Source: a virus (lineage: Duplodnaviria; Caudoviricetes). From it: 64,000 bases of DNA. Numbering within the stretch: the first letter of the stretch is position 1; the number at the start of each line of letters is the position of its first letter. Positions 1 through 64,000 of the stretch are shown here, in pieces. The stretch lies in IMG/VR virus record IMGVR_UViG_2706795090_000001, positions 2,709-66,708 of that record. One strand, given 5' to 3'. Under the pieces are notes generated by a model. It saw nothing but the letters and a program-made list of their open reading frames with translations, searched no databases and was not told the origin of the DNA. The position numbers and the translations under genes were made by a program.

Positions 1-92
1 ACACCATAAAGATTTATGAAGAAGTACAAGTGGTAGATACACTGATTACACCTATTGGTTAAAAAACTCTGTAAAAGTACCAAGGAGAACCA

Positions 93-278
93 ATGAAATT
101 ACTTGAGACTTATAAACATAAATCTGATGCTGATTGTTTCTTATTTAATTATAACTGTCTTGGCTATGATGGTTGGTTACATAAGAAAGATCTGCAGTTA
201 AGTAAAAAATTTTATACCTTTAAAGAACGTGATTGTGTTTATCGAATTACACAAACACAAGGCAACTCCGTTGCCTAA
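93..278 (+). CDS. microprotein, MKLxxTY family
   Basis: 61-aa ORF starting MKLLETY, with AGGAG RBS. Confidence 0.7.
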   Translation: MKLLETYKHKSDADCFLFNYNCLGYDGWLHKKDLQLSKKFYTFKERDCVYRITQTQGNSVA

Positions 279-329
279 CACAAGATTCTCTTTCCCCTTA
301 ACCACCTGTTGTACTGGATAGTTATTCTG

Positions 330-352
330 CGTGCTTCGCACGAACTGTGGAA
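330..352 (+). promoter_or_regulatory. candidate virion-RNAP hairpin promoter
   Basis: CGTGC-TTC-GCACG (template strand contains GCGAAGC) followed by AACTGTGGAA; same layout at 62816. Confidence 0.65.
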
Positions 353-391
353 TTTATCCAAAATCAATTTAATTTAACTAAGGAGTCTATT

Positions 392-625
392 ATGGCCATC
401 GAAACTCAAGCACCAAAATCAAACGCAAAGAAAGAATATGCTGGCTATCTGAATTTGAAAATCAAGGATAAGCAAGGCAACTTCCATTCAATTCCTGCCT
501 TCATTGGATTGGAAAATGACAAACCAATTCACCGTGCCCTGCTGAAGAAAGCAGAAGCTGGTGAAACTGAATTCGAAATCGTTGGATATGTAAATATCAA
601 AGACGATTCTGAAATCGAACTGTAA
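392..625 (+). CDS. N4 gp2-like ssDNA-binding transcription activator (putative)
   Basis: AGGAG RBS before ATG 392; AGYLNL motif and acidic C-terminus; first gene after the hairpin element and upstream of the RNAP genes. Confidence 0.5.
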   Translation: MAIETQAPKSNAKKEYAGYLNLKIKDKQGNFHSIPAFIGLENDKPIHRALLKKAEAGETEFEIVGYVNIKDDSEIEL

Positions 626-628
626 GTA

Positions 629-667
629 AATTAGGCTACTCACTTAGTGGGTAGCCTAATTCTTTTT
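629..667 (+). terminator. intrinsic terminator
   Basis: AATTAGGCTAC...GTAGCCTAATT stem followed by T-run. Confidence 0.75.
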
Positions 668-680
668 AAATAGGTGCTCT

Positions 681-947
681 ATGTTGAAACCTGAATACTT
701 AATGGAAGTAGCAAGTAAAGTTGGTTATGTAGTTGATAAGTTTGTACCAACTGGTGCAATCAAATTAACCAATGAGAATGCACCTGTAATTGCTGCTTCC
801 AGAATACAAGTGAAGTTACCTAAGATAGTCGAAGAGATGAATCAAGGGTTAAATCCAATCATTGCTGCTGCATTACTCTTAGATACTTCTAAGAATGTGG
901 CAGTTACCTATCAAACTATTGAATACTTAATGAACCAAGAAGGTTAA
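681..947 (+). CDS. hypothetical early protein
   Basis: 88-aa ORF with AGGT RBS. Confidence 0.7.
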   Translation: MLKPEYLMEVASKVGYVVDKFVPTGAIKLTNENAPVIAASRIQVKLPKIVEEMNQGLNPIIAAALLLDTSKNVAVTYQTIEYLMNQEG

Positions 948-949
948 CC

Positions 950-1189
950 ATGAGTGAAAGCAAAACAATCACTATAAAAGTGAAACCGGACAATTCGAGT
1001 GAAGAACTTCAAAAAATATTGAAACAATTCAAAATGGAAACAGAATTTTCTCAAGATACTTTCACCATCCCATTTGATAATCATGTCATTATCCCAAATG
1101 GTCCATTGCTATTTATTCTCCCAGACAGGTTAGATACTTGTGTCTGTTTGGAACCCCATGAATTCGAAATTTTAAACAAAGAAGGTTAA
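950..1189 (+). CDS. hypothetical protein, paralog A
   Basis: aligns by eye with 1194..1433. Confidence 0.7.
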   Translation: MSESKTITIKVKPDNSSEELQKILKQFKMETEFSQDTFTIPFDNHVIIPNGPLLFILPDRLDTCVCLEPHEFEILNKEG

Positions 1190-1193
1190 TCAA

Positions 1194-1433
1194 ATGTCAG
1201 ATGAAAATGTAAAAGTACTTTTCAAAGTAACTCCAAAGAATGATGAATCAGAACTCAAACAGATGTTAGAAGAGTTTGAAGCAACTGATGAAAAACTGAC
1301 TGGTATTGTCACTATTCCAAAGACAAACCAACTAGTGACTGAAGAAGGCCATCTATTGATGGTTCATCCTCATCGCTTAGACTTTGCTCAAGCATGTGAA
1401 CCAGATGAGTTTGTAGCTCTAGCTGAACAGTAA
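1194..1433 (+). CDS. hypothetical protein, paralog B
   Basis: shares KVxP, EL, TIP, GxLL, PxRLD and EPxEF with 950..1189. Confidence 0.7.
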   Translation: MSDENVKVLFKVTPKNDESELKQMLEEFEATDEKLTGIVTIPKTNQLVTEEGHLLMVHPHRLDFAQACEPDEFVALAEQ

Positions 1434-1447
1434 TATTCAATTCAGAT

Positions 1448-1478
1448 ATAGGGTAGCCATTAGGTTACCCTATTTTTA
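1448..1478 (+). terminator. intrinsic terminator
   Basis: ATAGGGTAGCC/GGTTACCCTAT stem followed by T-run. Confidence 0.7.
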
Positions 1479-1493
1479 TTTAAGGTGTTTAAT

Positions 1494-1700
1494 ATGTTAT
1501 TGATAGAGACTTACAAAAATACCCAAGAAAAGGATAATCCTACCATTTGGTTTAATCGGGGTTTCTTTATTGGCTATATTCAATTGGATAACGGGTTCTG
1601 GTCTAACTCTTACACTGATGTGGCTTTTAAGAAATGGTTAAGAACTGGTGTATTTGTACGTTTAACCCAGAAATCAACAATAGCTGATTTAATCAATTAA
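1494..1700 (+). CDS. microprotein, MKLxxTY family
   Basis: internal ATG gives MLLIETYKN...IWF. Confidence 0.6.
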   Translation: MLLIETYKNTQEKDNPTIWFNRGFFIGYIQLDNGFWSNSYTDVAFKKWLRTGVFVRLTQKSTIADLIN

Positions 1701-1718
1701 CTTAATAGGACTAAACAA

Positions 1719-2660
1719 ATGAAAACTATGTTACCAAGAGATTACCAATTGATGCTTGAAAATAAATACTCAAAAGCAAATATTCGTAGTTACATCTTAA
1801 AAGATATAGCAGAGTGCAAAGAGTTAATGGATAAGTTAACTGTATGTACTCAGTCTATTAAGATTTGGATTAATGAAAACCATTATGAATCCAAGAAAGA
1901 ATCTCTACAGAAGTTAAAAGAAGTAGATATTACTGAGCTACTGGTAGATATGTTAAGTGTGTTGCTTACCCAATCTTACAAGATGGAGATTACTGCTGCT
2001 GTTGGATTAGTAGCTGGATTTACTCCTTGGGAAGATTACAAGGAAGCAATAAAACGTAGTGCTGAATTACTTTACCATATGGCAGCATGCGACATTATTG
2101 ATATGTCTCCTGCTTTCCTAAGTGAAACAGATACTATCCTCATTTCCAATAAATATGGATTAAGTGGTGAAACTGCTAAGTACATTGAAATGAGTAAGTT
2201 TACTCCTCCAATGGTTTGTGTACCTGAGACTGTTAAGAATGCAAGAGAGTCTGGTTATTTAACTAAACAGAAGTTCTCTATTATAAAGTCAAAGCATATG
2301 CACAACTTCCCAATCAATCTATCTTCAATTAATAAATTTAATTCAACTCCTTTGAGCTTGGATATGGAATTTCTGAAGATGGTTGAAGATGAAATAAGTA
2401 TTACAGTGGATTCAGAGAAAGAAGTGGAAATGCAAACCAAGAACTTCAATAAGTTTCGACTAGAGACTTACGATGTTTGTTTGGAAATGTATAAAGCTGG
2501 TAATCAGTTTTATCTAACTACTTTCTATGATGCTCGTGGACGTACTTATTCAAGGGGATATCACATCAACTATCAAGGTAACTCTTACCGTAAAGCAATG
2601 ATCAATATGATGCCAGCAGGCATCAATGAAGACATTGAACAATACAAGGATTTGTTCTGA
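1719..2660 (+). CDS. N4-like RNA polymerase II subunit 1
   Basis: PPMVCVP and FYLTTFYDARGRTYSRGYHINYQG (DxxGR) motifs of the N-terminal half of T7-type RNAP. Confidence 0.92.
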   Translation: MKTMLPRDYQLMLENKYSKANIRSYILKDIAECKELMDKLTVCTQSIKIWINENHYESKKESLQKLKEVDITELLVDMLSVLLTQSYKMEITAAVGLVAGFTPWEDYKEAIKRSAELLYHMAACDIIDMSPAFLSETDTILISNKYGLSGETAKYIEMSKFTPPMVCVPETVKNARESGYLTKQKFSIIKSKHMHNFPINLSSINKFNSTPLSLDMEFLKMVEDEISITVDSEKEVEMQTKNFNKFRLETYDVCLEMYKAGNQFYLTTFYDARGRTYSRGYHINYQGNSYRKAMINMMPAGINEDIEQYKDLF

Positions 2661-2875
2661 TGCAACTACATAAGACTTACTATGACAGTGCTGAATATGT
2701 TCCTGATTCTATTTGGTTTAAGTTTAAAAATAGTACTTGGATATATAGAACATACCGGCAAACATTTAATCCCTGCTTACAAGACTATTTAGACCCAAAC
2801 CATGAATTACACCACGATATGAAACCAATTCCACTTAATTGGATTATTGGTACTCAAGGACAAACTACTAACTAA
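2660..2875 (+). CDS. microprotein, MKLxxTY family, between the RNAP subunit genes
   Basis: MQLHKTY...IWF; start overlaps the RNAP1 stop. Confidence 0.65.
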   Translation: MQLHKTYYDSAEYVPDSIWFKFKNSTWIYRTYRQTFNPCLQDYLDPNHELHHDMKPIPLNWIIGTQGQTTN

Positions 2876-2893
2876 CTTAATAGGGCTAACAAA

Positions 2894-3333
2894 ATGAATA
2901 AATACACTCCAATCGAATACATCATGATTCAAATCGCTAACTCATTTGGTAAAGATAAATTACTGTTTGAAGAACGAATTGAATGGGTTAAAACCAATGG
3001 TAAGAAACTACGTACATTGGCTGATGAAGCTGATGATAAAGCTCAATACATTCGTGCTGTACTTGAATTAGAACGTGTATTGAATGGTCAGAAGTTTACT
3101 AATCTACCAATTGGTTTAGATGCAACTGCATCTGGTCTACAAATCCTATCTATCTTATCTGGTTGTGTAACTACCGGTTCTCAAGTTGGTTTGGTAATCC
3201 CAAATAAACGTTGTGATGTATATACGTCATTGGCAAACTACATGAATGAATACCTACCAGAAGATAAACATATTGTACTCTCAGGTACTCCAAGAAAAGA
3301 TCAGTTCACTAGAGATGATTTAAAAGATCCCTT
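2894..3333 (+). CDS. RNA polymerase II subunit 2, exon 1
   Basis: GLDATASGLQ (motif A); ends RDDLKDP-TT; spliced product is 408 aa. Confidence 0.9.
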
Positions 3334-4208
3334 AGATTGTTGAGGCTTTATACAGCAATGTATATCGAATAACTACGTGAATTCATGGAAAACCCTAACG
3401 TAAAGTCGAGGGCAATCATGAGCCAAGTTGACTTAGTTTAGTTAAAAAGTAATAATCACATAAAAGTGAACAATGGAGACTTTTATGTGTAACCTGCAAA
3501 CTAAACAATGTAATCAGTGTAAAGAAATTAAACAGATATCTGAATTCCCTAAGATTACTCATAATCAATTTAGAAGTTCAAAAGGAAGTTCTGGAACTCA
3601 TTCTTACTGTAAAAAATGCAGAAATACTACAGCAAGGGAATGGAGAAAGAATAACCCAGATTATCGGGGAACAGGTAAACTTAGCAAATATCCTAAGCAA
3701 GATAAGTTATTACTTTCTGCTATCAGAAGTAGAGTTTCTGATTGTAAAGGTAGAATACGCAGGGCTAATCCAGCTTGTGTAAACTTATTTGATTTAGATA
3801 CTGATTATATGTATGAACTCTTTAAGAAACAGGAAGGTAAATGTGCACTTTCCGGTACTAGTTTATCGCTTATTAAAAACGATTTGAATGTTCTATCTAT
3901 AGATAAAATCGAACCAAATAAGGGATACACTAAAGGAAATGTGCAATGGCTTTCATGGGCAGTTAACCGAGCTAAAGGTGAAATGTCTCAAGAAGAGTTT
4001 ATTGAACTTTGTCAAAAGGTGCAGAGACTATCGAAAGCATAACCGAAAGGTGAAGAAGCGAGTAGAGTAGGTTCAAGTGAACCGAAGTGCGTAGCATCTC
4101 TAACTAGAGATGATGATATAGTCCGACCTCGTATGAAAATACGAGCAGTTTGTAGCTGGAGAACTATAAACGGGGATAGTAATAACGAAACTGTCTTGAA
4201 CATTAGTG
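3334..4208 (+). mobile_element. group I intron in RNAP2
   Basis: exon ends in U paired with G in P1 (CCUU|AG with UUGAGG); P7 GACTA 4026 / TAGTC 4119; terminal G 4208; splicing restores KDPL-MTHFY (motif B). Confidence 0.88.
3473..4042 (+). CDS. intron-encoded HNH-like homing endonuclease
   Basis: CxxC zinc motifs; KQEGKCALSG...SIDKI...GYTKGNVQWLSWAVN. Confidence 0.8.
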   Translation: METFMCNLQTKQCNQCKEIKQISEFPKITHNQFRSSKGSSGTHSYCKKCRNTTAREWRKNNPDYRGTGKLSKYPKQDKLLLSAIRSRVSDCKGRIRRANPACVNLFDLDTDYMYELFKKQEGKCALSGTSLSLIKNDLNVLSIDKIEPNKGYTKGNVQWLSWAVNRAKGEMSQEEFIELCQKVQRLSKA

Positions 4209-4995
4209 AATGACACATTTTTATTTCTCTAAGGAACAACCAAAGAAAGTATTTGGGGATAACACTGTTGAACTAATTGCTTTCTATAAAGCTGTAGAAC
4301 AAATGGCACCGGGTGCTAATGCATTGATGCATGATATCTATGGAGCTATGCGTAAGGATGCTACAGAGTACAAATGGACACTTCCTGATGGTCATACAGC
4401 ATTTACTCGTGTATTCGTTGAGAAAGATTTCAAGGTTGAACTTGAAGAGTTGAAGAACCGTTCTGGCAATTCATCTACCTTTACTCACCGTATGAATGTA
4501 AATGCACCAAATGAGCGAGATGTGGCTCTAGTAGCTAACGTAGTTCACTCAGTGGATGGATTCCTTGTACGTGAGATGCAAGGACGTATGAACCATAACA
4601 AGAAACAGTTACTGAAAGTATTGGATGTAACAGCAGGATGTAAAGTAACCATTAGAGATGAAATGGTTTCTATCTATGAAGCTGAACATCTACTAAACGG
4701 TAAAACTCAATATACTGATAATACTCTTGGTTTACTAAGAGAAGTAATTGAATCAATTATTGAGAACCCAGTTGCACCAATGACTTCAGTACATGACCAG
4801 TTCAATACTGTTGCACCATTCTGTAATCAGATGCGTCAATATTATATTGATATTTGTGCTCAAATGGCTGAATCAAATATGATTCAAAATATTCTACGTG
4901 AATTATACTTCAATCCAAACCTACGGTATGTGAAAGAGGGTAATCACCTAGAATTAGCTAAAGCTATTCGTAACTCGAATTACAGCATTTGTTAA
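4209..4995 (+). CDS. RNA polymerase II subunit 2, exon 2
   Basis: WTLPDG, ANVVHSVDG and SVHD (motif C). Confidence 0.9.
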
Positions 4996-5002
4996 ACAAT
5001 AT

Positions 5003-5033
5003 TCGGTACTCTTCGGAGTACCGGTATTTTTTT
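5003..5033 (+). terminator. intrinsic terminator
   Basis: CGGTACTC-TTCG-GAGTACCG followed by T-run. Confidence 0.85.
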
Positions 5034-5046
5034 CAGGAACCAATAC

Positions 5047-6010
5047 ATGAAACTACTTAGCACATACTCCCCAGCATTAGATAATGATGATCAAATAGAA
5101 ATTCCAGACGGAGAAATACTATATACACTTTATATGGATAAAAGATACGCTAGTTTAAAAAGATGGCCTTTTGGTGATGAAGAAGAAGTAAAAACTTACT
5201 GCGGTAATAAAGTTAAAAGGAACCAATAAATGAAATTATTAAATGTTTACAAGTTTATGCACAAGGAAAATCCTTGGATATTAGTAATACCTATTCACCG
5301 ATATAAATTACGTACTTTAAATATAATAACTAAACAATTTGACGTATATACTTTTAGAAAAACAAATTCAATGGAATACTGTTGTGGTGATAAATTAACA
5401 AGGAAAGATAATGAAATTATTTCCAACTTACAAAAATGACTATTGTAAATTCAGAATAACCAAGGATTCAAATGAAACTACTTAATATTTGGGTACACCC
5501 TACTGAACCTGAAAGTTGGTTCCACCACTTTAAATTAAATAACCAAGTAATAAGATTTATACCCTCACCAAAACATAAAATATGTACTTGCCCTCTCAGA
5601 AGAATACCGAATCATTTCGTTAAACTAGATAAACAATTAACAGTTCTTCGAACTGTTTAGTGGAGGTAAGTTTATGAAATTACTGAAAACTTATAACGGT
5701 CATAGGGTTGATTTTACAATATGGTACAAATTAGGCAGGTATTGTAAATATCGCGCAGACAATAAACTAGGTTATGTTGGAATAGTTGTAGGTGTAGATA
5801 AGGAACATTGGATAAATGTTAACTGTTATAAACGTATTCCACGTAAAATTAATAACCAACAAGATAGTCTAGGTTAACTGTATGAAGCTAATTAAAAACT
5901 CAGGAAGTTATAAACCAAAACTATATATAGTAAACCTACCTATTACTTATAAAGTTTGGTTCAGACCTCAGCATAAAGATTTTAAAATTAAAACAACAAA
6001 AGGAAATTAA
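5047..6010 (+). CDS. cluster of six MKL-family microproteins (starts 5047, 5230, 5411, 5472, 5674, 5882)
   Basis: N-termini MKLLSTY, MKLLNVY, MKLFPTY, MKLLNIW, MKLLKTY, MKLIKNS; abutting or overlapping. Confidence 0.65.
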
Positions 6011-6018
6011 ATATAAGA

Positions 6019-6264
6019 ATGAAAATAACTAAATATAATATTCACCATTTTCTAGATAAAATTGAATATGATTATTCAACAGAAACATTAACTTTCTATA
6101 CTAATATTAATGGTTATTACTTACCTGTAAGTATTATCAATATTAGTTTAGAACCAACAGTAGTAATTACTACTAATATTAAACAATTAGATAGTCTAGG
6201 CATTACTAGAGATAAACTATTTGAAGGTGTTATACGATGCAAGAATTTAAGAGGGTACTCGTAA
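6019..6264 (+). CDS. hypothetical protein
   Basis: 81-aa ORF. Confidence 0.5.
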   Translation: MKITKYNIHHFLDKIEYDYSTETLTFYTNINGYYLPVSIINISLEPTVVITTNIKQLDSLGITRDKLFEGVIRCKNLRGYS

Positions 6265-6509
6265 AAGTAAGTGTAGATAAGTTACAAAGCGGTTTATCTA
6301 TTAATAGTTTTGGCGCTAAACCAAAGTACTGTACTGGTTATAAATATGGTTCAGTTCCCTTTTATATACCTTTAAAGAGTTTACTTGAACAAGGATTTAA
6401 TTTTCCAGATAAGTCACCAGAGTGGTATGAACAAGGTAGTGCCCTAATAGACAACATACCTTGTTATATGTTTTGGCCTAGTGAAGTAGAAGTACTAGCG
6501 GAGAGTTAA
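6237..6509 (+). CDS. hypothetical protein
   Basis: 90-aa ORF with AAGGT upstream. Confidence 0.55.
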   Translation: MQEFKRVLVKVSVDKLQSGLSINSFGAKPKYCTGYKYGSVPFYIPLKSLLEQGFNFPDKSPEWYEQGSALIDNIPCYMFWPSEVEVLAES

Positions 6510-7019
6510 ACTGTATTCATGAATACCGCTAGCAATAGCTAATGCTAATTCTTCTTTATGGTTTTCCATAAGTAGATAGTCTACATCATTGTCAATGAAT
6601 CCCGGTTCTAGAATTACACAAGGCATACTAGTAGCTCGTAGGATTAGTTCACGTTCACTTGGTTTAACACCCCTATCACGTAAATCTAGAATATCTATAA
6701 TTGAATCCTGAATGAACTGTGCAAGCTTAGCACCACGTTTACTTGAAGGGTAATGAAGTACTTCAGTACCAGAAGCAATCTTATTGAATGCATTACAGTG
6801 AAGCTCTACAGCTACATCTGCACCAGTAGCATTAATTTTCTTAGGTAAGTCTTTCAGACTTTCCCGCCAAACCAATACAACTTCATGACCAAGTTTATGT
6901 AGTTGTTCTTTAATCAATGGTGCAAGTGCACTATTAAATTGAAACTCAGTAACACCATATGTTTGGTTTACTGCTCCTTGTTCCTTTTCTGAATGTCCTA
7001 CAGAAAGACAAATTTTCAT
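6495..7019 (-). CDS. N-acetylmuramoyl-L-alanine amidase (endolysin, Amidase_3)
   Basis: SVGH...E, VELHCNA, SGTEV and ILEPGFIDN motifs. Confidence 0.92.
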   Translation of the reverse strand: MKICLSVGHSEKEQGAVNQTYGVTEFQFNSALAPLIKEQLHKLGHEVVLVWRESLKDLPKKINATGADVAVELHCNAFNKIASGTEVLHYPSSKRGAKLAQFIQDSIIDILDLRDRGVKPSERELILRATSMPCVILEPGFIDNDVDYLLMENHKEELALAIASGIHEYSLTLR

Positions 7020-7042
7020 TTAATTACCTTTAGGAGTTTACT

Positions 7043-7339
7043 ATGAATCTGAAACACATTATTACCTTACGTGACCAAAAAATTCAAACACCTCGTTTAG
7101 TAATTCTTTGTATGGTTCACCATTTACAAATGAAAACTAACTCTGCATTTGTTGGTGAACTATCTGCTTTGTATTCACAAGTAGGTCGTGGAACTTACAA
7201 CTATACAGCAGTAAATGTTATGTGTAATAAACTGGTTAAGACTGGTTTGTTACATAAAACCAAAGAAGGTATTTACCCTTCCTATAGTCTTACTCAACAA
7301 GCAGAGAAGCTAATCAAACCTTTTGTAGAAGAGTTCTAA
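7043..7339 (+). CDS. winged-helix DNA-binding protein (putative)
   Basis: C-terminal KLVKTGLL...YSLT wing pattern; AGGAG RBS. Confidence 0.5.
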   Translation: MNLKHIITLRDQKIQTPRLVILCMVHHLQMKTNSAFVGELSALYSQVGRGTYNYTAVNVMCNKLVKTGLLHKTKEGIYPSYSLTQQAEKLIKPFVEEF

Positions 7340-7340
7340 T

Positions 7341-7538
7341 ATGAAACTACTACCTACTTATAAGTACCTTCAAGTACCTTTTTCAGAAAGTACTGTTTGG
7401 TTTTCTTTCAATAATTCGGATGTGGGTATCGTTGATATTTCTGACCCAGTACACAATGCGGTAGAAATAGACCATGTGTGGAATGATGTTAATAATTTCC
7501 CTGATGATTTTGTAAGAAGAAATAAACAGGATAATTAA
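7341..7538 (+). CDS. microprotein, MKLxxTY family
   Basis: MKLLPTY...VWF. Confidence 0.65.
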   Translation: MKLLPTYKYLQVPFSESTVWFSFNNSDVGIVDISDPVHNAVEIDHVWNDVNNFPDDFVRRNKQDN

Positions 7539-7539
7539 T

Positions 7540-7701
7540 ATGAGCCCTAAAACTATCTCTGTACCTATAAATGATTTAGAAGAGCTTATTAAAGCTTATG
7601 ATTCTTGGGCAGGTTACCATGAACCTGATTATAGAGAATTATACTTAAGTCGTTTTAATAAGTTACGTGAAAAAATAAATAAAGAAAAAGAGCACAATTA
7701 A
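7540..7701 (+). CDS. hypothetical protein (53 aa)
   Basis: MSPKTISVP... fills the gap between coupled genes; read manually. Confidence 0.55.
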   Translation: MSPKTISVPINDLEELIKAYDSWAGYHEPDYRELYLSRFNKLREKINKEKEHN

Positions 7702-7702
7702 T

Positions 7703-8017
7703 ATGCTCTTTGACAAAGTTAGAAAAGCAAACCAATTAGAGTTACCCATTAACTACAATACTTCTCATTGGTCTGTTAGAAAACAAGCCAGAGAGCAATA
7801 TGTAACTCTACAAGATGGTAAATGTTGGTTCTGTAATAATTTACTTAAAGAAGAACCAACAAAAGAAATACTATCTAAACCAATCAATATAAAACTATTC
7901 CCTAAGAATATGTTTCAATACCCAATTCACTTACATCATGACCACAATACTGGAATGACAATTGGTGCAGTACATGCACGTTGTAATGCAGTGTTATGGC
8001 AATACTATGGACAATAG
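7703..8017 (+). CDS. endonuclease VII/HNH-like protein
   Basis: QDGKCWFC...HLHHDHNTG...VHARCN. Confidence 0.75.
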   Translation: MLFDKVRKANQLELPINYNTSHWSVRKQAREQYVTLQDGKCWFCNNLLKEEPTKEILSKPINIKLFPKNMFQYPIHLHHDHNTGMTIGAVHARCNAVLWQYYGQ

Positions 8018-8026
8018 GAGTCTACT

Positions 8027-8446
8027 ATGGCTATTAAATTACACTTGGTTCGAGATGATGAAACTAAAGTTGTTCCTTATGGTTTCTCTTGGACTACATT
8101 TATCTTTTCATTCTGGCCTTCATTAATTCGTAAAGATTGGTGGAGTGCTTTCAAAATTCTACTAGTAAGTTTCTGTACCACACTAGGTTTAACTCTTGCT
8201 GGTTCATTGGTTTACCACTACGAAGGTATGTATGGTGTATATCTATTTGTGTACCTATTAACTGTACTCATTGATTGGGTAATTGCAGATAAGGTAAACA
8301 GTTGGTATTCACGTAAACTTGCTTATCTTGGTTGGAAAGTGGATTGGGTTAAAACACTTGAATCCAATGAACGTATCCGTGAACCAAGAACAGTATTAAA
8401 TCTGTTAGCAGTAGATGGTTTTTCATTCAAAGGAGATTATAAATGA
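8027..8446 (+). CDS. membrane protein (DUF2628-like)
   Basis: GFSWTTFIFSFWP motif and hydrophobic helices. Confidence 0.6.
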   Translation: MAIKLHLVRDDETKVVPYGFSWTTFIFSFWPSLIRKDWWSAFKILLVSFCTTLGLTLAGSLVYHYEGMYGVYLFVYLLTVLIDWVIADKVNSWYSRKLAYLGWKVDWVKTLESNERIREPRTVLNLLAVDGFSFKGDYK

Positions 8447-8745
8447 AACAATTAAGTTTATTTATTTTACTTTTCCTATCTGTATTTATCTTTGGATGTA
8501 AATCTGAAGCAAATGTAAGAGACAATCAAATTTATCAGCTTGGTTTTGAATTCAAATTTAAAATTGGTAATTACACAAAGCTTTATCAACATAAAGTTAG
8601 TGGGAATTGTTATTCATGGAATAGTGAATGGCGTGGTGGTGAAATGTCATTGGTTCCTTGTTCTGACTTTGGATTACAAACCAAAGAAGAATTAGAACTA
8701 CTTGAGAAACAGCAATACTTAAAGTTAAAGGAAAAGTTTAAATGA
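8443..8745 (+). CDS. putative lipoprotein
   Basis: signal peptide ending IFGC lipobox. Confidence 0.6.
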   Translation: MKQLSLFILLFLSVFIFGCKSEANVRDNQIYQLGFEFKFKIGNYTKLYQHKVSGNCYSWNSEWRGGEMSLVPCSDFGLQTKEELELLEKQQYLKLKEKFK

Positions 8746-8936
8746 TTTACTTACAACTTCTTTTCTATGCTTTCGTAGTTATTTATGGTTTTTATGCGGC
8801 AATTAATATTGCAACTAATAAAGAACCATTCAACACAAGTGATTCAATATTTAATCGTATTGCTGCTGTGGTAGTTATTTTAATTGTAGTTTTAAATAGT
8901 ACCCTAGACTTTCTAATAGGTGTAATGAAACTATGA
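8742..8936 (+). CDS. small two-TM membrane protein
   Basis: two hydrophobic segments; ATGA-coupled. Confidence 0.6.
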   Translation: MIYLQLLFYAFVVIYGFYAAINIATNKEPFNTSDSIFNRIAAVVVILIVVLNSTLDFLIGVMKL

Positions 8937-9784
8937 TTGATTACCAGTACATCCAACTATGTAAACGTATCTTAGCTGAAGGTAAATGGGTAACTAATCA
9001 ACGTACTGGTAAACGTTGTTTAACTATTCGTAATGTTACCTTCCACTACACACCACTACTCTACGGTAATGGTTGGTATGGTAACTTCCCTTTGGACACC
9101 ACTCGTAAAAGCTTCTGGAAAGCAGCTATTGCAGAGTTACTTGGGTATTTGAAGGGTTATACCAATGCACATGAATTCCAAGCTCTAGGTGCTCCTACGT
9201 GGATTAACAATGCATACAATCCTGTATGGTTAGAGAATCCTAACTGTAAAGGTGGTGGTGATATGGGACATTGTTATGGTTCTGTAGGTCATAACTTTGG
9301 TGGGGTAAACCAATTCAAGAAAGTATATGATAATTTATCTGCTGGTATTGATGACAGGGGTGAGATTATTACCTTCTGGAAACCAGATGACTTCGATAAA
9401 GCTTGTTTACGTCCTTGTATGTTCCAACATCATTTCACTTTGATTGATGACCAACTATCACTTACTTCGTATCAGCGTAGTTGTGATGTTCCGTTAGGGC
9501 TAAACTTTAACATGATTCAAGTATATGTATTCTTGGTTCTAATGGCTCAGATTACAGGTAATCAACCATTGGGTGCTACGCACCATATTGTGAATGCTCA
9601 TATGTATGAAGACCAAGTAGAGCTAATGGAAGAACAAGTTAAACGTCAACCATTAGATATGCCTAAGCTTTGGGTAAATCCAAACATTACTACATGGGAT
9701 GATTTGATGAATGCAACTTTAGATGATTTCAAAGTTGAAGATTACAAACACCACCTTGCAATCAAATATCCATTTACTACTTAA
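8933..9784 (+). CDS. thyA: thymidylate synthase
   Basis: RTG, ELL, LRPC (catalytic Cys), YQRSCDVPLGLNFN, AHMY. Confidence 0.96.
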   Translation: MIDYQYIQLCKRILAEGKWVTNQRTGKRCLTIRNVTFHYTPLLYGNGWYGNFPLDTTRKSFWKAAIAELLGYLKGYTNAHEFQALGAPTWINNAYNPVWLENPNCKGGGDMGHCYGSVGHNFGGVNQFKKVYDNLSAGIDDRGEIITFWKPDDFDKACLRPCMFQHHFTLIDDQLSLTSYQRSCDVPLGLNFNMIQVYVFLVLMAQITGNQPLGATHHIVNAHMYEDQVELMEEQVKRQPLDMPKLWVNPNITTWDDLMNATLDDFKVEDYKHHLAIKYPFTT

Positions 9785-9793
9785 GGAACTGTA

Positions 9794-9970
9794 ATGGAAC
9801 GTGAGGATAAATTAATGGATGCTATTGATGTTCTGGTTCAATCTTTTATTGATAGTGGTGCACCTAACTTTCAAGGCCATCGTGTAGAAGATGAAAACAC
9901 AGGACAACAATACACCATTATCGTACACAAACTAGGTGGTTTAATTCCTGACCAATCTAAGTTTGAATAA
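9794..9970 (+). CDS. hypothetical protein (58 aa)
   Basis: AAGGA RBS; MEREDKLMDA...; read manually. Confidence 0.6.
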   Translation: MEREDKLMDAIDVLVQSFIDSGAPNFQGHRVEDENTGQQYTIIVHKLGGLIPDQSKFE

Positions 9971-9979
9971 GGTGAACCA

Positions 9980-10102
9980 ATGAAATCTAAAATACCACAA
10001 GATATTAAAATTTATATTGAAGGTTTTGGTGGTAAACAAGACCGTAAAAAATTACGTAAGTATTACCATGCTAAACCTGAAGTACTTACCCGAGTAATTT
10101 AA
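9980..10102 (+). CDS. small basic protein (40 aa)
   Basis: AAGGTG RBS; MKSKIPQDIK... Confidence 0.5.
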   Translation: MKSKIPQDIKIYIEGFGGKQDRKKLRKYYHAKPEVLTRVI

Positions 10103-10196
10103 AACACTAAAGACTTCTTTAATAACTATGTTGAATAATAACTAATCTAGGGTAGTATCTATATGACTGTTCCAACAATCTAATGAGGTAAGTTAC

Positions 10197-10397
10197 ATGG
10201 ATACTGTTCTATATTGGTTTCAAATTGTTCTAACTGTATTTGGTGCTGCATCTGTAATAGTAGCTGCTCTTAAACCAATTGCAGCTCTTACAGAAACCAA
10301 GAAAGATGATGAACTGTTGTATAAGATTGGCAAAGGTCTAGATGTAGTTATCAAAGTTCTAGATAAACTAGCTGTTAATACAACTCCTAAGAAGTAA
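10197..10397 (+). CDS. putative holin
   Basis: N-terminal TM helix; LTETKKDDE motif; upstream of the spanin-like pair. Confidence 0.55.
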   Translation: MDTVLYWFQIVLTVFGAASVIVAALKPIAALTETKKDDELLYKIGKGLDVVIKVLDKLAVNTTPKK

Positions 10398-10403
10398 TCT
10401 CTT

Positions 10404-10619
10404 ATGGATTATTCAAAAATTCTAAGTGCTATCAGTGAGGTAGCACTTTTTATTATTAGGTTAGTTAAGAAATCTAATAAGGATGATTATGAAAACAATC
10501 GTCTTAAAGAAGAATCTGATGCTGCTGATGCTTTTGAGTCTAAGTTCAACCCTCACGGGTTGTCAGGTGGTAAATCAGAAGTGTCAGGTAACAACACCAA
10601 TCCTAGTGAAAGGGGTTGA
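10404..10619 (+). CDS. putative inner-membrane spanin (Rz-like)
   Basis: N-terminal hydrophobic segment; overlapped out of frame by a lipoprotein gene. Confidence 0.5.
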   Translation: MDYSKILSAISEVALFIIRLVKKSNKDDYENNRLKEESDAADAFESKFNPHGLSGGKSEVSGNNTNPSERG

Positions 10620-10713
10620 TTACCAAAGAGTAGGTAATGAAATCTTTCTAATGCCTATTGGAACTCAACGACTATTAGACTATATTCATGATTTAGAAGA
10701 ATGTAGTTTATAA
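10483..10713 (+). CDS. putative outer-membrane spanin lipoprotein (Rz1-like)
   Basis: hydrophobic leader ending LTGC lipobox; overlaps the previous gene. Confidence 0.55.
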   Translation: MIMKTIVLKKNLMLLMLLSLSSTLTGCQVVNQKCQVTTPILVKGVDYQRVGNEIFLMPIGTQRLLDYIHDLEECSL

Positions 10714-10722
10714 AGGAATTAC

Positions 10723-10833
10723 ATGAGAAAGAACAAGAGATACAAAAGAGATTTAAACAATCGTAGCAATCATCGTTCTTATGTGAATACTGTATTCAAA
10801 CGCCGCCGTGTATCGCTACCTGTGGCAAACTAA
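10723..10833 (+). CDS. Arg/Lys-rich peptide (36 aa)
   Basis: AAGGA RBS; MRKNKRYKRD...KRRRV. Confidence 0.45.
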   Translation: MRKNKRYKRDLNNRSNHRSYVNTVFKRRRVSLPVAN

Positions 10834-10876
10834 AACAACTGTCAGTGTAAATAAACGAGTTGTTTAACCCTAGACT

Positions 10877-10903
10877 AGCCTACCAAGTGTAGGCTTTTCT
10901 TTT
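10877..10903 (+). terminator. intrinsic terminator
   Basis: AGCCTAC/GTAGGCT stem followed by T-run. Confidence 0.65.
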
Positions 10904-10925
10904 ACCATTAAATAGGAACCAATGT

Positions 10926-11252
10926 ATGAACAATGAATTCGTAGTAATGGTTACATATACCTGTCCTGTTTGTTTTAAAGAACACTCACGTAATGTCGAG
11001 ATTCTGATTCACAAACAAATGAAACCAATCAAAAATACTAAAGCTGGTCATCGACTATGTGATGAACATTACAAAGATGGTTATATATGTTTGGTTGAAG
11101 TTGATCCTGTAACTGAATGTACTACTGGAACTTACATGTATGTGCGTGAAGAAGTGTATCCTCAGTTATTTAATGTTGAACGTGGTGAACATGAGTTTGT
11201 ATTCATCGAACCAAGTGCTACTGAAAAGTTACGTTCAACGATTCCTGAATAA
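10926..11252 (+). CDS. hypothetical zinc-binding protein
   Basis: CPVC...CDEH. Confidence 0.7.
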   Translation: MNNEFVVMVTYTCPVCFKEHSRNVEILIHKQMKPIKNTKAGHRLCDEHYKDGYICLVEVDPVTECTTGTYMYVREEVYPQLFNVERGEHEFVFIEPSATEKLRSTIPE

Positions 11253-11279
11253 ATTTATGTGTGAGGCTTCGCCTCTAAT

Positions 11280-11790
11280 GTGATGATTGATTAACTAAGA
11301 TAACTTTGCCTATCGGTTCCATTGGTTCGCAGATAAAAGGTTCTAGCTAAGTAAGCGATTCTTAGGTTTTAGTTAATCACACCCTTCGGGTGTTAATGTG
11401 AAAACATAAACAGTTCTCGTGTTGTGCATGTCACACAGCAAGTAGATGCTGCTAATTGGTCTACAGAGTGAGTGAGAGGCTCATACCTAAGTGAATTTAC
11501 ACATACAGATTATCTATCCCCTCGATTTCTCATCTGCCATGTCATCGTAGATAGTCTGTAGTTGTAAATTCATTTGTTAGTCCTAAGTGATCTTGGTTCT
11601 GTAATAGGAACCAAGTGACCTTATATTTAATTTTGTAATACCTACCTATTTAACTTTAAACATTATTTATGAACTAGACACCCATATGTAATGCTTATAG
11701 AGAATCCACTAAGGGTAATATTCTATTAGCTGACACTATATGAATCTTACTGGTAGGTATTACCACATGCATTTATTTGAGTGTATGTGA
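11280..11790. ncRNA. putative structured non-coding RNA locus
   Basis: no long ORF; long inverted repeats (11288/11379, 11491/11573, 11592/11615, 11637/11761). Confidence 0.4.
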
Positions 11791-11922
11791 ATTAACATTA
11801 ACTTTTATCGTTTAGAAATAAACTGATTTTGATTGAGTTATTCAGTGTTCATTGCCCTACGTAAGTGGGGCTATTTTTTATATAAATTTCATCACGTTTA
11901 CAACACTAACAGGAGTAATGTA

Positions 11923-12084
11923 ATGGATGATAAAAAATCACTAGAACAAGCAACAAGAGATTTGTTGTTCTCTCTGGAAACTCTTGTTATTCCTAAGTTT
12001 GCTCATGCAGCTGAACAACTTCGCAAAGCAGAAGATAACTATCACCAAGCGTGTAATAAACTTAAAGAAATAAACCGTAAATAA
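11923..12084 (+). CDS. hypothetical protein
   Basis: AGGAG RBS before MDDKKSLEQ. Confidence 0.6.
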   Translation: MDDKKSLEQATRDLLFSLETLVIPKFAHAAEQLRKAEDNYHQACNKLKEINRK

Positions 12085-12103
12085 TTTTATATAGGAGATA
12101 CCC

Positions 12104-12415
12104 ATGTGTTCTAAATGTGGTCAACCAGATTGTCTAGGTGTCGAACCAACTTTTGAAGTTACTCAAGCTGAAAAGATTACTCTTATGAAGCTTGGTATTT
12201 TGTTAGAGAATGGGATGGATACAAGTATTCCACCTGAAGCAAAGAAATCTTTGATGTTTGTAACTAAAATCATCGAAGGTGTAGTTGCAGATAAAGCACC
12301 ATTCGTAGCTATTGAGAAAGAAGATAAAGCATTTGAACTTTATCAAGAATACATTTCTCAAGATGAGGTAATCCAAGATTTACCTTCATCACCAAACCAA
12401 CCAATTTTACATTAA
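12104..12415 (+). CDS. hypothetical protein
   Basis: AGGAG RBS; N-terminal CxxC. Confidence 0.7.
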   Translation: MCSKCGQPDCLGVEPTFEVTQAEKITLMKLGILLENGMDTSIPPEAKKSLMFVTKIIEGVVADKAPFVAIEKEDKAFELYQEYISQDEVIQDLPSSPNQPILH

Positions 12416-12416
12416 T

Positions 12417-12893
12417 ATGGTTAAATTGTTCTTACTCACAGCAATTCTATTTACACCATGTTCCTTTGCCCTTACACAAGAGTGTAAGGAACTCATGCTT
12501 ACTATTTCTTCTGCTGATTTATATGATGAAACGGGTAGTATTACTAATACATATGACTGCACTACTAAAACAATAGTGGTGGATACCAGTATAGATTTCA
12601 GTATTTCACCAGAAGTTTACAATAGTTATAAAGATAAGTTCTTTGATAATTATTGTTTTAATATGGGTAAGATTTATTACTCATCTACTTACTTACAACA
12701 AGCTTGGCTAAAACACACTTACTCCACAATCATCTATGTTATTAGACACCCACTTGTTCCAAGGACTGTTTATAACATCAGTTATGATGATTGCATTGCT
12801 AAGATTGAACCAAACTTAATTGATTTATCCGATGATGAATTTGAACGGATAAAGCAAGTACAACAATTAAAATACAAAGCCAGCAGTCAGTAA
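12417..12893 (+). CDS. exported/periplasmic protein
   Basis: signal peptide ending SFA; paired Cys residues. Confidence 0.6.
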   Translation: MVKLFLLTAILFTPCSFALTQECKELMLTISSADLYDETGSITNTYDCTTKTIVVDTSIDFSISPEVYNSYKDKFFDNYCFNMGKIYYSSTYLQQAWLKHTYSTIIYVIRHPLVPRTVYNISYDDCIAKIEPNLIDLSDDEFERIKQVQQLKYKASSQ

Positions 12894-12894
12894 T

Positions 12895-13180
12895 TTGAGG
12901 CGTGTATGGCGCATGAAAGATGGTGTCCCAGCTAAACCGTGGTAACCCATGCCTATAGTTTCGAGGAAGCACTTGACCAAGAGGTTTACACGTTGAGGTA
13001 TAAATACGTGGTTTTCCTACTTGGTTCGTTGAAGGGGTGTAATAACGGATAGCAGTAAGTGAACCCTTCCTCCTATTGGGGTGCGAGCTTACCGTAAATC
13101 CTACGCTACAGGATAGAATAGTCTCCTAGAGACTATTCTTAAGTTTATTATTAATAAATTTAAGTGTAGTCTCTAGAGTC
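12895..13180. ncRNA. putative multi-stem non-coding RNA
   Basis: GC-richer gap without an ORF; nested complementary segments and a long terminal hairpin. Confidence 0.4.
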
Positions 13181-13205
13181 TTTGTATAAGTGTACGGAGA
13201 TTATT

Positions 13206-13346
13206 ATGAAAGCTTGGTATGAGAAAATGGTAAACCAAAAGAAAGAAGAATATCAGAAGTTGTTAGATGAGGGTAAAACCGATGAAGCAATGAAAGTATT
13301 CACTGAAATGGAAGATTACCAGAAGCTCTTAAATAAATATTCATAA
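13206..13346 (+). CDS. hypothetical protein (46 aa)
   Basis: GGAG RBS; MKAWYEKMV...; followed by a terminator. Confidence 0.65.
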   Translation: MKAWYEKMVNQKKEEYQKLLDEGKTDEAMKVFTEMEDYQKLLNKYS

Positions 13347-13353
13347 TGTTTAT

Positions 13354-13380
13354 TAGCCTCTTCGGAGGCTATTTTTATTT
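13354..13380 (+). terminator. intrinsic terminator
   Basis: TAGCCTC-TTCG-GAGGCTA followed by T-run. Confidence 0.85.
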
Positions 13381-13392
13381 GGAGAACTAAAG

Positions 13393-13848
13393 TTGAAATA
13401 TGTAACTAATCTAGATGCAGATTCAATTGTAGATATGCGAGATAACCGAGGATATACATGGGAAGTAATTTCACTGTTAATGGGTTATTCCACATCTACT
13501 TGCCAGCATCACTACAATAAACGTAAGTATGATAATCATAAGTACTTTGGTGATTTTCTACCTTACTTAAAAGAGTACGAGTTTAAAAGTGATAACACAA
13601 TTCATCATGTTACTGAAGCTTATGAATTAGCTAAGTCACTTGGTTTAAAAATGTCTAAGAGACAATTCAGATTAAACCTAATTAAACATAGAATTCCGAT
13701 TGGTAATATTGCTACGAATTTACGTATGGAAGAGTTACAACAGTTAATCAACACAGCCAATGAACCATTAGATAGTCTAGTTAATAAAGTATTCCATGAT
13801 TACTCTTATCAGCGTAGACGTTCTTTAATTAGGAAATTATCTAAATGA
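13393..13848 (+). CDS. HTH-containing protein
   Basis: N-terminal GYTWEVISLLMGYSTSTC HTH pattern; GGAG RBS and TTG start. Confidence 0.6.
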   Translation: MKYVTNLDADSIVDMRDNRGYTWEVISLLMGYSTSTCQHHYNKRKYDNHKYFGDFLPYLKEYEFKSDNTIHHVTEAYELAKSLGLKMSKRQFRLNLIKHRIPIGNIATNLRMEELQQLINTANEPLDSLVNKVFHDYSYQRRRSLIRKLSK

Positions 13849-14138
13849 ATACAGACTATATTGAAACCAAGAATACTGAGTTTCATTCCAAGCACTATGA
13901 AACACAAGGTATCGAACCAATTGAATACATTAGTAGTAATAAACTAGATTTCAACCGTGGTTCTATCGTTAAGTATGCTCATCGAGCTGGTGATAAAGCA
14001 GGCCAAGAAGTCTTAGATATTAAAAAGATTATTGACTATGCGATGCTACTAGGATTTCAAGAAAGTATTCAAATTAACCGGGAAGATATTATTCAACTGG
14101 TTAATTACAGATTTGATTGGATTGAAAAGAGAAAGTAA
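13845..14138 (+). CDS. DUF3310/SaV-like protein
   Basis: HY...IEPIEYI...F.RG.IVKY..RAG.K...DI.K. Confidence 0.75.
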   Translation: MNTDYIETKNTEFHSKHYETQGIEPIEYISSNKLDFNRGSIVKYAHRAGDKAGQEVLDIKKIIDYAMLLGFQESIQINREDIIQLVNYRFDWIEKRK

Positions 14139-14140
14139 CT

Positions 14141-14323
14141 ATGTACTTTAATGTTGAATATTCTAAACATGCTAATGGTTTTGTACCTTCCTGTATAGAT
14201 ATGAATAAATTAGCTAAACGTTTCAATCAAGAAACTAAGAAGCTTCTTTCAGAAGCTAATGTGAAAACTAAAGTATTCATTCGTAAAAGACCCGCGAAAG
14301 ATTACTTCCCTATTATTACGTAA
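14141..14323 (+). CDS. hypothetical protein
   Basis: 60-aa ORF in operon. Confidence 0.55.
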   Translation: MYFNVEYSKHANGFVPSCIDMNKLAKRFNQETKKLLSEANVKTKVFIRKRPAKDYFPIIT

Positions 14324-14336
14324 TAAAGGAAATACA

Positions 14337-14975
14337 ATGTCTAAAATTAATTGGGATAATGCGCCAGAAGGTACAACTCATGCACATTCTCAAACCGGTA
14401 TGTTTTACAAAGTAGAAGGTACTACTGTACTTGTCTATGGTGAAAATGGTTGGGGTAAATCACGAGTTCAAGCTGGTGCTTCTACTCTTGTAGAAATTCC
14501 TAAGCAATCTGAACCAATGGTTAAAACTATTGAAGCTTCTTCTAAAGAAGATTTGATTCGTCAGTTGAAAGCTCTTGGTTTCCCTTCTGAATTAATCCAA
14601 ACAATGGCTGGCATGGTTGAAGAAAATGAACCAACTTCACATCATGTACGCAATCCAGATTCTATTTCCGATAAAGAAGTAGAAATGGTACAAGACCATT
14701 TAGAAATTGCTTTCAATGCTCTACCTAAGTTTGATGGTGCTAGTGAAGAAACCAAAGACGTACTAATTGATTTTGGCGTAGATTTGGTTCGTGAACTATG
14801 GGCAATGGGCTGGGAACCAGTACAACCTAAGGAGTCAATGAATGATGATGAACTTGCTGAAGTAATCAAACAGGTATCTGAACTGTTGATTCGTAAAACT
14901 AATGCCCCTGTTAAAGCTACACTAGGTAGTGTTACTTTTATCCTAGCTGCGCTACGTGAACTAGGTCATATCTAA
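14337..14975 (+). CDS. hypothetical protein
   Basis: INWDNAPEGTTH N-terminus; AAGGA RBS; followed by a terminator. Confidence 0.75.
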   Translation: MSKINWDNAPEGTTHAHSQTGMFYKVEGTTVLVYGENGWGKSRVQAGASTLVEIPKQSEPMVKTIEASSKEDLIRQLKALGFPSELIQTMAGMVEENEPTSHHVRNPDSISDKEVEMVQDHLEIAFNALPKFDGASEETKDVLIDFGVDLVRELWAMGWEPVQPKESMNDDELAEVIKQVSELLIRKTNAPVKATLGSVTFILAALRELGHI

Positions 14976-14985
14976 GTATAAATTA

Positions 14986-15015
14986 ATAGGGAACCAATTA
15001 GGTTCCCTATTTTTA
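14986..15015 (+). terminator. intrinsic terminator
   Basis: AATAGGGAACC/GGTTCCCTATT stem followed by T-run. Confidence 0.75.
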
Positions 15016-15035
15016 TTTCAAATAGGGACTAAACA

Positions 15036-15491
15036 ATGTTATTCAAATTAAAAGATAAACTATGGAACCAAGTATACGAAACTGTAATTAATGAAACTCC
15101 TACCCAATCTACTGTGGTACTTACTGGTTCACCTTTCATGCAACATCCTCCATTAGTTAACTGGAGATGTCACCATAACTCTGCTTGGTATCTTAAGAAT
15201 AATGAAAATATAGTAGCAGTTGCTAAAGGATTCTACATTGACACTGCTGGTAATAATCCTATAGCTCACTTTGTATGTTTAGATTCTTTAGGTAATTGGT
15301 TTGACCCAACACTACCTTTAGAATTTGTAAAAGATAAGAAGTTCTACATACATACACTGTTTAAATCTACAGAAACTTTCAACAGTAGTAATGCTTCTGA
15401 ACATTTAATTCAAATGAAGTACACTATGTACAATACTTTGAGTAAATGGCAGAAATTACTATTGGTGCGAAGAAAGGAAGATAACTTCTAG
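15036..15491 (+). CDS. hypothetical protein, possible Cys-His-Asp fold
   Basis: RCHHNS...AHF...WFDPT resembles a transglutaminase/papain-like triad. Confidence 0.5.
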   Translation: MLFKLKDKLWNQVYETVINETPTQSTVVLTGSPFMQHPPLVNWRCHHNSAWYLKNNENIVAVAKGFYIDTAGNNPIAHFVCLDSLGNWFDPTLPLEFVKDKKFYIHTLFKSTETFNSSNASEHLIQMKYTMYNTLSKWQKLLLVRRKEDNF

Positions 15492-15496
15492 AAATG

Positions 15497-15527
15497 AATA
15501 GGTCACAACTAAGTGACCTATTTTTAT
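15497..15527. terminator. intrinsic terminator
   Basis: AATAGGTCAC/GTGACCTATT stem followed by T-run. Confidence 0.7.
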
Positions 15528-15605
15528 TTATGCTAATGTAACTGCTACTGCTAATACTGGGCTAGCTGTTAAACATAAACATACTGTCCATAGTAAATTA
15601 AACAT
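15528..15605 (-). CDS. 25-aa hydrophobic peptide
   Basis: MFNLLWTVCLCLTASPVLAVAVTLA with AAGGA upstream. Confidence 0.4.
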   Translation of the reverse strand: MFNLLWTVCLCLTASPVLAVAVTLA

Positions 15606-15637
15606 ATCTTATATCCTTATATGACTTTTAAACTATT

Positions 15638-15850
15638 TTAAAAACCAAGAAAAATAAATGTATTGAATTCAATCTGCGGTGCTTTGTAATCTGTCTGAGT
15701 AACTCCACCATTAAGATTAAATGAGTGCGAGTGTGGTGATAATTCATTACCAGAGAAAGCAGGGTTATGTACAAAAGCTCTACCATTACGTACCTGACCT
15801 TTAAACTTATCTGAAGTAGTACTGTTAGGTGCGTGGTCTGATATTGGTGT
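15638..15850 (-). pseudogene. possible tail-fibre tip remnant
   Basis: open frame without a start codon: ...FSGNELSPHSHSF...KAPQIEFNTFIFLGF*. Confidence 0.4.
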
Positions 15851-16118
15851 TCATTTGTTAGTTGCAAATATTTTTGTAGTTATAATCTATTTCCTCAAAG
15901 GTCATAAATAATGATGCAATTATAGCTTACATAAATAACATTAAGGAAATACAACCCTTCGGGTTGTAAGGTGGTTTACCAGAAGTGAACTATCCCTATT
16001 GTATTTATGTGCTTCCTTAGCATCTAAACAATTATCTAACCATAACTTTTAAAGTCAACTTCGTTGACTCATTTGAAAATCTTTTATTTAACTTAATTAA
16101 ACTTATTGGAGAACATAC

Positions 16119-16306
16119 ATGTCCCTTAATCGCGTAACACTGAAACAAGCTGAAAAATATGCAAAAGCAGTTATCCAAGTTAAACGAGTACCTTATGTGG
16201 CAGGAAGCCCGGGAGTTGGAAAATCTAAAATGTTTGAAGCTATTGCGCGCCAAGCCAATTTAAAAATGGTAGATATTCGCCTAGCTCAAGAAGACCCAAC
16301 CACGAT
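16119..16306 (+). CDS. AAA+ ATPase (N4 gp24-like), exon 1
   Basis: Walker A GSPGVGKS; DIRLAQEDPT. Confidence 0.88.
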
Positions 16307-17189
16307 TAACGTAGCTTAGTGCTACATGGTCATTCATACCAGTAATGGTATGTCTAAAGTTACCTAAAACGGAGAAAATCCTATCTTTCTTTGGTAAACC
16401 ATTCTATAGTAGGATGTATTATGAAAGAAAGAGGACAACTTACCGTGCTAAGTAATAATGAAATCTGGAAACCAATTGAAGAGTTTTTAGGCAGGTATGA
16501 AATATCTAACCTAGGTAGAGTTCGCTCACTAGAGGATAATCATGGCAAACCTGTAGAACGTATTAAGACTTTGTCTTTAAATCAAACAGGGTATTATGAA
16601 GTACAATTATCTATAAAAGATAAAAACTATCATAGAACCATACATAGGTTAGTAGCTTTAGCTTTTATACCTAATCCAGATTGCAAGCCACATATAAATC
16701 ATAAAGATGGTAATAAACTAAATAATTCATTAGATAATCTTGAATGGTGTACCCCTAGAGAAAACATTCAACATGCTTATGATACTGGTTTAAATACCTC
16801 TAACGCTGAATCCTTAAAAGGAAACAAATGGGGAAAATCATCTAAGTACCATAATGTCTCTTGGGATAATACCAGAGGAAAATGGAAAGCTTCTTTAAAA
16901 GAAAAGCAAAAGATGGTATTCCAAAAAAGATTTGATTCTGAAATAGAAGCAGCACTTTATGTAAATATGATGCTTGATTCTCTTGGGGATACTAAAAGAC
17001 CAAGGAATATCATTATTTAAAAGCCTAACGACTAGAGCTGAAATGCTCGTACAACCAAGCGGTTGGAAATGGTAACCACCCTAGTGATAGGGTGTTGATA
17101 TAGTCTGCTCTGCGTAGTAATACGTAGCAGTTCAAGTGTAGAACGGACTTGAACGGGGAGGGAATTAGCGAACCCTCCTGAACATTTGG
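16307..17189 (+). mobile_element. group I intron in AAA ATPase
   Basis: AU|UAA pairs with UUAGU (U.G); P7 GACTA 17030 / TAGTC 17101; terminal G 17189; splicing gives DPTTI-NGFP in a 377-aa product. Confidence 0.87.
16391..17020 (+). CDS. intron-encoded NUMOD4-HNH-AP2 homing endonuclease
   Basis: EIWKPI..YEISNLGRV; HRLVA..INHKDGNKLNN..NLEW; AP2-like C-terminus; real start probably ATG 16421. Confidence 0.9.
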   Translation: MVNHSIVGCIMKERGQLTVLSNNEIWKPIEEFLGRYEISNLGRVRSLEDNHGKPVERIKTLSLNQTGYYEVQLSIKDKNYHRTIHRLVALAFIPNPDCKPHINHKDGNKLNNSLDNLEWCTPRENIQHAYDTGLNTSNAESLKGNKWGKSSKYHNVSWDNTRGKWKASLKEKQKMVFQKRFDSEIEAALYVNMMLDSLGDTKRPRNIII

Positions 17190-18135
17190 CAATGGCTTTC
17201 CCACTCTAGACGGTGGTCGTTCTAAATATCTACCACCTGCACTATTCCCATTGAAAGGTGATTCACTACCTGTTAAAGAAGGTATGGAAGCACAATACAA
17301 ACAAATGGTTGATGCAGCACAAGGTGATAAAACCAAACTAAAACAAGCTGTAGAAACCTGTTGTTATTCTGGCTGGTTAATCTTCTTTGATGAATTACCT
17401 TCTGCACCTCGTTCAGTTCAAGCCGCTGCTTATAAGATTATTCTTGACCGTTTGATTGGCAATACTCCATTACATGATCGTTGTTACCTAGCAGCCGCAG
17501 GTAACCTTGCTACTGATAATGCAATCGTAAATGAAATTGGTACTGCATTGCGTTCACGTATGGTACATATCCATGTTGCATCTAACCCAGATGATTACAT
17601 CAAACTGGCTTCTAAACTAGGTGTAGATACTCGTATTATCTCTTACTTGGCTTATAAGAAGGATGTAGTAAACAACTTCGATAAGTTTAACTCTGGTTCG
17701 GCAGATGAAACGTTTGCTTGTGAACGTACTTGGGAATTTGCCTCAGATATTCTTAAATGTATTTCACCAAACCAAGCATCCCCAATTGATGATGAATGGG
17801 CAGACCTACTAGCAGGTACTGTTGGTTCAGTTGCTTATGAATTTGTTACCTTTACCCATGCATTTAAAGATCTCCCATCTATTGATGAGATTCTTAAAGA
17901 TCCAACTACAGCAATGATTCCAGATAAACCAGCAGTTCGTTGGTTGCTTACTGGTATGCTTGTAGGTCATGCAAAGATGGATAACATTGATGTATTGATG
18001 GATTACATTAACCGCCTACCTAAAGAGTTTATCTTTGTAGCAGTTAAAATGCTTTGGGGTAAAGCTGATGAGTTCCTAAGCAACCCAAAAGTTGAAACAG
18101 CATTCTCTGAAATTGGTGACCTACTTCTAGGTTAA
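17190..18135 (+). CDS. AAA+ ATPase, exon 2
   Basis: Walker B LIFFDE; AAGN; ALRSR; ERTWE. Confidence 0.88.
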
Positions 18136-18191
18136 TTTATCTCTATTGGTTCCCTTAATGCAGGGAACCTTTCTTTTATTAGGAGTCTATA

Positions 18192-19418
18192 ATGGAATTC
18201 GATACTGAGCTTCTAAAGGCGGTAGAATTAAAAATCTCTAAGAATATTATGCAACTAATGCGTACTAGTCATAATGCTTTCATTGTAAATATTCTTTTAA
18301 ATATGCATCGTGAACCAACAAGTAAAGTAGAAGCAATGGAATTAGCCGGTATTACTTTACGCTTCAATCCTAAATTCATTGTTGAAAGTTCTGATACAGA
18401 TATTCGATTCTCTTTACTACACGAAGCTTGGCATATTCCATTCTTTGATGTGATTCGTGGTAAAGGGAAAGAAGCTGATATCTGGAACCAAGCTTGTGAC
18501 CATTACAACAACTTGATGATTCAAGATGATAAATCAAATGGTGTAACAGTACCTGATTGGGCTACTTGTGATAAGCAATTTAAAGGTAAAGAGAAAGATG
18601 ATATTTACCAATACTTATTACAACAGCAACAGAATGGTGGCGGTGGTAACCAGAACCAAGAAGATAAACTATCTGGCGACTTAGGTAGTGGTAAACCTCA
18701 GCAAGGTGATGAAGATGGAGATGGGGATAGTAATTCTCAAAACCAAGGTAATCAACCTCAGATGTCTGAATCAGACTACCAACAGCTAAAAAAGCAAATG
18801 GAAAGTATGGTTCAACAATCTGCTATGCAAGCTAAGATGGCAGGCGGTCAAGTACCAGCACATATCCAGAATTGGTTAGAGAATTTATACAATCCTAAAT
18901 TACCTTGGCATCGTATCCTTCAGAAGTATATGAATGATTACTCTACTGAGGATTATTCTTATCAAAAAGTTAATCGTAAGTTCTTCCCACATGGAATTAT
19001 CTTACCAACCACTTTCAGTGAAGGTTTAGGTAAGATTGCTATCGCCAATGATGAATCATGTTCTGTAAGTGATGAAGAGTTTAAAACTTATCTAGGTGCT
19101 ATCAAAGATATCAAAGATAAGCTTAATCCTGAATCTATGGAAATCTTAGCTTTCACCACTCAGATTACGAAAACATTCTTAATTGATCGTGATGATGATA
19201 TTGATAAGATTAAGTTCCGTGGTCATGGTGGTACTCATATTCCTTGTGTATTTGAATACTATAAGAAGCAACCAGTTAAACCACAGGTACTGATTATTTT
19301 CTCTGATATGGAATCTGCATTACCTACTAAGAAACCAAGCTTTGATACTATTTGGATTGCTGTTAACAACAAACGATTCAAACCTCCATTTGGTCGAGTT
19401 ATCCATATTGAAGTTTAA
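18192..19418 (+). CDS. metallopeptidase-like/vWA domain protein (N4 gp25-like)
   Basis: HEAWH; MIDAS-like DESCS; GHGGT; IFSD. Confidence 0.85.
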   Translation: MEFDTELLKAVELKISKNIMQLMRTSHNAFIVNILLNMHREPTSKVEAMELAGITLRFNPKFIVESSDTDIRFSLLHEAWHIPFFDVIRGKGKEADIWNQACDHYNNLMIQDDKSNGVTVPDWATCDKQFKGKEKDDIYQYLLQQQQNGGGGNQNQEDKLSGDLGSGKPQQGDEDGDGDSNSQNQGNQPQMSESDYQQLKKQMESMVQQSAMQAKMAGGQVPAHIQNWLENLYNPKLPWHRILQKYMNDYSTEDYSYQKVNRKFFPHGIILPTTFSEGLGKIAIANDESCSVSDEEFKTYLGAIKDIKDKLNPESMEILAFTTQITKTFLIDRDDDIDKIKFRGHGGTHIPCVFEYYKKQPVKPQVLIIFSDMESALPTKKPSFDTIWIAVNNKRFKPPFGRVIHIEV

Positions 19419-19423
19419 TTTAG

Positions 19424-19453
19424 ATAGGGTGAACTTAGGTTTACCCTATTTTT
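19424..19453 (+). terminator. intrinsic terminator
   Basis: ATAGGGTGAAC/GTTTACCCTAT stem followed by T-run. Confidence 0.7.
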
Positions 19454-19469
19454 ATTTGAGGGATAGTCT

Positions 19470-19993
19470 ATGCAACTTATTAAGACATGCACCGAAAATA
19501 CTAATGCTAAATCTGATTTGTATTTTTTCAAACTTACTGAAGAAACACAGTATCTATTACATCTACGTTGGAAAAAGATTTCTAAAATAGATTACATGGT
19601 TGCATTAAACCAACACAAAGGGTTAAAAAAGTTAGATGAAATTACTTCCTACCTATTATCATAGTTTGGATATTACTAAAGACGTTATCTATTTTAACCA
19701 CGAAGTACATGCGATAACTATTGAGTTATATTTGGACAATTATTGGACGCTTATAAGACCTACAAATAAAACTCAATTTAATTGTTTATCTAACTATACA
19801 AGGATTAAACCAAATGAAATTACTTAATACCTATTGGTTAACTTCAAATAACTTACGTGTTTCTTTTGATTATTTAATAGATGGTTTTGATTTTGTTTTA
19901 AATGAAAAACGATCTCAAACTTATACCAATACAGTAGAAAAAAGACTACAAATTAAAGATTTCCCTGAAGCTAGAAGGATTACAAGAAATTGA
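19470..19993 (+). CDS. three overlapping MKL-family microproteins (starts 19470, 19636, 19814)
   Basis: MQLIKTC, MKLLPTY, MKLLNTY; the last overlaps the helicase start. Confidence 0.65.
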
Positions 19994-21150
19994 AATTAAA
20001 CCAAGACCAAGAACAAGTACTTAAAAGTTTAGTTACCTTTATGGCTATGCCTTCAACTAAAGATATTATTGTTGATGCACCTGCTGGCTGCGGTAAAGGT
20101 TACTTAATTAATTATATTGAAAAGAACAGAAGTAATATTATTGATAGAGTTAAAATGGTTTATGAACAATTTAACCAGCAATTTTATTACACAGCTACAA
20201 CCAACGAAGCAGTATCTAATTTACCTAGTACAGCTTCTACTATTTATTCCTTTACCGGTTTAAGACCTAATTACGATGGTTCATTCTTTAGTAAAGGTAA
20301 TTATAATCGAACAGCTTCAGTAGTTATTATTGATGAAGCTAGTTACATAGATGAACAAGCTTATAAAGCTATTCGTAAACAATTACCTAATGCAAAGATT
20401 ATTTGGGTAATGGATCAATACCAGTTAGCTCCAGTTAAATCTGATGAACCATATATACCTACACTTGGTTTTAAAGTTTTACCAATGAATACTGTTGAAC
20501 GTAACAAAGGACATATTCAATCAGTGAGTATGTTATTACGTGATGCAGTAGCTAATAAAACCAATATTGATTTAACTAGATATACTGATGGTTTATCTGT
20601 TGAATTACTTAGCCCAACTGAATTTGATAATAAGATTATTCATGAATACTCTACTAGGCCTAATGAAGAGTTGAAGTATCTTGGCTTTACTAATGAAACT
20701 GTAAAGCTATATAACAATGCAATTCATAAGAATGTATTCAAGAATCCATCATTCCCTCATGTTGGTGCTAGAGCACTAATCAATAAATACAATGACAATA
20801 TTCGTCATCGTGTAGGTACACCTCTTAATATTCTTTCAGTGAACTATGTAAATGTAACTTTGGACTATGGCATAGAAATTACTGAAGTACATTTAGATAC
20901 TTCATTGGGTAGTCTCATTCTATGTGATTCCAAAGTACCTGCTAAGGTTTATAACCCTAACAAGTTCCTGTACTCAGAGATTACTTTACCCTATGCATGT
21001 ACTGTTCATAAGTCTCAAGGGCAATCTATAGATACTATATTTATAGATTTACCAGACATTGAAAGATGTTGGGATAAAGAAATGGTACGTAGGCTTAGAT
21101 ATGTAGCTTGGTCTAGAGCTATTAATAAGATTTATTTAAAAGGTTATTAA
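19990..21150 (+). CDS. SF1 DNA helicase (Dda/RecD-like)
   Basis: APAGCGK, IIDEAS, QLAPV, TVHKSQG, YVAWSRA. Confidence 0.92.
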   Translation: MKLNQDQEQVLKSLVTFMAMPSTKDIIVDAPAGCGKGYLINYIEKNRSNIIDRVKMVYEQFNQQFYYTATTNEAVSNLPSTASTIYSFTGLRPNYDGSFFSKGNYNRTASVVIIDEASYIDEQAYKAIRKQLPNAKIIWVMDQYQLAPVKSDEPYIPTLGFKVLPMNTVERNKGHIQSVSMLLRDAVANKTNIDLTRYTDGLSVELLSPTEFDNKIIHEYSTRPNEELKYLGFTNETVKLYNNAIHKNVFKNPSFPHVGARALINKYNDNIRHRVGTPLNILSVNYVNVTLDYGIEITEVHLDTSLGSLILCDSKVPAKVYNPNKFLYSEITLPYACTVHKSQGQSIDTIFIDLPDIERCWDKEMVRRLRYVAWSRAINKIYLKGY

Positions 21151-21151
21151 A

Positions 21152-21601
21152 ATGAAACCAAGATTAGATAAAGCAAAGATTAAGGAACATCATTTAAATT
21201 ATCTATTTAGTAAACGTTTAAAAGCAGCAAAAGAAGAATACACAGATGCTGTTAGAGATAGTATTTATGCTACACAGATAGTTTCATATAGAAACAATAC
21301 TTTTAATCCTTTGGATTTAAAACCAAAAGATATTACTAGTATCTATGAACTTAAACCTGATACAGAACATGCTCGTAGATTAGATAGATACATCCGAGTA
21401 ATGGATGATTTAACTGAGAGTACTGGACACCTTACTTATATTCTCAACTTCGTTGAGTCAGTAGCGGAGTTTAATTTAATTGTTAATGGTTCTGGAACTG
21501 TATATGCAGAAAGAGAAGAAGAAGTACTTAACTTTATCAAACAGAACCAAGATAAATTAAGACAACTTAAACGAATGAAACTATTATCTGAAATGGTTTA
21601 G
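21152..21601 (+). CDS. conserved hypothetical protein (N4 gp38 position)
   Basis: 149-aa ORF between helicase and polymerase. Confidence 0.7.
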   Translation: MKPRLDKAKIKEHHLNYLFSKRLKAAKEEYTDAVRDSIYATQIVSYRNNTFNPLDLKPKDITSIYELKPDTEHARRLDRYIRVMDDLTESTGHLTYILNFVESVAEFNLIVNGSGTVYAEREEEVLNFIKQNQDKLRQLKRMKLLSEMV

Positions 21602-21610
21602 GAGGTTGTT

Positions 21611-23281
21611 ATTTATCATATCATTCATGAACAATCTGATAGTTATCTAGTAGCTATTCTTACTAAAGAAGATGCTCTAAATAAAACAGCTATAGAACAA
21701 TACTATATTAACCCAATGGTTAAATTAGGTATGAGTTCTCATCAATTTATTAGCTTTAGTCTTACCTATGATAATCCAAAGAAAGTTACTGCTAAAGGTG
21801 GTAGAGAATATTTGGATGAATTACTTCCAATACTAAAAGAACTTAATGTTAGGTATCTGTATTGTACTGACGGTAATTATTTCAAATTACTAACCAAGTG
21901 TAAGAAAGCAGAACCTAATTATGGTTATGTCTTAGATTGTGCTATTGAAGGTTACACCGATATGAAAGTTGTATTGAGTGCTAACCATAGAGGTTTATTT
22001 ATTAATGATAAACTTCAAGACAAGATAGACTTAGCTAATTATAAATTGGTTGAACATAGGCTTGGTAACTATCAAGAGATTGGAACCAATATAATTAAAC
22101 ATGCTGAATATATTCCTGCTGACCCAGTAAGAATTAAAGAAGCATTAGATAGGTTACATCAATATGATTCTATTACCTGTGACACAGAAGCATTCTCCCT
22201 CAAGCATACTAGAGCTGGACTTGGAACGATTGGATTCGCTTGGTCAGAAAATGAAGGTATATGTATCGACATACAACATTTTTCTAGAACACGCGGGTTG
22301 GGTATTCTTAAAAATCAAACAACCATCTTTACTATGCTCAAACAGTTTTTCGAAACTTATAAAGGAAACATCAAATATCACAACGCATCGTATGACATAA
22401 AGATTCTTATCTATTTATTATGGATGAATAATCTTTTAGATACTGCTGGTTTAATTAAAGGATTAAATGTTTTAACCAGAAACTTTGATGACACCAAGAT
22501 TATTGCTTACTTAGCTACTAATAGTTGTGCAGAGAATAAGTTAAGTTTAAAAGACTTAGCCCATGAATTTGCAGGTAACTATGCTCAATCAGATATCAAT
22601 GACATAACCAAGATACCTAACGATAAACTCATGGAATATAACTTAGTGGATTGTTTATCTACTTGGTTCGTATTTAATAAGTATTACCCAATTATGATTC
22701 AGGATAATCAGTTACATGTTTATAAGTTCTTTAAGAAGATATTGAAAAATATTATTCAAATGGAACTTACGGGGATGCCTATAAACATGCAACGAGTATT
22801 GGAAGTTAAAGCTGAGATATCTGGGATTGTTGATAAGTATCGTAAAGTACTTAATGAATCGCCATTGATGAAGAAGTTTACTTTAGCAACTAGACAGAGA
22901 CTCTATGAAGAGAAGCAAGCTAGTCTAAAGCAAAAGATAATCACCATTGACGATATTAAGTATGAATTCAACACTAACAGTAATAAACAGTTAATTGAAT
23001 TACTTCATGAGTTCTTTGGTTTTGAAGTATTTTCTACAACTGACACTGGACAACCTGCGGTTGGTGGTGATGAGTTAAAAGGTCACATTGGTAGAACTGA
23101 GAACCAAGAAATAAAAGATATTCTGAAAGCTATTATTAAAATCCAAGAAGGTGAAAAGATTCTTGGAACATTTATTAGTAAGTTTGAAGAAGCTGATCTT
23201 GGGCCTGATGGTTGGCATTATCTATTTGGCTCTCTAAACCTTGGTGGAACTGTATCGGGTAGATTAAGCAGTTCAAGTCCT
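21611..23281 (+). CDS. family A DNA polymerase, exon 1
   Basis: exonuclease motifs DTE, HNASYD, YNLVD; ends GTVSGRLSSSSP; start probably ATT 21611 after GGAGG (first ATG is 21716). Confidence 0.88.
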
Positions 23282-24118
23282 TAAATGTAGGGCTTCATAG
23301 TGGAAACACTATGTCGAAAATTACCTAAAAAGGGGAACTCCTTGGTAAGTTTTAAATTAGATGTTATAGTACCTATTCCTAACTTACCGAGGACAATCCT
23401 ATGCTAAATTTTAATAATGAAATATGGAAACCAGTAACGGATTTTGAAAACCTTTACGAAGTTTCTAACTTAGGTCGAGTAAAGAATGCTAGAGGATTAA
23501 TTTTAAAAGCGCATCCTCAAAATAGCGGTTACTTACAAATAACTTTTACTGTGAATCAAGTACGTACAAAATTTCTTGTTCATCGTCTTGTTGCTTTACA
23601 TTTTATAGAAAATATAGACAACAAAAAATATGTTAATCATATCGACGGTAATAAATTGAATAACTGTGCACACAATTTAGAGTGGGTTACTAATTCAGAA
23701 AACATTTTACATGCTAGAAACACGGGGCTTAATCCTTACAATACTCCTACGTTGGGTATTAAAAAAGGTAAAGGCTCTATTTATCGTGGAGTGTCTTATG
23801 ACAAATCCCGCAATAAATGGATAGCTTGTGTTAGATATAATAAACACAATTATCATCAAAAAAGGTTTAATACAGAAATAGAAGCAGCTTTGCACTATAA
23901 CTGGATTATTGATGAAATGGGTTTTACTGATCGACCTAAAAACATTATTAAATAAATGCCCAACGACCATCCCGCAAGGGAGTACACTTAAGTAAGTGGA
24001 AATGGTAATCCCCCTAACACATAATGGTGAGGGGGTTGATATGGTCTGCTCTCATAGGTAACTATGAGCTGGATTAATTATCCGGCAACAGCTTAACGAA
24101 CTGTTGTGAACATAAAGG
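23282..24118 (+). mobile_element. group I intron 1 of DNA polymerase
   Basis: CCU|UA pairs with UAGGG; P7 GACCA 23965 / TGGTC 24042; terminal G; splicing restores SSSSP-NLQNLP. Confidence 0.9.
23401..23955 (+). CDS. intron-encoded NUMOD4-HNH-AP2 homing endonuclease
   Basis: EIWKPV..YEVSNLGRV; VNHIDGNKLNN..NLEW; AP2-like tail. Confidence 0.9.
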   Translation: MLNFNNEIWKPVTDFENLYEVSNLGRVKNARGLILKAHPQNSGYLQITFTVNQVRTKFLVHRLVALHFIENIDNKKYVNHIDGNKLNNCAHNLEWVTNSENILHARNTGLNPYNTPTLGIKKGKGSIYRGVSYDKSRNKWIACVRYNKHNYHQKRFNTEIEAALHYNWIIDEMGFTDRPKNIIK

Positions 24119-24221
24119 AATCTCCAAAATTTGCCTAGTGGGAGTACCTACGGAAAATTAGTTAAGTCTTGTTTCCAAGCACCAAAAGGTTGGCTCTTCT
24201 GTGGATTAGATTTCAACTCGT
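24119..24221 (+). CDS. DNA polymerase, exon 2 (103 nt)
   Basis: NLQNLPSGSTYGKLVKSCFQAPKGWLFCGLDFNS; not in the ORF track. Confidence 0.9.
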
Positions 24222-25062
24222 TAATACACTAGCGACTTCACATAGTGATATGTGTCGAAAAACTTTTTGAATTCGGTGAAAATCTTACTACGTAATGGTA
24301 AAGACAATACCGAGCGAAGCTTGTAAACTTATCTTACTTAAGTTAAAGTCTAATTTTAACCGAAGAGGGTAAGTAAATGGAAAAAATTATTGAAGGGTTT
24401 CCCAACTACAAAATTACAGATGAAGGTAAAGTACTAACTTGTTACATCAATAAGCATCATACCGATGTTACACAGTGGCGAGAACTTACCCCAGTCTTAG
24501 ATAAAAGTTGTGGATATTATTTAGTTACTCTTTGTCATGAAGGAGTTAGAAAAAATAAACGCATACATCGTCTTTTGATGGAAGCCTTTGTACCTAATCC
24601 AGAAAACAAAGAACATGTTAACCATATAGATGGTAATAAACTAAATAACTCTTTAAGTAATCTCGAATGGGCAACTTGTAAAGAAAATTCTGAACACGCT
24701 GTTAAGTTAGGTTTATGTGATAAACGTAATGAAAAGCTTAATAGAGCTGTTGAACAATACTCTGCTGATGGTTCTGAATTTATTCAGGAACATGTATCAC
24801 TACATGAGGCAAGTAGGTCAACTGGCATTGCATGGCAAAATATTTCTAAAGTAGTTAGGGGTTTAAGACCCCGTGCCGGAGGATTCCATTGGAAATACAA
24901 GAACGTGTAGAGACTATCCTGTAAAGGAGTAGGGTATAAGCTATTGATACCCGAAGCGGAAAGCATCTCATTGAGATGGTGATATAGTCCCATCTATGTA
25001 GAAATACATAGCAGCATATAATGGTGCGGTAGGTAGAGTAGCGTCTACCTATGAAGATAATG
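24222..25062 (+). mobile_element. group I intron 2 of DNA polymerase
   Basis: UCGU|UA pairs with UAGCGA; P7 GACTA 24912 / TAGTC 24985; terminal G 25062; splicing restores motif A DFNSL-ED. Confidence 0.9.
24377..24910 (+). CDS. intron-encoded HNH-NUMOD1 homing endonuclease
   Basis: IHRLL..VNHIDGNKLNN..NLEW; C-terminal SLHEASR..AGGFHWKY. Confidence 0.9.
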   Translation: MEKIIEGFPNYKITDEGKVLTCYINKHHTDVTQWRELTPVLDKSCGYYLVTLCHEGVRKNKRIHRLLMEAFVPNPENKEHVNHIDGNKLNNSLSNLEWATCKENSEHAVKLGLCDKRNEKLNRAVEQYSADGSEFIQEHVSLHEASRSTGIAWQNISKVVRGLRPRAGGFHWKYKNV

Positions 25063-26027
25063 TAGAGGATAATGTAAACATTCTTCTAACCCGTGACCCA
25101 AATAAACTTAAGATTAGGTTACAAGGATTTGATGGACATAGTTATCGTTGTTATAACTTCTGGCCTGAGATGTTTCCTAACATTAATCCTGAATCCCCAG
25201 ATAGTATTAACTCAATCAAAGATACAAATGATGCGCAGCGTAGTAAAGCAAAAGCACCTCACTTTGCGTTACAATATCTTGGTACATGGGCAACTCTCGT
25301 TGCCAACTGTGGATTCTCTAAAGATGAAGCTAAACGTATTGAAGAACGTTATAAACGAATGTTTAAAGTATCTTATGATTGGGTTGAAGCTAAATTAGAC
25401 CAAGCCAGTATAGATGGTTATGTAACCTTAGCATTTGGTTTACGCTTGCGTACTCCAATCTTAGCTAAGACTATTCTAGGTAATGGGTTTACCCCTAAAC
25501 AAGCAGCAGCAGAATCCAGAACAGCAGGTAATGCTGTTAGTGGTCAAAGCTATGGTTTGTTAAATAGTCGTGCTGGTGTAGAGTTTCAAGAAAGATTATT
25601 GAACTCTGAGTATGCTTTAGATATTAGACCTTCTATTCATATTCACGATGCTCAATATTTTATGATTCGTGATGATGTCAAAATAGTAGAGTGGGTTAAT
25701 AATAACCTAGTCGAATGTGTAGAGTGGCAAGACTTACCTGAGTTACATCACCCTGAGATTAAATTAACAGGTGAATTAGGTATCTTCTACCCTGCTTGGC
25801 ATAATGAAATCACTTTGAAACATAACTCATCCCAAATTGATTTACTTAATACTTGTGCAAAAGGTAAAGCTAAGTATTACGTGAAGAAATACCTAAGCTC
25901 ATTGAACCAAACAGAGTTAAGTGAATTAACTAGCAAATATACAATTGAAGTATTTAGCGAACCTAAAGACTCTATTGAATATTTAATGGGTAATCATTTA
26001 TTTGATGTTTATAAATTAATTAAATAA
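25063..26027 (+). CDS. DNA polymerase, exon 3
   Basis: RSKAKAPHFALQY (motif B) and IHDAQY (motif C); spliced product ~912 aa. Confidence 0.9.
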
Positions 26028-26075
26028 AAAGAAGGGTATATCAATCCGGATATACCCTGTAACACCATTTATTAA

Positions 26076-26711
26076 ATGGTTAATCGTCATGGAGAAATAT
26101 ACGTGAAATCTATCACTTTGAATAGCGAAATTCGTCAAGCAATCCTATATAACATTGCAACTGCTTACGACAAAGCTAACCCAAAACCAGAATTAACAAT
26201 TGATACCAAAAGTATTCTTGAGAAAGCTGTACGTACTCATTACCTAAAGCAATCACTTACTCTACGTAAACTTGTAGAAGAAAACCCAGAACTACAAGGT
26301 GCAATGAGTACTCGTAACTATATTCGTTATATAACCCCTAATAGTGATTGGGCAGAAATTCGAACTGAAGAAAATGAAGTATTCTATTCTAAGTATGCAG
26401 ATACAACTCGTGATTTCCGCAATACAGAATACTTGGCTAAGAATCCAAGCTTGAAGAAAGCAGCAGAAGAATTTACTTCACTTCAGAAAGCAGCACGTCT
26501 AGAACGCCAAGCTGTGAATACTTGGGAAAATGAACGTGCTAAGTATCTTGATGAAATCATGCAAGTACTTAAAGGTGTTCGTACTACTAAACAACTTATT
26601 GAACAGTGGGAAGAAGTTAAAGAGTACATTCCTCAAGCTTACTTTAACCCAAGTAAGATTGCTCTACCTGCTATCAATACAGCAGCACTTAACTCTAAGT
26701 TAGGTAAGTAA
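26076..26711 (+). CDS. Nmad5-like protein (nucleotide modification associated domain)
   Basis: LNSEIRQAI N-terminus and VRTTKQLIEQWEE C-terminus; real start probably GTG 26103. Confidence 0.55.
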   Translation: MVNRHGEIYVKSITLNSEIRQAILYNIATAYDKANPKPELTIDTKSILEKAVRTHYLKQSLTLRKLVEENPELQGAMSTRNYIRYITPNSDWAEIRTEENEVFYSKYADTTRDFRNTEYLAKNPSLKKAAEEFTSLQKAARLERQAVNTWENERAKYLDEIMQVLKGVRTTKQLIEQWEEVKEYIPQAYFNPSKIALPAINTAALNSKLGK

Positions 26712-26760
26712 TAAAACTATTAGGGGAGTTAATACTCCCCTTAAATTATCTAAGGAACTT

Positions 26761-27210
26761 ATGTCTACTTTAAATGAAATGTTCGATGAGTTTAATTCTA
26801 CTTATGATTACAAACCAGTAGAGCTAACTCCAGAGTCACTCACTAAAACTCTAAAACTAATCCAAGATGAAGTTAATGAGATTGGTGAAGAAATTAAAGA
26901 ACCCTTAGTTAAACCAAATGTAGCTAAAGAATTAGCTGATAACTTATATATCACTATGCAGCAAATGCGAGCATATGGTATGGATATTGATGGGTTACTT
27001 AAAGAACTACATCGTTCTAATCTATCTAAAACAGTCCCTGCTTCTCTTGCTGACTTCTATGTACAAGAAGCTAAACCTCGTTATCCAAAAGCATATGCAA
27101 TGATTAAAGGTGACAGAGCTATTCTACGCTGTGCTGAAACCAATAAAGTAATTAAACCAAGTATCTACTCACCAGCAGTTATTGGTAAACACTTGTATGG
27201 GGAAGCATAA
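26761..27210 (+). CDS. MazG/PRA-PH-like NTP pyrophosphohydrolase
   Basis: LIQDEVNE, KELADNLY, HRSNLSK, KVIKP. Confidence 0.8.
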   Translation: MSTLNEMFDEFNSTYDYKPVELTPESLTKTLKLIQDEVNEIGEEIKEPLVKPNVAKELADNLYITMQQMRAYGMDIDGLLKELHRSNLSKTVPASLADFYVQEAKPRYPKAYAMIKGDRAILRCAETNKVIKPSIYSPAVIGKHLYGEA

Positions 27211-28223
27211 TGCCAGCATCAGTAACCAATAATAGTAATATCCCATTATCTGTTGCAGTGTTCCTTGCTTCAGCTACTTATGATTTTAAACCAAATCCAA
27301 ATTCATTAAGTGCTACTGACTTTAACCGTTCTATTCGTCAGATTGTTTTACGTAATCGTATCAATGGCGGTGAACTTAACAGTGAACCAACAGATATTAT
27401 TAATCTGGTTAAATCTAAGAATGGTACTGCAATCCATGATTCTATTGAGAAGACTTGGCTAGATGACAAGGTACGCAAAGCTGCATTAGAAGCTCTTGGT
27501 TATCCAGAAGCAGTAATTAATCGTATTGTGGTTAACCCTACAGATGATCACCTAAAAGGCAATCCAGACTGTATTCCAGTTTATATGGAACTACGTAACT
27601 CAATTGAGTTAGATGGTTATACAATTTCAGGTAAGTTTGATTTTGTAGCTGAAGGGGGATTAACTGACTTTAAATCTACTGGTACTTGGAAGTACAAAGA
27701 TTTAGAGAAAGCAGATAAAGATTATCGAACTCAAGGTTCAATCTATAAAGTAATCCATAAAGATAAGATTACCCAAGACCACATGACTATTGTTTTCTGG
27801 TTCACAGATTGGTCTAAGAATCGTTCTTTATCTGACCCAAATTATCCTAAAGCTCCAATTGTACCCCATAAAGTTAAGTTGCTTAATGGAGCTGAAACTA
27901 TTAACTTTATGCGAGCATTTATTGCTGAAATTGAAAAACATAAAGATACTCCTGAACATCTATTACCTGATTGTACAGCAGAACAATTATGGCAAGACGA
28001 ACCAACCTATAAGTATTACAAGAACCCTGAGAAGCGTACTCGTTCAACAGCTAACTTCGATACCTTTGCTGAAGCTCAGAAAAGATTTATTGAAGATGGT
28101 GCTGTAGGTGTTGTAGTTACTGTCCCCGGTAAAGCTAAAGCTTGTCTGTATTGTAAAGCATTTGATGCTTGCACTCAGAAAGATAGATTAATTGAAGCAG
28201 GGTTATTAGAAATAGAAGACTAG
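27210..28223 (+). CDS. PD-(D/E)XK exonuclease (N4 gp42-like)
   Basis: GTAIH, SGKFDF, DFKST and C-terminal Cys cluster. Confidence 0.85.
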   Translation: MPASVTNNSNIPLSVAVFLASATYDFKPNPNSLSATDFNRSIRQIVLRNRINGGELNSEPTDIINLVKSKNGTAIHDSIEKTWLDDKVRKAALEALGYPEAVINRIVVNPTDDHLKGNPDCIPVYMELRNSIELDGYTISGKFDFVAEGGLTDFKSTGTWKYKDLEKADKDYRTQGSIYKVIHKDKITQDHMTIVFWFTDWSKNRSLSDPNYPKAPIVPHKVKLLNGAETINFMRAFIAEIEKHKDTPEHLLPDCTAEQLWQDEPTYKYYKNPEKRTRSTANFDTFAEAQKRFIEDGAVGVVVTVPGKAKACLYCKAFDACTQKDRLIEAGLLEIED

Positions 28224-28230
28224 AGGAACT

Positions 28231-30396
28231 ATGAAACCTGTAGAGCAATTAAAACATCACCCAACAGTAGAAACCTTAGTAGATATTTTATCTGCTCGTA
28301 CTCAAAACCCAGATAAGAGTTTCTTTACTATCTTGGTTTGTTACCACTTAACTAAATTAGCTTCAATGATGAGAGCTAAAGTAGATGCCCAAGGATTTGG
28401 TAATCTGCATTGTAATTTCTATGGTATAAACACAGCTCCCAGCGGGTATGGTAAAGGTCATGCCACTAAGATTATGGAAGAACAAGTATTACATTTATTC
28501 AGAAATGAATTCATGGAATACACTTTACCGACCATTGCAGAGAAATCCCTAACTGATTTAGCTAATAAACGTGCATTACGTAAAGGTGTAGATGAAGCAG
28601 AAGAATTAGATAAAGTTAAACAAGAGTATCGTAGAATTGGTGCTTATCTAACTTCATTTGATTCAGGTACTACACCAGCTCTTAAACAATTTAGACATGG
28701 TTTACTTATGTCTGAAATTGGTTCTATAAACTTTGAGAGCGATGAAATGGCTAATAATCTACTCAGCAATAAAGAAATACTAGATACCTATCTAGAACTT
28801 TATGACGGAGTAGTTAAACCAAAGTTAACCAAGAATACTGCTGAATCTGTACGTAATGAAGAAATTGAGGGTAAGACACCAACTAATATGTTGATGTATG
28901 GCACTGCTTCAATGCTTCTAGATGGTTCAACAACAGAGAAGATGTTCTTTGATATGTTGACTACTGGGTATGCTCGCAGATGTTTCTTTGGTTATTCTTC
29001 AATTGAAGCTTGTACTAAAAAACTAACTGTAGCTGAAAGATTAGCTAACTTAACTGATACTACATCAGACACTAAGTTACATAACATTGCTATTCAGTTA
29101 CATAAATTAGCTGATCCAGTAAACCATAACTTCCAAGTACGTATTCCTAATGATGTTATGCAAGCAATCATTGAGTATCAAATCTACTGTGAAGAACTCA
29201 TGGAGTCATTTAGACAAAGTGATGAAATACGTAGGGCTGAGGCTCGTGGTAGATATTTCAAAACTATTCGTCTAGCAGGTGCATTTGCATTCTTGGATTC
29301 TGCTGCTCAAATGACAATGGAACATTGGGAAGCAGCAGTTAAAGTAGCTGAAATGTCTGCTAAGTGTTTCAATGATTTGTTATCCCGTGACCCAGCATTT
29401 GCAAGGCTTGCATTATTCCTATCTGAATGTAAGGAACCAATGACACATGCAGATTTAATGGAAGAAGTGCCATATTTCCCTAAAGCATCTAATGCTCAGA
29501 AAGATATGATTAAACATGCTACTGCTTGGGGTTATAAGAATAATGTAATCATCAAGAAGACATTTACTGATGATATTGAATTCCTCCAAGGTGAGAGCTT
29601 ACAAGCTACTAACCTAGACCAACTGATGTTGAGTTGGAGTAAAGATATTGCAGTAGGTTATACACCTGAATTAAAAGTACCATTCTCTAAACTAGATATC
29701 ATTACTAAGATGGATGGTGGTAACTGGTGTAACCATAGATTCTTGGAAGGTTTACGTAGACAGACACATGTAATCAAAGGATTCAATTTATTGGTTCTTG
29801 ATATTGATGGTACTGCTACATTAGACGAAACCAAGAAGATTCTTGAAGATTACACTTACTACATTTATACAACTAAGCGTCACCAATTAGCTGAAGATGG
29901 TAAACCAGCAGCAGATAGATTCCGTATTATTCTTCCTATGAGTCATGTTCTTAAACTAAACATAGATGAATATAAAGAATTTATGCACAACGTGTTGGAA
30001 ACTCTTCCATTTGAAACCGATGAACAGACTACTCAAGCCAACCGTAAATGGTTAGCTAATAAAGTTGCTCAAGTGTTTACAAATGAAGGCAAGTTATTCG
30101 ATGTATTACCATTCATTCCTAAAACCAAGAAAAATGAAGAACGTAAGCAATTCATTGATACTACTGGTTCAATGGATAAGTTAGAACGTTACTTCTTCTC
30201 TAAGATTGAGGAAGGTAATCGTAATAATACTATCTTCAAATATGGTGCAGCATTAGTTGATTCTGGTAGAGGATTAGATGACTTGGTTCTAAAGATTAAA
30301 TCTTTTAACTCTAAGTTACCTAAACCAATTCCAGATGAAGAATTAAATAATACTGTAATTCAATCTGTCACAAGACAGTTTTATAAGAAAGGTTAA
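28231..30396 (+). CDS. DNA primase (N4 gp43-like)
   Basis: SGYGKG, LDIDG, YTTKRH, RFRIILP and EGNRNN (PriCT). Confidence 0.88.
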   Translation: MKPVEQLKHHPTVETLVDILSARTQNPDKSFFTILVCYHLTKLASMMRAKVDAQGFGNLHCNFYGINTAPSGYGKGHATKIMEEQVLHLFRNEFMEYTLPTIAEKSLTDLANKRALRKGVDEAEELDKVKQEYRRIGAYLTSFDSGTTPALKQFRHGLLMSEIGSINFESDEMANNLLSNKEILDTYLELYDGVVKPKLTKNTAESVRNEEIEGKTPTNMLMYGTASMLLDGSTTEKMFFDMLTTGYARRCFFGYSSIEACTKKLTVAERLANLTDTTSDTKLHNIAIQLHKLADPVNHNFQVRIPNDVMQAIIEYQIYCEELMESFRQSDEIRRAEARGRYFKTIRLAGAFAFLDSAAQMTMEHWEAAVKVAEMSAKCFNDLLSRDPAFARLALFLSECKEPMTHADLMEEVPYFPKASNAQKDMIKHATAWGYKNNVIIKKTFTDDIEFLQGESLQATNLDQLMLSWSKDIAVGYTPELKVPFSKLDIITKMDGGNWCNHRFLEGLRRQTHVIKGFNLLVLDIDGTATLDETKKILEDYTYYIYTTKRHQLAEDGKPAADRFRIILPMSHVLKLNIDEYKEFMHNVLETLPFETDEQTTQANRKWLANKVAQVFTNEGKLFDVLPFIPKTKKNEERKQFIDTTGSMDKLERYFFSKIEEGNRNNTIFKYGAALVDSGRGLDDLVLKIKSFNSKLPKPIPDEELNNTVIQSVTRQFYKKG

Positions 30397-30399
30397 ATT

Positions 30400-30675
30400 A
30401 TGCTTACCCCTGAACAGGAATCAAAGATACTTCGAGTTACCAAGTTAGTAATTACCGCCGGAACCAATACACTTGTTAAATACTTCATTATTGGTTTAGT
30501 TATAGTACAGATTGCTACACTAGCCTTAAACCAACTAAGAATTGGTTTTGACAGTACTGATGGTGAAAAACGTTCTGGGATGACGTTACGAATTGACTAT
30601 GGTACTGGTTGTCATTATTTAGAATCCTCTAGGGGTATGCTTATTCAAAGATTTAACCCTGATGGTATTCAATAG
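30400..30675 (+). CDS. membrane-anchored hypothetical protein
   Basis: TM helix followed by DYGTGCHYL. Confidence 0.65.
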   Translation: MLTPEQESKILRVTKLVITAGTNTLVKYFIIGLVIVQIATLALNQLRIGFDSTDGEKRSGMTLRIDYGTGCHYLESSRGMLIQRFNPDGIQ

Positions 30676-30690
30676 TGTGAGAAATAAGTA

Positions 30691-31428
30691 ATGTCTGAAA
30701 ATACTGAAAATACCCAATTAGTATTAATTGCAGGTAAATCAGCAACTGGTAAATCAGCTTCTTTACGTAACTTACGTAACCCAGAAAAGGTTGCTTATCT
30801 AAATTGTGAAAACAATAAACGATTGCCTTTTCCAGCTAAATTTAAACAAGCTAATGTAACAGACCCGAACCAAGTATTAACTACCATTAAAGCACTTACT
30901 GGTAATCCTGAGTATGGCCCAATCATTGTAGATACTCTTACATTTATGATGGACATGTTCGAAACTCAGTATGTACTTACTGCCTCTAATGGTATGAAGG
31001 CATGGGGTGAATATGAGCAGTTCTTTAAACGTTTAATGCAAGATGGTGTAGCTAAATCAGATAAACCAATTGTGTTTATGGCACATACTTCTGATGTATA
31101 TAACGAAAATGAAATGGTCAATGAAACTATGGTTAAAGTGAAAGGCTCACTTATGACTAAAGGTGTTGAATCATTCTTCTCTACTGTTATCGCGTCAAAG
31201 AAAATGCCAGTTAGTAAATTGGAACCATATGAGAAAGATAACAAACTTCTGAACATCACTGATGAAGAGCGTATGTTAGGTTTTAAATATGTCTTCCAAA
31301 CGAAGCTAACTAAAGAAACTGTTAATGAACGTATTCGTTCACCATTAGGTATGTGGTCAAACCAAGAAACATTCATTGATAATGATGTGCAGTTGGTTCT
31401 AGACCGTCTACAAGAGTATTACGCTTAA
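30691..31428 (+). CDS. Sak4-like AAA ATPase (N4 gp44-like)
   Basis: GKSATGKS; RIRSPLGM. Confidence 0.88.
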   Translation: MSENTENTQLVLIAGKSATGKSASLRNLRNPEKVAYLNCENNKRLPFPAKFKQANVTDPNQVLTTIKALTGNPEYGPIIVDTLTFMMDMFETQYVLTASNGMKAWGEYEQFFKRLMQDGVAKSDKPIVFMAHTSDVYNENEMVNETMVKVKGSLMTKGVESFFSTVIASKKMPVSKLEPYEKDNKLLNITDEERMLGFKYVFQTKLTKETVNERIRSPLGMWSNQETFIDNDVQLVLDRLQEYYA

Positions 31429-31429
31429 T

Positions 31430-31452
31430 CCAAACTTCGTTTGGTTCTGTGG
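31430..31452 (+). promoter_or_regulatory. hairpin-promoter-like element upstream of ssb
   Basis: CCAAAC-TTC-GTTTGG followed by TTCTGTGG. Confidence 0.5.
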
Positions 31453-31489
31453 TTATAACAAACTAATTAATTAGTAAAAGGAAATAATA

Positions 31490-32212
31490 ATGTCTCTATT
31501 TGCATCTGCACAACAAAAAGCACAAACAGTTAAAGCAGAAGAAAAAGACGTACTAGGTGGTAGCTTTACTATTCCATCTGGTATCTACCCATCTGGTATT
31601 AAGATGGCTTATCTAGATAAATGGGATAGTGGTGCTCTTTATGTTGGTTTTGAATTTGCTGTCCTAGTTGATGGTAAAGAAATGAACCATAAAGAACTAA
31701 TCACCATCTCTAACAAAGCTGGTGAATTCACTTATGAGAAAAATGGTGAAGTACACCCAATGCCCGGTTTCAGTATGGTTGATTCAATCTTCCGTCTTGC
31801 TACTGGTAAAGGTTTCAAAGAGCAAACTGGTGTAGAAGTTAAACAAATTAAACTCTACGACAAAGAAGCTAAAGCTGAAGTACCTAAACCAAAAGAAGTA
31901 TTCATGGAAGCATTAGGTAAGAAACTTAAACTTGGTATCCTTGCTCAAACAGTTGATAAGACTGAGAAGCAAGGTGACAAGTATGTACCTACTGGTGAGA
32001 CTCGTGAAGAGAATGTAATCTCTAAAGCATTCCACTTTGAATCTGATAAAACTGTTAGTGAAATTGATTCTAATGGTGGTGCTGAATTCTTCAAAGCTTG
32101 GGAAGAGAAATTCAAAGGTAAAACTATTAACAAAGCCAAAGGTAAACCAGCAGGTGCTTCTGGTGGTACCGCAGGTGCACCAAACCAAAGTGCATCATCT
32201 TTGTTTAACTAA
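31490..32212 (+). CDS. ssb: single-stranded DNA-binding protein (N4 gp45-like)
   Basis: EKDVLGG, SGIY, PMPGF, TGETREEN and SLF C-terminus; syntenic position. Confidence 0.85.
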   Translation: MSLFASAQQKAQTVKAEEKDVLGGSFTIPSGIYPSGIKMAYLDKWDSGALYVGFEFAVLVDGKEMNHKELITISNKAGEFTYEKNGEVHPMPGFSMVDSIFRLATGKGFKEQTGVEVKQIKLYDKEAKAEVPKPKEVFMEALGKKLKLGILAQTVDKTEKQGDKYVPTGETREENVISKAFHFESDKTVSEIDSNGGAEFFKAWEEKFKGKTINKAKGKPAGASGGTAGAPNQSASSLFN

Positions 32213-33009
32213 TGCCTAACAGCAGAATAGAATTAATATCTGCACCCTTGGAGGTTCCGGTAAGTAAAAAGAATAAGTTTATACTTAATCTAAATAACTA
32301 CCGGAACACTCATTTTCAAGTATTGAACAAAGCTAAGAAGGTATATAAGGAACACCTCACTGGAAGACTCCTTAAACTTCAACCATTCAATACTGTATCA
32401 CTTGAGTTTATTCTTTACCCTAAATCCAATAGATTGACGGACTTAGACAACGTTACTTCTATTCATGCTAAGTTCTTTCAGGATGCTTTGACTGAGACTG
32501 GTGTACTACCGGATGACAATTACAACTATGTAATAAGTACTACTAGTAGGTTTGGACATGTGGATAAGAATAACCCAAGGGTGGATATTATCATTAAGGA
32601 AATAGAACCAATGAATGTAACAGTAATTAAACCTCCTCAAGAAGTAATCATTAAAGCTCTTACACAATACTTCAACTTCCCTGAAGGATTACAAGTAGAG
32701 TTTGATTTAGGTATCCAATCGGAACCAGTAAATACTCATGAAGTAGTTGCTGATGAATCTGAAGAAGATACCAAACCAAAACGTAAACGCCGTACTAAAG
32801 CAGAAATGGAACAGGAAACTAAACCTGAACCAATTCAAGAAGAAGTTATTGAATCAGTAGTAGAAGAATTTACAGAAGCTGTAGAAGAGTCATTTGAAGA
32901 CCGTGAAATGTCTTTGATTGATGAGGTACTAGCAGAAGCTGAAGGTATGGAACTACCTGAGATTGATAACTCAGATTTGTTAGATACTTCTAAATCATTG
33001 TTCGGTTAA
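32212..33009 (+). CDS. RusA-like Holliday junction resolvase with acidic C-terminal extension
   Basis: LNLNNYRN, DLDN, KFFQDAL, DDN, NPRV. Confidence 0.8.
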   Translation: MPNSRIELISAPLEVPVSKKNKFILNLNNYRNTHFQVLNKAKKVYKEHLTGRLLKLQPFNTVSLEFILYPKSNRLTDLDNVTSIHAKFFQDALTETGVLPDDNYNYVISTTSRFGHVDKNNPRVDIIIKEIEPMNVTVIKPPQEVIIKALTQYFNFPEGLQVEFDLGIQSEPVNTHEVVADESEEDTKPKRKRRTKAEMEQETKPEPIQEEVIESVVEEFTEAVEESFEDREMSLIDEVLAEAEGMELPEIDNSDLLDTSKSLFG

Positions 33010-33206
33010 TGAAACTACTTAAGATTCTAGGGATTATTCTTGGTTCACTACTTATAGGTATTATAGTTGTATCCGTATTACCTTTTCTATTTGCAATCTC
33101 TATTGGTCTATTAGTTATAGGTAGTGCTTACACTATCTATAAAATAGATTCACCTGAGATTAGTGAACTAGTTGAGAAAATGAAACAAGAAAGGGAGTCC
33201 AAGTGA
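33009..33206 (+). CDS. small membrane protein
   Basis: two TM segments. Confidence 0.65.
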   Translation: MKLLKILGIILGSLLIGIIVVSVLPFLFAISIGLLVIGSAYTIYKIDSPEISELVEKMKQERESK

Positions 33207-33236
33207 CTCCCTATTTTTATTTAAAGGTTTAAACAT

Positions 33237-33440
33237 ATGAGTTTAGAACGTATTGATAATTTCTCTACAAGTAATGAAACAGTATTTGTAGAACCACATA
33301 AAGGTTTTATTGAACTAACCTTGTGTCCAGTAGCTGAACCAGAAGAATCAGTAAGTGTATCTTACTCTTGTTCTAGTGAAGATATTGGTAAACTAATTGC
33401 AGCACTACAACGTGCTAAAGATAGATTTGATAATGCTTAA
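33237..33440 (+). CDS. hypothetical protein
   Basis: 67-aa ORF with AAGG RBS. Confidence 0.6.
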   Translation: MSLERIDNFSTSNETVFVEPHKGFIELTLCPVAEPEESVSVSYSCSSEDIGKLIAALQRAKDRFDNA

Positions 33441-33446
33441 GCATTA

Positions 33447-33480
33447 AAATATTAGGGACTCAATTGAGTCCCTATTTTTA
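33447..33480. terminator. bidirectional terminator
   Basis: TAGGGACTC/GAGTCCCTA stem between convergent genes. Confidence 0.75.
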
Positions 33481-33481
33481 T

Positions 33482-36400
33482 TTAACTAAATACTTTAGCA
33501 GTGATGATATCAGGTGCAGCATTAATAAAGCTTTCAACTGGATTAGCCAATCTAGTTAATGGATTGGTTTCAATAATCATAGTTGAATCCATGATATCTG
33601 GAACATCACCAAAGAAGTTCTGTAGAAGCATAATACTCAATGCTCTTGCAGGATTCTCTAAGAATGTTTTAGCAATGATACGTTGTACGCGAACCAAGTA
33701 TTTACTAAACATCAGCAAACCAAGGTCATTTAAGTATTGAATACCTTTGTGAGTAGGTAAGTCATAATCAATGAAGATATCCATTACTTGACCTGCTGCT
33801 TCATCTTTAGCAATTCCCTTGTTCTTAGTCATATGCTGGAACAACACATATCTAGCACCAAAGTCAGAGAACTGTGCAGCTTCACTTAAGAAACCATACA
33901 GGTTAGAACCTTGCATTACCAATGCTTCTTTAAATACATCTTTCACACTGTTAGGGATACGGTTAGTTGCATCTTCTAAACGTTCTGCCCAACTGGTTTC
34001 AGCATACTTACGTTTGATACGTTGGCTCAGTTTATATTCCTGAACTTCAGTATCTACGTCTTCTACGATAGTTGATAACAAACCAGCATCAATCAAATCA
34101 ATTACTGGATTGTTAGCTAATCTATCTTCAAGCTGAACCAACTTAGATTCATATACACTTCTCTGTGCTCTTGTAAGGTTAGCATTACTTAGTTTAAGTC
34201 TTACTTGTTCAGTCTCTTGGTTCAACTTCTTGTATTCACGCATAGCTGTAAATGAATCTTTATGCCCTGCGATAATATCTTTAATAGGTACACCCATCAT
34301 CTTTAGTAGCACCATGTTAGATACCATGTTACCTAACGTAACAACACCTGTTTTGATAACAATGATATCTTTAACTGTTTTAGCCAATGCTTCTAATAGT
34401 TCTTCTCCTTGTCTTACTCGCATTGCTGCTTTCTTACCGAAAATCATATTAACAAACATTACAAAAGCTTCTTGTACTAAACCACGTTCAGCTTTAGATA
34501 ACTTCCATAGGTTAGCTGCTGTGTATTTGTGGTAACCGAAGAGTAAGTCTACAGAGTCTTTACGAACCAACATAGAATCACTACCCCATACTCTACGTAT
34601 TTCTTCTTTCATATCTTCTGGTAGTAGTCTGAATATCTCACGATATTCTTCATTGGTTGATTGTGGTGAAATCTCTACAAACTCAGCTCTGTTAGGTGTA
34701 TTGGTGTACATCTCTTTTAATACTTTAACGAGTTCTTTGTTCTCTCTTTTAATGTCATTCTTAACAGCTAAACCAGAGAACATAATACCCATTATATCAT
34801 CAAAAGATGTATCACGTTGTAGAATGTCATTCTTAGTGTTGTCGTTCATTACATAACGATAATCAACAATCTCACCTGCCTCATTCACCAGAGGAACTGC
34901 ATACGTAGTGCTATCTAATGTACGTTTATTCCAATTAGCAGATACTTTCTTAGCATTCTTAGTTTTCCAAGTATCTAGTGTACCTGTACTAGAACCATTG
35001 AAAGAACCAGTAGTATTCAAAGTTACTGATGTACCTCTGGCAGCATCATTCAATAGATAAGCTACACCACCAATATTAGCTGGTTGACCACCATGACCAT
35101 TTACAAATAAGTATTTAGTTTCTGTATCTGGGTCACTTGGGTCTTTAGGTAAAGCTGAACCAATAGCATAACCTTGTGCTTCAAATTCTTCTTGGTCATC
35201 AATAGTACCTACTTTGATAGCAATATCTGGATTCACTTTATCAGTCATAAATCCTTTTTGGATATGTCTACTGTTCTCTTTAAACTCTTCCAGAGTTTTA
35301 CTACGAAACTCTTTCAATAAGTTTATTGTGAAAGTAATACCATTACCACCATCTGTTCTAGATACTTCTTTAGAAACTAAACCATTAATTAAACGTCTGT
35401 GGTTATCACTCAGATTGCTAATTGCATAAAGAGAAGCTAATACATCAATTGTTGGTTCTGCTTGTCTAGCGAACTTAGGCATCGTTCTAGGGGTACCAAT
35501 TGCATCTGCAATATTCTTAGCATTCATCAAACCATTAGGAATACTAGATACACCAGTAATCATAAACTTACCTAGGTTCTTAGCTTGTCTAATATAGAAA
35601 GCAGTATAACCAGTGTATTGGTTTAGGTTGGTTTCATACTGTTGAATAGTTTGTGCTAAGTATTGTTTATCACGCATTAGTTCAATGATTTGGTCTTGAG
35701 AGAAATCATTTAGTAATGAAGTGATATCTGTTTTAAGAAATGCATGAGACAATGCATCTTTCTCTTGCACAGTTAACTTCTCAGCAAATGCTTCATTAAT
35801 AGCAGTTCGATAATCATTACGTACTTGCATACGATATCTGTCGATATTCTTGTTAGCTAAACGTTTCATATCATGTAGTACTGCTACAGCATTAAATCTA
35901 CCTTTAGATTCAGTAACCAAACTTAAGAATAAGTTAGCAGCAGTAGAATTAGACTGTCTTAACTTATTATAAGTTTCATTAGTAATCTCAGTTACTGTTT
36001 GAACCTTACCATTCTTAACAGCTTCTTTAATTTGCTTCTTACTTAGTTTTTTAAACTTATCTAAAGGCTGAACCAAGTTACGTTCAATACCCGGTTGAAC
36101 CCTGTTAATTACTTCTTGTACTGGTCTAGTAAATACTTCAGTAGCTCTTTCCATATGCTTACGTAATTGCGCTTTGTTACTGCTGTCAATACCAGCAAAT
36201 GATTGGAATAGTTGTGCTAATTGTTGGTCTACAGGTTTACCATAAGTACTAAGTAATTTAGCATTCAAAGTATTTAATAATTTATTGAACCAATTGTAGA
36301 TACCTTGAACCAATCTACCTAATGAACCTGTAGCTGTATTCATTTCACTAGCTTTGTTCTGATATTCAATCTTAGACAATGCTTTTCTAAAGTTATTGTT

Positions 36401-39400
36401 AGTTAAACCAAGTGCTACAAACTCATGTAAGTAGTTAGACTTAGCTCTACCATTAACTACAGTATCTCTTCTTGGTTCAAATACATGTTTGTATCTTTGT
36501 TCTGCTGCTTGATATTCATCTGCAAATCTTGGGTCAGATTCAAGCATAGAAGGGTCATTCATGAAATCACGAACAGTTACTACTTTCTTAGCTTGTAACC
36601 ATAGTTTGTATAGTTCATTACGTTCAGCATATTTGTTATCAATACCAAACATAGATACGTTATGAACCAATTCATGAACAAATACTTCAGAAGCAGACAT
36701 ACGAATACCATTTGCTAATGAACCTGATAGTGGTTGTGAACCTTGTGTTTGATTCACAATAAACATATCTACACCATCAGTAGCACCAATAGTTTCTGTT
36801 TGGTCTGAAGCACCTAAGTACAAATCAAATGGTTGAATTACTTTGTTTACTACATTATTTAATACACTACGTAGATACTCTAAATGTTCTGGTTCATCTT
36901 TGATTAGAGATACTTGTTGTAACTCATCAAATACTTGTTCTGAGTTATAACCATCAATTCTCCTAGCTTCGTCAAATGTGAAATCATTTCGAATATCAGT
37001 ATATGCTGATGAACCAAGATTATTATTAGTTGTATAGTCTTCAAATGCATATAACAAATCACTTAGTAGTGATTGTTTGTCAGTATTCAAACCTAAGAAC
37101 TTACGAACACTTGTTACAAAATCACCCCATAGTGAACTAGATTCAGTTCCTACAATGTTTTTCAAAGTGTCTTGTACACCACGGTTAGTTAAACCATAAG
37201 TAACTAGTTCTGCAATCTCAATACGAGCAATATCCAAGTATTGTTTAGTTAATCTATCCCCATTCAGAGGTTGTCTTGGCAGTTTAGATTGAATAGCTTT
37301 CAACCGTTTAACCAACATTACTTCTTTAGCTGTTTTCGGATTGTTAATAGCATTCGCTGTAATTGCATGAATCAACTCATGCACTAATGCTTCTTCTAAT
37401 TGGTTCGAGTTAACATCTTTAATTTGAATTGCTCTTAAAGTTTTTAACTTACCCATAGATTTCATAGTACGTTCTTGGTACTTAGCTACTGATTTCAAAT
37501 TTGGATTTACAACTAAAGTAATATCATCCAACTTAAATTTCTTAACAGCATTTAAGATTAATTTATAATCTTGGTTTTGTGTGACTGCTAACATGTTATC
37601 AATAGCGGTAAGTAAATCATTTTCAACCACTTTAAAAGCTGTATTAGAAGTATTTACAGTGATTTCTTTAACCTGTTTAACTTCCCTTACGTAAGCTGAG
37701 TCTTCACCGTTAGAGTATTGCTCACTTCTAACAATGTTATTCATTACTTTGTTTTTATTGTTTACATGGTCTTGCCCAAGACCCGTAATGAAACTATTAA
37801 TGTCATTTAAAGTTTGTTGTAAACCACGTTGAGCTACCCACTTAGCATCTCTGCCAAGTACAGTTTTAGCTGCTTTAACAATTGGTTCTTCTAAGTCTTT
37901 ACTATCACCATCAAAACCAGTAACTACTCTATTCAACATTACTCCAATCTCTTGAGGGATTGAGTAAAGAGAGTTAACCATTAGGAAACCTTTGTTATAA
38001 GTTTCTTTAGTTGAACCAAATTTATTACCATCAATGTATGAAGCATCATGTACGTTCAGGATAGTAGCATTGTTAATAATACTTACTTGAGTAGCTGCAT
38101 CTATTGATTGAGTCATAGTAGGAATTGCAGCAGCCCCCGGCTCACTAAATGTACGTAACTGTCCATTGGTAGTTCTAGATTTCTTACCTGATTTAAGATT
38201 CTTTGGATTAATAGTTACTTGAACACTTCTATCAGTGATAGGTGTCATTTCATAACCAGACAACATCAAACCAGTATCTAACTGTTTAGTTAAATCTTTA
38301 CTAGAAATCTTACTGGTAGCTGTATTTACAATAGGTGTAACTGTTTTAAGAGATTCAACTAAGTTCTTCTCTTCTTCTACAGTTAACTGTTTATTACCTG
38401 TTTGCTTAAGAATTTCTGCTTTACGTTTGTTATACATATTCACAAACAGAGCATGAGCTAAGTTAGCAGCAGCATTCAGTTTATTCCGTGAATCAAAAGA
38501 TACTTTGTATTCTTTATCCATCGCTTCTTTCAATGGATTCTGATAAATACCACTAACTACCTTCTTGAAGTTCTTAACTTCATTTGGTTTAAGCTTAAAT
38601 TCTTTTAAGTCTTTAGTATTTCTAATTACACGTTTACTACCGGTTAAGTAGTTAACAATACTAAGTACTTCATTCACTTCTGCTCTTGCAGCTTCTTGAG
38701 TAAGAGTACGTTCAATTAAACCTTTATATACAGTTTCTAAACGTTCATATACTTTCTCAATACCTTGTGAACCGATGTTATCTGCAATGGTTCCAATTGA
38801 AGCCCCATAGATGGAAGTCATTAGAGGATTCTTAGCAATGTTACGACCTTGCTTGGTTACTTCTTCTTTACCGGTAAGTTCATTTACTTTAATGAATGAA
38901 CCAAACAACTTAGATACTACATTGTAGTCTTTAGCATACTTAGCATCTGACATTGCTTTAAGTTGAATAGCTTTCTCCCAATCCCTTGCAAGAGTCTTAT
39001 ATGAATCTTGGTTAGCTGGGTTAGCAATCCATTCGTTATAGGTAATATTTGAATTATAAATACCCATACGTTGAAGCATATTAAACATTGCTTCTACATT
39101 ATCTGTTGCAAACTGAAGAGTAGTGATAGCTACACCATTCGTAATACCATCCACTTCACGAGCAAGATTATGGGTAAATTCAGTAGCACCAGATTCTTTA
39201 GCTAATTCATATTCAGCCATTGCTACAATACTTAAGTAACCTTTCATATTGGTTCTAATAGCTTTCACACCATCAGCAATAACTGTTTGTAGTTCTACAG
39301 GTAATTCACGTTCACCAGATAAACGTAACACATCTTTCATTGCATCAATTGCATTACGTACTTCTGGTTTATCTAATTGTTTTTGAACTTCTTCTAAAGC

Positions 39401-42400
39401 TTTATCAGAAGCTAGACCATTCTGGTCAGAACCAAACTTAGGTACTTCTATATCTAACCCTTCACCTACAGCAAGTAAGAAGAAGTTCTCTTCTGGTGAA
39501 CCAAAAGTAAATGTAGTATTCCATTCACGGTTAACTAGATAACGATGAATCTTAGAAGCTTGTGGGTTAAATTTATTACCAATACCCATACGACCTTGCT
39601 TCCAAACAGTATGTTCTAAGTAGAAAGGTGTATTGATGCCTTTATCCTGTACTTCTTCATACCATTCTTGAGCAATCTCTAGTTCACGTTCAATACTACG
39701 ATTCTTACCTTCTACACTTGGTTTATTCACATCAATTACAGTATCTAGATTACTTACATAACCCATCATTTCTTTCTGTAATTCTGGGTTAAAACCAAAG
39801 AATGTTTGAACAGTATTCTCTCTAAAGAAATATGGTTTAGCTTGGTCAGCTTCCAATACTCTCTTCTGTGATTCAGGTACTTGTTGAGTAGACTTAGCTA
39901 CTTTTAAATTACCTTTAACTGGTTTAAAGCTAGGCATTGGTCTTTCATAAGATGAACCAAATACATCCTGCATAAATGAAGATTGCTTTTTATTAGCTGC
40001 AAAGATGTTATCAATGTCGTTGGTTAAATCTAATTGAACCAATTGAAATGTAGTTCTATCCCCGAGTTTCTTAATTGAGTCTGGAGCTTCTGAACCATAC
40101 AAAGATTTAATCTGAGCACCAGTAACACTCTCTGATTCTTTTAATACACCTGAGTTCTCTAGAGCTGAGTAAGCCCATAAACCAAGTGAAGTCTCTAAGT
40201 TAGTTTGAGCATCAATTGGAGCATTATTATCTAACTTAAGATTTAATGTTTTAAATGCAGCAGTACCCATAGAGTTAACTACTGATTGGAAACGTACACC
40301 TTTAGGAATTAAGTTATACAATTCTGGTTCAACATAATCTTCATCAGATAAACCAAGTAAACCTCTCATACTTTCTTCTGATTGGTAATTTGATTCTTTA
40401 CCTGATGAAACAATCCATTGATATGCTCCAACTGCCATAGCAGTTTTTACATTCTCTGGTAGATTACCTGACTCATCTACCAAGTATTGGGTAAAGTCAT
40501 TACCAATAAACTCTTCCTTAGCTGCAAAGATTTCATCTAAAGCTTTATTAAATGAATCATTAAACTTAGTAAATTCAGTAGCTACTTCCATAGCACCAGT
40601 AGGAACTACAGAACCGTAGAACTGTTTAAGAGTATTTTCTGTATCTAGTTTTAACTTAGAACTAAAGTTAGCAATCTTATTTAAAGCAGATTGTTTATTA
40701 CTTGGTTTGAAATATTCACTAACCAAGTTACCTTCTTTATTGGTTAATTCTTTAGCTAACGAATAATCTTTATCTTCAGCAATATCCAACGCAGGTTCAA
40801 CTATAGTAGTCACCGGAGAAGCTTCAGCTTCGACAGGTGTAACTACGGAAGGTTGAACCGGAGTGTCAGTTACTTTTTCAACAGTCTCAGAAACAACCTC
40901 TGGTTGTTGTGGTTGGGTAACCTCTTGTACTGTTTGGTCACCACCAGTATCTACAATTGGTTGTTCAGTAGTATCTTCTTCAGTTGGTTTCTGAACAGTA
41001 GGTTCTACAGAAGGAATAGAAGAGTATTGTTGATACACTTGGTTCAACAGGTTAGCTTCTTCACGTACTTTAGATACTAGTCGTTTAGAGTTATTACTAA
41101 TCTTCAGTGAACCAACTTGTACTGGTTTACCAGTATTAGTTGCTTTAACCAATGCATCTTCTAATTGAATAGCTTTACTTGTTTGTCTTTCAGCAAACAG
41201 TTTTAAACCTTCTAAACCTTTAGTCTTAATATCTTCATCACCGGAAAGAATCATGTTTTGGTAATCTTTAATACCAAGCATCTTTCTTTTAGTTTGTGGG
41301 TCTGTACCACCATTGATGATGTTATCTGATACCTGACTAACAGTACGTAGATTCTTCTGAACTTCTGCGTATGTTTTTAGTATTTGGTTCTCTTCTTCAG
41401 TTAACCCATTATCAGCATCCGCTAGAGCAATAGCTTGAGATTCAGATAACGTAGTAGGATTATCCCTAAATGAACCAAATACACGTCTAGCAGCTTCTGT
41501 ATCATTCTTTGTTGCTGCTTCAATATCATTGGATACCTGTTCAGCATCTACCACTGTAGGACGCATAGCACGAACAATTGGAGCTGCTTTGCTAATTGAT
41601 TCTTCTAACTTAGGAACCAAAGTATCTAATTCTTGTAAACGAGCTTGTTCTTCTGGTGTACGTTCAGTTTTAGATTCAAGTTCTACATATTCATTAGTTA
41701 ACTGAACCAACTCAGCTTGTTTACTTAGTACTTGTTCTTTAGCTGTTTCATAATTCTGAGTACGTTCTTCGGGTGTAACACCTTCTACTTCATTACGTTT
41801 AGCTAAAGTATCTACAGAAGTATTTAAATCAAATGTAGGTAATTCAGTATTGGTTACTGGCTCTAAATTACCAGTTTCGATAGCTTCTTTTTGTACTTTA
41901 CGTTTCTGTACAAATTCAGTGTTCTTTACTTTATTAGTTACAGCTTCACCAGCTTTACCTGTAACTGCTTTAGCAGCTTCAATAGTAGGACGTACACTTG
42001 CTGCACCACCACCTGCTAATGCACCCATCAAACCAGAAGTAAATGCACCTTTATAATCAGGTTCTTCTAACTTAATTAAACTTTCTTCTACAATGGTTTG
42101 ATAAGCTTCAGTAGCAGCTTCAGTTAATGAAGTAGTACTTACCTTTGCAGCAGCATCTAAAGCTTTACGTCCTTTGGTTAATGCACCTAATGCAAATAAG
42201 TCACCTGCTTGTTCAGCAAGTGTCAGTGAACTAGCTAACTTAAGTTGTTTTTGTAATTCTTCAGTAGTAGGTAATCTTCCATTCTTTTCTTGAAAATCTA
42301 CAATTGCAGTAGCAAACGCATCTGAACCATAACCAATAGAAGATACTGTTTGTAATGCTGAACCAGTCTTACCTAGTAAACCAAGAGCAACACCACCAAT

Positions 42401-43204
42401 TACTTCAGCAGTTAACTCACCTACAGCTTTAGCAGCATCTAGTGGGTCTTCTACTTTATCAAAAGTATCAAACACTGCATCAGCAGCACCACTAGCAATA
42501 TCACTTACACCATCTAATACTTTACCTTCTTTAATCTTAGAGATAGCAGTATCTAGTGTTACAGCAAACTTAGTATCAGCAACTTCAGCAGCTTTAGTAA
42601 TTACATCTTGGTTCTCTTTGTTAACAATAGAATCCAAGTTAAAGAAATCTTTAATATCTTTCTGTAAGTTAGCAGCACCTAAACCATACTCAATAGCTTC
42701 TAGGTTAGTCTTACTACCTTCACGTTTTACTGATTGAGTTTCAGGAGCAACATCAACACCATAAGTATATGTATTACTCATAGTACTGGTTGGAGTTACT
42801 TTACGTTTAATCTTTTGGTTCAGTAATGCTTCATCTTTCTCAATACCTTCATAGGTAGTACCACTATCCTTAGCATTACGGTAACGGATATAAGCAGCTT
42901 TAGCTTCATCAGATACAGTAAGTAAATCCATAGTACCTAAACCAACAGGTGCTGAAGCTACATAACCAACAGTCTCACTTACACCTGCTAGCGCAGATGC
43001 AGCTACGTTAGTTAAATAACTCAATGGGTTATCTGTATCTTCTGCTAATAGTGCTTGTCGTCTTTGTGCTTCTTGTGCAGCAGCTTGTTGAGCACTTTCT
43101 ACATAACTAGTAGAACGTAAGGAGGCTAATGCCTCCTCACTTACTTTACTCAGATTTTGATTAGTACTTGCTGACAAGGATTCTAGAAAATCAATGCTTG
43201 GCAT
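33482..43204 (-). CDS. virion-encapsidated RNA polymerase (N4 gp50-like)
   Basis: 3240 aa; KQGRM, REVDGITNG (A), RNIAKNPLMTSIYG (B), NVHDA (C); no Cys noticed, as in N4 vRNAP. Confidence 0.96.
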   Translation of the reverse strand: MPSIDFLESLSASTNQNLSKVSEEALASLRSTSYVESAQQAAAQEAQRRQALLAEDTDNPLSYLTNVAASALAGVSETVGYVASAPVGLGTMDLLTVSDEAKAAYIRYRNAKDSGTTYEGIEKDEALLNQKIKRKVTPTSTMSNTYTYGVDVAPETQSVKREGSKTNLEAIEYGLGAANLQKDIKDFFNLDSIVNKENQDVITKAAEVADTKFAVTLDTAISKIKEGKVLDGVSDIASGAADAVFDTFDKVEDPLDAAKAVGELTAEVIGGVALGLLGKTGSALQTVSSIGYGSDAFATAIVDFQEKNGRLPTTEELQKQLKLASSLTLAEQAGDLFALGALTKGRKALDAAAKVSTTSLTEAATEAYQTIVEESLIKLEEPDYKGAFTSGLMGALAGGGAASVRPTIEAAKAVTGKAGEAVTNKVKNTEFVQKRKVQKEAIETGNLEPVTNTELPTFDLNTSVDTLAKRNEVEGVTPEERTQNYETAKEQVLSKQAELVQLTNEYVELESKTERTPEEQARLQELDTLVPKLEESISKAAPIVRAMRPTVVDAEQVSNDIEAATKNDTEAARRVFGSFRDNPTTLSESQAIALADADNGLTEEENQILKTYAEVQKNLRTVSQVSDNIINGGTDPQTKRKMLGIKDYQNMILSGDEDIKTKGLEGLKLFAERQTSKAIQLEDALVKATNTGKPVQVGSLKISNNSKRLVSKVREEANLLNQVYQQYSSIPSVEPTVQKPTEEDTTEQPIVDTGGDQTVQEVTQPQQPEVVSETVEKVTDTPVQPSVVTPVEAEASPVTTIVEPALDIAEDKDYSLAKELTNKEGNLVSEYFKPSNKQSALNKIANFSSKLKLDTENTLKQFYGSVVPTGAMEVATEFTKFNDSFNKALDEIFAAKEEFIGNDFTQYLVDESGNLPENVKTAMAVGAYQWIVSSGKESNYQSEESMRGLLGLSDEDYVEPELYNLIPKGVRFQSVVNSMGTAAFKTLNLKLDNNAPIDAQTNLETSLGLWAYSALENSGVLKESESVTGAQIKSLYGSEAPDSIKKLGDRTTFQLVQLDLTNDIDNIFAANKKQSSFMQDVFGSSYERPMPSFKPVKGNLKVAKSTQQVPESQKRVLEADQAKPYFFRENTVQTFFGFNPELQKEMMGYVSNLDTVIDVNKPSVEGKNRSIERELEIAQEWYEEVQDKGINTPFYLEHTVWKQGRMGIGNKFNPQASKIHRYLVNREWNTTFTFGSPEENFFLLAVGEGLDIEVPKFGSDQNGLASDKALEEVQKQLDKPEVRNAIDAMKDVLRLSGERELPVELQTVIADGVKAIRTNMKGYLSIVAMAEYELAKESGATEFTHNLAREVDGITNGVAITTLQFATDNVEAMFNMLQRMGIYNSNITYNEWIANPANQDSYKTLARDWEKAIQLKAMSDAKYAKDYNVVSKLFGSFIKVNELTGKEEVTKQGRNIAKNPLMTSIYGASIGTIADNIGSQGIEKVYERLETVYKGLIERTLTQEAARAEVNEVLSIVNYLTGSKRVIRNTKDLKEFKLKPNEVKNFKKVVSGIYQNPLKEAMDKEYKVSFDSRNKLNAAANLAHALFVNMYNKRKAEILKQTGNKQLTVEEEKNLVESLKTVTPIVNTATSKISSKDLTKQLDTGLMLSGYEMTPITDRSVQVTINPKNLKSGKKSRTTNGQLRTFSEPGAAAIPTMTQSIDAATQVSIINNATILNVHDASYIDGNKFGSTKETYNKGFLMVNSLYSIPQEIGVMLNRVVTGFDGDSKDLEEPIVKAAKTVLGRDAKWVAQRGLQQTLNDINSFITGLGQDHVNNKNKVMNNIVRSEQYSNGEDSAYVREVKQVKEITVNTSNTAFKVVENDLLTAIDNMLAVTQNQDYKLILNAVKKFKLDDITLVVNPNLKSVAKYQERTMKSMGKLKTLRAIQIKDVNSNQLEEALVHELIHAITANAINNPKTAKEVMLVKRLKAIQSKLPRQPLNGDRLTKQYLDIARIEIAELVTYGLTNRGVQDTLKNIVGTESSSLWGDFVTSVRKFLGLNTDKQSLLSDLLYAFEDYTTNNNLGSSAYTDIRNDFTFDEARRIDGYNSEQVFDELQQVSLIKDEPEHLEYLRSVLNNVVNKVIQPFDLYLGASDQTETIGATDGVDMFIVNQTQGSQPLSGSLANGIRMSASEVFVHELVHNVSMFGIDNKYAERNELYKLWLQAKKVVTVRDFMNDPSMLESDPRFADEYQAAEQRYKHVFEPRRDTVVNGRAKSNYLHEFVALGLTNNNFRKALSKIEYQNKASEMNTATGSLGRLVQGIYNWFNKLLNTLNAKLLSTYGKPVDQQLAQLFQSFAGIDSSNKAQLRKHMERATEVFTRPVQEVINRVQPGIERNLVQPLDKFKKLSKKQIKEAVKNGKVQTVTEITNETYNKLRQSNSTAANLFLSLVTESKGRFNAVAVLHDMKRLANKNIDRYRMQVRNDYRTAINEAFAEKLTVQEKDALSHAFLKTDITSLLNDFSQDQIIELMRDKQYLAQTIQQYETNLNQYTGYTAFYIRQAKNLGKFMITGVSSIPNGLMNAKNIADAIGTPRTMPKFARQAEPTIDVLASLYAISNLSDNHRRLINGLVSKEVSRTDGGNGITFTINLLKEFRSKTLEEFKENSRHIQKGFMTDKVNPDIAIKVGTIDDQEEFEAQGYAIGSALPKDPSDPDTETKYLFVNGHGGQPANIGGVAYLLNDAARGTSVTLNTTGSFNGSSTGTLDTWKTKNAKKVSANWNKRTLDSTTYAVPLVNEAGEIVDYRYVMNDNTKNDILQRDTSFDDIMGIMFSGLAVKNDIKRENKELVKVLKEMYTNTPNRAEFVEISPQSTNEEYREIFRLLPEDMKEEIRRVWGSDSMLVRKDSVDLLFGYHKYTAANLWKLSKAERGLVQEAFVMFVNMIFGKKAAMRVRQGEELLEALAKTVKDIIVIKTGVVTLGNMVSNMVLLKMMGVPIKDIIAGHKDSFTAMREYKKLNQETEQVRLKLSNANLTRAQRSVYESKLVQLEDRLANNPVIDLIDAGLLSTIVEDVDTEVQEYKLSQRIKRKYAETSWAERLEDATNRIPNSVKDVFKEALVMQGSNLYGFLSEAAQFSDFGARYVLFQHMTKNKGIAKDEAAGQVMDIFIDYDLPTHKGIQYLNDLGLLMFSKYLVRVQRIIAKTFLENPARALSIMLLQNFFGDVPDIMDSTMIIETNPLTRLANPVESFINAAPDIITAKVFS

Positions 43205-44472
43205 TACTGAGTTCCTTTTAAAATATTTTCATTAGTTCTTTGGTTCTTTATAGCATCACGTAACCGTAATACTTCCTTGGATTTCATATTACTTAATTCA
43301 ATCTGCTTTTGTCGAATACTCTTTAAGTTCTCTTGAGCATTCTTTGCATCTTGCCCATAAGCAAAGTATTCAATAGCAGTATTTTTAAGTTTATTTTTAA
43401 TCTGAGAAGTAGAACCAAGAGCAATACCACCATCAGTTGTAACTGGTGCACTCATAACCAAATGTGTAATTACATCATCAGGAATTCTGTTATATTTCTT
43501 AGCTTCTGATTCAGGAATACCTAGAGCTATTAAACCTTTACGAACTTCTTTTAAAATACCTTTATCAGTTTTTAAGTCTTCAAATTTATTGGTAATGTCT
43601 TCACCCTCATATTCACCACCCCACCAATCCGGCGCTGAAAGGTCTAATCTTTCTGGTGCAAATTTAGCAATGTACTGACTTAGGGTTAACTGACTACGTA
43701 AGTTAGTTGTGTCTTTCAATGGGTCTTTCTGAATAATAGCTTCTTGTTGTGCAGCAGAATCCAATAGGTTTTGTTGTTCAACTTGGAAAGCAGACTCAAT
43801 ACCTTGAATACCTATATCAAATAGAACCTTACCTTCTGGTGTGAGTTGGTTCATGTACTGTAGCTGACCCATAGCATTGTTACGTACAGCAGCTTTAACT
43901 TCGATTGGTTTACCTTGAATCAAAGCTTCAACACCTTGACGAATTTCTTCTTGAGATTTACCACCAAGTAAACCTTCAGAAATAAATGCATCAACAGTAG
44001 TAGCTGTACTCTTGATATCATTATCCAATGCTTTACGAGCCAACATATCATTACGTTGTTCAAGTTTAATAGTACGGTCTAATTGCTTATCTTTATCTGC
44101 ATAGATAAGGTCATCTTGGTAATCAAATGCTTTAAACAATTCACTACGATTAACCTTATCACCATACTTGAGAAGCAAATCATCAAAGGAAGTATTCTGA
44201 TATTGTTCAATTGTTTTAATACCTCTGATAGCTTCTAAAGCTCTCTGGGTATTGTCTGCAATTGTTTTCTCTTCTTCCTGTTTTAACTTTAGCTCAACTT
44301 CTTCTGCTTCTTTAGTAATTCTATCTTCTTCAGCAATATTAACTGCTCGTTGAGCTGAACCAATGTTAGTTAAACCTTGGATTGCTCTGTCAAAAGATTC
44401 ACCAGCATTAGCTAAACCTTGCTGTACACCCCCAAATGAAGGTGCATCAATATTACGCCAAGTAATTGCCAT
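43204..44472 (-). CDS. ejected virion protein (N4 gp51-like)
   Basis: MAITWRNI N-terminus; syntenic position. Confidence 0.7.
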   Translation of the reverse strand: MAITWRNIDAPSFGGVQQGLANAGESFDRAIQGLTNIGSAQRAVNIAEEDRITKEAEEVELKLKQEEEKTIADNTQRALEAIRGIKTIEQYQNTSFDDLLLKYGDKVNRSELFKAFDYQDDLIYADKDKQLDRTIKLEQRNDMLARKALDNDIKSTATTVDAFISEGLLGGKSQEEIRQGVEALIQGKPIEVKAAVRNNAMGQLQYMNQLTPEGKVLFDIGIQGIESAFQVEQQNLLDSAAQQEAIIQKDPLKDTTNLRSQLTLSQYIAKFAPERLDLSAPDWWGGEYEGEDITNKFEDLKTDKGILKEVRKGLIALGIPESEAKKYNRIPDDVITHLVMSAPVTTDGGIALGSTSQIKNKLKNTAIEYFAYGQDAKNAQENLKSIRQKQIELSNMKSKEVLRLRDAIKNQRTNENILKGTQ

Positions 44473-44474
44473 GA

Positions 44475-44882
44475 TTATTTAACTCCACTGGTATTGATGA
44501 ACTCAGCCTTGTCCATCGGATTCTGTCCATAAGCAGCTCTACGAGCTACATCGCGGTCATACAATTGTTGGTTAGTTAGTTGTACTTGGTTTGCCCAGTT
44601 CTTTGCAAATGCATCTTTCTGGAATGCTAATTGGTCTTTAGCTAACCCTAACTGTTGCATACCTAACCAAGCATTAGCAGCAGTACCTAAACCTTGTACA
44701 GTAGGTGAGAACCAACCAGTACTTTCACGATTACCAAACATATTGGTTTTATCCGTAGCACTATCCATCCAATTACGGAAAGAATCCAATAAACTTGGTG
44801 ATTGTGCAGGGCTACCTAAATTAAATTCAGGAGTCTTATATTGTAAGTCTAGGTTAGGGAATGCCCATTGATTTTCATTCAT
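44475..44882 (-). CDS. virion protein (N4 gp52-like)
   Basis: LGLAKDQLAFQKDAF; syntenic position. Confidence 0.7.
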   Translation of the reverse strand: MNENQWAFPNLDLQYKTPEFNLGSPAQSPSLLDSFRNWMDSATDKTNMFGNRESTGWFSPTVQGLGTAANAWLGMQQLGLAKDQLAFQKDAFAKNWANQVQLTNQQLYDRDVARRAAYGQNPMDKAEFINTSGVK

Positions 44883-44891
44883 AAATCACCT

Positions 44892-47096
44892 TCAAATTAA
44901 ATTTAAATCTAGTTTAGTGTTCACAAAGTTAGAAACACTTTCAATACTTAGTATACCCGGATTCTTTAATTCTATTGTTCTATTAAAGTAATCTGTTGGA
45001 CTTTCATTAGGTAACATACCAACATTAGTAAATAAACTTAAGGGGTCTAATACTCTTTCAGTTGGTTTAAGTAAGTCTTCTAATGATTCTAGTTTAGTTT
45101 GATATTCTTCTTCTAAGTCAGTTAGTTCAGTAGTTACTTCAGTAATAGCTTCTTGAGTTAAACTTGTAACTGCTTCATTTAAGTTAGTGCCAATACTTAA
45201 AAAAGTATCTGCTAAAGGTAAATCCAATAAACTACCAGAAACACCATAAGCCAATGCTAAACCAGCAAATACATAACCCACATCTAATCCTGCTTCTTCT
45301 ACTGCAAATTTAAAAGTTGCACTTGCCAATGCAGACACAATAATCATTTTACTGATTAGTAAAGCTGTAGCAGTTAAACCGGCAGAAATAGCAACAGTAA
45401 TACTATTTACTAAATTAGCTAAACCACCTGTAACTACACTGACTGCTAAAACTAATATTTGACTAACAAATCTAAAAAAACTTGTTTCATACCATTTTAA
45501 TTTCACCACTTCAAAAGCATTGAATACTATTTTAATACTTTCATAGTACAAAGTGTTCGCATCTCTTAATGGTAAGCTTTGTGCAATTGCAACGTTTAAT
45601 GGAATAACCAAAGGTGTATTTTGTTGTTCACCCCCAGTTAAGTTTATAGAACCCCATAAACCCGTAAAGTAACCTAACCCTGAACCAAAGATATTATTAA
45701 TGTGTACTAAACCATGCACAATTAATTCTTTATATCTGTTAGGTGTTATTTGCTTTCTGAGTATTAACCTATTCATATGGTTTTCTAGTAACATCCCATT
45801 ACCACCGCCCGGCCAACGAATACGCATAGGATTTTTATCGGCTATTAAAATATCTTTTGTAACATCACCAATTTTACCAACTACACCAGAGTATTCTTTT
45901 ACAGTTATGTACGCAAAACCAAGTTCTACTTTATAAGTAGCATCTTCAATTTTTACAGAGTTAAGAGGTGCTGGCCCAAATATAGGTGAAGTCCACCACT
46001 TTAAATATTCAAACTCATTGGTTCTTGCCCTAGCAAACTCATCTTCAAAATACTCATATAAGTATTTTTTACCAGCATCACTAGTTGTATGTACATCTAC
46101 ACCAAACACAATATAAACGTGGTTAATATTTGCAATATCAGGATTATTATTTACACCTTCATGTAATTCTTCAATTTTTAAATCCATGAAGTTAAGTAAT
46201 TTTTTACTGGTTTGATATAAAGGAGTATTCCAGTAAGGTTGACTGGTTAAACTAGTATAGTTAACTCTCAAAGGCACCACAGGAAAATAAAAAGTACCTG
46301 ATGGTTGATTACCACTTTCACTATCTAAATTAAGTTCTGGATATCTTTGACTCTTTGGGTAATAAGACCACCATCTTTCATTCTTAGGCCAACGAGTATC
46401 ATTATAAATACTTCCATCAGAATTTAAGATTTGGTAATTAACCGTGTAGTATACACTCCCGGCAGTAGTTACTATTGGTTCATGGTAATCATAAAATTTA
46501 TAAGGAGTATCTCTAGGCACACCATTAAACCAAGTATTGGCTTCTATCTGTATTGGTGCACCTTCATAGTTCAACCTATAAAATTTAATCTCAGAACGTC
46601 TAACTTTACCATCACCCCATAAGTATAAAAACTGTGTAGGGTAAAGTAGATTACCATCTCTATCTGTTTCCCACTGTTGGAATCTGTCACTCATAAGTAA
46701 TCTTTCTAAACCAATAGCTTGGTCACTTGGGTCACCTAAAGCAACAGAAATAATATTTATAGTTTTACCTTGTTGCAGTATCCAAGGGTATTCTTTATAT
46801 AAAACATCTCTTACTACTTCTGGTTTAGGGGGTGACCAACCTTTACTACCTTCAGGTAAACCATTTGTATATACATCTCTAGCATATTCAAACATTGGTC
46901 TAATATCCTTTACTGCAAAGCTATTTAAAGTTGCGTCTAAAATATCTGGAACCAATTCTCTATTGGCTAGTATAGAGTTAAGAATAGATTGCCTAATATA
47001 ATCAGGTGTATCTTGTATAAGTGATTGTGTTGTACTTGCTATATAAGTACGGGTTTCATCAAATAATCCCATAATAAAAAAGGGATGGTTATCCAT
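44892..47096 (-). CDS. structural/tail protein (N4 gp53-like)
   Basis: FPVVPLR, KWYET and hydrophobic C-terminal segment; syntenic position. Confidence 0.7.
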   Translation of the reverse strand: MDNHPFFIMGLFDETRTYIASTTQSLIQDTPDYIRQSILNSILANRELVPDILDATLNSFAVKDIRPMFEYARDVYTNGLPEGSKGWSPPKPEVVRDVLYKEYPWILQQGKTINIISVALGDPSDQAIGLERLLMSDRFQQWETDRDGNLLYPTQFLYLWGDGKVRRSEIKFYRLNYEGAPIQIEANTWFNGVPRDTPYKFYDYHEPIVTTAGSVYYTVNYQILNSDGSIYNDTRWPKNERWWSYYPKSQRYPELNLDSESGNQPSGTFYFPVVPLRVNYTSLTSQPYWNTPLYQTSKKLLNFMDLKIEELHEGVNNNPDIANINHVYIVFGVDVHTTSDAGKKYLYEYFEDEFARARTNEFEYLKWWTSPIFGPAPLNSVKIEDATYKVELGFAYITVKEYSGVVGKIGDVTKDILIADKNPMRIRWPGGGNGMLLENHMNRLILRKQITPNRYKELIVHGLVHINNIFGSGLGYFTGLWGSINLTGGEQQNTPLVIPLNVAIAQSLPLRDANTLYYESIKIVFNAFEVVKLKWYETSFFRFVSQILVLAVSVVTGGLANLVNSITVAISAGLTATALLISKMIIVSALASATFKFAVEEAGLDVGYVFAGLALAYGVSGSLLDLPLADTFLSIGTNLNEAVTSLTQEAITEVTTELTDLEEEYQTKLESLEDLLKPTERVLDPLSLFTNVGMLPNESPTDYFNRTIELKNPGILSIESVSNFVNTKLDLNLI

Positions 47097-47118
47097 CCCT
47101 CCTCCAATTAGTTAACCA

Positions 47119-47595
47119 TTAATTAGGTTTTTTAATTTGTGTAATTAATTCATTATATCTATTTGTGATTTCATTATTGGTAAATGCAGTAGGCGGTGCA
47201 ATTGATTCATCAGTTGAACGTTGTACGTTCCAAACATCTACAGCAATCTTAGTAGCTTTGTTAAAGGCATCATCTTTAAAACCTTTAATCTGCGCTGCAT
47301 ATACTTCTTTCTGTTTACCAATCAAACCAGTAACAGGTACACCATCAACTGTATCAGAAATCTGAGCTTGTTCAGTTTTAACTTTCTGGTCAGTTAGAAT
47401 ACCTTGTAAACTGTAACCTACCGCCTGAGTTAAAGCTAAGTTAGTCATCGCAATGTAAGCTTCAGCATAATTATCACCAGTAATACGACCAGCAGTTACT
47501 TCACCTTGTAGATGTAGTTTAAGTACCTGCATGAATTTATCAAAGATACCGTCACCATCAATTACACCAGTAGTAATATTAATTACATCAGCCAT
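47119..47595 (-). CDS. structural protein (N4 gp54-like, short)
   Basis: GDGIFD..M; GRITG..YA; GLIGKQ. Confidence 0.7.
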   Translation of the reverse strand: MADVINITTGVIDGDGIFDKFMQVLKLHLQGEVTAGRITGDNYAEAYIAMTNLALTQAVGYSLQGILTDQKVKTEQAQISDTVDGVPVTGLIGKQKEVYAAQIKGFKDDAFNKATKIAVDVWNVQRSTDESIAPPTAFTNNEITNRYNELITQIKKPN

Positions 47596-47597
47596 AA

Positions 47598-48197
47598 TTA
47601 GTTACCTGCATATTGGTTTGGTGCACTAATAGAATAACCAAGTGCTTTCTGAGTTTCTGCTAACTCTTTCAACTCTTCAGGAGTCAATGGAGGTAGTTCT
47701 ACAATGTCAAATGCTTTACCAATTTGAACATCATCTAGAGTACTATGTTGGTGTCCTTTATCCACTTGACGAACATTCTTAATACAAGTTTTACGTTTAA
47801 GAATATCAACTACGATACGTGGAATATGCCATACAACATCTTGTGTACCATTGTAAGGAACAAACACACGGAATGTGCCAATGATAGAGTTACCTACTGT
47901 AATGAATTCACCTTTACGTGATTTACGCATTGGGTCATGACAAATAACATTACAACGAACCAACTTCATAGCTTCTTCACGAATCTGTTTAGCAGTTTTC
48001 TTAACTACATTAGTAGATTCTTTTACTTCTTCTTTTGGTTCTAGAGCTTCTGCTAGAAGCTTCTTAAGAGTTTCAAGGTTAGCATTATGATGAAATTTAA
48101 CCTTCATCATAGTTAGCTGTTCTTTAATACGTACTAGTTCTTCTTTTTCTAATTCTTTATCTAGGTTTAGTTCTTCTGACATGGTGTTATCTCTCAA
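47598..48197 (-). CDS. conserved protein (N4 gp55-like)
   Basis: GEFITVGN; LPPLTPEEL..LA. Confidence 0.75.
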   Translation of the reverse strand: MRDNTMSEELNLDKELEKEELVRIKEQLTMMKVKFHHNANLETLKKLLAEALEPKEEVKESTNVVKKTAKQIREEAMKLVRCNVICHDPMRKSRKGEFITVGNSIIGTFRVFVPYNGTQDVVWHIPRIVVDILKRKTCIKNVRQVDKGHQHSTLDDVQIGKAFDIVELPPLTPEELKELAETQKALGYSISAPNQYAGN

Positions 48198-48203
48198 TAG
48201 TTA

Positions 48204-48227
48204 AAATAGAGTCCCCGAAGGGACTCA
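48204..48227 (-). terminator. terminator after the capsid gene
   Basis: minus-strand GAGTCCC-TTCG-GGGACTC followed by T-run. Confidence 0.8.
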
Positions 48228-48238
48228 TTTAATTTAAA

Positions 48239-49561
48239 TTACTTCTCGCCAAGAGTCCACAATACTGCAATCCACTCTGGTCGCTCTACTAACATACCGT
48301 GTACCCACTGTAGTGAGTGGAAACCAGATTGCCCATATGGGTCTGTACGGTCAGCAGTTTCCATACCCGGTAGTTTAGTAATCATTTTGAAGTTACCTTT
48401 ACCCCCAAATGCACCTTCTGGAGCAAAACCTAGGTGAGAGAATGCTTCAGATGATACAGCAAGCATTGGATAAGCATTGTAATACTGTTTAGCAGTATCA
48501 GTGTTAGCTGGGTTATTTGGGTTGCCTGTGAAACCAGCGGAGGTTGCGTAAGTAGAATCACCACCTACGTCTTCTGCACCAATTGCATTGTACTCAGGCA
48601 TCTCAGGTACCACAATGATACGGAAACCAGCAATAGAACCAATCTCACCACGCAGTACTTGCGTACCAGCAGCAGCATACTTCTCTACTGGAATAAACAC
48701 AGGATTACCAGCAGCATCTTTCATGTTACGCATTTGCATCTCTAATGGGTAACCAACATAGAGGGCATAACCTGAACCAATGATTACTGAATCAATTTTA
48801 CCAGTACCTTTAGATGCCATTAGACGGTTAGGAGCACGGTTCTCTTTAAGAGTTAGTGCTAGACGTTGTAGGTCTTTGTAAGTAACTACAGAAGCATTTG
48901 AACCACCTTCAGCAGTAAAAGCAGTTAGACTTACAGCGCCACCAGTAAAGATTTCTACACCAGCAGCTTTAATCAAGTCGATACCAATCATATCTTCTTG
49001 GATTTCCATTGCACCACGCATAGATTCTTTCATCAGGTGACGTAGCAATGCTGGGTCATCATCAAAGTGTAGAGACTCTTTGGTAAACTCAGAGAAGAAA
49101 CCAAGACGATATGCAGTACCTTCTAGTTCTAGACGAGTAAAACCAACACGGTTTACACGGCCACCAATCTCAGTAAGAGTAGGTAGTTTACCTTCAATGA
49201 TACCAATGTCTTTACTTGAGCCATACAGGTTACCAGAACCAGCAGCAGTAGAAGCTACACCAGCAGCATTAATACCTTGTGTTGATACGTTACGATCATC
49301 CAACAGAGGCATATAGTGATGTTTCTTAATCTTCTTACCTGAGTTAGCAGGAAGATTAACTACAGAACCCATTTGAGAGAAATAACGTTCTTTCTCTAGT
49401 TCTTCTAGAGCTTCACGAATATAAACATCCAAACGGATTTGTGAACCAATAGAAGCTTTATCAGCTTGTACAACTTGACCACCAGATACTGCCCAGTGCG
49501 GGGAGTTATAAATCATTTGTCCAGTATTTGAACCAACAGATGGTAATGCCATAGTATTCAC
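48239..49561 (-). CDS. major capsid protein
   Basis: PLLDDRN, GNLYGSSKD, GGRVNRVGF, DPYG (N4 gp56-like). Confidence 0.94.
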   Translation of the reverse strand: MNTMALPSVGSNTGQMIYNSPHWAVSGGQVVQADKASIGSQIRLDVYIREALEELEKERYFSQMGSVVNLPANSGKKIKKHHYMPLLDDRNVSTQGINAAGVASTAAGSGNLYGSSKDIGIIEGKLPTLTEIGGRVNRVGFTRLELEGTAYRLGFFSEFTKESLHFDDDPALLRHLMKESMRGAMEIQEDMIGIDLIKAAGVEIFTGGAVSLTAFTAEGGSNASVVTYKDLQRLALTLKENRAPNRLMASKGTGKIDSVIIGSGYALYVGYPLEMQMRNMKDAAGNPVFIPVEKYAAAGTQVLRGEIGSIAGFRIIVVPEMPEYNAIGAEDVGGDSTYATSAGFTGNPNNPANTDTAKQYYNAYPMLAVSSEAFSHLGFAPEGAFGGKGNFKMITKLPGMETADRTDPYGQSGFHSLQWVHGMLVERPEWIAVLWTLGEK

Positions 49562-49564
49562 CTT

Positions 49565-50659
49565 TTACTTTAAATATTTCTTTTTAAACGTTTCCGAATC
49601 CAAAGCAAAAATATCTTCGAATTGTTCAGTCACAGTACTTTGTTTAGCTTTAGGTTTACCCGCAGCTAATTTATCTTTTTTAACTGTTTCACTTGGTTTT
49701 CGAATGGGTGGTACTACTGCATTGGCCTTTAGCTGATTAATCTGTTGACCTAATTGCGCGTTAGGTGCAGATGAATTATTACCTTGAGCATACAGTTCAT
49801 CACCAACAAGTTTATAAGCTACGATGGCAGGTGTTCCTACTGGAATTGACCCAAGCATCTTACGCCTTTCTACTTCCGCAGTGACAGTATCAAACATACC
49901 ATTACCCATATGTGAATTAATTACTTCAATGAGTGCAGGTGTCTGTTGAATCATCTTACGAGATTCAGCATCCCATTCTTTACCTAGAACATTGACTGTA
50001 CGCGCATACGTAGGAGTGTGTTCAATTTGTTTGAGAGCTTCATCTACATTTAATTCTGTTTCACTTACCGAATAATTCTTAGGGGAATATTGACTATTCT
50101 TTTCATCAACAATTTCCTCTAAATCCAAATCCGAAATAAGTTTATTAATAGCTTGAGGATTTTTATTTAATAAGTCAATAGCAAAACTTAATTGACTTTC
50201 ATCCATTAAATTATGTTTCTCAAGCATCGCAATAACTTTACGAGCAGGTTTAAGTGCTTCCATATTCTTATAATAGCCAGCACCTAATTGAATTAACTTC
50301 TCTGCTTCTTCAATTGAATTAATTGTAATTTCACGACCATTAGCTTTAATGGGTGTACCAATTAATTTTTTATATTCTTGCTCATAATTAATTGAAGCTT
50401 CTTCAGATGGTTCAGGAGTCTCTTCCTGTTCTTCAGTTTCTTCCTCATCTGAGAGTTCATCATCATCAGCACCTTCAACATCAATATATTCTTCAGATTC
50501 TTCTTGAGCTTCTTCTACTTGTTCATCAAGAGTTGAGTCTACCTCTTCGGTAGACTCTTCTTCAGAAACTTCTGAACCAATAGTAGATAAATCTAAGCTA
50601 GCAAACTCATCAGAACCCATAGAGAAAATATCTACAGTTTCATTTGTTTGGTCACTCAT
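49565..50659 (-). CDS. N4 gp57-like protein (scaffold/'tape measure')
   Basis: acidic N-terminus; PIKANG; lies between portal and capsid genes. Confidence 0.75.
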   Translation of the reverse strand: MSDQTNETVDIFSMGSDEFASLDLSTIGSEVSEEESTEEVDSTLDEQVEEAQEESEEYIDVEGADDDELSDEEETEEQEETPEPSEEASINYEQEYKKLIGTPIKANGREITINSIEEAEKLIQLGAGYYKNMEALKPARKVIAMLEKHNLMDESQLSFAIDLLNKNPQAINKLISDLDLEEIVDEKNSQYSPKNYSVSETELNVDEALKQIEHTPTYARTVNVLGKEWDAESRKMIQQTPALIEVINSHMGNGMFDTVTAEVERRKMLGSIPVGTPAIVAYKLVGDELYAQGNNSSAPNAQLGQQINQLKANAVVPPIRKPSETVKKDKLAAGKPKAKQSTVTEQFEDIFALDSETFKKKYLK

Positions 50660-50662
50660 CTA

Positions 50663-50974
50663 TTAGCCCTCGTACTCTTGATTGAATTCAGATTCAGGAA
50701 TTTCTTCTGCTTGTGTTAATTCAGCTTTGGCAATTTCACCTTCACGCTGAATATAATCCAAATGCTGTTTGAACCAAGCAACAGATTTAATTGCAGTCAA
50801 ACCAGCTTCTTTCAATACTTCGTGACCACTAATAATTTGTTTACCTGCTACAAGAGCTTCTTTATCTAGAAGTTCCATCAACAGTTTAAATGCTTTATTA
50901 GATTGAAGCTTAGCAATTGATTCTGTTTTCTCAATAATTGCTTTACGTGATTCAATATATTGGTTCTTATCCAT
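50663..50974 (-). CDS. N4 gp58-like protein
   Basis: syntenic 103-aa ORF. Confidence 0.65.
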   Translation of the reverse strand: MDKNQYIESRKAIIEKTESIAKLQSNKAFKLLMELLDKEALVAGKQIISGHEVLKEAGLTAIKSVAWFKQHLDYIQREGEIAKAELTQAEEIPESEFNQEYEG

Positions 50975-53091
50975 TATTGGTTACCTTGTTTATTGGTGTC
51001 TAAAAAAGTTTTAACAATATCTCGTTGAGTATTGCCTTTGGCTTGAGCTTGCATTAACTCAAGTTCTCTTTCTTGTTTTACACCTGTCTCTTGTTCAACA
51101 AAATCAAGCGTATTCAAATCTGCTTCGGTATTTGCTTTACGTGCTTTAGCTACTTCAGTTTGAGCTTCATAAGGCATCAATTGAATTTCAGCTTGTAGTT
51201 TAGCAATACGCATTTGTAATTCTTGTGCTTCCAATTGTTTAATTTGCATTTCCAATTGTGCTTGTGGTGATGGTTCAGGATTATATTTACTAATCATCTT
51301 AGATAAATCTGGCATACCACGTAGCTTAGCAATTTCACCCAATATAAGTTTTGTCATATCAAATGGCAAGCTTTGACCCATAGTTTGAAGCATAAAACTA
51401 AGTTCTTGAGCCTTAATTGCATCAGTTTCTGCGTTAGAAATACTTAATTTAATATCAAATGAACCAACTAAGTTATCTCTATTAATCTGTACAAACTCTT
51501 CATCAGTGATACGAATTACTTCTTCATCGGATAACCAGACAGAATTCATAGCTAGAATCTTCTTAGCTACTTCAGTTAATCCATTAGCTAATCTACGAAG
51601 AATACCTAATTCACGTTTACCGCTTGCACCAATTACACCTTGTACACCCGCAGTAGTTGTACCCAATGAATCACCAGTTAAACCTTGTGAAAATGATTTA
51701 ACACCGGATAATGCATCTGCCTCTAAAGTAAACATTTGGAGCATATTGTAACTACTTGCAGGTAACTCTGGATACTTATGTTCAATGATATCTGTTACAG
51801 GATTGGTTCCCGGATTATATTTATAATCCTCACCCATTTTAAACTTACGCTCATTTACCGGGTCTAATAAGTTCTTAGACATTCCTCGTTGACCATTAGC
51901 ACTACGTGCCATTGCATCAATCATCCCACGAGTTAATGCACCAATTAATTTTTGGTTATCTGATAGTAATTCAGCATCTGCTTCGCCATATACAGAATCT
52001 TTAACAGGTAAGTAAGGAACTACTACAAATGGTAATTTACCGTCAGGGTATGGATTCTTCTCTAAACGAATCATTACATCATCAACCCAAGATGCAACAA
52101 TAGGTGTAGTTACACCTGAACCATCAATATCCCAATATCCCCAATACTCATAAACTACAATCTTCTTACGAGCTTTATCACTAAATGTAAACGAAGTATC
52201 AGAAGAGTAATGGTCACTACTAGTGCTAGTTGAAGAATCTTCTTTGATATATTCGAGATTAGAGTAAATACCATACTTCTCTAAATCACTGCGAGAACTC
52301 TCAAAAGAGTGAATAACAAACTTAGCTTCATCTAAGTTACCATTACATGTTGGGTCAATAGTTACATTGTGATAATCACAAATAGTTACTTCAGGCTGGT
52401 TCTTAACTGTTTTAATTACTTCCTGTTCTGCGTAACCATTAATGATAGCTAAGATTGGTCTATTGTTAGCTACTGAATATCTAACAGATTCAGCCAATGC
52501 CTCTGGCATAGTCTCCAAAATACTTGGATTCATTTGATACATTTGTACTGCTTGGTTAATTAAATCTATAGATTCACCTGTAGCTTCTACATACTGGAAC
52601 ACAGGAACATTCTCAGTTACCTTGGTTTCTTCTAAACACCAAGATGTTCTGAAAATAACTGTACCTTCATTAACAGCAGTACGTACCATCGTATCAATTA
52701 ACTTAACCTTATTTAATTGGTTATTAAATTGATAATTAAGAATAGCTTCATTCTGTCTAGCTGCTTCCCTATCTTGCCAAGTTTTAGGTGCAATACTAAA
52801 TATATTTTCATCATTCAGAAATGGTTCACTTAAAGCTGAATATCTCCACTCTGCTTGCTTACGGATAAGCTTAGGTTGTACAGAACTTCTACCTACTTGT
52901 TGCTTAGGTTTATAAGCACCAGTTACATTTAACTGAGCTAACCAATCATCAATAATTGCTACCTGTGTATCTTTAGTAGACTTAGCATTATTAAAGTCAC
53001 TGAGTAAATCACTTACTTTTGGTTTATTTTTCCAGTCTTCTTGAAGACTCGGTACTGTATCTTCTAAGAATTCTTCGTTAATATCAGACAT
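50974..53091 (-). CDS. portal protein
   Basis: PKLIRKQAEWRYSALSEPFL; VYEYWG; KRELGILRRL. Confidence 0.94.
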   Translation of the reverse strand: MSDINEEFLEDTVPSLQEDWKNKPKVSDLLSDFNNAKSTKDTQVAIIDDWLAQLNVTGAYKPKQQVGRSSVQPKLIRKQAEWRYSALSEPFLNDENIFSIAPKTWQDREAARQNEAILNYQFNNQLNKVKLIDTMVRTAVNEGTVIFRTSWCLEETKVTENVPVFQYVEATGESIDLINQAVQMYQMNPSILETMPEALAESVRYSVANNRPILAIINGYAEQEVIKTVKNQPEVTICDYHNVTIDPTCNGNLDEAKFVIHSFESSRSDLEKYGIYSNLEYIKEDSSTSTSSDHYSSDTSFTFSDKARKKIVVYEYWGYWDIDGSGVTTPIVASWVDDVMIRLEKNPYPDGKLPFVVVPYLPVKDSVYGEADAELLSDNQKLIGALTRGMIDAMARSANGQRGMSKNLLDPVNERKFKMGEDYKYNPGTNPVTDIIEHKYPELPASSYNMLQMFTLEADALSGVKSFSQGLTGDSLGTTTAGVQGVIGASGKRELGILRRLANGLTEVAKKILAMNSVWLSDEEVIRITDEEFVQINRDNLVGSFDIKLSISNAETDAIKAQELSFMLQTMGQSLPFDMTKLILGEIAKLRGMPDLSKMISKYNPEPSPQAQLEMQIKQLEAQELQMRIAKLQAEIQLMPYEAQTEVAKARKANTEADLNTLDFVEQETGVKQERELELMQAQAKGNTQRDIVKTFLDTNKQGNQ

Positions 53092-53160
53092 ATCTAATAC
53101 CTAGTGTTAGTTAAATTGAATTAAATATACTATTTAAATCTGTATAAGGAAACTTTTCAT

Positions 53161-53448
53161 ATGTTTGAGTCCATAGCTGCTCAGGTTATAGCAGGGGTAA
53201 CCATTGCTGCAATAGTAGGTATCTTAGGTTGGTTTTTACTACTTAAGAAACTAGAAATAAAACTATCCCAACTAGAAGAGGAATTTAATAAAAGTTTTAA
53301 CTCTATGGATAAACGTGTAGTTCTACTTGAAGAACATCTTCGCCAACAAACTGAAATTAACTATTCATTGCGTTCTGAATTACAAATAATGAATGTTAAG
53401 TTTAGTAACCTCTTGGATAACCTTGAGAGGTTGTTACCTAACAAATAA
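53161..53448 (+). CDS. membrane protein with coiled coil (possible lysis function)
   Basis: N-terminal TM helix; opposite strand to the virion block. Confidence 0.6.
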   Translation: MFESIAAQVIAGVTIAAIVGILGWFLLLKKLEIKLSQLEEEFNKSFNSMDKRVVLLEEHLRQQTEINYSLRSELQIMNVKFSNLLDNLERLLPNK

Positions 53449-53451
53449 AAA

Positions 53452-53483
53452 TAAATACCCTCTAATTTTAGAGGGTATTTTTA
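53452..53483. terminator. bidirectional terminator
   Basis: AAATACCCTCTAA/TTAGAGGGTATTT. Confidence 0.75.
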
Positions 53484-53517
53484 ATTGTTAGTTAAATAAA
53501 CTGTTAACTTATTTATA

Positions 53518-54615
53518 TTACCCAACGGTTGTGATTTGCCCACCGACTTCGGCTAAAGTAATCGAACTTTCAACTTGCCAGTTAAAATCAGCAAATACGT
53601 TAGTATTCGCTACGGAGTTACTAACGGTGCATGATACGGAAGTATTGTTCACTATTGTTGCTGAAGCAGGTATGTTGTTTGTACTATCAAAACTACACTT
53701 ACCAAGGTTTCCTGCATTATCGTACACACGCACAATAGCTCCTGCTTTTTTAGGGGCTATTTGTGTGGACGCCGTGAGGTATGCAATGCTACCTCCCCCT
53801 GTAATCAGAAGTTTACCTTTTTCAAAGAACCGCAAACACCTTTGCATACCATTCTGCACTGGATGCCAAGGCCGCTTAAACTGCCCCGCATACAGGTCAA
53901 ACTTACCACTCGTAGCGAACGGAACAGATACAATCCAGTGACCACTCGCAGGACTCATAAACTCACCTAGAACTACATCATCTTTTGTGAGTGTATGTTT
54001 CGTACTTGGTCTATACTTCCCTGCTTCAACCACATACCCCATATGGGTAGAACTAACTTTCATCCATTGGTCATAACCATATGCACCGACAGCCAAGGAA
54101 GACCAGTTACCATTAAACCCTCTTTGATTAATAGGGTTGTCCGTCAGGTCAGCATTGGCAATCAAATTAGGTAATGACATTGCTGACATAAGTTCGTCTA
54201 TACCAACACGAGAGATGCGGCGTTTGTAGCCAACGACCTCTAGTGGGTAGCATGTCGCGTTGCTTGGCGTAGTGTGAGACTGCCACCTAAGCTCAGAATC
54301 ACTCTGTTTACTCAACTTCATCGAGTACCCATTGGTGTTCAATGGGTCTGACCATTCAATTTCTTGTGAATTGACTGTACCATCAATAAGCCTTTTGCTT
54401 ACAAAGGTTTCCACATAGACCTTGGAGTTCGTATTTATCCCTACGGTGATTCGAACCTCTTCAAAGTCTTGAAAAACCATGCCCGCTGGCGCAGGTATTG
54501 AGCCAGTAGTAGCATGACGAAAGGCAAATGGAAGAATTACAACTTGGTCTAGAACTTCTTGCTCTAGGTTGCTTCCGAAGAAGTCTTTGACTGTAGCTTT
54601 CATATCACACCTCAT
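53518..54615 (-). CDS. tail fibre/receptor-binding protein 2
   Basis: NLIAN..INQRG..YGYDQW and QRCLRFFEK patterns typical of fibre domains; start probably ATG 54603. Confidence 0.65.
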   Translation of the reverse strand: MRCDMKATVKDFFGSNLEQEVLDQVVILPFAFRHATTGSIPAPAGMVFQDFEEVRITVGINTNSKVYVETFVSKRLIDGTVNSQEIEWSDPLNTNGYSMKLSKQSDSELRWQSHTTPSNATCYPLEVVGYKRRISRVGIDELMSAMSLPNLIANADLTDNPINQRGFNGNWSSLAVGAYGYDQWMKVSSTHMGYVVEAGKYRPSTKHTLTKDDVVLGEFMSPASGHWIVSVPFATSGKFDLYAGQFKRPWHPVQNGMQRCLRFFEKGKLLITGGGSIAYLTASTQIAPKKAGAIVRVYDNAGNLGKCSFDSTNNIPASATIVNNTSVSCTVSNSVANTNVFADFNWQVESSITLAEVGGQITTVG

Positions 54616-56290
54616 CCAGAATGATTGTATGGTTGATTATAATTTGGTCTGCCACACCAGTGGACACATTCTCGTAAGCCGCAAATCTACCGTCTGTGTA
54701 CACTCTGGTTAACGCCTCTGTGTTTGTGATAGTGCCCGTCGATACCCTCAAGCAAGCAGGTGAAAATTGCTCACGTAATATGCGAGATGTGATTTCAGCA
54801 GGGAATGAGAATAAAATGGTTGTCCCATTTATAGTACCGCCAGCGTGCCCCCCTACTTGAATGACATTCTTGTGGGTAAACTGATACCACACAAACCCTA
54901 CAATCCCTGATGCGAAAGCAGGCGCACCAGCAGAGCCTATTTTAATAAACTTTGCGGTCTCCAACTCATCAACCCTTTTCTCAATAGCAGCATAACTACC
55001 ATCTACACCTATGCCGTCAGCCAGTGTCCATTTATCACCTGACTTCAAGAAGTAGAGAACACAAGGTCTGTCAATGATGTACCCATCAAAATCATCTTGA
55101 CCATTGGTTAAAACTTCAGAACCAAATTGAACTGTTGCTGTTAATCCTATAAGACCTCTATCCCATTCAAGAGTAGAAACAACAAACCAATCATCATTAG
55201 CAAAACCATCTGGAACTGTAACTGTTTTACTAACTCCATCAACCATTTTCAGTTTATAGGCTTTTTTCTTTTCTACAGTAAAAGAGGCAGTTTTTTCAAT
55301 GAAAGGTGGAACACCTCCCCCACCTATAGGGGTAATGTTTCCTGAAGGGTCTAAACCTTCCCACTCACCTGTACTGGTATTAAATCGTAACGCTCTTGTA
55401 TTTACAGGGAACTCCGCTGAGGATGGTCTATCTGCTGTGGTACCTGCTGCAATAAATGCTGCTTTATTGGTGCCGACCACACCCCCAACATCTTCGACAG
55501 TCAGTGTAATATGTGCCCCCGACTTGCCATTAACACTCAATAAACCATTAAAGCTGGTAATTATGGGGTCTTTAAAATTATTTTCTGGTGTATCAAAAAA
55601 CAACATCCAACCATTTTTAATAGTTTTACCAGTGAGTACCCCAGTGGTGAACACATAGTAAGGTACCCCATCTCCATCAACGGGAACAGAACCATCATTA
55701 GGCAATTCCACAATCCATATCGTATCCCTAACCACCCCTGATACATCTGGATATTCTTTCGTTACCGGTACTAAATTGAAAATACCCCCTGAAATGAAGG
55801 TTAAATTTGCATTGTGTAATGCAGCTTGTGCAGCTTGTTCTGCACGCACCCTATCACCCTCTACTTGAGTAGCTGTTGTTAACACAGTACTCAATGAATT
55901 AGCAGCACTAGTTGCACTCTGAGATGCTTCATCTGCTTTCGTAACTGTTAATTGTGCATTGGTAGTTGTTATCTGAGTATTTGCCTGAGTAATAACTTTA
56001 GCCGCCTCAGCATCTAATTTAGATTGGTTTGCAGCTACTGCGCTATCAGATGCATTTTGAGCTTGAACAGGTGCATCAATAATTGCAGGCATATTATCTG
56101 CACATAACTTAATATTACCTAATTCAGGAACTATTAAGTTAATTTCATCTGCTATCTGACTTGCCGCAATTACTTCAGCGATGTTGTCAGCTACTTTTTT
56201 AACTTCATCGTAGGCACTATTTACGTACTTTTGTACAGTACATCCACTAGCCCTACTGGTAGGAACTTTCATACCCAACCCCCCATACAA
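54605..56290 (-). CDS. tail fibre protein 1
   Basis: Ala-rich shaft, SVNGKSG and GTTADRP repeats; start probably ATG 56272. Confidence 0.75.
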   Translation of the reverse strand: MYGGLGMKVPTSRASGCTVQKYVNSAYDEVKKVADNIAEVIAASQIADEINLIVPELGNIKLCADNMPAIIDAPVQAQNASDSAVAANQSKLDAEAAKVITQANTQITTTNAQLTVTKADEASQSATSAANSLSTVLTTATQVEGDRVRAEQAAQAALHNANLTFISGGIFNLVPVTKEYPDVSGVVRDTIWIVELPNDGSVPVDGDGVPYYVFTTGVLTGKTIKNGWMLFFDTPENNFKDPIITSFNGLLSVNGKSGAHITLTVEDVGGVVGTNKAAFIAAGTTADRPSSAEFPVNTRALRFNTSTGEWEGLDPSGNITPIGGGGVPPFIEKTASFTVEKKKAYKLKMVDGVSKTVTVPDGFANDDWFVVSTLEWDRGLIGLTATVQFGSEVLTNGQDDFDGYIIDRPCVLYFLKSGDKWTLADGIGVDGSYAAIEKRVDELETAKFIKIGSAGAPAFASGIVGFVWYQFTHKNVIQVGGHAGGTINGTTILFSFPAEITSRILREQFSPACLRVSTGTITNTEALTRVYTDGRFAAYENVSTGVADQIIINHTIILDEV

Positions 56291-56955
56291 GGTTTAATAT
56301 TTCTATCATAATCATTAGAATTCTCTGTACCTAGATTAATTTGTTGGGTACATAGCAACTCAAACTTCTGTAGCATTGTATTAGCTAACATAATATGTTC
56401 TTGAGTAGTACCACCTGAATAAACCCTATAAGCAACATATGCTAGTAACAATGGTTTTAAATGTAATGGTAAATACAAAGTAGTATTTGATTCATCTATT
56501 TTTGGATGTTTAGCTTGATAAATAACAAATAAAGCATCTCCAACAACAGGTTGTGGCACTTCAAGCACATCCATTGCAGGGGTAGCTACCACAGGACAAG
56601 CTGTCCAATCATTCAAACGTATCTCATTACCTTCTTCATCATATACTGATAGAACTCTAATCAAATCCCCTGTAAAAGGATAATCTAATACGTAATCAAT
56701 ATATTTATTGTAAGAAGGTAGTTCACCCTGTACTAAAGTATTTTCTACCTTTATTGGGTAAAGTGTTCTACCCTCAACTTGAATCAAAGTTAGTTCACGA
56801 GTAAGTAACGGAAAACGAGTATACAGTTCAGTTAAACCAATATTAATACAAGCAATCAACTTACGCTTATTGTTCACATCTAATGTACCCATGAACCACC
56901 CATGTTGTTGTAGTTCACCAATACTTAAATCAGTAATAATCTCATCTAAATCCAT
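56269..56955 (-). CDS. head-tail adaptor (N4 gp67-like)
   Basis: IN.GLT.LY.RF; YQAKHP; GGWV C-terminus. Confidence 0.75.
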   Translation of the reverse strand: MDLDEIITDLSIGELQQHGWFMGTLDVNNKRKLIACINIGLTELYTRFPLLTRELTLIQVEGRTLYPIKVENTLVQGELPSYNKYIDYVLDYPFTGDLIRVLSVYDEEGNEIRLNDWTACPVVATPAMDVLEVPQPVVGDALFVIYQAKHPKIDESNTTLYLPLHLKPLLLAYVAYRVYSGGTTQEHIMLANTMLQKFELLCTQQINLGTENSNDYDRNIKPCMGGWV

Positions 56956-56962
56956 AGTAACC

Positions 56963-58588
56963 TCATACTATATAAGAAGACATTGCATAAGATTCAGTCT
57001 GTACTTCATCTTCCCACAAGCCAGAAGTATCATTATATTTCAATTCAATGCTTTCACTTGGTTTCCAAATCTTCATTAAACTCAACATAGAAATAGTATC
57101 TATAAAGTCATCATGTTTAGATTTAAAACCACTACGTGAAACCAATGATAATTCATTATGAGCTTCTACCATTGCAGGATGTTCAGACATATCTTCAGGG
57201 AAGTATATCATTCTTTGTTTGAACCAAGGTAATACAGTTAAAAATCTAGTAAACTTCTGGTTCGTAGGTCTTATGCCCGGCTTATTATTGTTACCTTCTG
57301 AAGCAATATTGAAGAAGATATTCTTATCCATCATCATAGATTTGATAAGAGATACAAATCCACCTTGTTGACCAGTAACTTCTATACCTACATCAATTGG
57401 TTTATATATCTGAACCAATCTAAATAAATCTTCAATAGTTACATCTATGGTTTGTCTCTTACAAATACCATCAACCCAATAGAAGTAACCTTTATTATTT
57501 ACTGCCCACACAGATATTACACTAAAGTCAGCTTGTTTCTTTTCACTAGTGGCAAAGTCAGTAGTAATATAAATATTAAAGTTACCTAAGTTTCGGATTA
57601 CATCCGACCTCACAAAGTATTGAATATCCCCTTGTTCAATTAACTTATCTTCTTCGGGCATAATACGTAACATTAACTCTTGGTTAAATGCATCTAACTT
57701 ATGTAATCCTTTCATCTTGTTATAGAGTTTTAGAATAGAATCATAATCAAAACGATCTTCCCAACTACCTCTAAACTCTTCTCTACTACAAGGAAATGTT
57801 TCACATACTGGATATACGTTTACTGCCCAAGCACCAGATTCAACTGCTTTATACAATGGGTCACTTGCATTAAATGGGGTACCTGACCAAATTACTTTTC
57901 TCTTGTTTGGGTGCAATGCAAATTCAATAGCATTGTATACAGTCTCTTCAATAGCTTTAATTACTGTAGGTGAACGTGCATCTTTATCACTAACCAAGTC
58001 ATCCAATAAAGCTAATACTGGTCGGCTATTGTTTTCCCTAGTGCCTCGTACGCCCGTCTGTGCACCATGACCACTAACTACAAAAGACTTACCTTCTTTA
58101 TTTATAAACTCCCAACGTATATCTGTGAATTTTAGTTTAGGTATGTACTGCTGTAAGAAACTGCTGTTATTCCAACGTTTCTCTAAAGATAATCTCATCT
58201 TCTTCACACCATTATCTATAGAGTCAGAAACGTACAATGCATAAGGAACTGAACCAAGATTAGGTAATTCATTAAATATAGCGATGTACCAAATCAAGTA
58301 TTCTTTCAATGTGGACTTGGCAATGCCCCTATGACACATATTAATAGTATCAAAACCTTTCTTAACAAAATTATCCAACATTCGTAGATGAACTACTGGT
58401 GTTTTGTTTTCAGGGTTACCACCTTCAATTAACTTAATTAAGTTAACCATCTTCACAGCAAAATCTGAAGGTACATAATCATTGATATCTGAATAATCAC
58501 AGTTATTCAGATAATCCTCTACTGTCATTGCTACTTTGGTTTTCTCTGGTAAATCACTCATCTTCTTTACCACTCGTAATTGCAGCAT
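56963..58588 (-). CDS. terL: terminase large subunit
   Basis: HRGIAKST, GVRG, LLDDL, GTPF, TTDFA, KHDDFID; start probably ATG 58561. Confidence 0.94.
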   Translation of the reverse strand: MLQLRVVKKMSDLPEKTKVAMTVEDYLNNCDYSDINDYVPSDFAVKMVNLIKLIEGGNPENKTPVVHLRMLDNFVKKGFDTINMCHRGIAKSTLKEYLIWYIAIFNELPNLGSVPYALYVSDSIDNGVKKMRLSLEKRWNNSSFLQQYIPKLKFTDIRWEFINKEGKSFVVSGHGAQTGVRGTRENNSRPVLALLDDLVSDKDARSPTVIKAIEETVYNAIEFALHPNKRKVIWSGTPFNASDPLYKAVESGAWAVNVYPVCETFPCSREEFRGSWEDRFDYDSILKLYNKMKGLHKLDAFNQELMLRIMPEEDKLIEQGDIQYFVRSDVIRNLGNFNIYITTDFATSEKKQADFSVISVWAVNNKGYFYWVDGICKRQTIDVTIEDLFRLVQIYKPIDVGIEVTGQQGGFVSLIKSMMMDKNIFFNIASEGNNNKPGIRPTNQKFTRFLTVLPWFKQRMIYFPEDMSEHPAMVEAHNELSLVSRSGFKSKHDDFIDTISMLSLMKIWKPSESIELKYNDTSGLWEDEVQTESYAMSSYIV

Positions 58589-59231
58589 GGGCTATGTCTT
58601 TAGCAGTCATTTCACCACTTTGAACCAATGCTACTTGTTGTTTACTTAAATTAGCTAATGCAGCACTCAAATCTGCAATTACACCTGTATCTGTAGTACC
58701 AATCTCTACATTTATCTTAGCTGACTCTGGTGCTTTCAACTCTTTCAATAGAGTAGCAGCAGCTTGTACTTGGTCACGCTCACACTTAGCATTCTCCATT
58801 AAGTCAGCTAATCGAGCTATAGACTTATACCGGATAGAAGCATACATGATATGGTCAGGAATAAGTGTTTGCTCATAAATAAGAGTAACCAACTTAGTCT
58901 TATTGTAGGTACTTGCGTAAGCAGCCATATCTTTATTAGAGATATTTCTATTTACCATGTCCTGTACTCTAGCAGGGAATACCTTTTGGTAAGCTGCCAT
59001 ATTGCTCATACCCATTGTCTTATAGGATACAAACATTACAGCATTGAAATAGTCATCTAATTTGAATCTACCTTCTTGTAGTACCTTAGAATAAGTAAGA
59101 ATATTATCTGTATAAACATTAGCCATTTGTGGGTCAGCAATCATCTTGTTCAAATCATCTACAAATTGCTGAGTAATTCTGCTCTTATGTTGTTTAGGGA
59201 CTGAATCTCTAAGTTCTTCTACTGTAAGCAT
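58554..59231 (-). CDS. N4 gp69-like protein (putative terminase small subunit)
   Basis: Y.NAV.FVSYK.MG; directly upstream of terL. Confidence 0.7.
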   Translation of the reverse strand: MLTVEELRDSVPKQHKSRITQQFVDDLNKMIADPQMANVYTDNILTYSKVLQEGRFKLDDYFNAVMFVSYKTMGMSNMAAYQKVFPARVQDMVNRNISNKDMAAYASTYNKTKLVTLIYEQTLIPDHIMYASIRYKSIARLADLMENAKCERDQVQAAATLLKELKAPESAKINVEIGTTDTGVIADLSAALANLSKQQVALVQSGEMTAKDIAHAAITSGKEDE

Positions 59232-59281
59232 GTTACACCTTAATAGAATATTGGGTTGATATAGTTAAGTAAGGATACAAT

Positions 59282-59470
59282 ATGAATGAAATAAAAATCA
59301 AACCTTCTAAGATTGGTTCACTTCGAGCTATCGCTCGTTCTGAAGGAGCTGTAAACGAAGATGGAAAGATATCAGTTAGTTGGATGCGAAGAAAACTAAA
59401 AGACCCAAAGACGTCTACAGCAGTAAAGAAAAAGATTAACTTTGCATTGAACGCAAGAGAATGGAATTAA
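59282..59470 (+). CDS. small basic protein
   Basis: IKIKPSKIG...KKKINFALNAREW; AAGGA RBS; heads the microprotein array. Confidence 0.65.
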   Translation: MNEIKIKPSKIGSLRAIARSEGAVNEDGKISVSWMRRKLKDPKTSTAVKKKINFALNAREWN

Positions 59471-62400
59471 ATGAAACTAATTAAAACCAAACATGTGAAA
59501 TACTCTTCACCAAAATTCCCACTACCTTTAAATCCTTTTAGTGGGGCTTACCAATTATGGGAAAGATACTCTTTAACGGAATTTACTTATGAGCTTAATT
59601 AAAACTCGCCCTTACCAAGGACAACTTAACCTGTACCAACCCAAACGATTAATAAAATATTACGATAATTTTTATGAATTATGGGGTGTTGATTACCTAG
59701 TGGAATTTAAATATGCAGTTAATTAAAACCAATGTTGAAAAGTATCCTAGTCCTTTATTTAAACCGCATAATTTAGCACCGCAATTCCAACATGAATATG
59801 ATCTATGGGGTACTAACTTTTTAGTGGAATTTGAATATGTACCTAACCAAGAATAGATATGCCTTTGGAGTAACCAATAGGTATTTCACTAAGATAACTA
59901 AACATGTAATTGGTGGTTACTGTTTTGATACCTTTGATGGAAGGAGATTACTTATAAATGACATTACATAAAGTAACTAAACAAACTAAAGTTTACACTG
60001 AATATACCTATTACGTGTACGGTACTTTTCCGATTGCTTACAATATATTTTTTGAAAGGTTAACCTACTAATGAAACTACTAAATACCTATGAAAAGAAA
60101 GCATTGAAACCACTTAAAGATGTTTTATCTTTTTGGTACTTAGATAAGTGGTATGTACAAGAATTGTATAAGACACCAGCAAGATAGATGAGTTTTAATA
60201 AATTTTGGAGCATTACTGAATTTGATAAATTCACTAACCCACAAGACCAGTATAGATGGACAATTAGAACCAAATGAAATTATATAAATCAACGGAAGGT
60301 TCATGGGCACTTTCTTACACAATTACATCTATAAATAGAATTTTATTTATAGATAGCCTAGGAGTTTACTACGCATGAAACTAGTACAAACTTATTCAAC
60401 AAAATCAGATTTAAAACAGTTAATTGGGTTCAAAATAAAATATTTAGATACTTGGTTTACTGTATTTAAATTCGAAATAGAACCTTCTTACAACCGGTAT
60501 ATACCTCTCCTTATTTATCCAATACTTAAGGGAACTACTTGGAGTGATTTCGGTGAAACTGCATGAACTAGATAAACCAAAAGAGATAATTGGTATATGG
60601 AAGTATTACTACTTACCTAAGTACCATGTAAGAGTTTACATAAGTGAATTAATTGGTGCAGTTGGTTTAGGTAACTAATATGACTTTACACAAGACAATT
60701 CAAAATAAACCAGATGTATTTGTAATATACAAAGGAAAATGGATATGGCTCTTATAGAAACATATGACTACAACGGTATAGTACTTAAAGGGGAGAAACC
60801 ATACATACCTTACTTAGGTAGATGGTATACAGGTAATAAACAACTAAGATTATCTTTTAATCCTCACAGTCCTAACGCATTACTAAGAGTACACACATGG
60901 TAATACTCCCTACAACTAAAGGTATATTTATGAGTAAATTACTTATAGATGTACCTTATAAACTTAATACTTACTTATTTATCCTATGAAACTAGCACAC
61001 ACTTATAAACAATCTTTTTACATATTAAACTTTGTAGTCTCAGGATACTCTTCCACATTTTATATAAGAGGTAAACTCAAAACATTTACATATACTCCTT
61101 CAGAGTTCTTTAAACTATATTGTAAACCTTACCCTAGATTTACAAAAGAGATGAACCAATGAGATTACTTAAACAAAGAACTAAATACTCTACTCAGAAG
61201 GAACCAACATTATTAGTAAAAGTCATTAAACCTTTCTATTTATATCATTCCAATTCTGTCACGGTAACATTTAAATATGAGATTAATTAGAACTAGAGTA
61301 ATTGATTATTTATTTCTTTCACCTGAACCAAGATTAATAAAACTAAATCAACGTTATACCATTGGTTCAGGCAGGTCAGATTACTACTTCCAATGGGAAC
61401 CAATATGAGATTAATTAAACCATACAAACAATCCGATAGTCATAGTAGTTCAAATATAAAATTACATTGGGTTGTATGGAATATTTATACACTTACTATT
61501 AACTACCAATGGAGAGCTTTCTACTATGTCCCTAATAAAAACTAACCAAACTTCAAATGGTAATCTTGATTTTGGTTATAAATATCAGTATTGGGTTTAT
61601 AGATTAAAAGAAGGTAGATTACTATGAAATTAATAAAATCACTTAAACCATTAACTAATTATGTGTTAAAAGATTCTAGGTTATATAAAAGTAACCCGGT
61701 AATGGATAGATATATATTAACTAATGGTTGGTTAACTTATAGGTACAATTATGAAATTAATTAAACATTACAAAGATCAACTTAACTTTATTCAATATAC
61801 TCAAACGTATTTAGCTAAGTATAGTAGTGATACTGGATTTATCCTTGTACTCAACTCAGGTAACTATTCTAAGTGGTACTTGAACCAATGAAGCTAACAG
61901 ATACTTACATAAATAATGGTAATGTTAATCCTAAGACATGTATTTGGTTTAGGGTTAATAGTTACTACTTAGCTTTTCCTTTTAGAAGTAATACTGCACC
62001 AAACCAACTAAGAGTAGCTGAAGGATTTGGTTATAGAACTTGGGATTATTGGTTAGAAGATAAATCCATACTTAAATTAACTAAACAAGAAGGAGAAGAA
62101 TTATGCAATTAATTGAGACTTACACTAGTGCTAAAGGTATTCCTATTTGGTTTAAATTTAATAGCGATTCTTTTTTACAGAGGCAATTTGAAAAGTTAAA
62201 GATTACCGGTAATGGTGCTAGTGAGTTAAGTACTTGGAAACGTGTAGGGGTACTTAAGAAACCAACAGGTAAAACATGGGGTGAATTATGCAATTGATTG
62301 GTAACTACACTAGTGATACGAAGGTATGTATTTGGATTCCATATAGAACAGACCATTATGGTTTTAGATTTAATAAAACTTTAATTACACATCTAACTTT

Positions 62401-62676
62401 TAGAGCGACACAAGTAAGTAGCGATTTATTTGAGTATTGGTTAGATTCAAAATCTATTTACAAACCAACAAAAGAAGAATGGAAAGAGATATGCAGTTGA
62501 TACACAACTATACTAATTCACGTAAAAAAGTTATGTGGTTTAATTACCTAGATATAGTGTACGCCTATAACAGTTATCAGATAGTACAACCTAATGTAAC
62601 TACCACACTTTTAAACTCATGGTTAAATTCAGATAGATTTAATAAACTTAAAAATATAGTTGATAGTCTCGCGTAA
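59471..62676 (+). repeat. tandem array of about 23 overlapping MKL-family microprotein genes
   Basis: starts at 59471, 59589, 59713, 59837, 59958, 60071, 60274, 60375, 60553 (GTG), 60680, 60745, 60897, 60986, 61159, 61277, 61405, 61526, 61624, 61751, 61888, 62103, 62288, 62491. Confidence 0.75.
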
Positions 62677-62815
62677 AGAATAGATAAAATAATTTTTAAG
62701 ACCCCTTTTAAGGAAATATTAAAATTAAGTAAAGATGCAGTACTCCCATTTCCAGCTCACAAAATCCAAGCATACCCCCCGGTACCTCAGAGCTAGCTAT
62801 ACCAAACACATACAC

Positions 62816-62838
62816 ATTCCTTCGGAATACCTGTGGAA
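62816..62838 (+). promoter_or_regulatory. candidate virion-RNAP hairpin promoter
   Basis: ATTCC-TTC-GGAAT followed by ACCTGTGGAA; same spacing as the element at 330. Confidence 0.65.
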
Positions 62839-62872
62839 ATTAATCCGTTCATTTAACCATAGGAACTTCACC

Positions 62873-63094
62873 ATGAAACATCTAATTGCAGCACTAACTC
62901 TAACCCTCACTACTCTGTTCTCAGTATTCACTACTCTACTTGAGTGCATTGGTTTGCTATCTACTTCAGCTAAGAATGTAGCTCACGTAGTAGAAGATGC
63001 ATCAAATACATTCCGTATGGAAGAGAAACTGTTGAATGCTGATAAAATCAAGAAGCTTCAACAAGAGCTTAATGCTAAAGAAATTGAGCTATAA
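62873..63094 (+). CDS. early hypothetical protein (N4 gp1 position)
   Basis: AGGA RBS before MKHLIAAL; lies between the hairpin element and a terminator. Confidence 0.6.
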   Translation: MKHLIAALTLTLTTLFSVFTTLLECIGLLSTSAKNVAHVVEDASNTFRMEEKLLNADKIKKLQQELNAKEIEL

Positions 63095-63098
63095 CTAT

Positions 63099-63128
63099 TG
63101 GACTCTTCGGAGTCCTTTAGTTCTTTTA
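63099..63128 (+). terminator. intrinsic terminator
   Basis: GGACTC-TTCG-GAGTCC followed by T-rich tail. Confidence 0.75.
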
Positions 63129-63187
63129 CACATTACATAACACAGAGATAGTTTATCTATCTTTAAGAGGAACCAAATGACATTACG

Positions 63188-63685
63188 TTAGGTAAACAAC
63201 ATAGATGCTTCGTAGATTTCCTCATAACTCTTAGTTGCCATTACTTCTTCCCAAGAAGATAAACCAAAGTGTTTTGTAATTGCAGCACGAGTTATATCTG
63301 TAGTATTACCTCTCTTAAGGTTCTCTACTTCAGCATTGTTCATCTGAACCAATACTTTGCCTAGAATAGTCTTAGTAAACTTCTGTCCAGTTTGATAGTT
63401 AGAATAGGTAACTGTCTTCATGTAACCAGTAGCAATTAGTTTACGTCTTACATCAGCAGTCTTACGTGCAGACCAGCCAATCAACTCACCAATTACCTTA
63501 TCATCTAAGTTAACATTACGTACATGTGACTTACATAGGTAATGGTCAAACAAATAGAACCCATCTAAACCAACTTCCTTAACTAGTTCAGATTTCTCCT
63601 CACGAGTTAGGTAGTCACGTGTAGATTTAGCATTATCTTTAGATGCAAACTCTATGATACTACTGGTTAATTCAGGTTTGTTCAT
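63188..63685 (-). CDS. winged-helix DNA-binding protein (replication-initiator-like)
   Basis: AAGGAGG RBS; DKVIGELIGWSARKTADVRRKLIATGYM HTH-wing pattern. Confidence 0.6.
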   Translation of the reverse strand: MNKPELTSSIIEFASKDNAKSTRDYLTREEKSELVKEVGLDGFYLFDHYLCKSHVRNVNLDDKVIGELIGWSARKTADVRRKLIATGYMKTVTYSNYQTGQKFTKTILGKVLVQMNNAEVENLKRGNTTDITRAAITKHFGLSSWEEVMATKSYEEIYEASMLFT

Positions 63686-63749
63686 ATTACCTCCTTAATT
63701 TATGTAAACTATTTAAAGAGTATTACACTACCAGTAAGGTAAGTCAACG

Positions 63750-63828
63750 TTACACGATTCGTGTAAACCAAAGCTCTTAATTACATAAATCACGTATCTT
63801 TATCTAAGTCGTTACGTAAATCGTGTAA
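63750..63828. repeat. three phased 17-bp palindromic boxes
   Basis: TTACACGATTCGTGTAA (63750), TTACATAAATCACGTAT (63781), TTACGTAAATCGTGTAA (63812); 31-bp period. Confidence 0.7.
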
Positions 63829-64000
63829 CACCTAAATTAGCTCAAACCCTTGTGTCATAAGGCTTCAGAGGGTGTTTGAACCAAAAGGTACCCTTATAAT
63901 ATTTATATAATATACCTAGTATTTACCTGTATAAATATACATACCTCTAAAACTCTCTGTATGCTTCTATATGAGGAGATAGTAGAGAGATAGGGGATAG

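Follow-up and report, generated by a model that had tools for sequence, protein, structure and literature searches.

A tandem array of coupled small-protein genes with a conserved N-terminal heptapeptide in an N4-like phage of Vibrio cholerae

Introduction

The internal proteins of phage T4 are sited in the capsid, and their leader is a detachable signal that is cut off by the prohead protease. T4 internal proteins are described as countering host restriction, and the T-even set as small and highly diverse, with only a short N-terminal sequence in common (PMC3012670). In T4-type phages, small accessory genes are also shuffled through PeSL cassettes. These are described as lying in hyperplastic regions with ORFans, as consisting of an intergenic promoter and terminator of about 100 bp, and as a short repeated motif between the genes that is a preferred site of recombination, which explains why close relatives differ by inserted, deleted or replaced genes and leaves the shuffled genes expressible (PMC2839356). 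Amplification of T4 tifA is a tandem copy-number change of a small accessory gene through short-homology recombination, reported for recent, identical copies selected in the laboratory (PMC9391042). N4 has three small rightward ORFs, gp70-gp72, between gp69 and the right genome end.

Here we describe the positional counterpart of gp70-gp72 in an N4-like phage of V. cholerae (Schitoviridae, Pacinivirus) with a genome of 66.7 kb, rated 98% complete. The window is the whole 64,000-nt stretch of this genome that was analysed. Like the T-even internal proteins, the array proteins are small and highly diverse and have only a short N-terminal sequence in common; unlike those of T4, they number about 40, are mostly shorter than 50 aa and have a tag predicted to lie within the fold. 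The array resembles PeSLs in the use of a short repeated motif for recombination between small accessory genes, but its 15-30-nt repeat falls within coding sequence, spanning ribosome-binding site, start and the first six codons, and also appears to be selected as a peptide. It resembles tifA amplification in its variable tandem copy number, although its copies are old and diverged.

Results

The array and its genes

The array occupies 3.2 kb at the right genome end (window positions 59471-62676, + strand). An ORF listing and an independent scan both give a gap-free run of 24 consecutive ORFs of 25 to 74 aa (Table 1), in which every junction falls between a 20-nt overlap and a 1-nt gap, and this bears out the coupled chain that a sequence-only reading of this DNA had described. 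All 23 N-termini listed in that reading are present, with Leu at residue 3 in 22, MVILPTT (60897) being the exception, and with one GTG start (60553). The 24th ORF (60188-60277, MSFNKF...) has neither a tag nor a Shine-Dalgarno sequence. It continues in frame directly past the TAG of 60071-60187, and an in-frame stop has therefore split a single 68-aa gene into the two ORFs; in relatives the counterpart is an intact 68-aa gene ending ...WTIRTK. The same reading had named the chance formation of such a chain as one of two refuting outcomes, and the array is well beyond chance. The array has 21 M-x-L ORF starts, whereas 500 dinucleotide-shuffled versions of it had a mean of 1.1 and at most 6; for the narrower pattern M-x-L-[IL]-[KERQNHDG] the count is 14, with a shuffled mean of 0.1 and at most 2. 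Coupled chains of ATG-initiated ORFs of at least 25 aa reach 14 in the array, but in 200 shuffles the longest averaged 1.15 and never exceeded 2.

By N-terminal pattern the family comprises 41 members, 23 in the array and 18 at other + strand positions in the 66.7-kb genome; the earlier figure of about 36 was of the right order, although the exact count differs. The bodies are as dissimilar and aromatic rich as had been proposed: mean column identity is 14% over 33 members, and Y, W and F together make up 17.7% of residues in the array proteins versus 8.7% in 26 large ORFs (W enriched 2.9-fold, Y 2.5-fold). In the databases and literature searched, we found no Pfam family, PDB structure, named relative or paper on the family, and no sequence or structural relative with an assigned function for any member, which upholds the description of an undescribed, diversified small-protein repertoire. 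GenBank records of relatives call only 8-15 of the approximately 24 array genes.

All 7 records matched by the array region are N4-like phages of V. cholerae. Beyond these, 17 of the 26 annotated small CDS of BUCT194 (Varunavirus) start M-x-[LIF]-[ILVF], and phage 1.245.O (Pariacacavirus) has, in the same place, a parallel array of 12 coupled ORFs all starting MSR (10 of 11 annotated CDS do so), with the tag MSRLxT. None of the 19 small ORFs annotated at 154-9908 in N4 carries the tag. These comparisons restrict the family to a few genera of vibrio schitoviruses.

Table 1. Features of the array, its flanks and the dispersed family members (window coordinates)
Feature	Position	Strand	Remarks
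Dispersed member MKLLETY, 61 aa	93..278	+	N-terminal pattern, subfamily alignment
Dispersed member MLLIETY, 68 aa	1494..1700	+	Counterpart MLLIETYKH... in BUCT194
Dispersed member MQLHKTY, 71 aa	2660..2875	+	N-terminal pattern, subfamily alignment
Cluster of four: MKLLNVY 69 aa, MKLLNIW 62 aa, MKLLKTY 67 aa, MKLIKNS 42 aa	5230..6010	+	Alignment
Dispersed member MKLLPTY, 65 aa	7341..7538	+	N-terminal pattern only
Three members: MQLIKTC 64 aa, MKLLPTY 63 aa, MKLLNTY 59 aa	19470..19993	+	ORF scan
Divergent intergenic region	59232..59281	.	50 bp, between gp69-like gene (-) and first gene of operon
First gene of operon, 62 aa, no tag	59282..59470	+	Stop abuts start of first cassette
Cassette 1, MKLIKTK, 43 aa, subfamily A	59471..59602	+	AlphaFold pLDDT 92.3, predicted four-stranded beta-meander
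Cassette 2, MSLIKTR, 45 aa, subfamily A	59589..59726	+	14-nt overlap
Cassette 3, MQLIKTN, 47 aa, subfamily A	59713..59856	+	14-nt overlap
Cassette 4, MYLTKNR, 44 aa	59837..59971	+	20-nt overlap; 9 synonymous, 3 nonsynonymous vs 12VC501
Cassette 5, MTLHKVT, 37 aa	59958..60071	+	ORF scan, comparison with relatives
Cassette 6, MKLLNTY, 38 aa, TAG 60185-60187, then 29 aa	60071..60277	+	68-aa gene split by stop
Cassette 7, MKLYKST, 34 aa	60274..60378	+	ORF scan, comparison with relatives
Cassette 8, MKLVQTY, 63 aa	60375..60566	+	ORF scan, comparison with relatives
Cassette 9, GTG start, (M)KLHELD, 41 aa	60553..60678	+	GTG kept in 4/4 relatives
Cassette 10, MTLHKTI, 25 aa	60680..60757	+	ORF scan, comparison with relatives
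Cassette 11, MALIETY, 52 aa	60745..60903	+	5-7 synonymous vs 1-2 nonsynonymous in each of four relatives
Cassette 12, MVILPTT, 30 aa	60897..60989	+	Sole member without Leu3; 1-5 synonymous, 0 nonsynonymous, four relatives
Cassette 13, MKLAHTY, 58 aa	60986..61162	+	ORF scan, comparison with relatives
Cassette 14, MRLLKQR, 43 aa, subfamily A	61159..61290	+	ORF scan, comparison with relatives
Cassette 15, MRLIRTR, 43 aa, subfamily A	61277..61408	+	In JSF3; not in JA-1, VCO139, 12VC501
Cassette 16, MRLIKPY, 46 aa, subfamily A	61405..61545	+	ORF scan, comparison with relatives
Cassette 17, MSLIKTN, 33 aa	61526..61627	+	Divergent allele (71-73% nt identity) in VCO139, 12VC501
Cassette 18, MKLIKSL, 46 aa, subfamily A	61624..61764	+	Different cassette in its place in VCO139
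Cassette 19, MKLIKHY, 46 aa	61751..61891	+	ORF scan, comparison with relatives
Cassette 20, MKLTDTY, 74 aa, subfamily B	61888..62112	+	AlphaFold pLDDT 69
Cassette 21, MQLIETY, 64 aa, subfamily B	62103..62297	+	10-nt overlap
Cassette 22, MQLIGNY, 70 aa, subfamily B	62288..62500	+	10-nt overlap
Cassette 23, MQLIHNY, 61 aa, subfamily B; last gene of array	62491..62676	+	ORF scan, subfamily alignment
Direct terminal repeat (probable)	62730..64000	.	Homology to JA-1; starts ~54 nt past array; boundary inferred by alignment
First terminator-like hairpin 3' of array	63100..63115	+	GGACTC-TTCG-GAGTCC, then Ts
GATAGGGGATAG, 12-nt motif	63989..64000	+	Last 12 contig bases here

Selection and transcription

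A GGA, GAG or AGG lies 4-18 nt upstream of 19 of the 24 array starts and 17 of the 18 dispersed starts, compared with a background of 27% and with 7 of 44 other ATGs in the array (p = 1.8e-7). ORFs of the same length persist in JA-1, VCO139, JSF3 and 12VC501 at 62-100% nt identity. On non-overlapping codons, pN/pS in the called frame is 0.40, 0.48, 0.67 and 0.49 for the four relatives, versus 0.87-0.97 and 0.80-1.04 in the other frames, and the relatives have one in-frame stop versus 45-104 off-frame. Several cassettes show 5-7 synonymous versus 0-1 nonsynonymous changes. By these substitution patterns, the array ORFs behave as genes under moderate purifying selection. Part of the array may be decaying, since pN/pS is high, some cassettes look near neutral (60375-60566, and 61526-61627 when compared with VCO139 and 12VC501) and there is one in-frame stop.

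The same observations, together with the free variation of copy number between close relatives, could be taken to mean that the chain stays open mainly through recent duplication and recombination and that most members are functionless. We consider such a decaying or neutral ORF nursery improbable. In-frame ratios are roughly half of those off frame, the ORFs are kept open at 62-84% nt identity in DNA of 29% GC whose other frames are full of stops, ribosome-binding sites are retained, several cassettes change almost entirely at synonymous sites, and the family persists across genera.

The array is, by its sequence layout, a single operon. Inside 59471-62676 there is no hairpin containing G+C and no terminator-like site on the + strand, the first one downstream being at 63100. 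The divergent intergenic region is probably a promoter region. It scarcely varies across four Pacinivirus relatives and is conserved in part in BUCT194, and the array itself is 80-91% identical. The untagged first gene belongs to phrog_25798 (unknown function), has 96-98% nt identity to relatives with no nonsynonymous and four synonymous changes versus 12VC501, and also heads the BUCT194 chain. On the other side, the gp69-like gene is 98-99% identical in relatives, with pN/pS of 0-0.07; measured against this neighbor, the array is evolving fast. The repeat of the array is not built from a sigma-70 early promoter and a stem-loop terminator as PeSLs are, and promoter-like sites in 59000-64000 number 9 versus 26 expected from shuffles. 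Three RNA-seq runs gave no reads on the region, and the presence of the phage in those runs is itself unsupported.

The array stops 1.3 kb short of the right terminus motif GATAGGGGATAG. This 12-nt motif is described as closing the JA-1 genome, and the JA-1 record is given a terminal repeat of at least 1,974 bp at its 3' end (PMC3670811). The array diverges in orientation from the late operon (gp69-like and terL genes). In N4, the early genes transcribed by the virion RNA polymerase occupy the left genome end and follow hairpin promoters that have a 5-7-bp stem and a 3-nt loop. In the present phage, putative promoter hairpins with TTC or TCC triloops occur on the + strand from genome position -1685 to window position 39415 and at 62816, and none occurs on the + strand in or just before the array. 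Its place at the right end, and upstream of each candidate virion-RNAP hairpin, makes early expression doubtful and speaks against the usual timing of early host takeover; the array is unlikely to be an early region of the N4 kind.

Recombination at the cassette junctions

Comparison of the array across the four Pacinivirus relatives revealed insertions, deletions and swaps of whole cassettes, with the ORFs kept open throughout. Two extra cassettes are present at 59471 in JA-1 and VCO139, JSF3 has extra cassettes at 61277 and 61405, and 12VC501 lacks 61159-61405. The internal ends of blastn segments number 30, at 19 distinct places, and every one falls within -27 to +23 nt of a cassette ATG or of the array end, which is flanked by four of them (two places). 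In four indels followed base by base, the flanks change partner inside ATGA(A/G)NTTAATTA(A/G)A. The array therefore has the PeSL feature of indel end points inside a repeat. Because all 19 breakpoints are at cassette starts or the array end, the tag DNA is also the crossover site for cassette gain, loss and swap, as had been suggested for ATGAAA(C/T)TAATT; the changes relative to JA-1, VCO139, JSF3 and 12VC501 do break inside the junction. Both features of a gene accordion are present, namely tandem paralogues and a copy number that varies between close relatives. Tandem Repeats Finder detected no DNA repeat in the array, and with about 34% identity within a subfamily the copies are, on this sequence measure, old.

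The conserved tag and the predicted fold

The tag consensus is M-[KQR]-L-[IL]-x-T-Y. Of the 41 members, 40 have Leu3, with the codons TTA (18), CTA (14), CTT (3), TTG (3), CTG (1) and CTC (1); Thr6 is encoded by ACT, ACC and ACA, and Tyr7 by TAT and TAC. Overlap with the upstream gene does not explain the tag, since the tag is retained at junctions that overlap by just 0-4 nt and in the dispersed copies. In the 1.245.O array, Ser2 is encoded by AGT, AGC and TCT, and Arg3 by AGA, CGA, CGG and AGG. The use of all six Leu codons and the switching of Ser2 between AGY and TCN argue that the tag peptide itself is selected. The question posed earlier, protein tag or DNA site, thus has a divided answer: the DNA crossover site stands, and a DNA site alone does not.

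If the conserved start were only a standard linker for translation initiation and recombination, made up of a ribosome-binding site, an ATG and first codons rich in A/T, with a peptide that has no function of its own, crossovers would map to the start region, as they do. The second codon is AAA in 21 of 41 members, the C-terminal F-x-Y-E-x-N motif of upstream genes comes from this DNA in a different reading frame, and the tags differ by genus (MKLIxTY, MSRLxT) as would be expected of an arbitrary linker. We nevertheless rate this explanation as distinctly unlikely, given one non-Leu in 41 members despite six codons and AGY/TCN and AGR/CGN switches in the parallel array that need amino-acid selection; moreover, synonymous differences reduce the DNA identity that recombination needs.

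The members fall partly into subfamily A (11 members, 34% mean column identity, common motif Y..W...F.YE.N) and subfamily B (11 members, 25% mean column identity). When the two were aligned with hhalign, only residues 1-7 matched. Homology of A and B rests on these seven tag residues, and common descent of all members would go beyond that.

The AlphaFold model of a 43-aa member of subfamily A (pLDDT 92.3) has strands at residues 2-10, 18-23, 26-31 and 34-41, and that of a 74-aa member of subfamily B, of moderate confidence (pLDDT 69), has strands at 3-9, 18-23 and 26-31 followed by helices. The tag forms strand 1 of the sheet in both (residues 2-10, pLDDT block 92; residues 3-9, block 79). It is thus predicted to be the integral first edge strand of a small beta-meander, with no detachable leader. 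The best PDB matches of the 43-aa model are single beta-propeller blades (SF3b/DDB1-type, BamB and WD40) with Z of 4.4-5.1 and rmsd of 1.9-2.9 over 38-43 residues, a weak and generic resemblance. The four-stranded antiparallel meander of about 40-45 residues that characterizes a blade is present in the model. It is conceivable that the 43-47-aa members are free blades that stack, singly in kind or in mixtures, through the edge strand into a propeller-like or other beta-sheet oligomer, as a predicted 43-residue sheet with 17.7% aromatics, two exposed faces and two free edges might do. This seems very unlikely: Z of about 5 is within the tool's own range for common arrangements, there is no propeller sequence motif or Pfam match, and subfamily B is predicted to carry helical extensions.

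The tag is the only feature common to otherwise unrelated bodies and is kept at the peptide level, which also suits a model in which the heptapeptide directs the loading of the microproteins to the capsid, the virion RNA polymerase or the portal, for injection with the DNA and action before expression. The T-even internal proteins offer a precedent, a diverse defence-countering set described as having only the targeting sequence in common (PMC3012670). The array's divergence from the late operon would fit late expression and packaging. In an N4-type infection the right genome end, and the array with it, should be the last to enter. Against this, the tag is modelled as an integral strand and not a free leader, and roughly 18 members are encoded in early and middle regions of the + strand. 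No HK97-type prohead protease was found in the genome, rated nearly complete: PF04586 (S78) had no match in it, and the control matched in 4 of 14 genomes. PF03420 (S77, T4 gp21 type) had no match either, but its control matched nowhere. Gel-band fingerprinting of JA-1 and VCO139 is reported to have assigned four of eight bands, all to large proteins, and the four large proteins obtained from JA-1 virions came from a gel unable to resolve 5-kDa species (PMC3670811). With no HK97-type prohead protease found and only large proteins in the virion proteomics, the earlier comparison with capsid loading of T4 internal proteins finds no support, and we regard the loading model as unlikely.

Discussion

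The explanation that we consider reasonably probable is that the array encodes a family of translated small proteins, specific to this lineage and amplified in tandem, in one coupled operon that behaves as a gene accordion recombining at its junctions, and that the tag is selected as a peptide. Each cassette would open with a start codon and tag codons, continue into an aromatic-rich beta-sheet body that diverges fast, and close with C-terminal codons that double as the ribosome-binding site of the next gene and often as its start. The near-identical tag-coding DNA of neighbors would provide 15-20 nt of homology, and recombination there would add, delete or swap whole cassettes in frame, such that each new or shuffled body stays translatable. 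The proteins may form a variable accessory repertoire that acts on host targets, in counter-defence or host takeover, with the conserved strand as a folding nucleus or common docking edge.

A more speculative and rather doubtful extension is that the heptapeptide is an address tag, recognized as an edge strand by one conserved phage or host hub, while interchangeable bodies each neutralize a different host factor and the tag DNA acts as the in-frame shuffling joint. Possible hubs are a virion-loading site, a chaperone, a protease or an injection partner. If this were true, the MSRLxT array of the other vibrio schitovirus genus would be an instance of one general, undescribed phage strategy.

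In the gene-accordion reading, about 40 genes of a 67-kb phage would belong to one unannotated small-protein family. One short element would serve as ribosome-binding site and start, as selected peptide and as recombination joint, and therefore every crossover would give a translatable gene. The family occurs in cultured V. cholerae phages (JA-1, VCO139 and JSF3), and the role of a tag on otherwise freely evolving microproteins is therefore directly testable. The array would show a mechanism by which phages make and maintain variable gene repertoires.

Position of the array in the phage genome

The contig that carries the array, 66,708 bp long and represented in the window by bases 2709-66708, is 98% complete by CheckV. 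The array region matches seven phage records only, all from Vibrio cholerae N4-like podoviruses classified in the Schitoviridae, genus Pacinivirus: JA-1 (two records, 91.0% identity over 83% of the query), JSF3 (two records, 90.6% over 76%), VCO139 (two records, 87.8%) and 12VC501 (80.0% over 80%). The array follows two late genes and directly adjoins a conserved gene (table below); the N4 counterpart of this position holds three small rightward ORFs, gp70-72. The large terminase gene terL is annotated in JA-1 and VCO139 as 2,613 nt with an intein, and the homologous CDS is equally long in JSF3 and 12VC501; because the gene here encodes only 541 aa, the intein is absent from this genome.

The contig ends exactly, at 63989-64000, with GATAGGGGATAG, the 12-nt motif that Fouts et al. 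place at the 3' terminus of JA-1 DNA (PMC3670811). According to the same paper, JA-1 has a direct terminal repeat of 1,974 bp or more at this 3' end. The JA-1 repeat begins approximately 54 nt past the last array gene, and alignment puts the corresponding point of this genome near 62730. The terminus motif and the aligned repeat start together locate the array at the right-hand end of the virion DNA, immediately ahead of the terminal repeat. Since the contig end coincides with the JA-1 terminus motif, the assembly apparently runs up to the physical end of the molecule on the right and probably includes the terminal repeat once. Within the presumed repeat, a 165-aa gene (63188-63685, minus strand) has a weak match to DUF4385 (E = 1.2e-5; 25.9 bits, cut-off 27).

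Features around and within the array, in window coordinates; negative values, marked genome, lie ahead of the window
Feature	Position	Strand	Remark
Triloop hairpins (TTC or TCC)	genome -1685, -116; window 260, 330, 11263, 11379, 14241, 15950, 16053, 21443, 31430, 62816	+	
Large terminase, late gene, 541 aa	56963-58588	-	precedes array
gp69-like protein, late gene	58554-59231	-	precedes array
Conserved 62-aa gene	59282-59470		adjoins first cassette
Two additional cassettes in JA-1	59471		indel relative to this genome
One additional cassette in JSF3	61277		indel relative to this genome
Another additional cassette in JSF3	61405		indel relative to this genome
Two cassettes missing from 12VC501	61159 to 61405		indel relative to this genome

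A chain of small genes with a common start

The array consists of 24 consecutive plus-strand ORFs of 25-74 aa spanning 59471-62676, and neighbours range from overlapping by 20 nt to standing 1 nt apart. The tagged genes, here called cassettes, have an average length of about 134 nt. All 23 N termini listed in the sequence-only reading were found, with leucine at residue 3 in 22 of them. Its description of a constant start and a variable body is fair, as the profile-profile alignment of subfamily A (members of 43-47 aa, including cassette 1) with subfamily B (longer members, such as the 74-aa cassette 20) covers residues 1-7 only; for the same reason, a single ancestry for the whole family is unproven. 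Body similarity is low (14% mean column identity over 33 members), and the bodies are enriched in tryptophan (2.9-fold) and tyrosine (2.5-fold), rich in phenylalanine and lysine, and poor in alanine, glutamate and aspartate. Tandem Repeats Finder returned no DNA tandem repeats, and Rfam gave no match in 59000-64000 at E up to 0.1.

Chance, which had been named beforehand as the explanation that would undo the array, is ruled out by shuffling. There are 21 M-x-L starts in the array, whereas 500 shuffles averaged 1.1 and never exceeded 6; the strict pattern M-x-L-[IL]-[KERQNHDG] has 14 starts (shuffle mean 0.1, maximum 2), and the longest coupled chain has 14 ORFs, where 200 shuffles reached no more than 2. 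Genome-wide, there are 31 occurrences of the strict pattern on the plus strand and three on the minus strand.

A single long gene, disguised by another genetic code or by sequencing errors, was also considered and rejected, because the cassette spacings are not multiples of three (118, 124, 124 and 121 nt between the first cassette starts); it is also ruled out by the stops in the relatives, which number 45-104 per relative outside the called frame against one within it.

One ORF of the chain, 60188-60277, is the rear half of a 68-aa gene (60071-60277) broken by an in-frame TAG at 60185-60187, with an ATG directly after it in the same frame. In JA-1, VCO139, JSF3 and 12VC501 the gene is intact; its middle part differs from the one here, and its C terminus (...WTIRTK) is the same. 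The split gene could be a pseudogene, a case of read-through or the product of a sequencing error.

Evidence for translation and selection

The same ORF chain is present in all four relatives. Computed on codons that do not overlap a neighbouring gene, pN/pS in the called frame is 0.40, 0.48, 0.67 and 0.49 against the four relatives, and the remaining two frames give 0.87-0.97 and 0.80-1.04. Some cassettes are clearly constrained, for example 60745-60903 (5-7 synonymous and 1-2 nonsynonymous changes) and 60897-60989 (1-5 and 0), and some others are near neutral. The selection baseline is the gp69-like neighbour, at 98-99% identity and pN/pS of 0-0.07, compared with which the array evolves much faster; terL is unfit for this purpose because the intein in the relatives makes an ungapped comparison (46.6% identity) meaningless. 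A GGA, GAG or AGG lies 4-18 nt upstream of the start in 19 of the 24 array ORFs and in 17 of the 18 dispersed members, the tag-pattern ORFs elsewhere on the plus strand, compared with 27% of background positions and 7/44 other array ATGs (p = 1.8e-7). The 60188 start has no such triplet, which fits its not being a real start. From these comparisons we conclude that the array ORFs behave as translated genes under moderate to relaxed purifying selection.

Tag and cassette junction

Codons of the tag, the N-terminal heptapeptide M-[KQR]-L-[IL]-x-T-Y, were counted over 41 members, 23 from the array and 18 from elsewhere, the latter owing their membership partly to the N-terminal pattern alone. Codon 3 encodes leucine in 40 of the 41 and draws on all six leucine codons (TTA 18, CTA 14, CTT 3, TTG 3, CTG 1, CTC 1) in proportions near the leucine usage of the genome. 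Residue 4 is isoleucine or leucine in 32 members, residue 6 is threonine in 23 (three codons) and residue 7 is tyrosine in 21 (both codons). At junctions with a 14-nt overlap, TATGAAATTAATTAA doubles as the upstream C terminus Y-E-I-N-stop; junctions that overlap by 0-4 nt, and dispersed copies set apart by true spacers, keep the tag equally well, so the overlap is not its cause. Judged by its codons, the tag is a peptide and not merely a DNA motif. The sequence-only reading had posed protein tag and DNA crossover site as alternatives for ATGAAA(C/T)TAATT. Both appear to apply, given that crossover ends fall at the junction, and it is the DNA-only version that seems unlikely, since Leu3 uses six codons.

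The blastn alignments of the region to each relative fall into separate segments. These have 30 internal ends, at 19 distinct places, and each of them falls within -27 to +23 nt of an ATG that opens a cassette or of the array end, with four of them (two places) flanking the array end. Four indels were inspected base by base (see table), and in every one the flanks change partner within a common 9-17-nt stretch, ATGA(A/G)NTTAATTA(A/G)A. Whole cassettes have also been exchanged for unrelated ones in situ, for example at 61624-61764 in VCO139. In contigs of a further relative, 85-99% identical pieces from a sediment metatranscriptome library, whole cassettes are missing or replaced, with joints at 59486/59702 and 61174/61448; these contigs do not demonstrate transcription. 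Comparison across relatives bears out the cassette shuffling envisaged earlier, as gain, loss and replacement proceed cassette by cassette with ends at the junctions, and on these alignments the cassette junction is a crossover site.

Predicted fold and protein-family searches

The AlphaFold model of cassette 1 (43 aa), made from 11 subfamily A sequences, has a mean pLDDT of 92.3 and forms a four-stranded antiparallel meander (strands 2-10, 18-23, 26-31 and 34-41). For subfamily B, the model of a 74-aa member carries less confidence (pLDDT 69); it has the same three opening strands (3-9, 18-23 and 26-31) and two terminal helices. In both models the tag is predicted to form strand 1, an edge strand.

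Foldseek against the PDB found nothing for either model at E up to 0.001. For the 43-aa model, the best matches of an exhaustive structure aligner are single beta-propeller blades at Z of 4.4-5.1, a range in which the aligner warns of a possibly mere common arrangement. Up to E of about 0.5, BFVD yields members of this same family from Vibrio phage phi 1 and pVco-5, and its remaining matches are without a name. Searching the PDB by sequence gave a best E of 0.2 for subfamily A and no match for B; the ESM Atlas yielded no usable match, and the 21 PHROGs families matched are all of unknown function. Membership of a known Pfam family was rejected, with only three weak single-member matches among 33 members (best E = 0.027).

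Transcription context

There are no plus-strand terminator-like sites or G+C-containing hairpins inside the array, and the first downstream terminator-like hairpin is at 63100-63115; promoter-like sites are rarer than in shuffles. The 50-bp region between the late and array operons (59232-59281) is almost invariant in the four relatives, whose arrays differ by 9-20%, and its core, ATAG..TAT.GG.T.ATATAG, is common to phage BUCT194. Given this upstream region and the lack of internal terminators or hairpins, the array is probably transcribed as a single operon from the region ahead of it.

The plus strand of the genome also has perfect hairpins with a 5-8-bp stem and a TTC or TCC triloop (GAA or GGA on the template strand); with 13 of 132 hairpins, TTC is the most frequent triloop genome-wide. 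The hairpins resemble N4 virion-RNAP promoters and are candidates for that function. They range from genome -1685 to window 39415, plus the one in the presumed terminal repeat, and none lies inside or just before the array, which is probably not a classical N4-type early unit. The hairpin in the presumed repeat precedes a 73-aa membrane-protein-like ORF (62873-63094). A search of sequencing runs found none with more than 0.20 of the region's words, and three RNA-seq runs had no reads on 59000-64000, which is no test either way as the presence of the phage in them is not established.

Distribution of the array and tag

Profile searches returned 12 proteins from 1.84 billion representatives, all starting with or containing the tag, and 18 matches from 5.8 billion proteins, where all eight sequences retrieved were tagged and the two named matches are both from Vibrio phage JSF3. 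One locus was found in IMG/VR. Judged by position, comparable layouts occur outside the genus as well. In Vibrio phage BUCT194 (Varunavirus), a chain of small ORFs comes after the same 62-aa first gene; 17 of the 26 annotated small CDS there begin M-x-[LIF]-[ILVF], and several resemble, by eye, members in the window. Vibrio phage 1.245.O (Pariacacavirus, MG592610.1, 1-2820, minus strand) has 12 coupled ORFs of 52-80 aa, beyond the gp69-like gene as here. All 12 start M-S-R and 10 continue L-x-T, some with K, N or S at residue 6. Over its 10 annotated ORFs, Ser2 is encoded by AGT 4, AGC 4 and TCT 2, and Arg3 by AGA 5, CGA 2, CGG 2 and AGG 1; on this codon evidence it is a second, different tag, likewise selected as a peptide. 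Several bodies of the 1.245.O array contain CxxC pairs.

The tag is absent from the 19 small ORFs annotated at 154-9908 in N4. In the regions examined, its pattern occurs in two of 16 CDS of Shigella phage B2 and in none of five of Vibrio phage 1.188.A, and by eye there is none in the listed CDS of Vibrio phage K481 (22), Pseudomonas phage Ab09 (4) and Alteromonas phage AD45-P4 (8). Overall, none of these regions, that of N4 included, displays a tag of this kind. In a literature search, in which supplementary gene tables were outside the scope, no paper described the array or any family of tagged microproteins from N4-like phages; the words 'early', 'paralog' and 'hypothetical' do not occur in the JA-1/VCO139 paper (PMC3670811).

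Interpretation

The best-supported reading is that the array would be a tandemly amplified, fast-evolving multigene family, in which the cassette joint may do three jobs at once, as translation start (ribosome-binding site and ATG), as selected N-terminal strand and as recombination homology. In mode of working it resembles the PeSL cassettes of T4-type hyperplastic regions (PMC2839356) and recombination-driven gene amplification (PMC9391042), but it is without their defining promoter-terminator organisation. An N-terminal sequence as the sole common feature is also found in the T-even internal proteins (PMC3012670); the array tag, however, forms an integral strand of the predicted fold. Searches of the genome for a prohead protease of the HK97 type (PF04586) and of the T4 type (PF03420) gave no match, although for the T4 type the control was silent too. 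That the tag is an address tag, in the broad sense, seems to us rather improbable. The most likely role of this tandem family would be as a variable host-interaction or counter-defence repertoire, and it offers a bench-tractable example of a tagged microprotein array.
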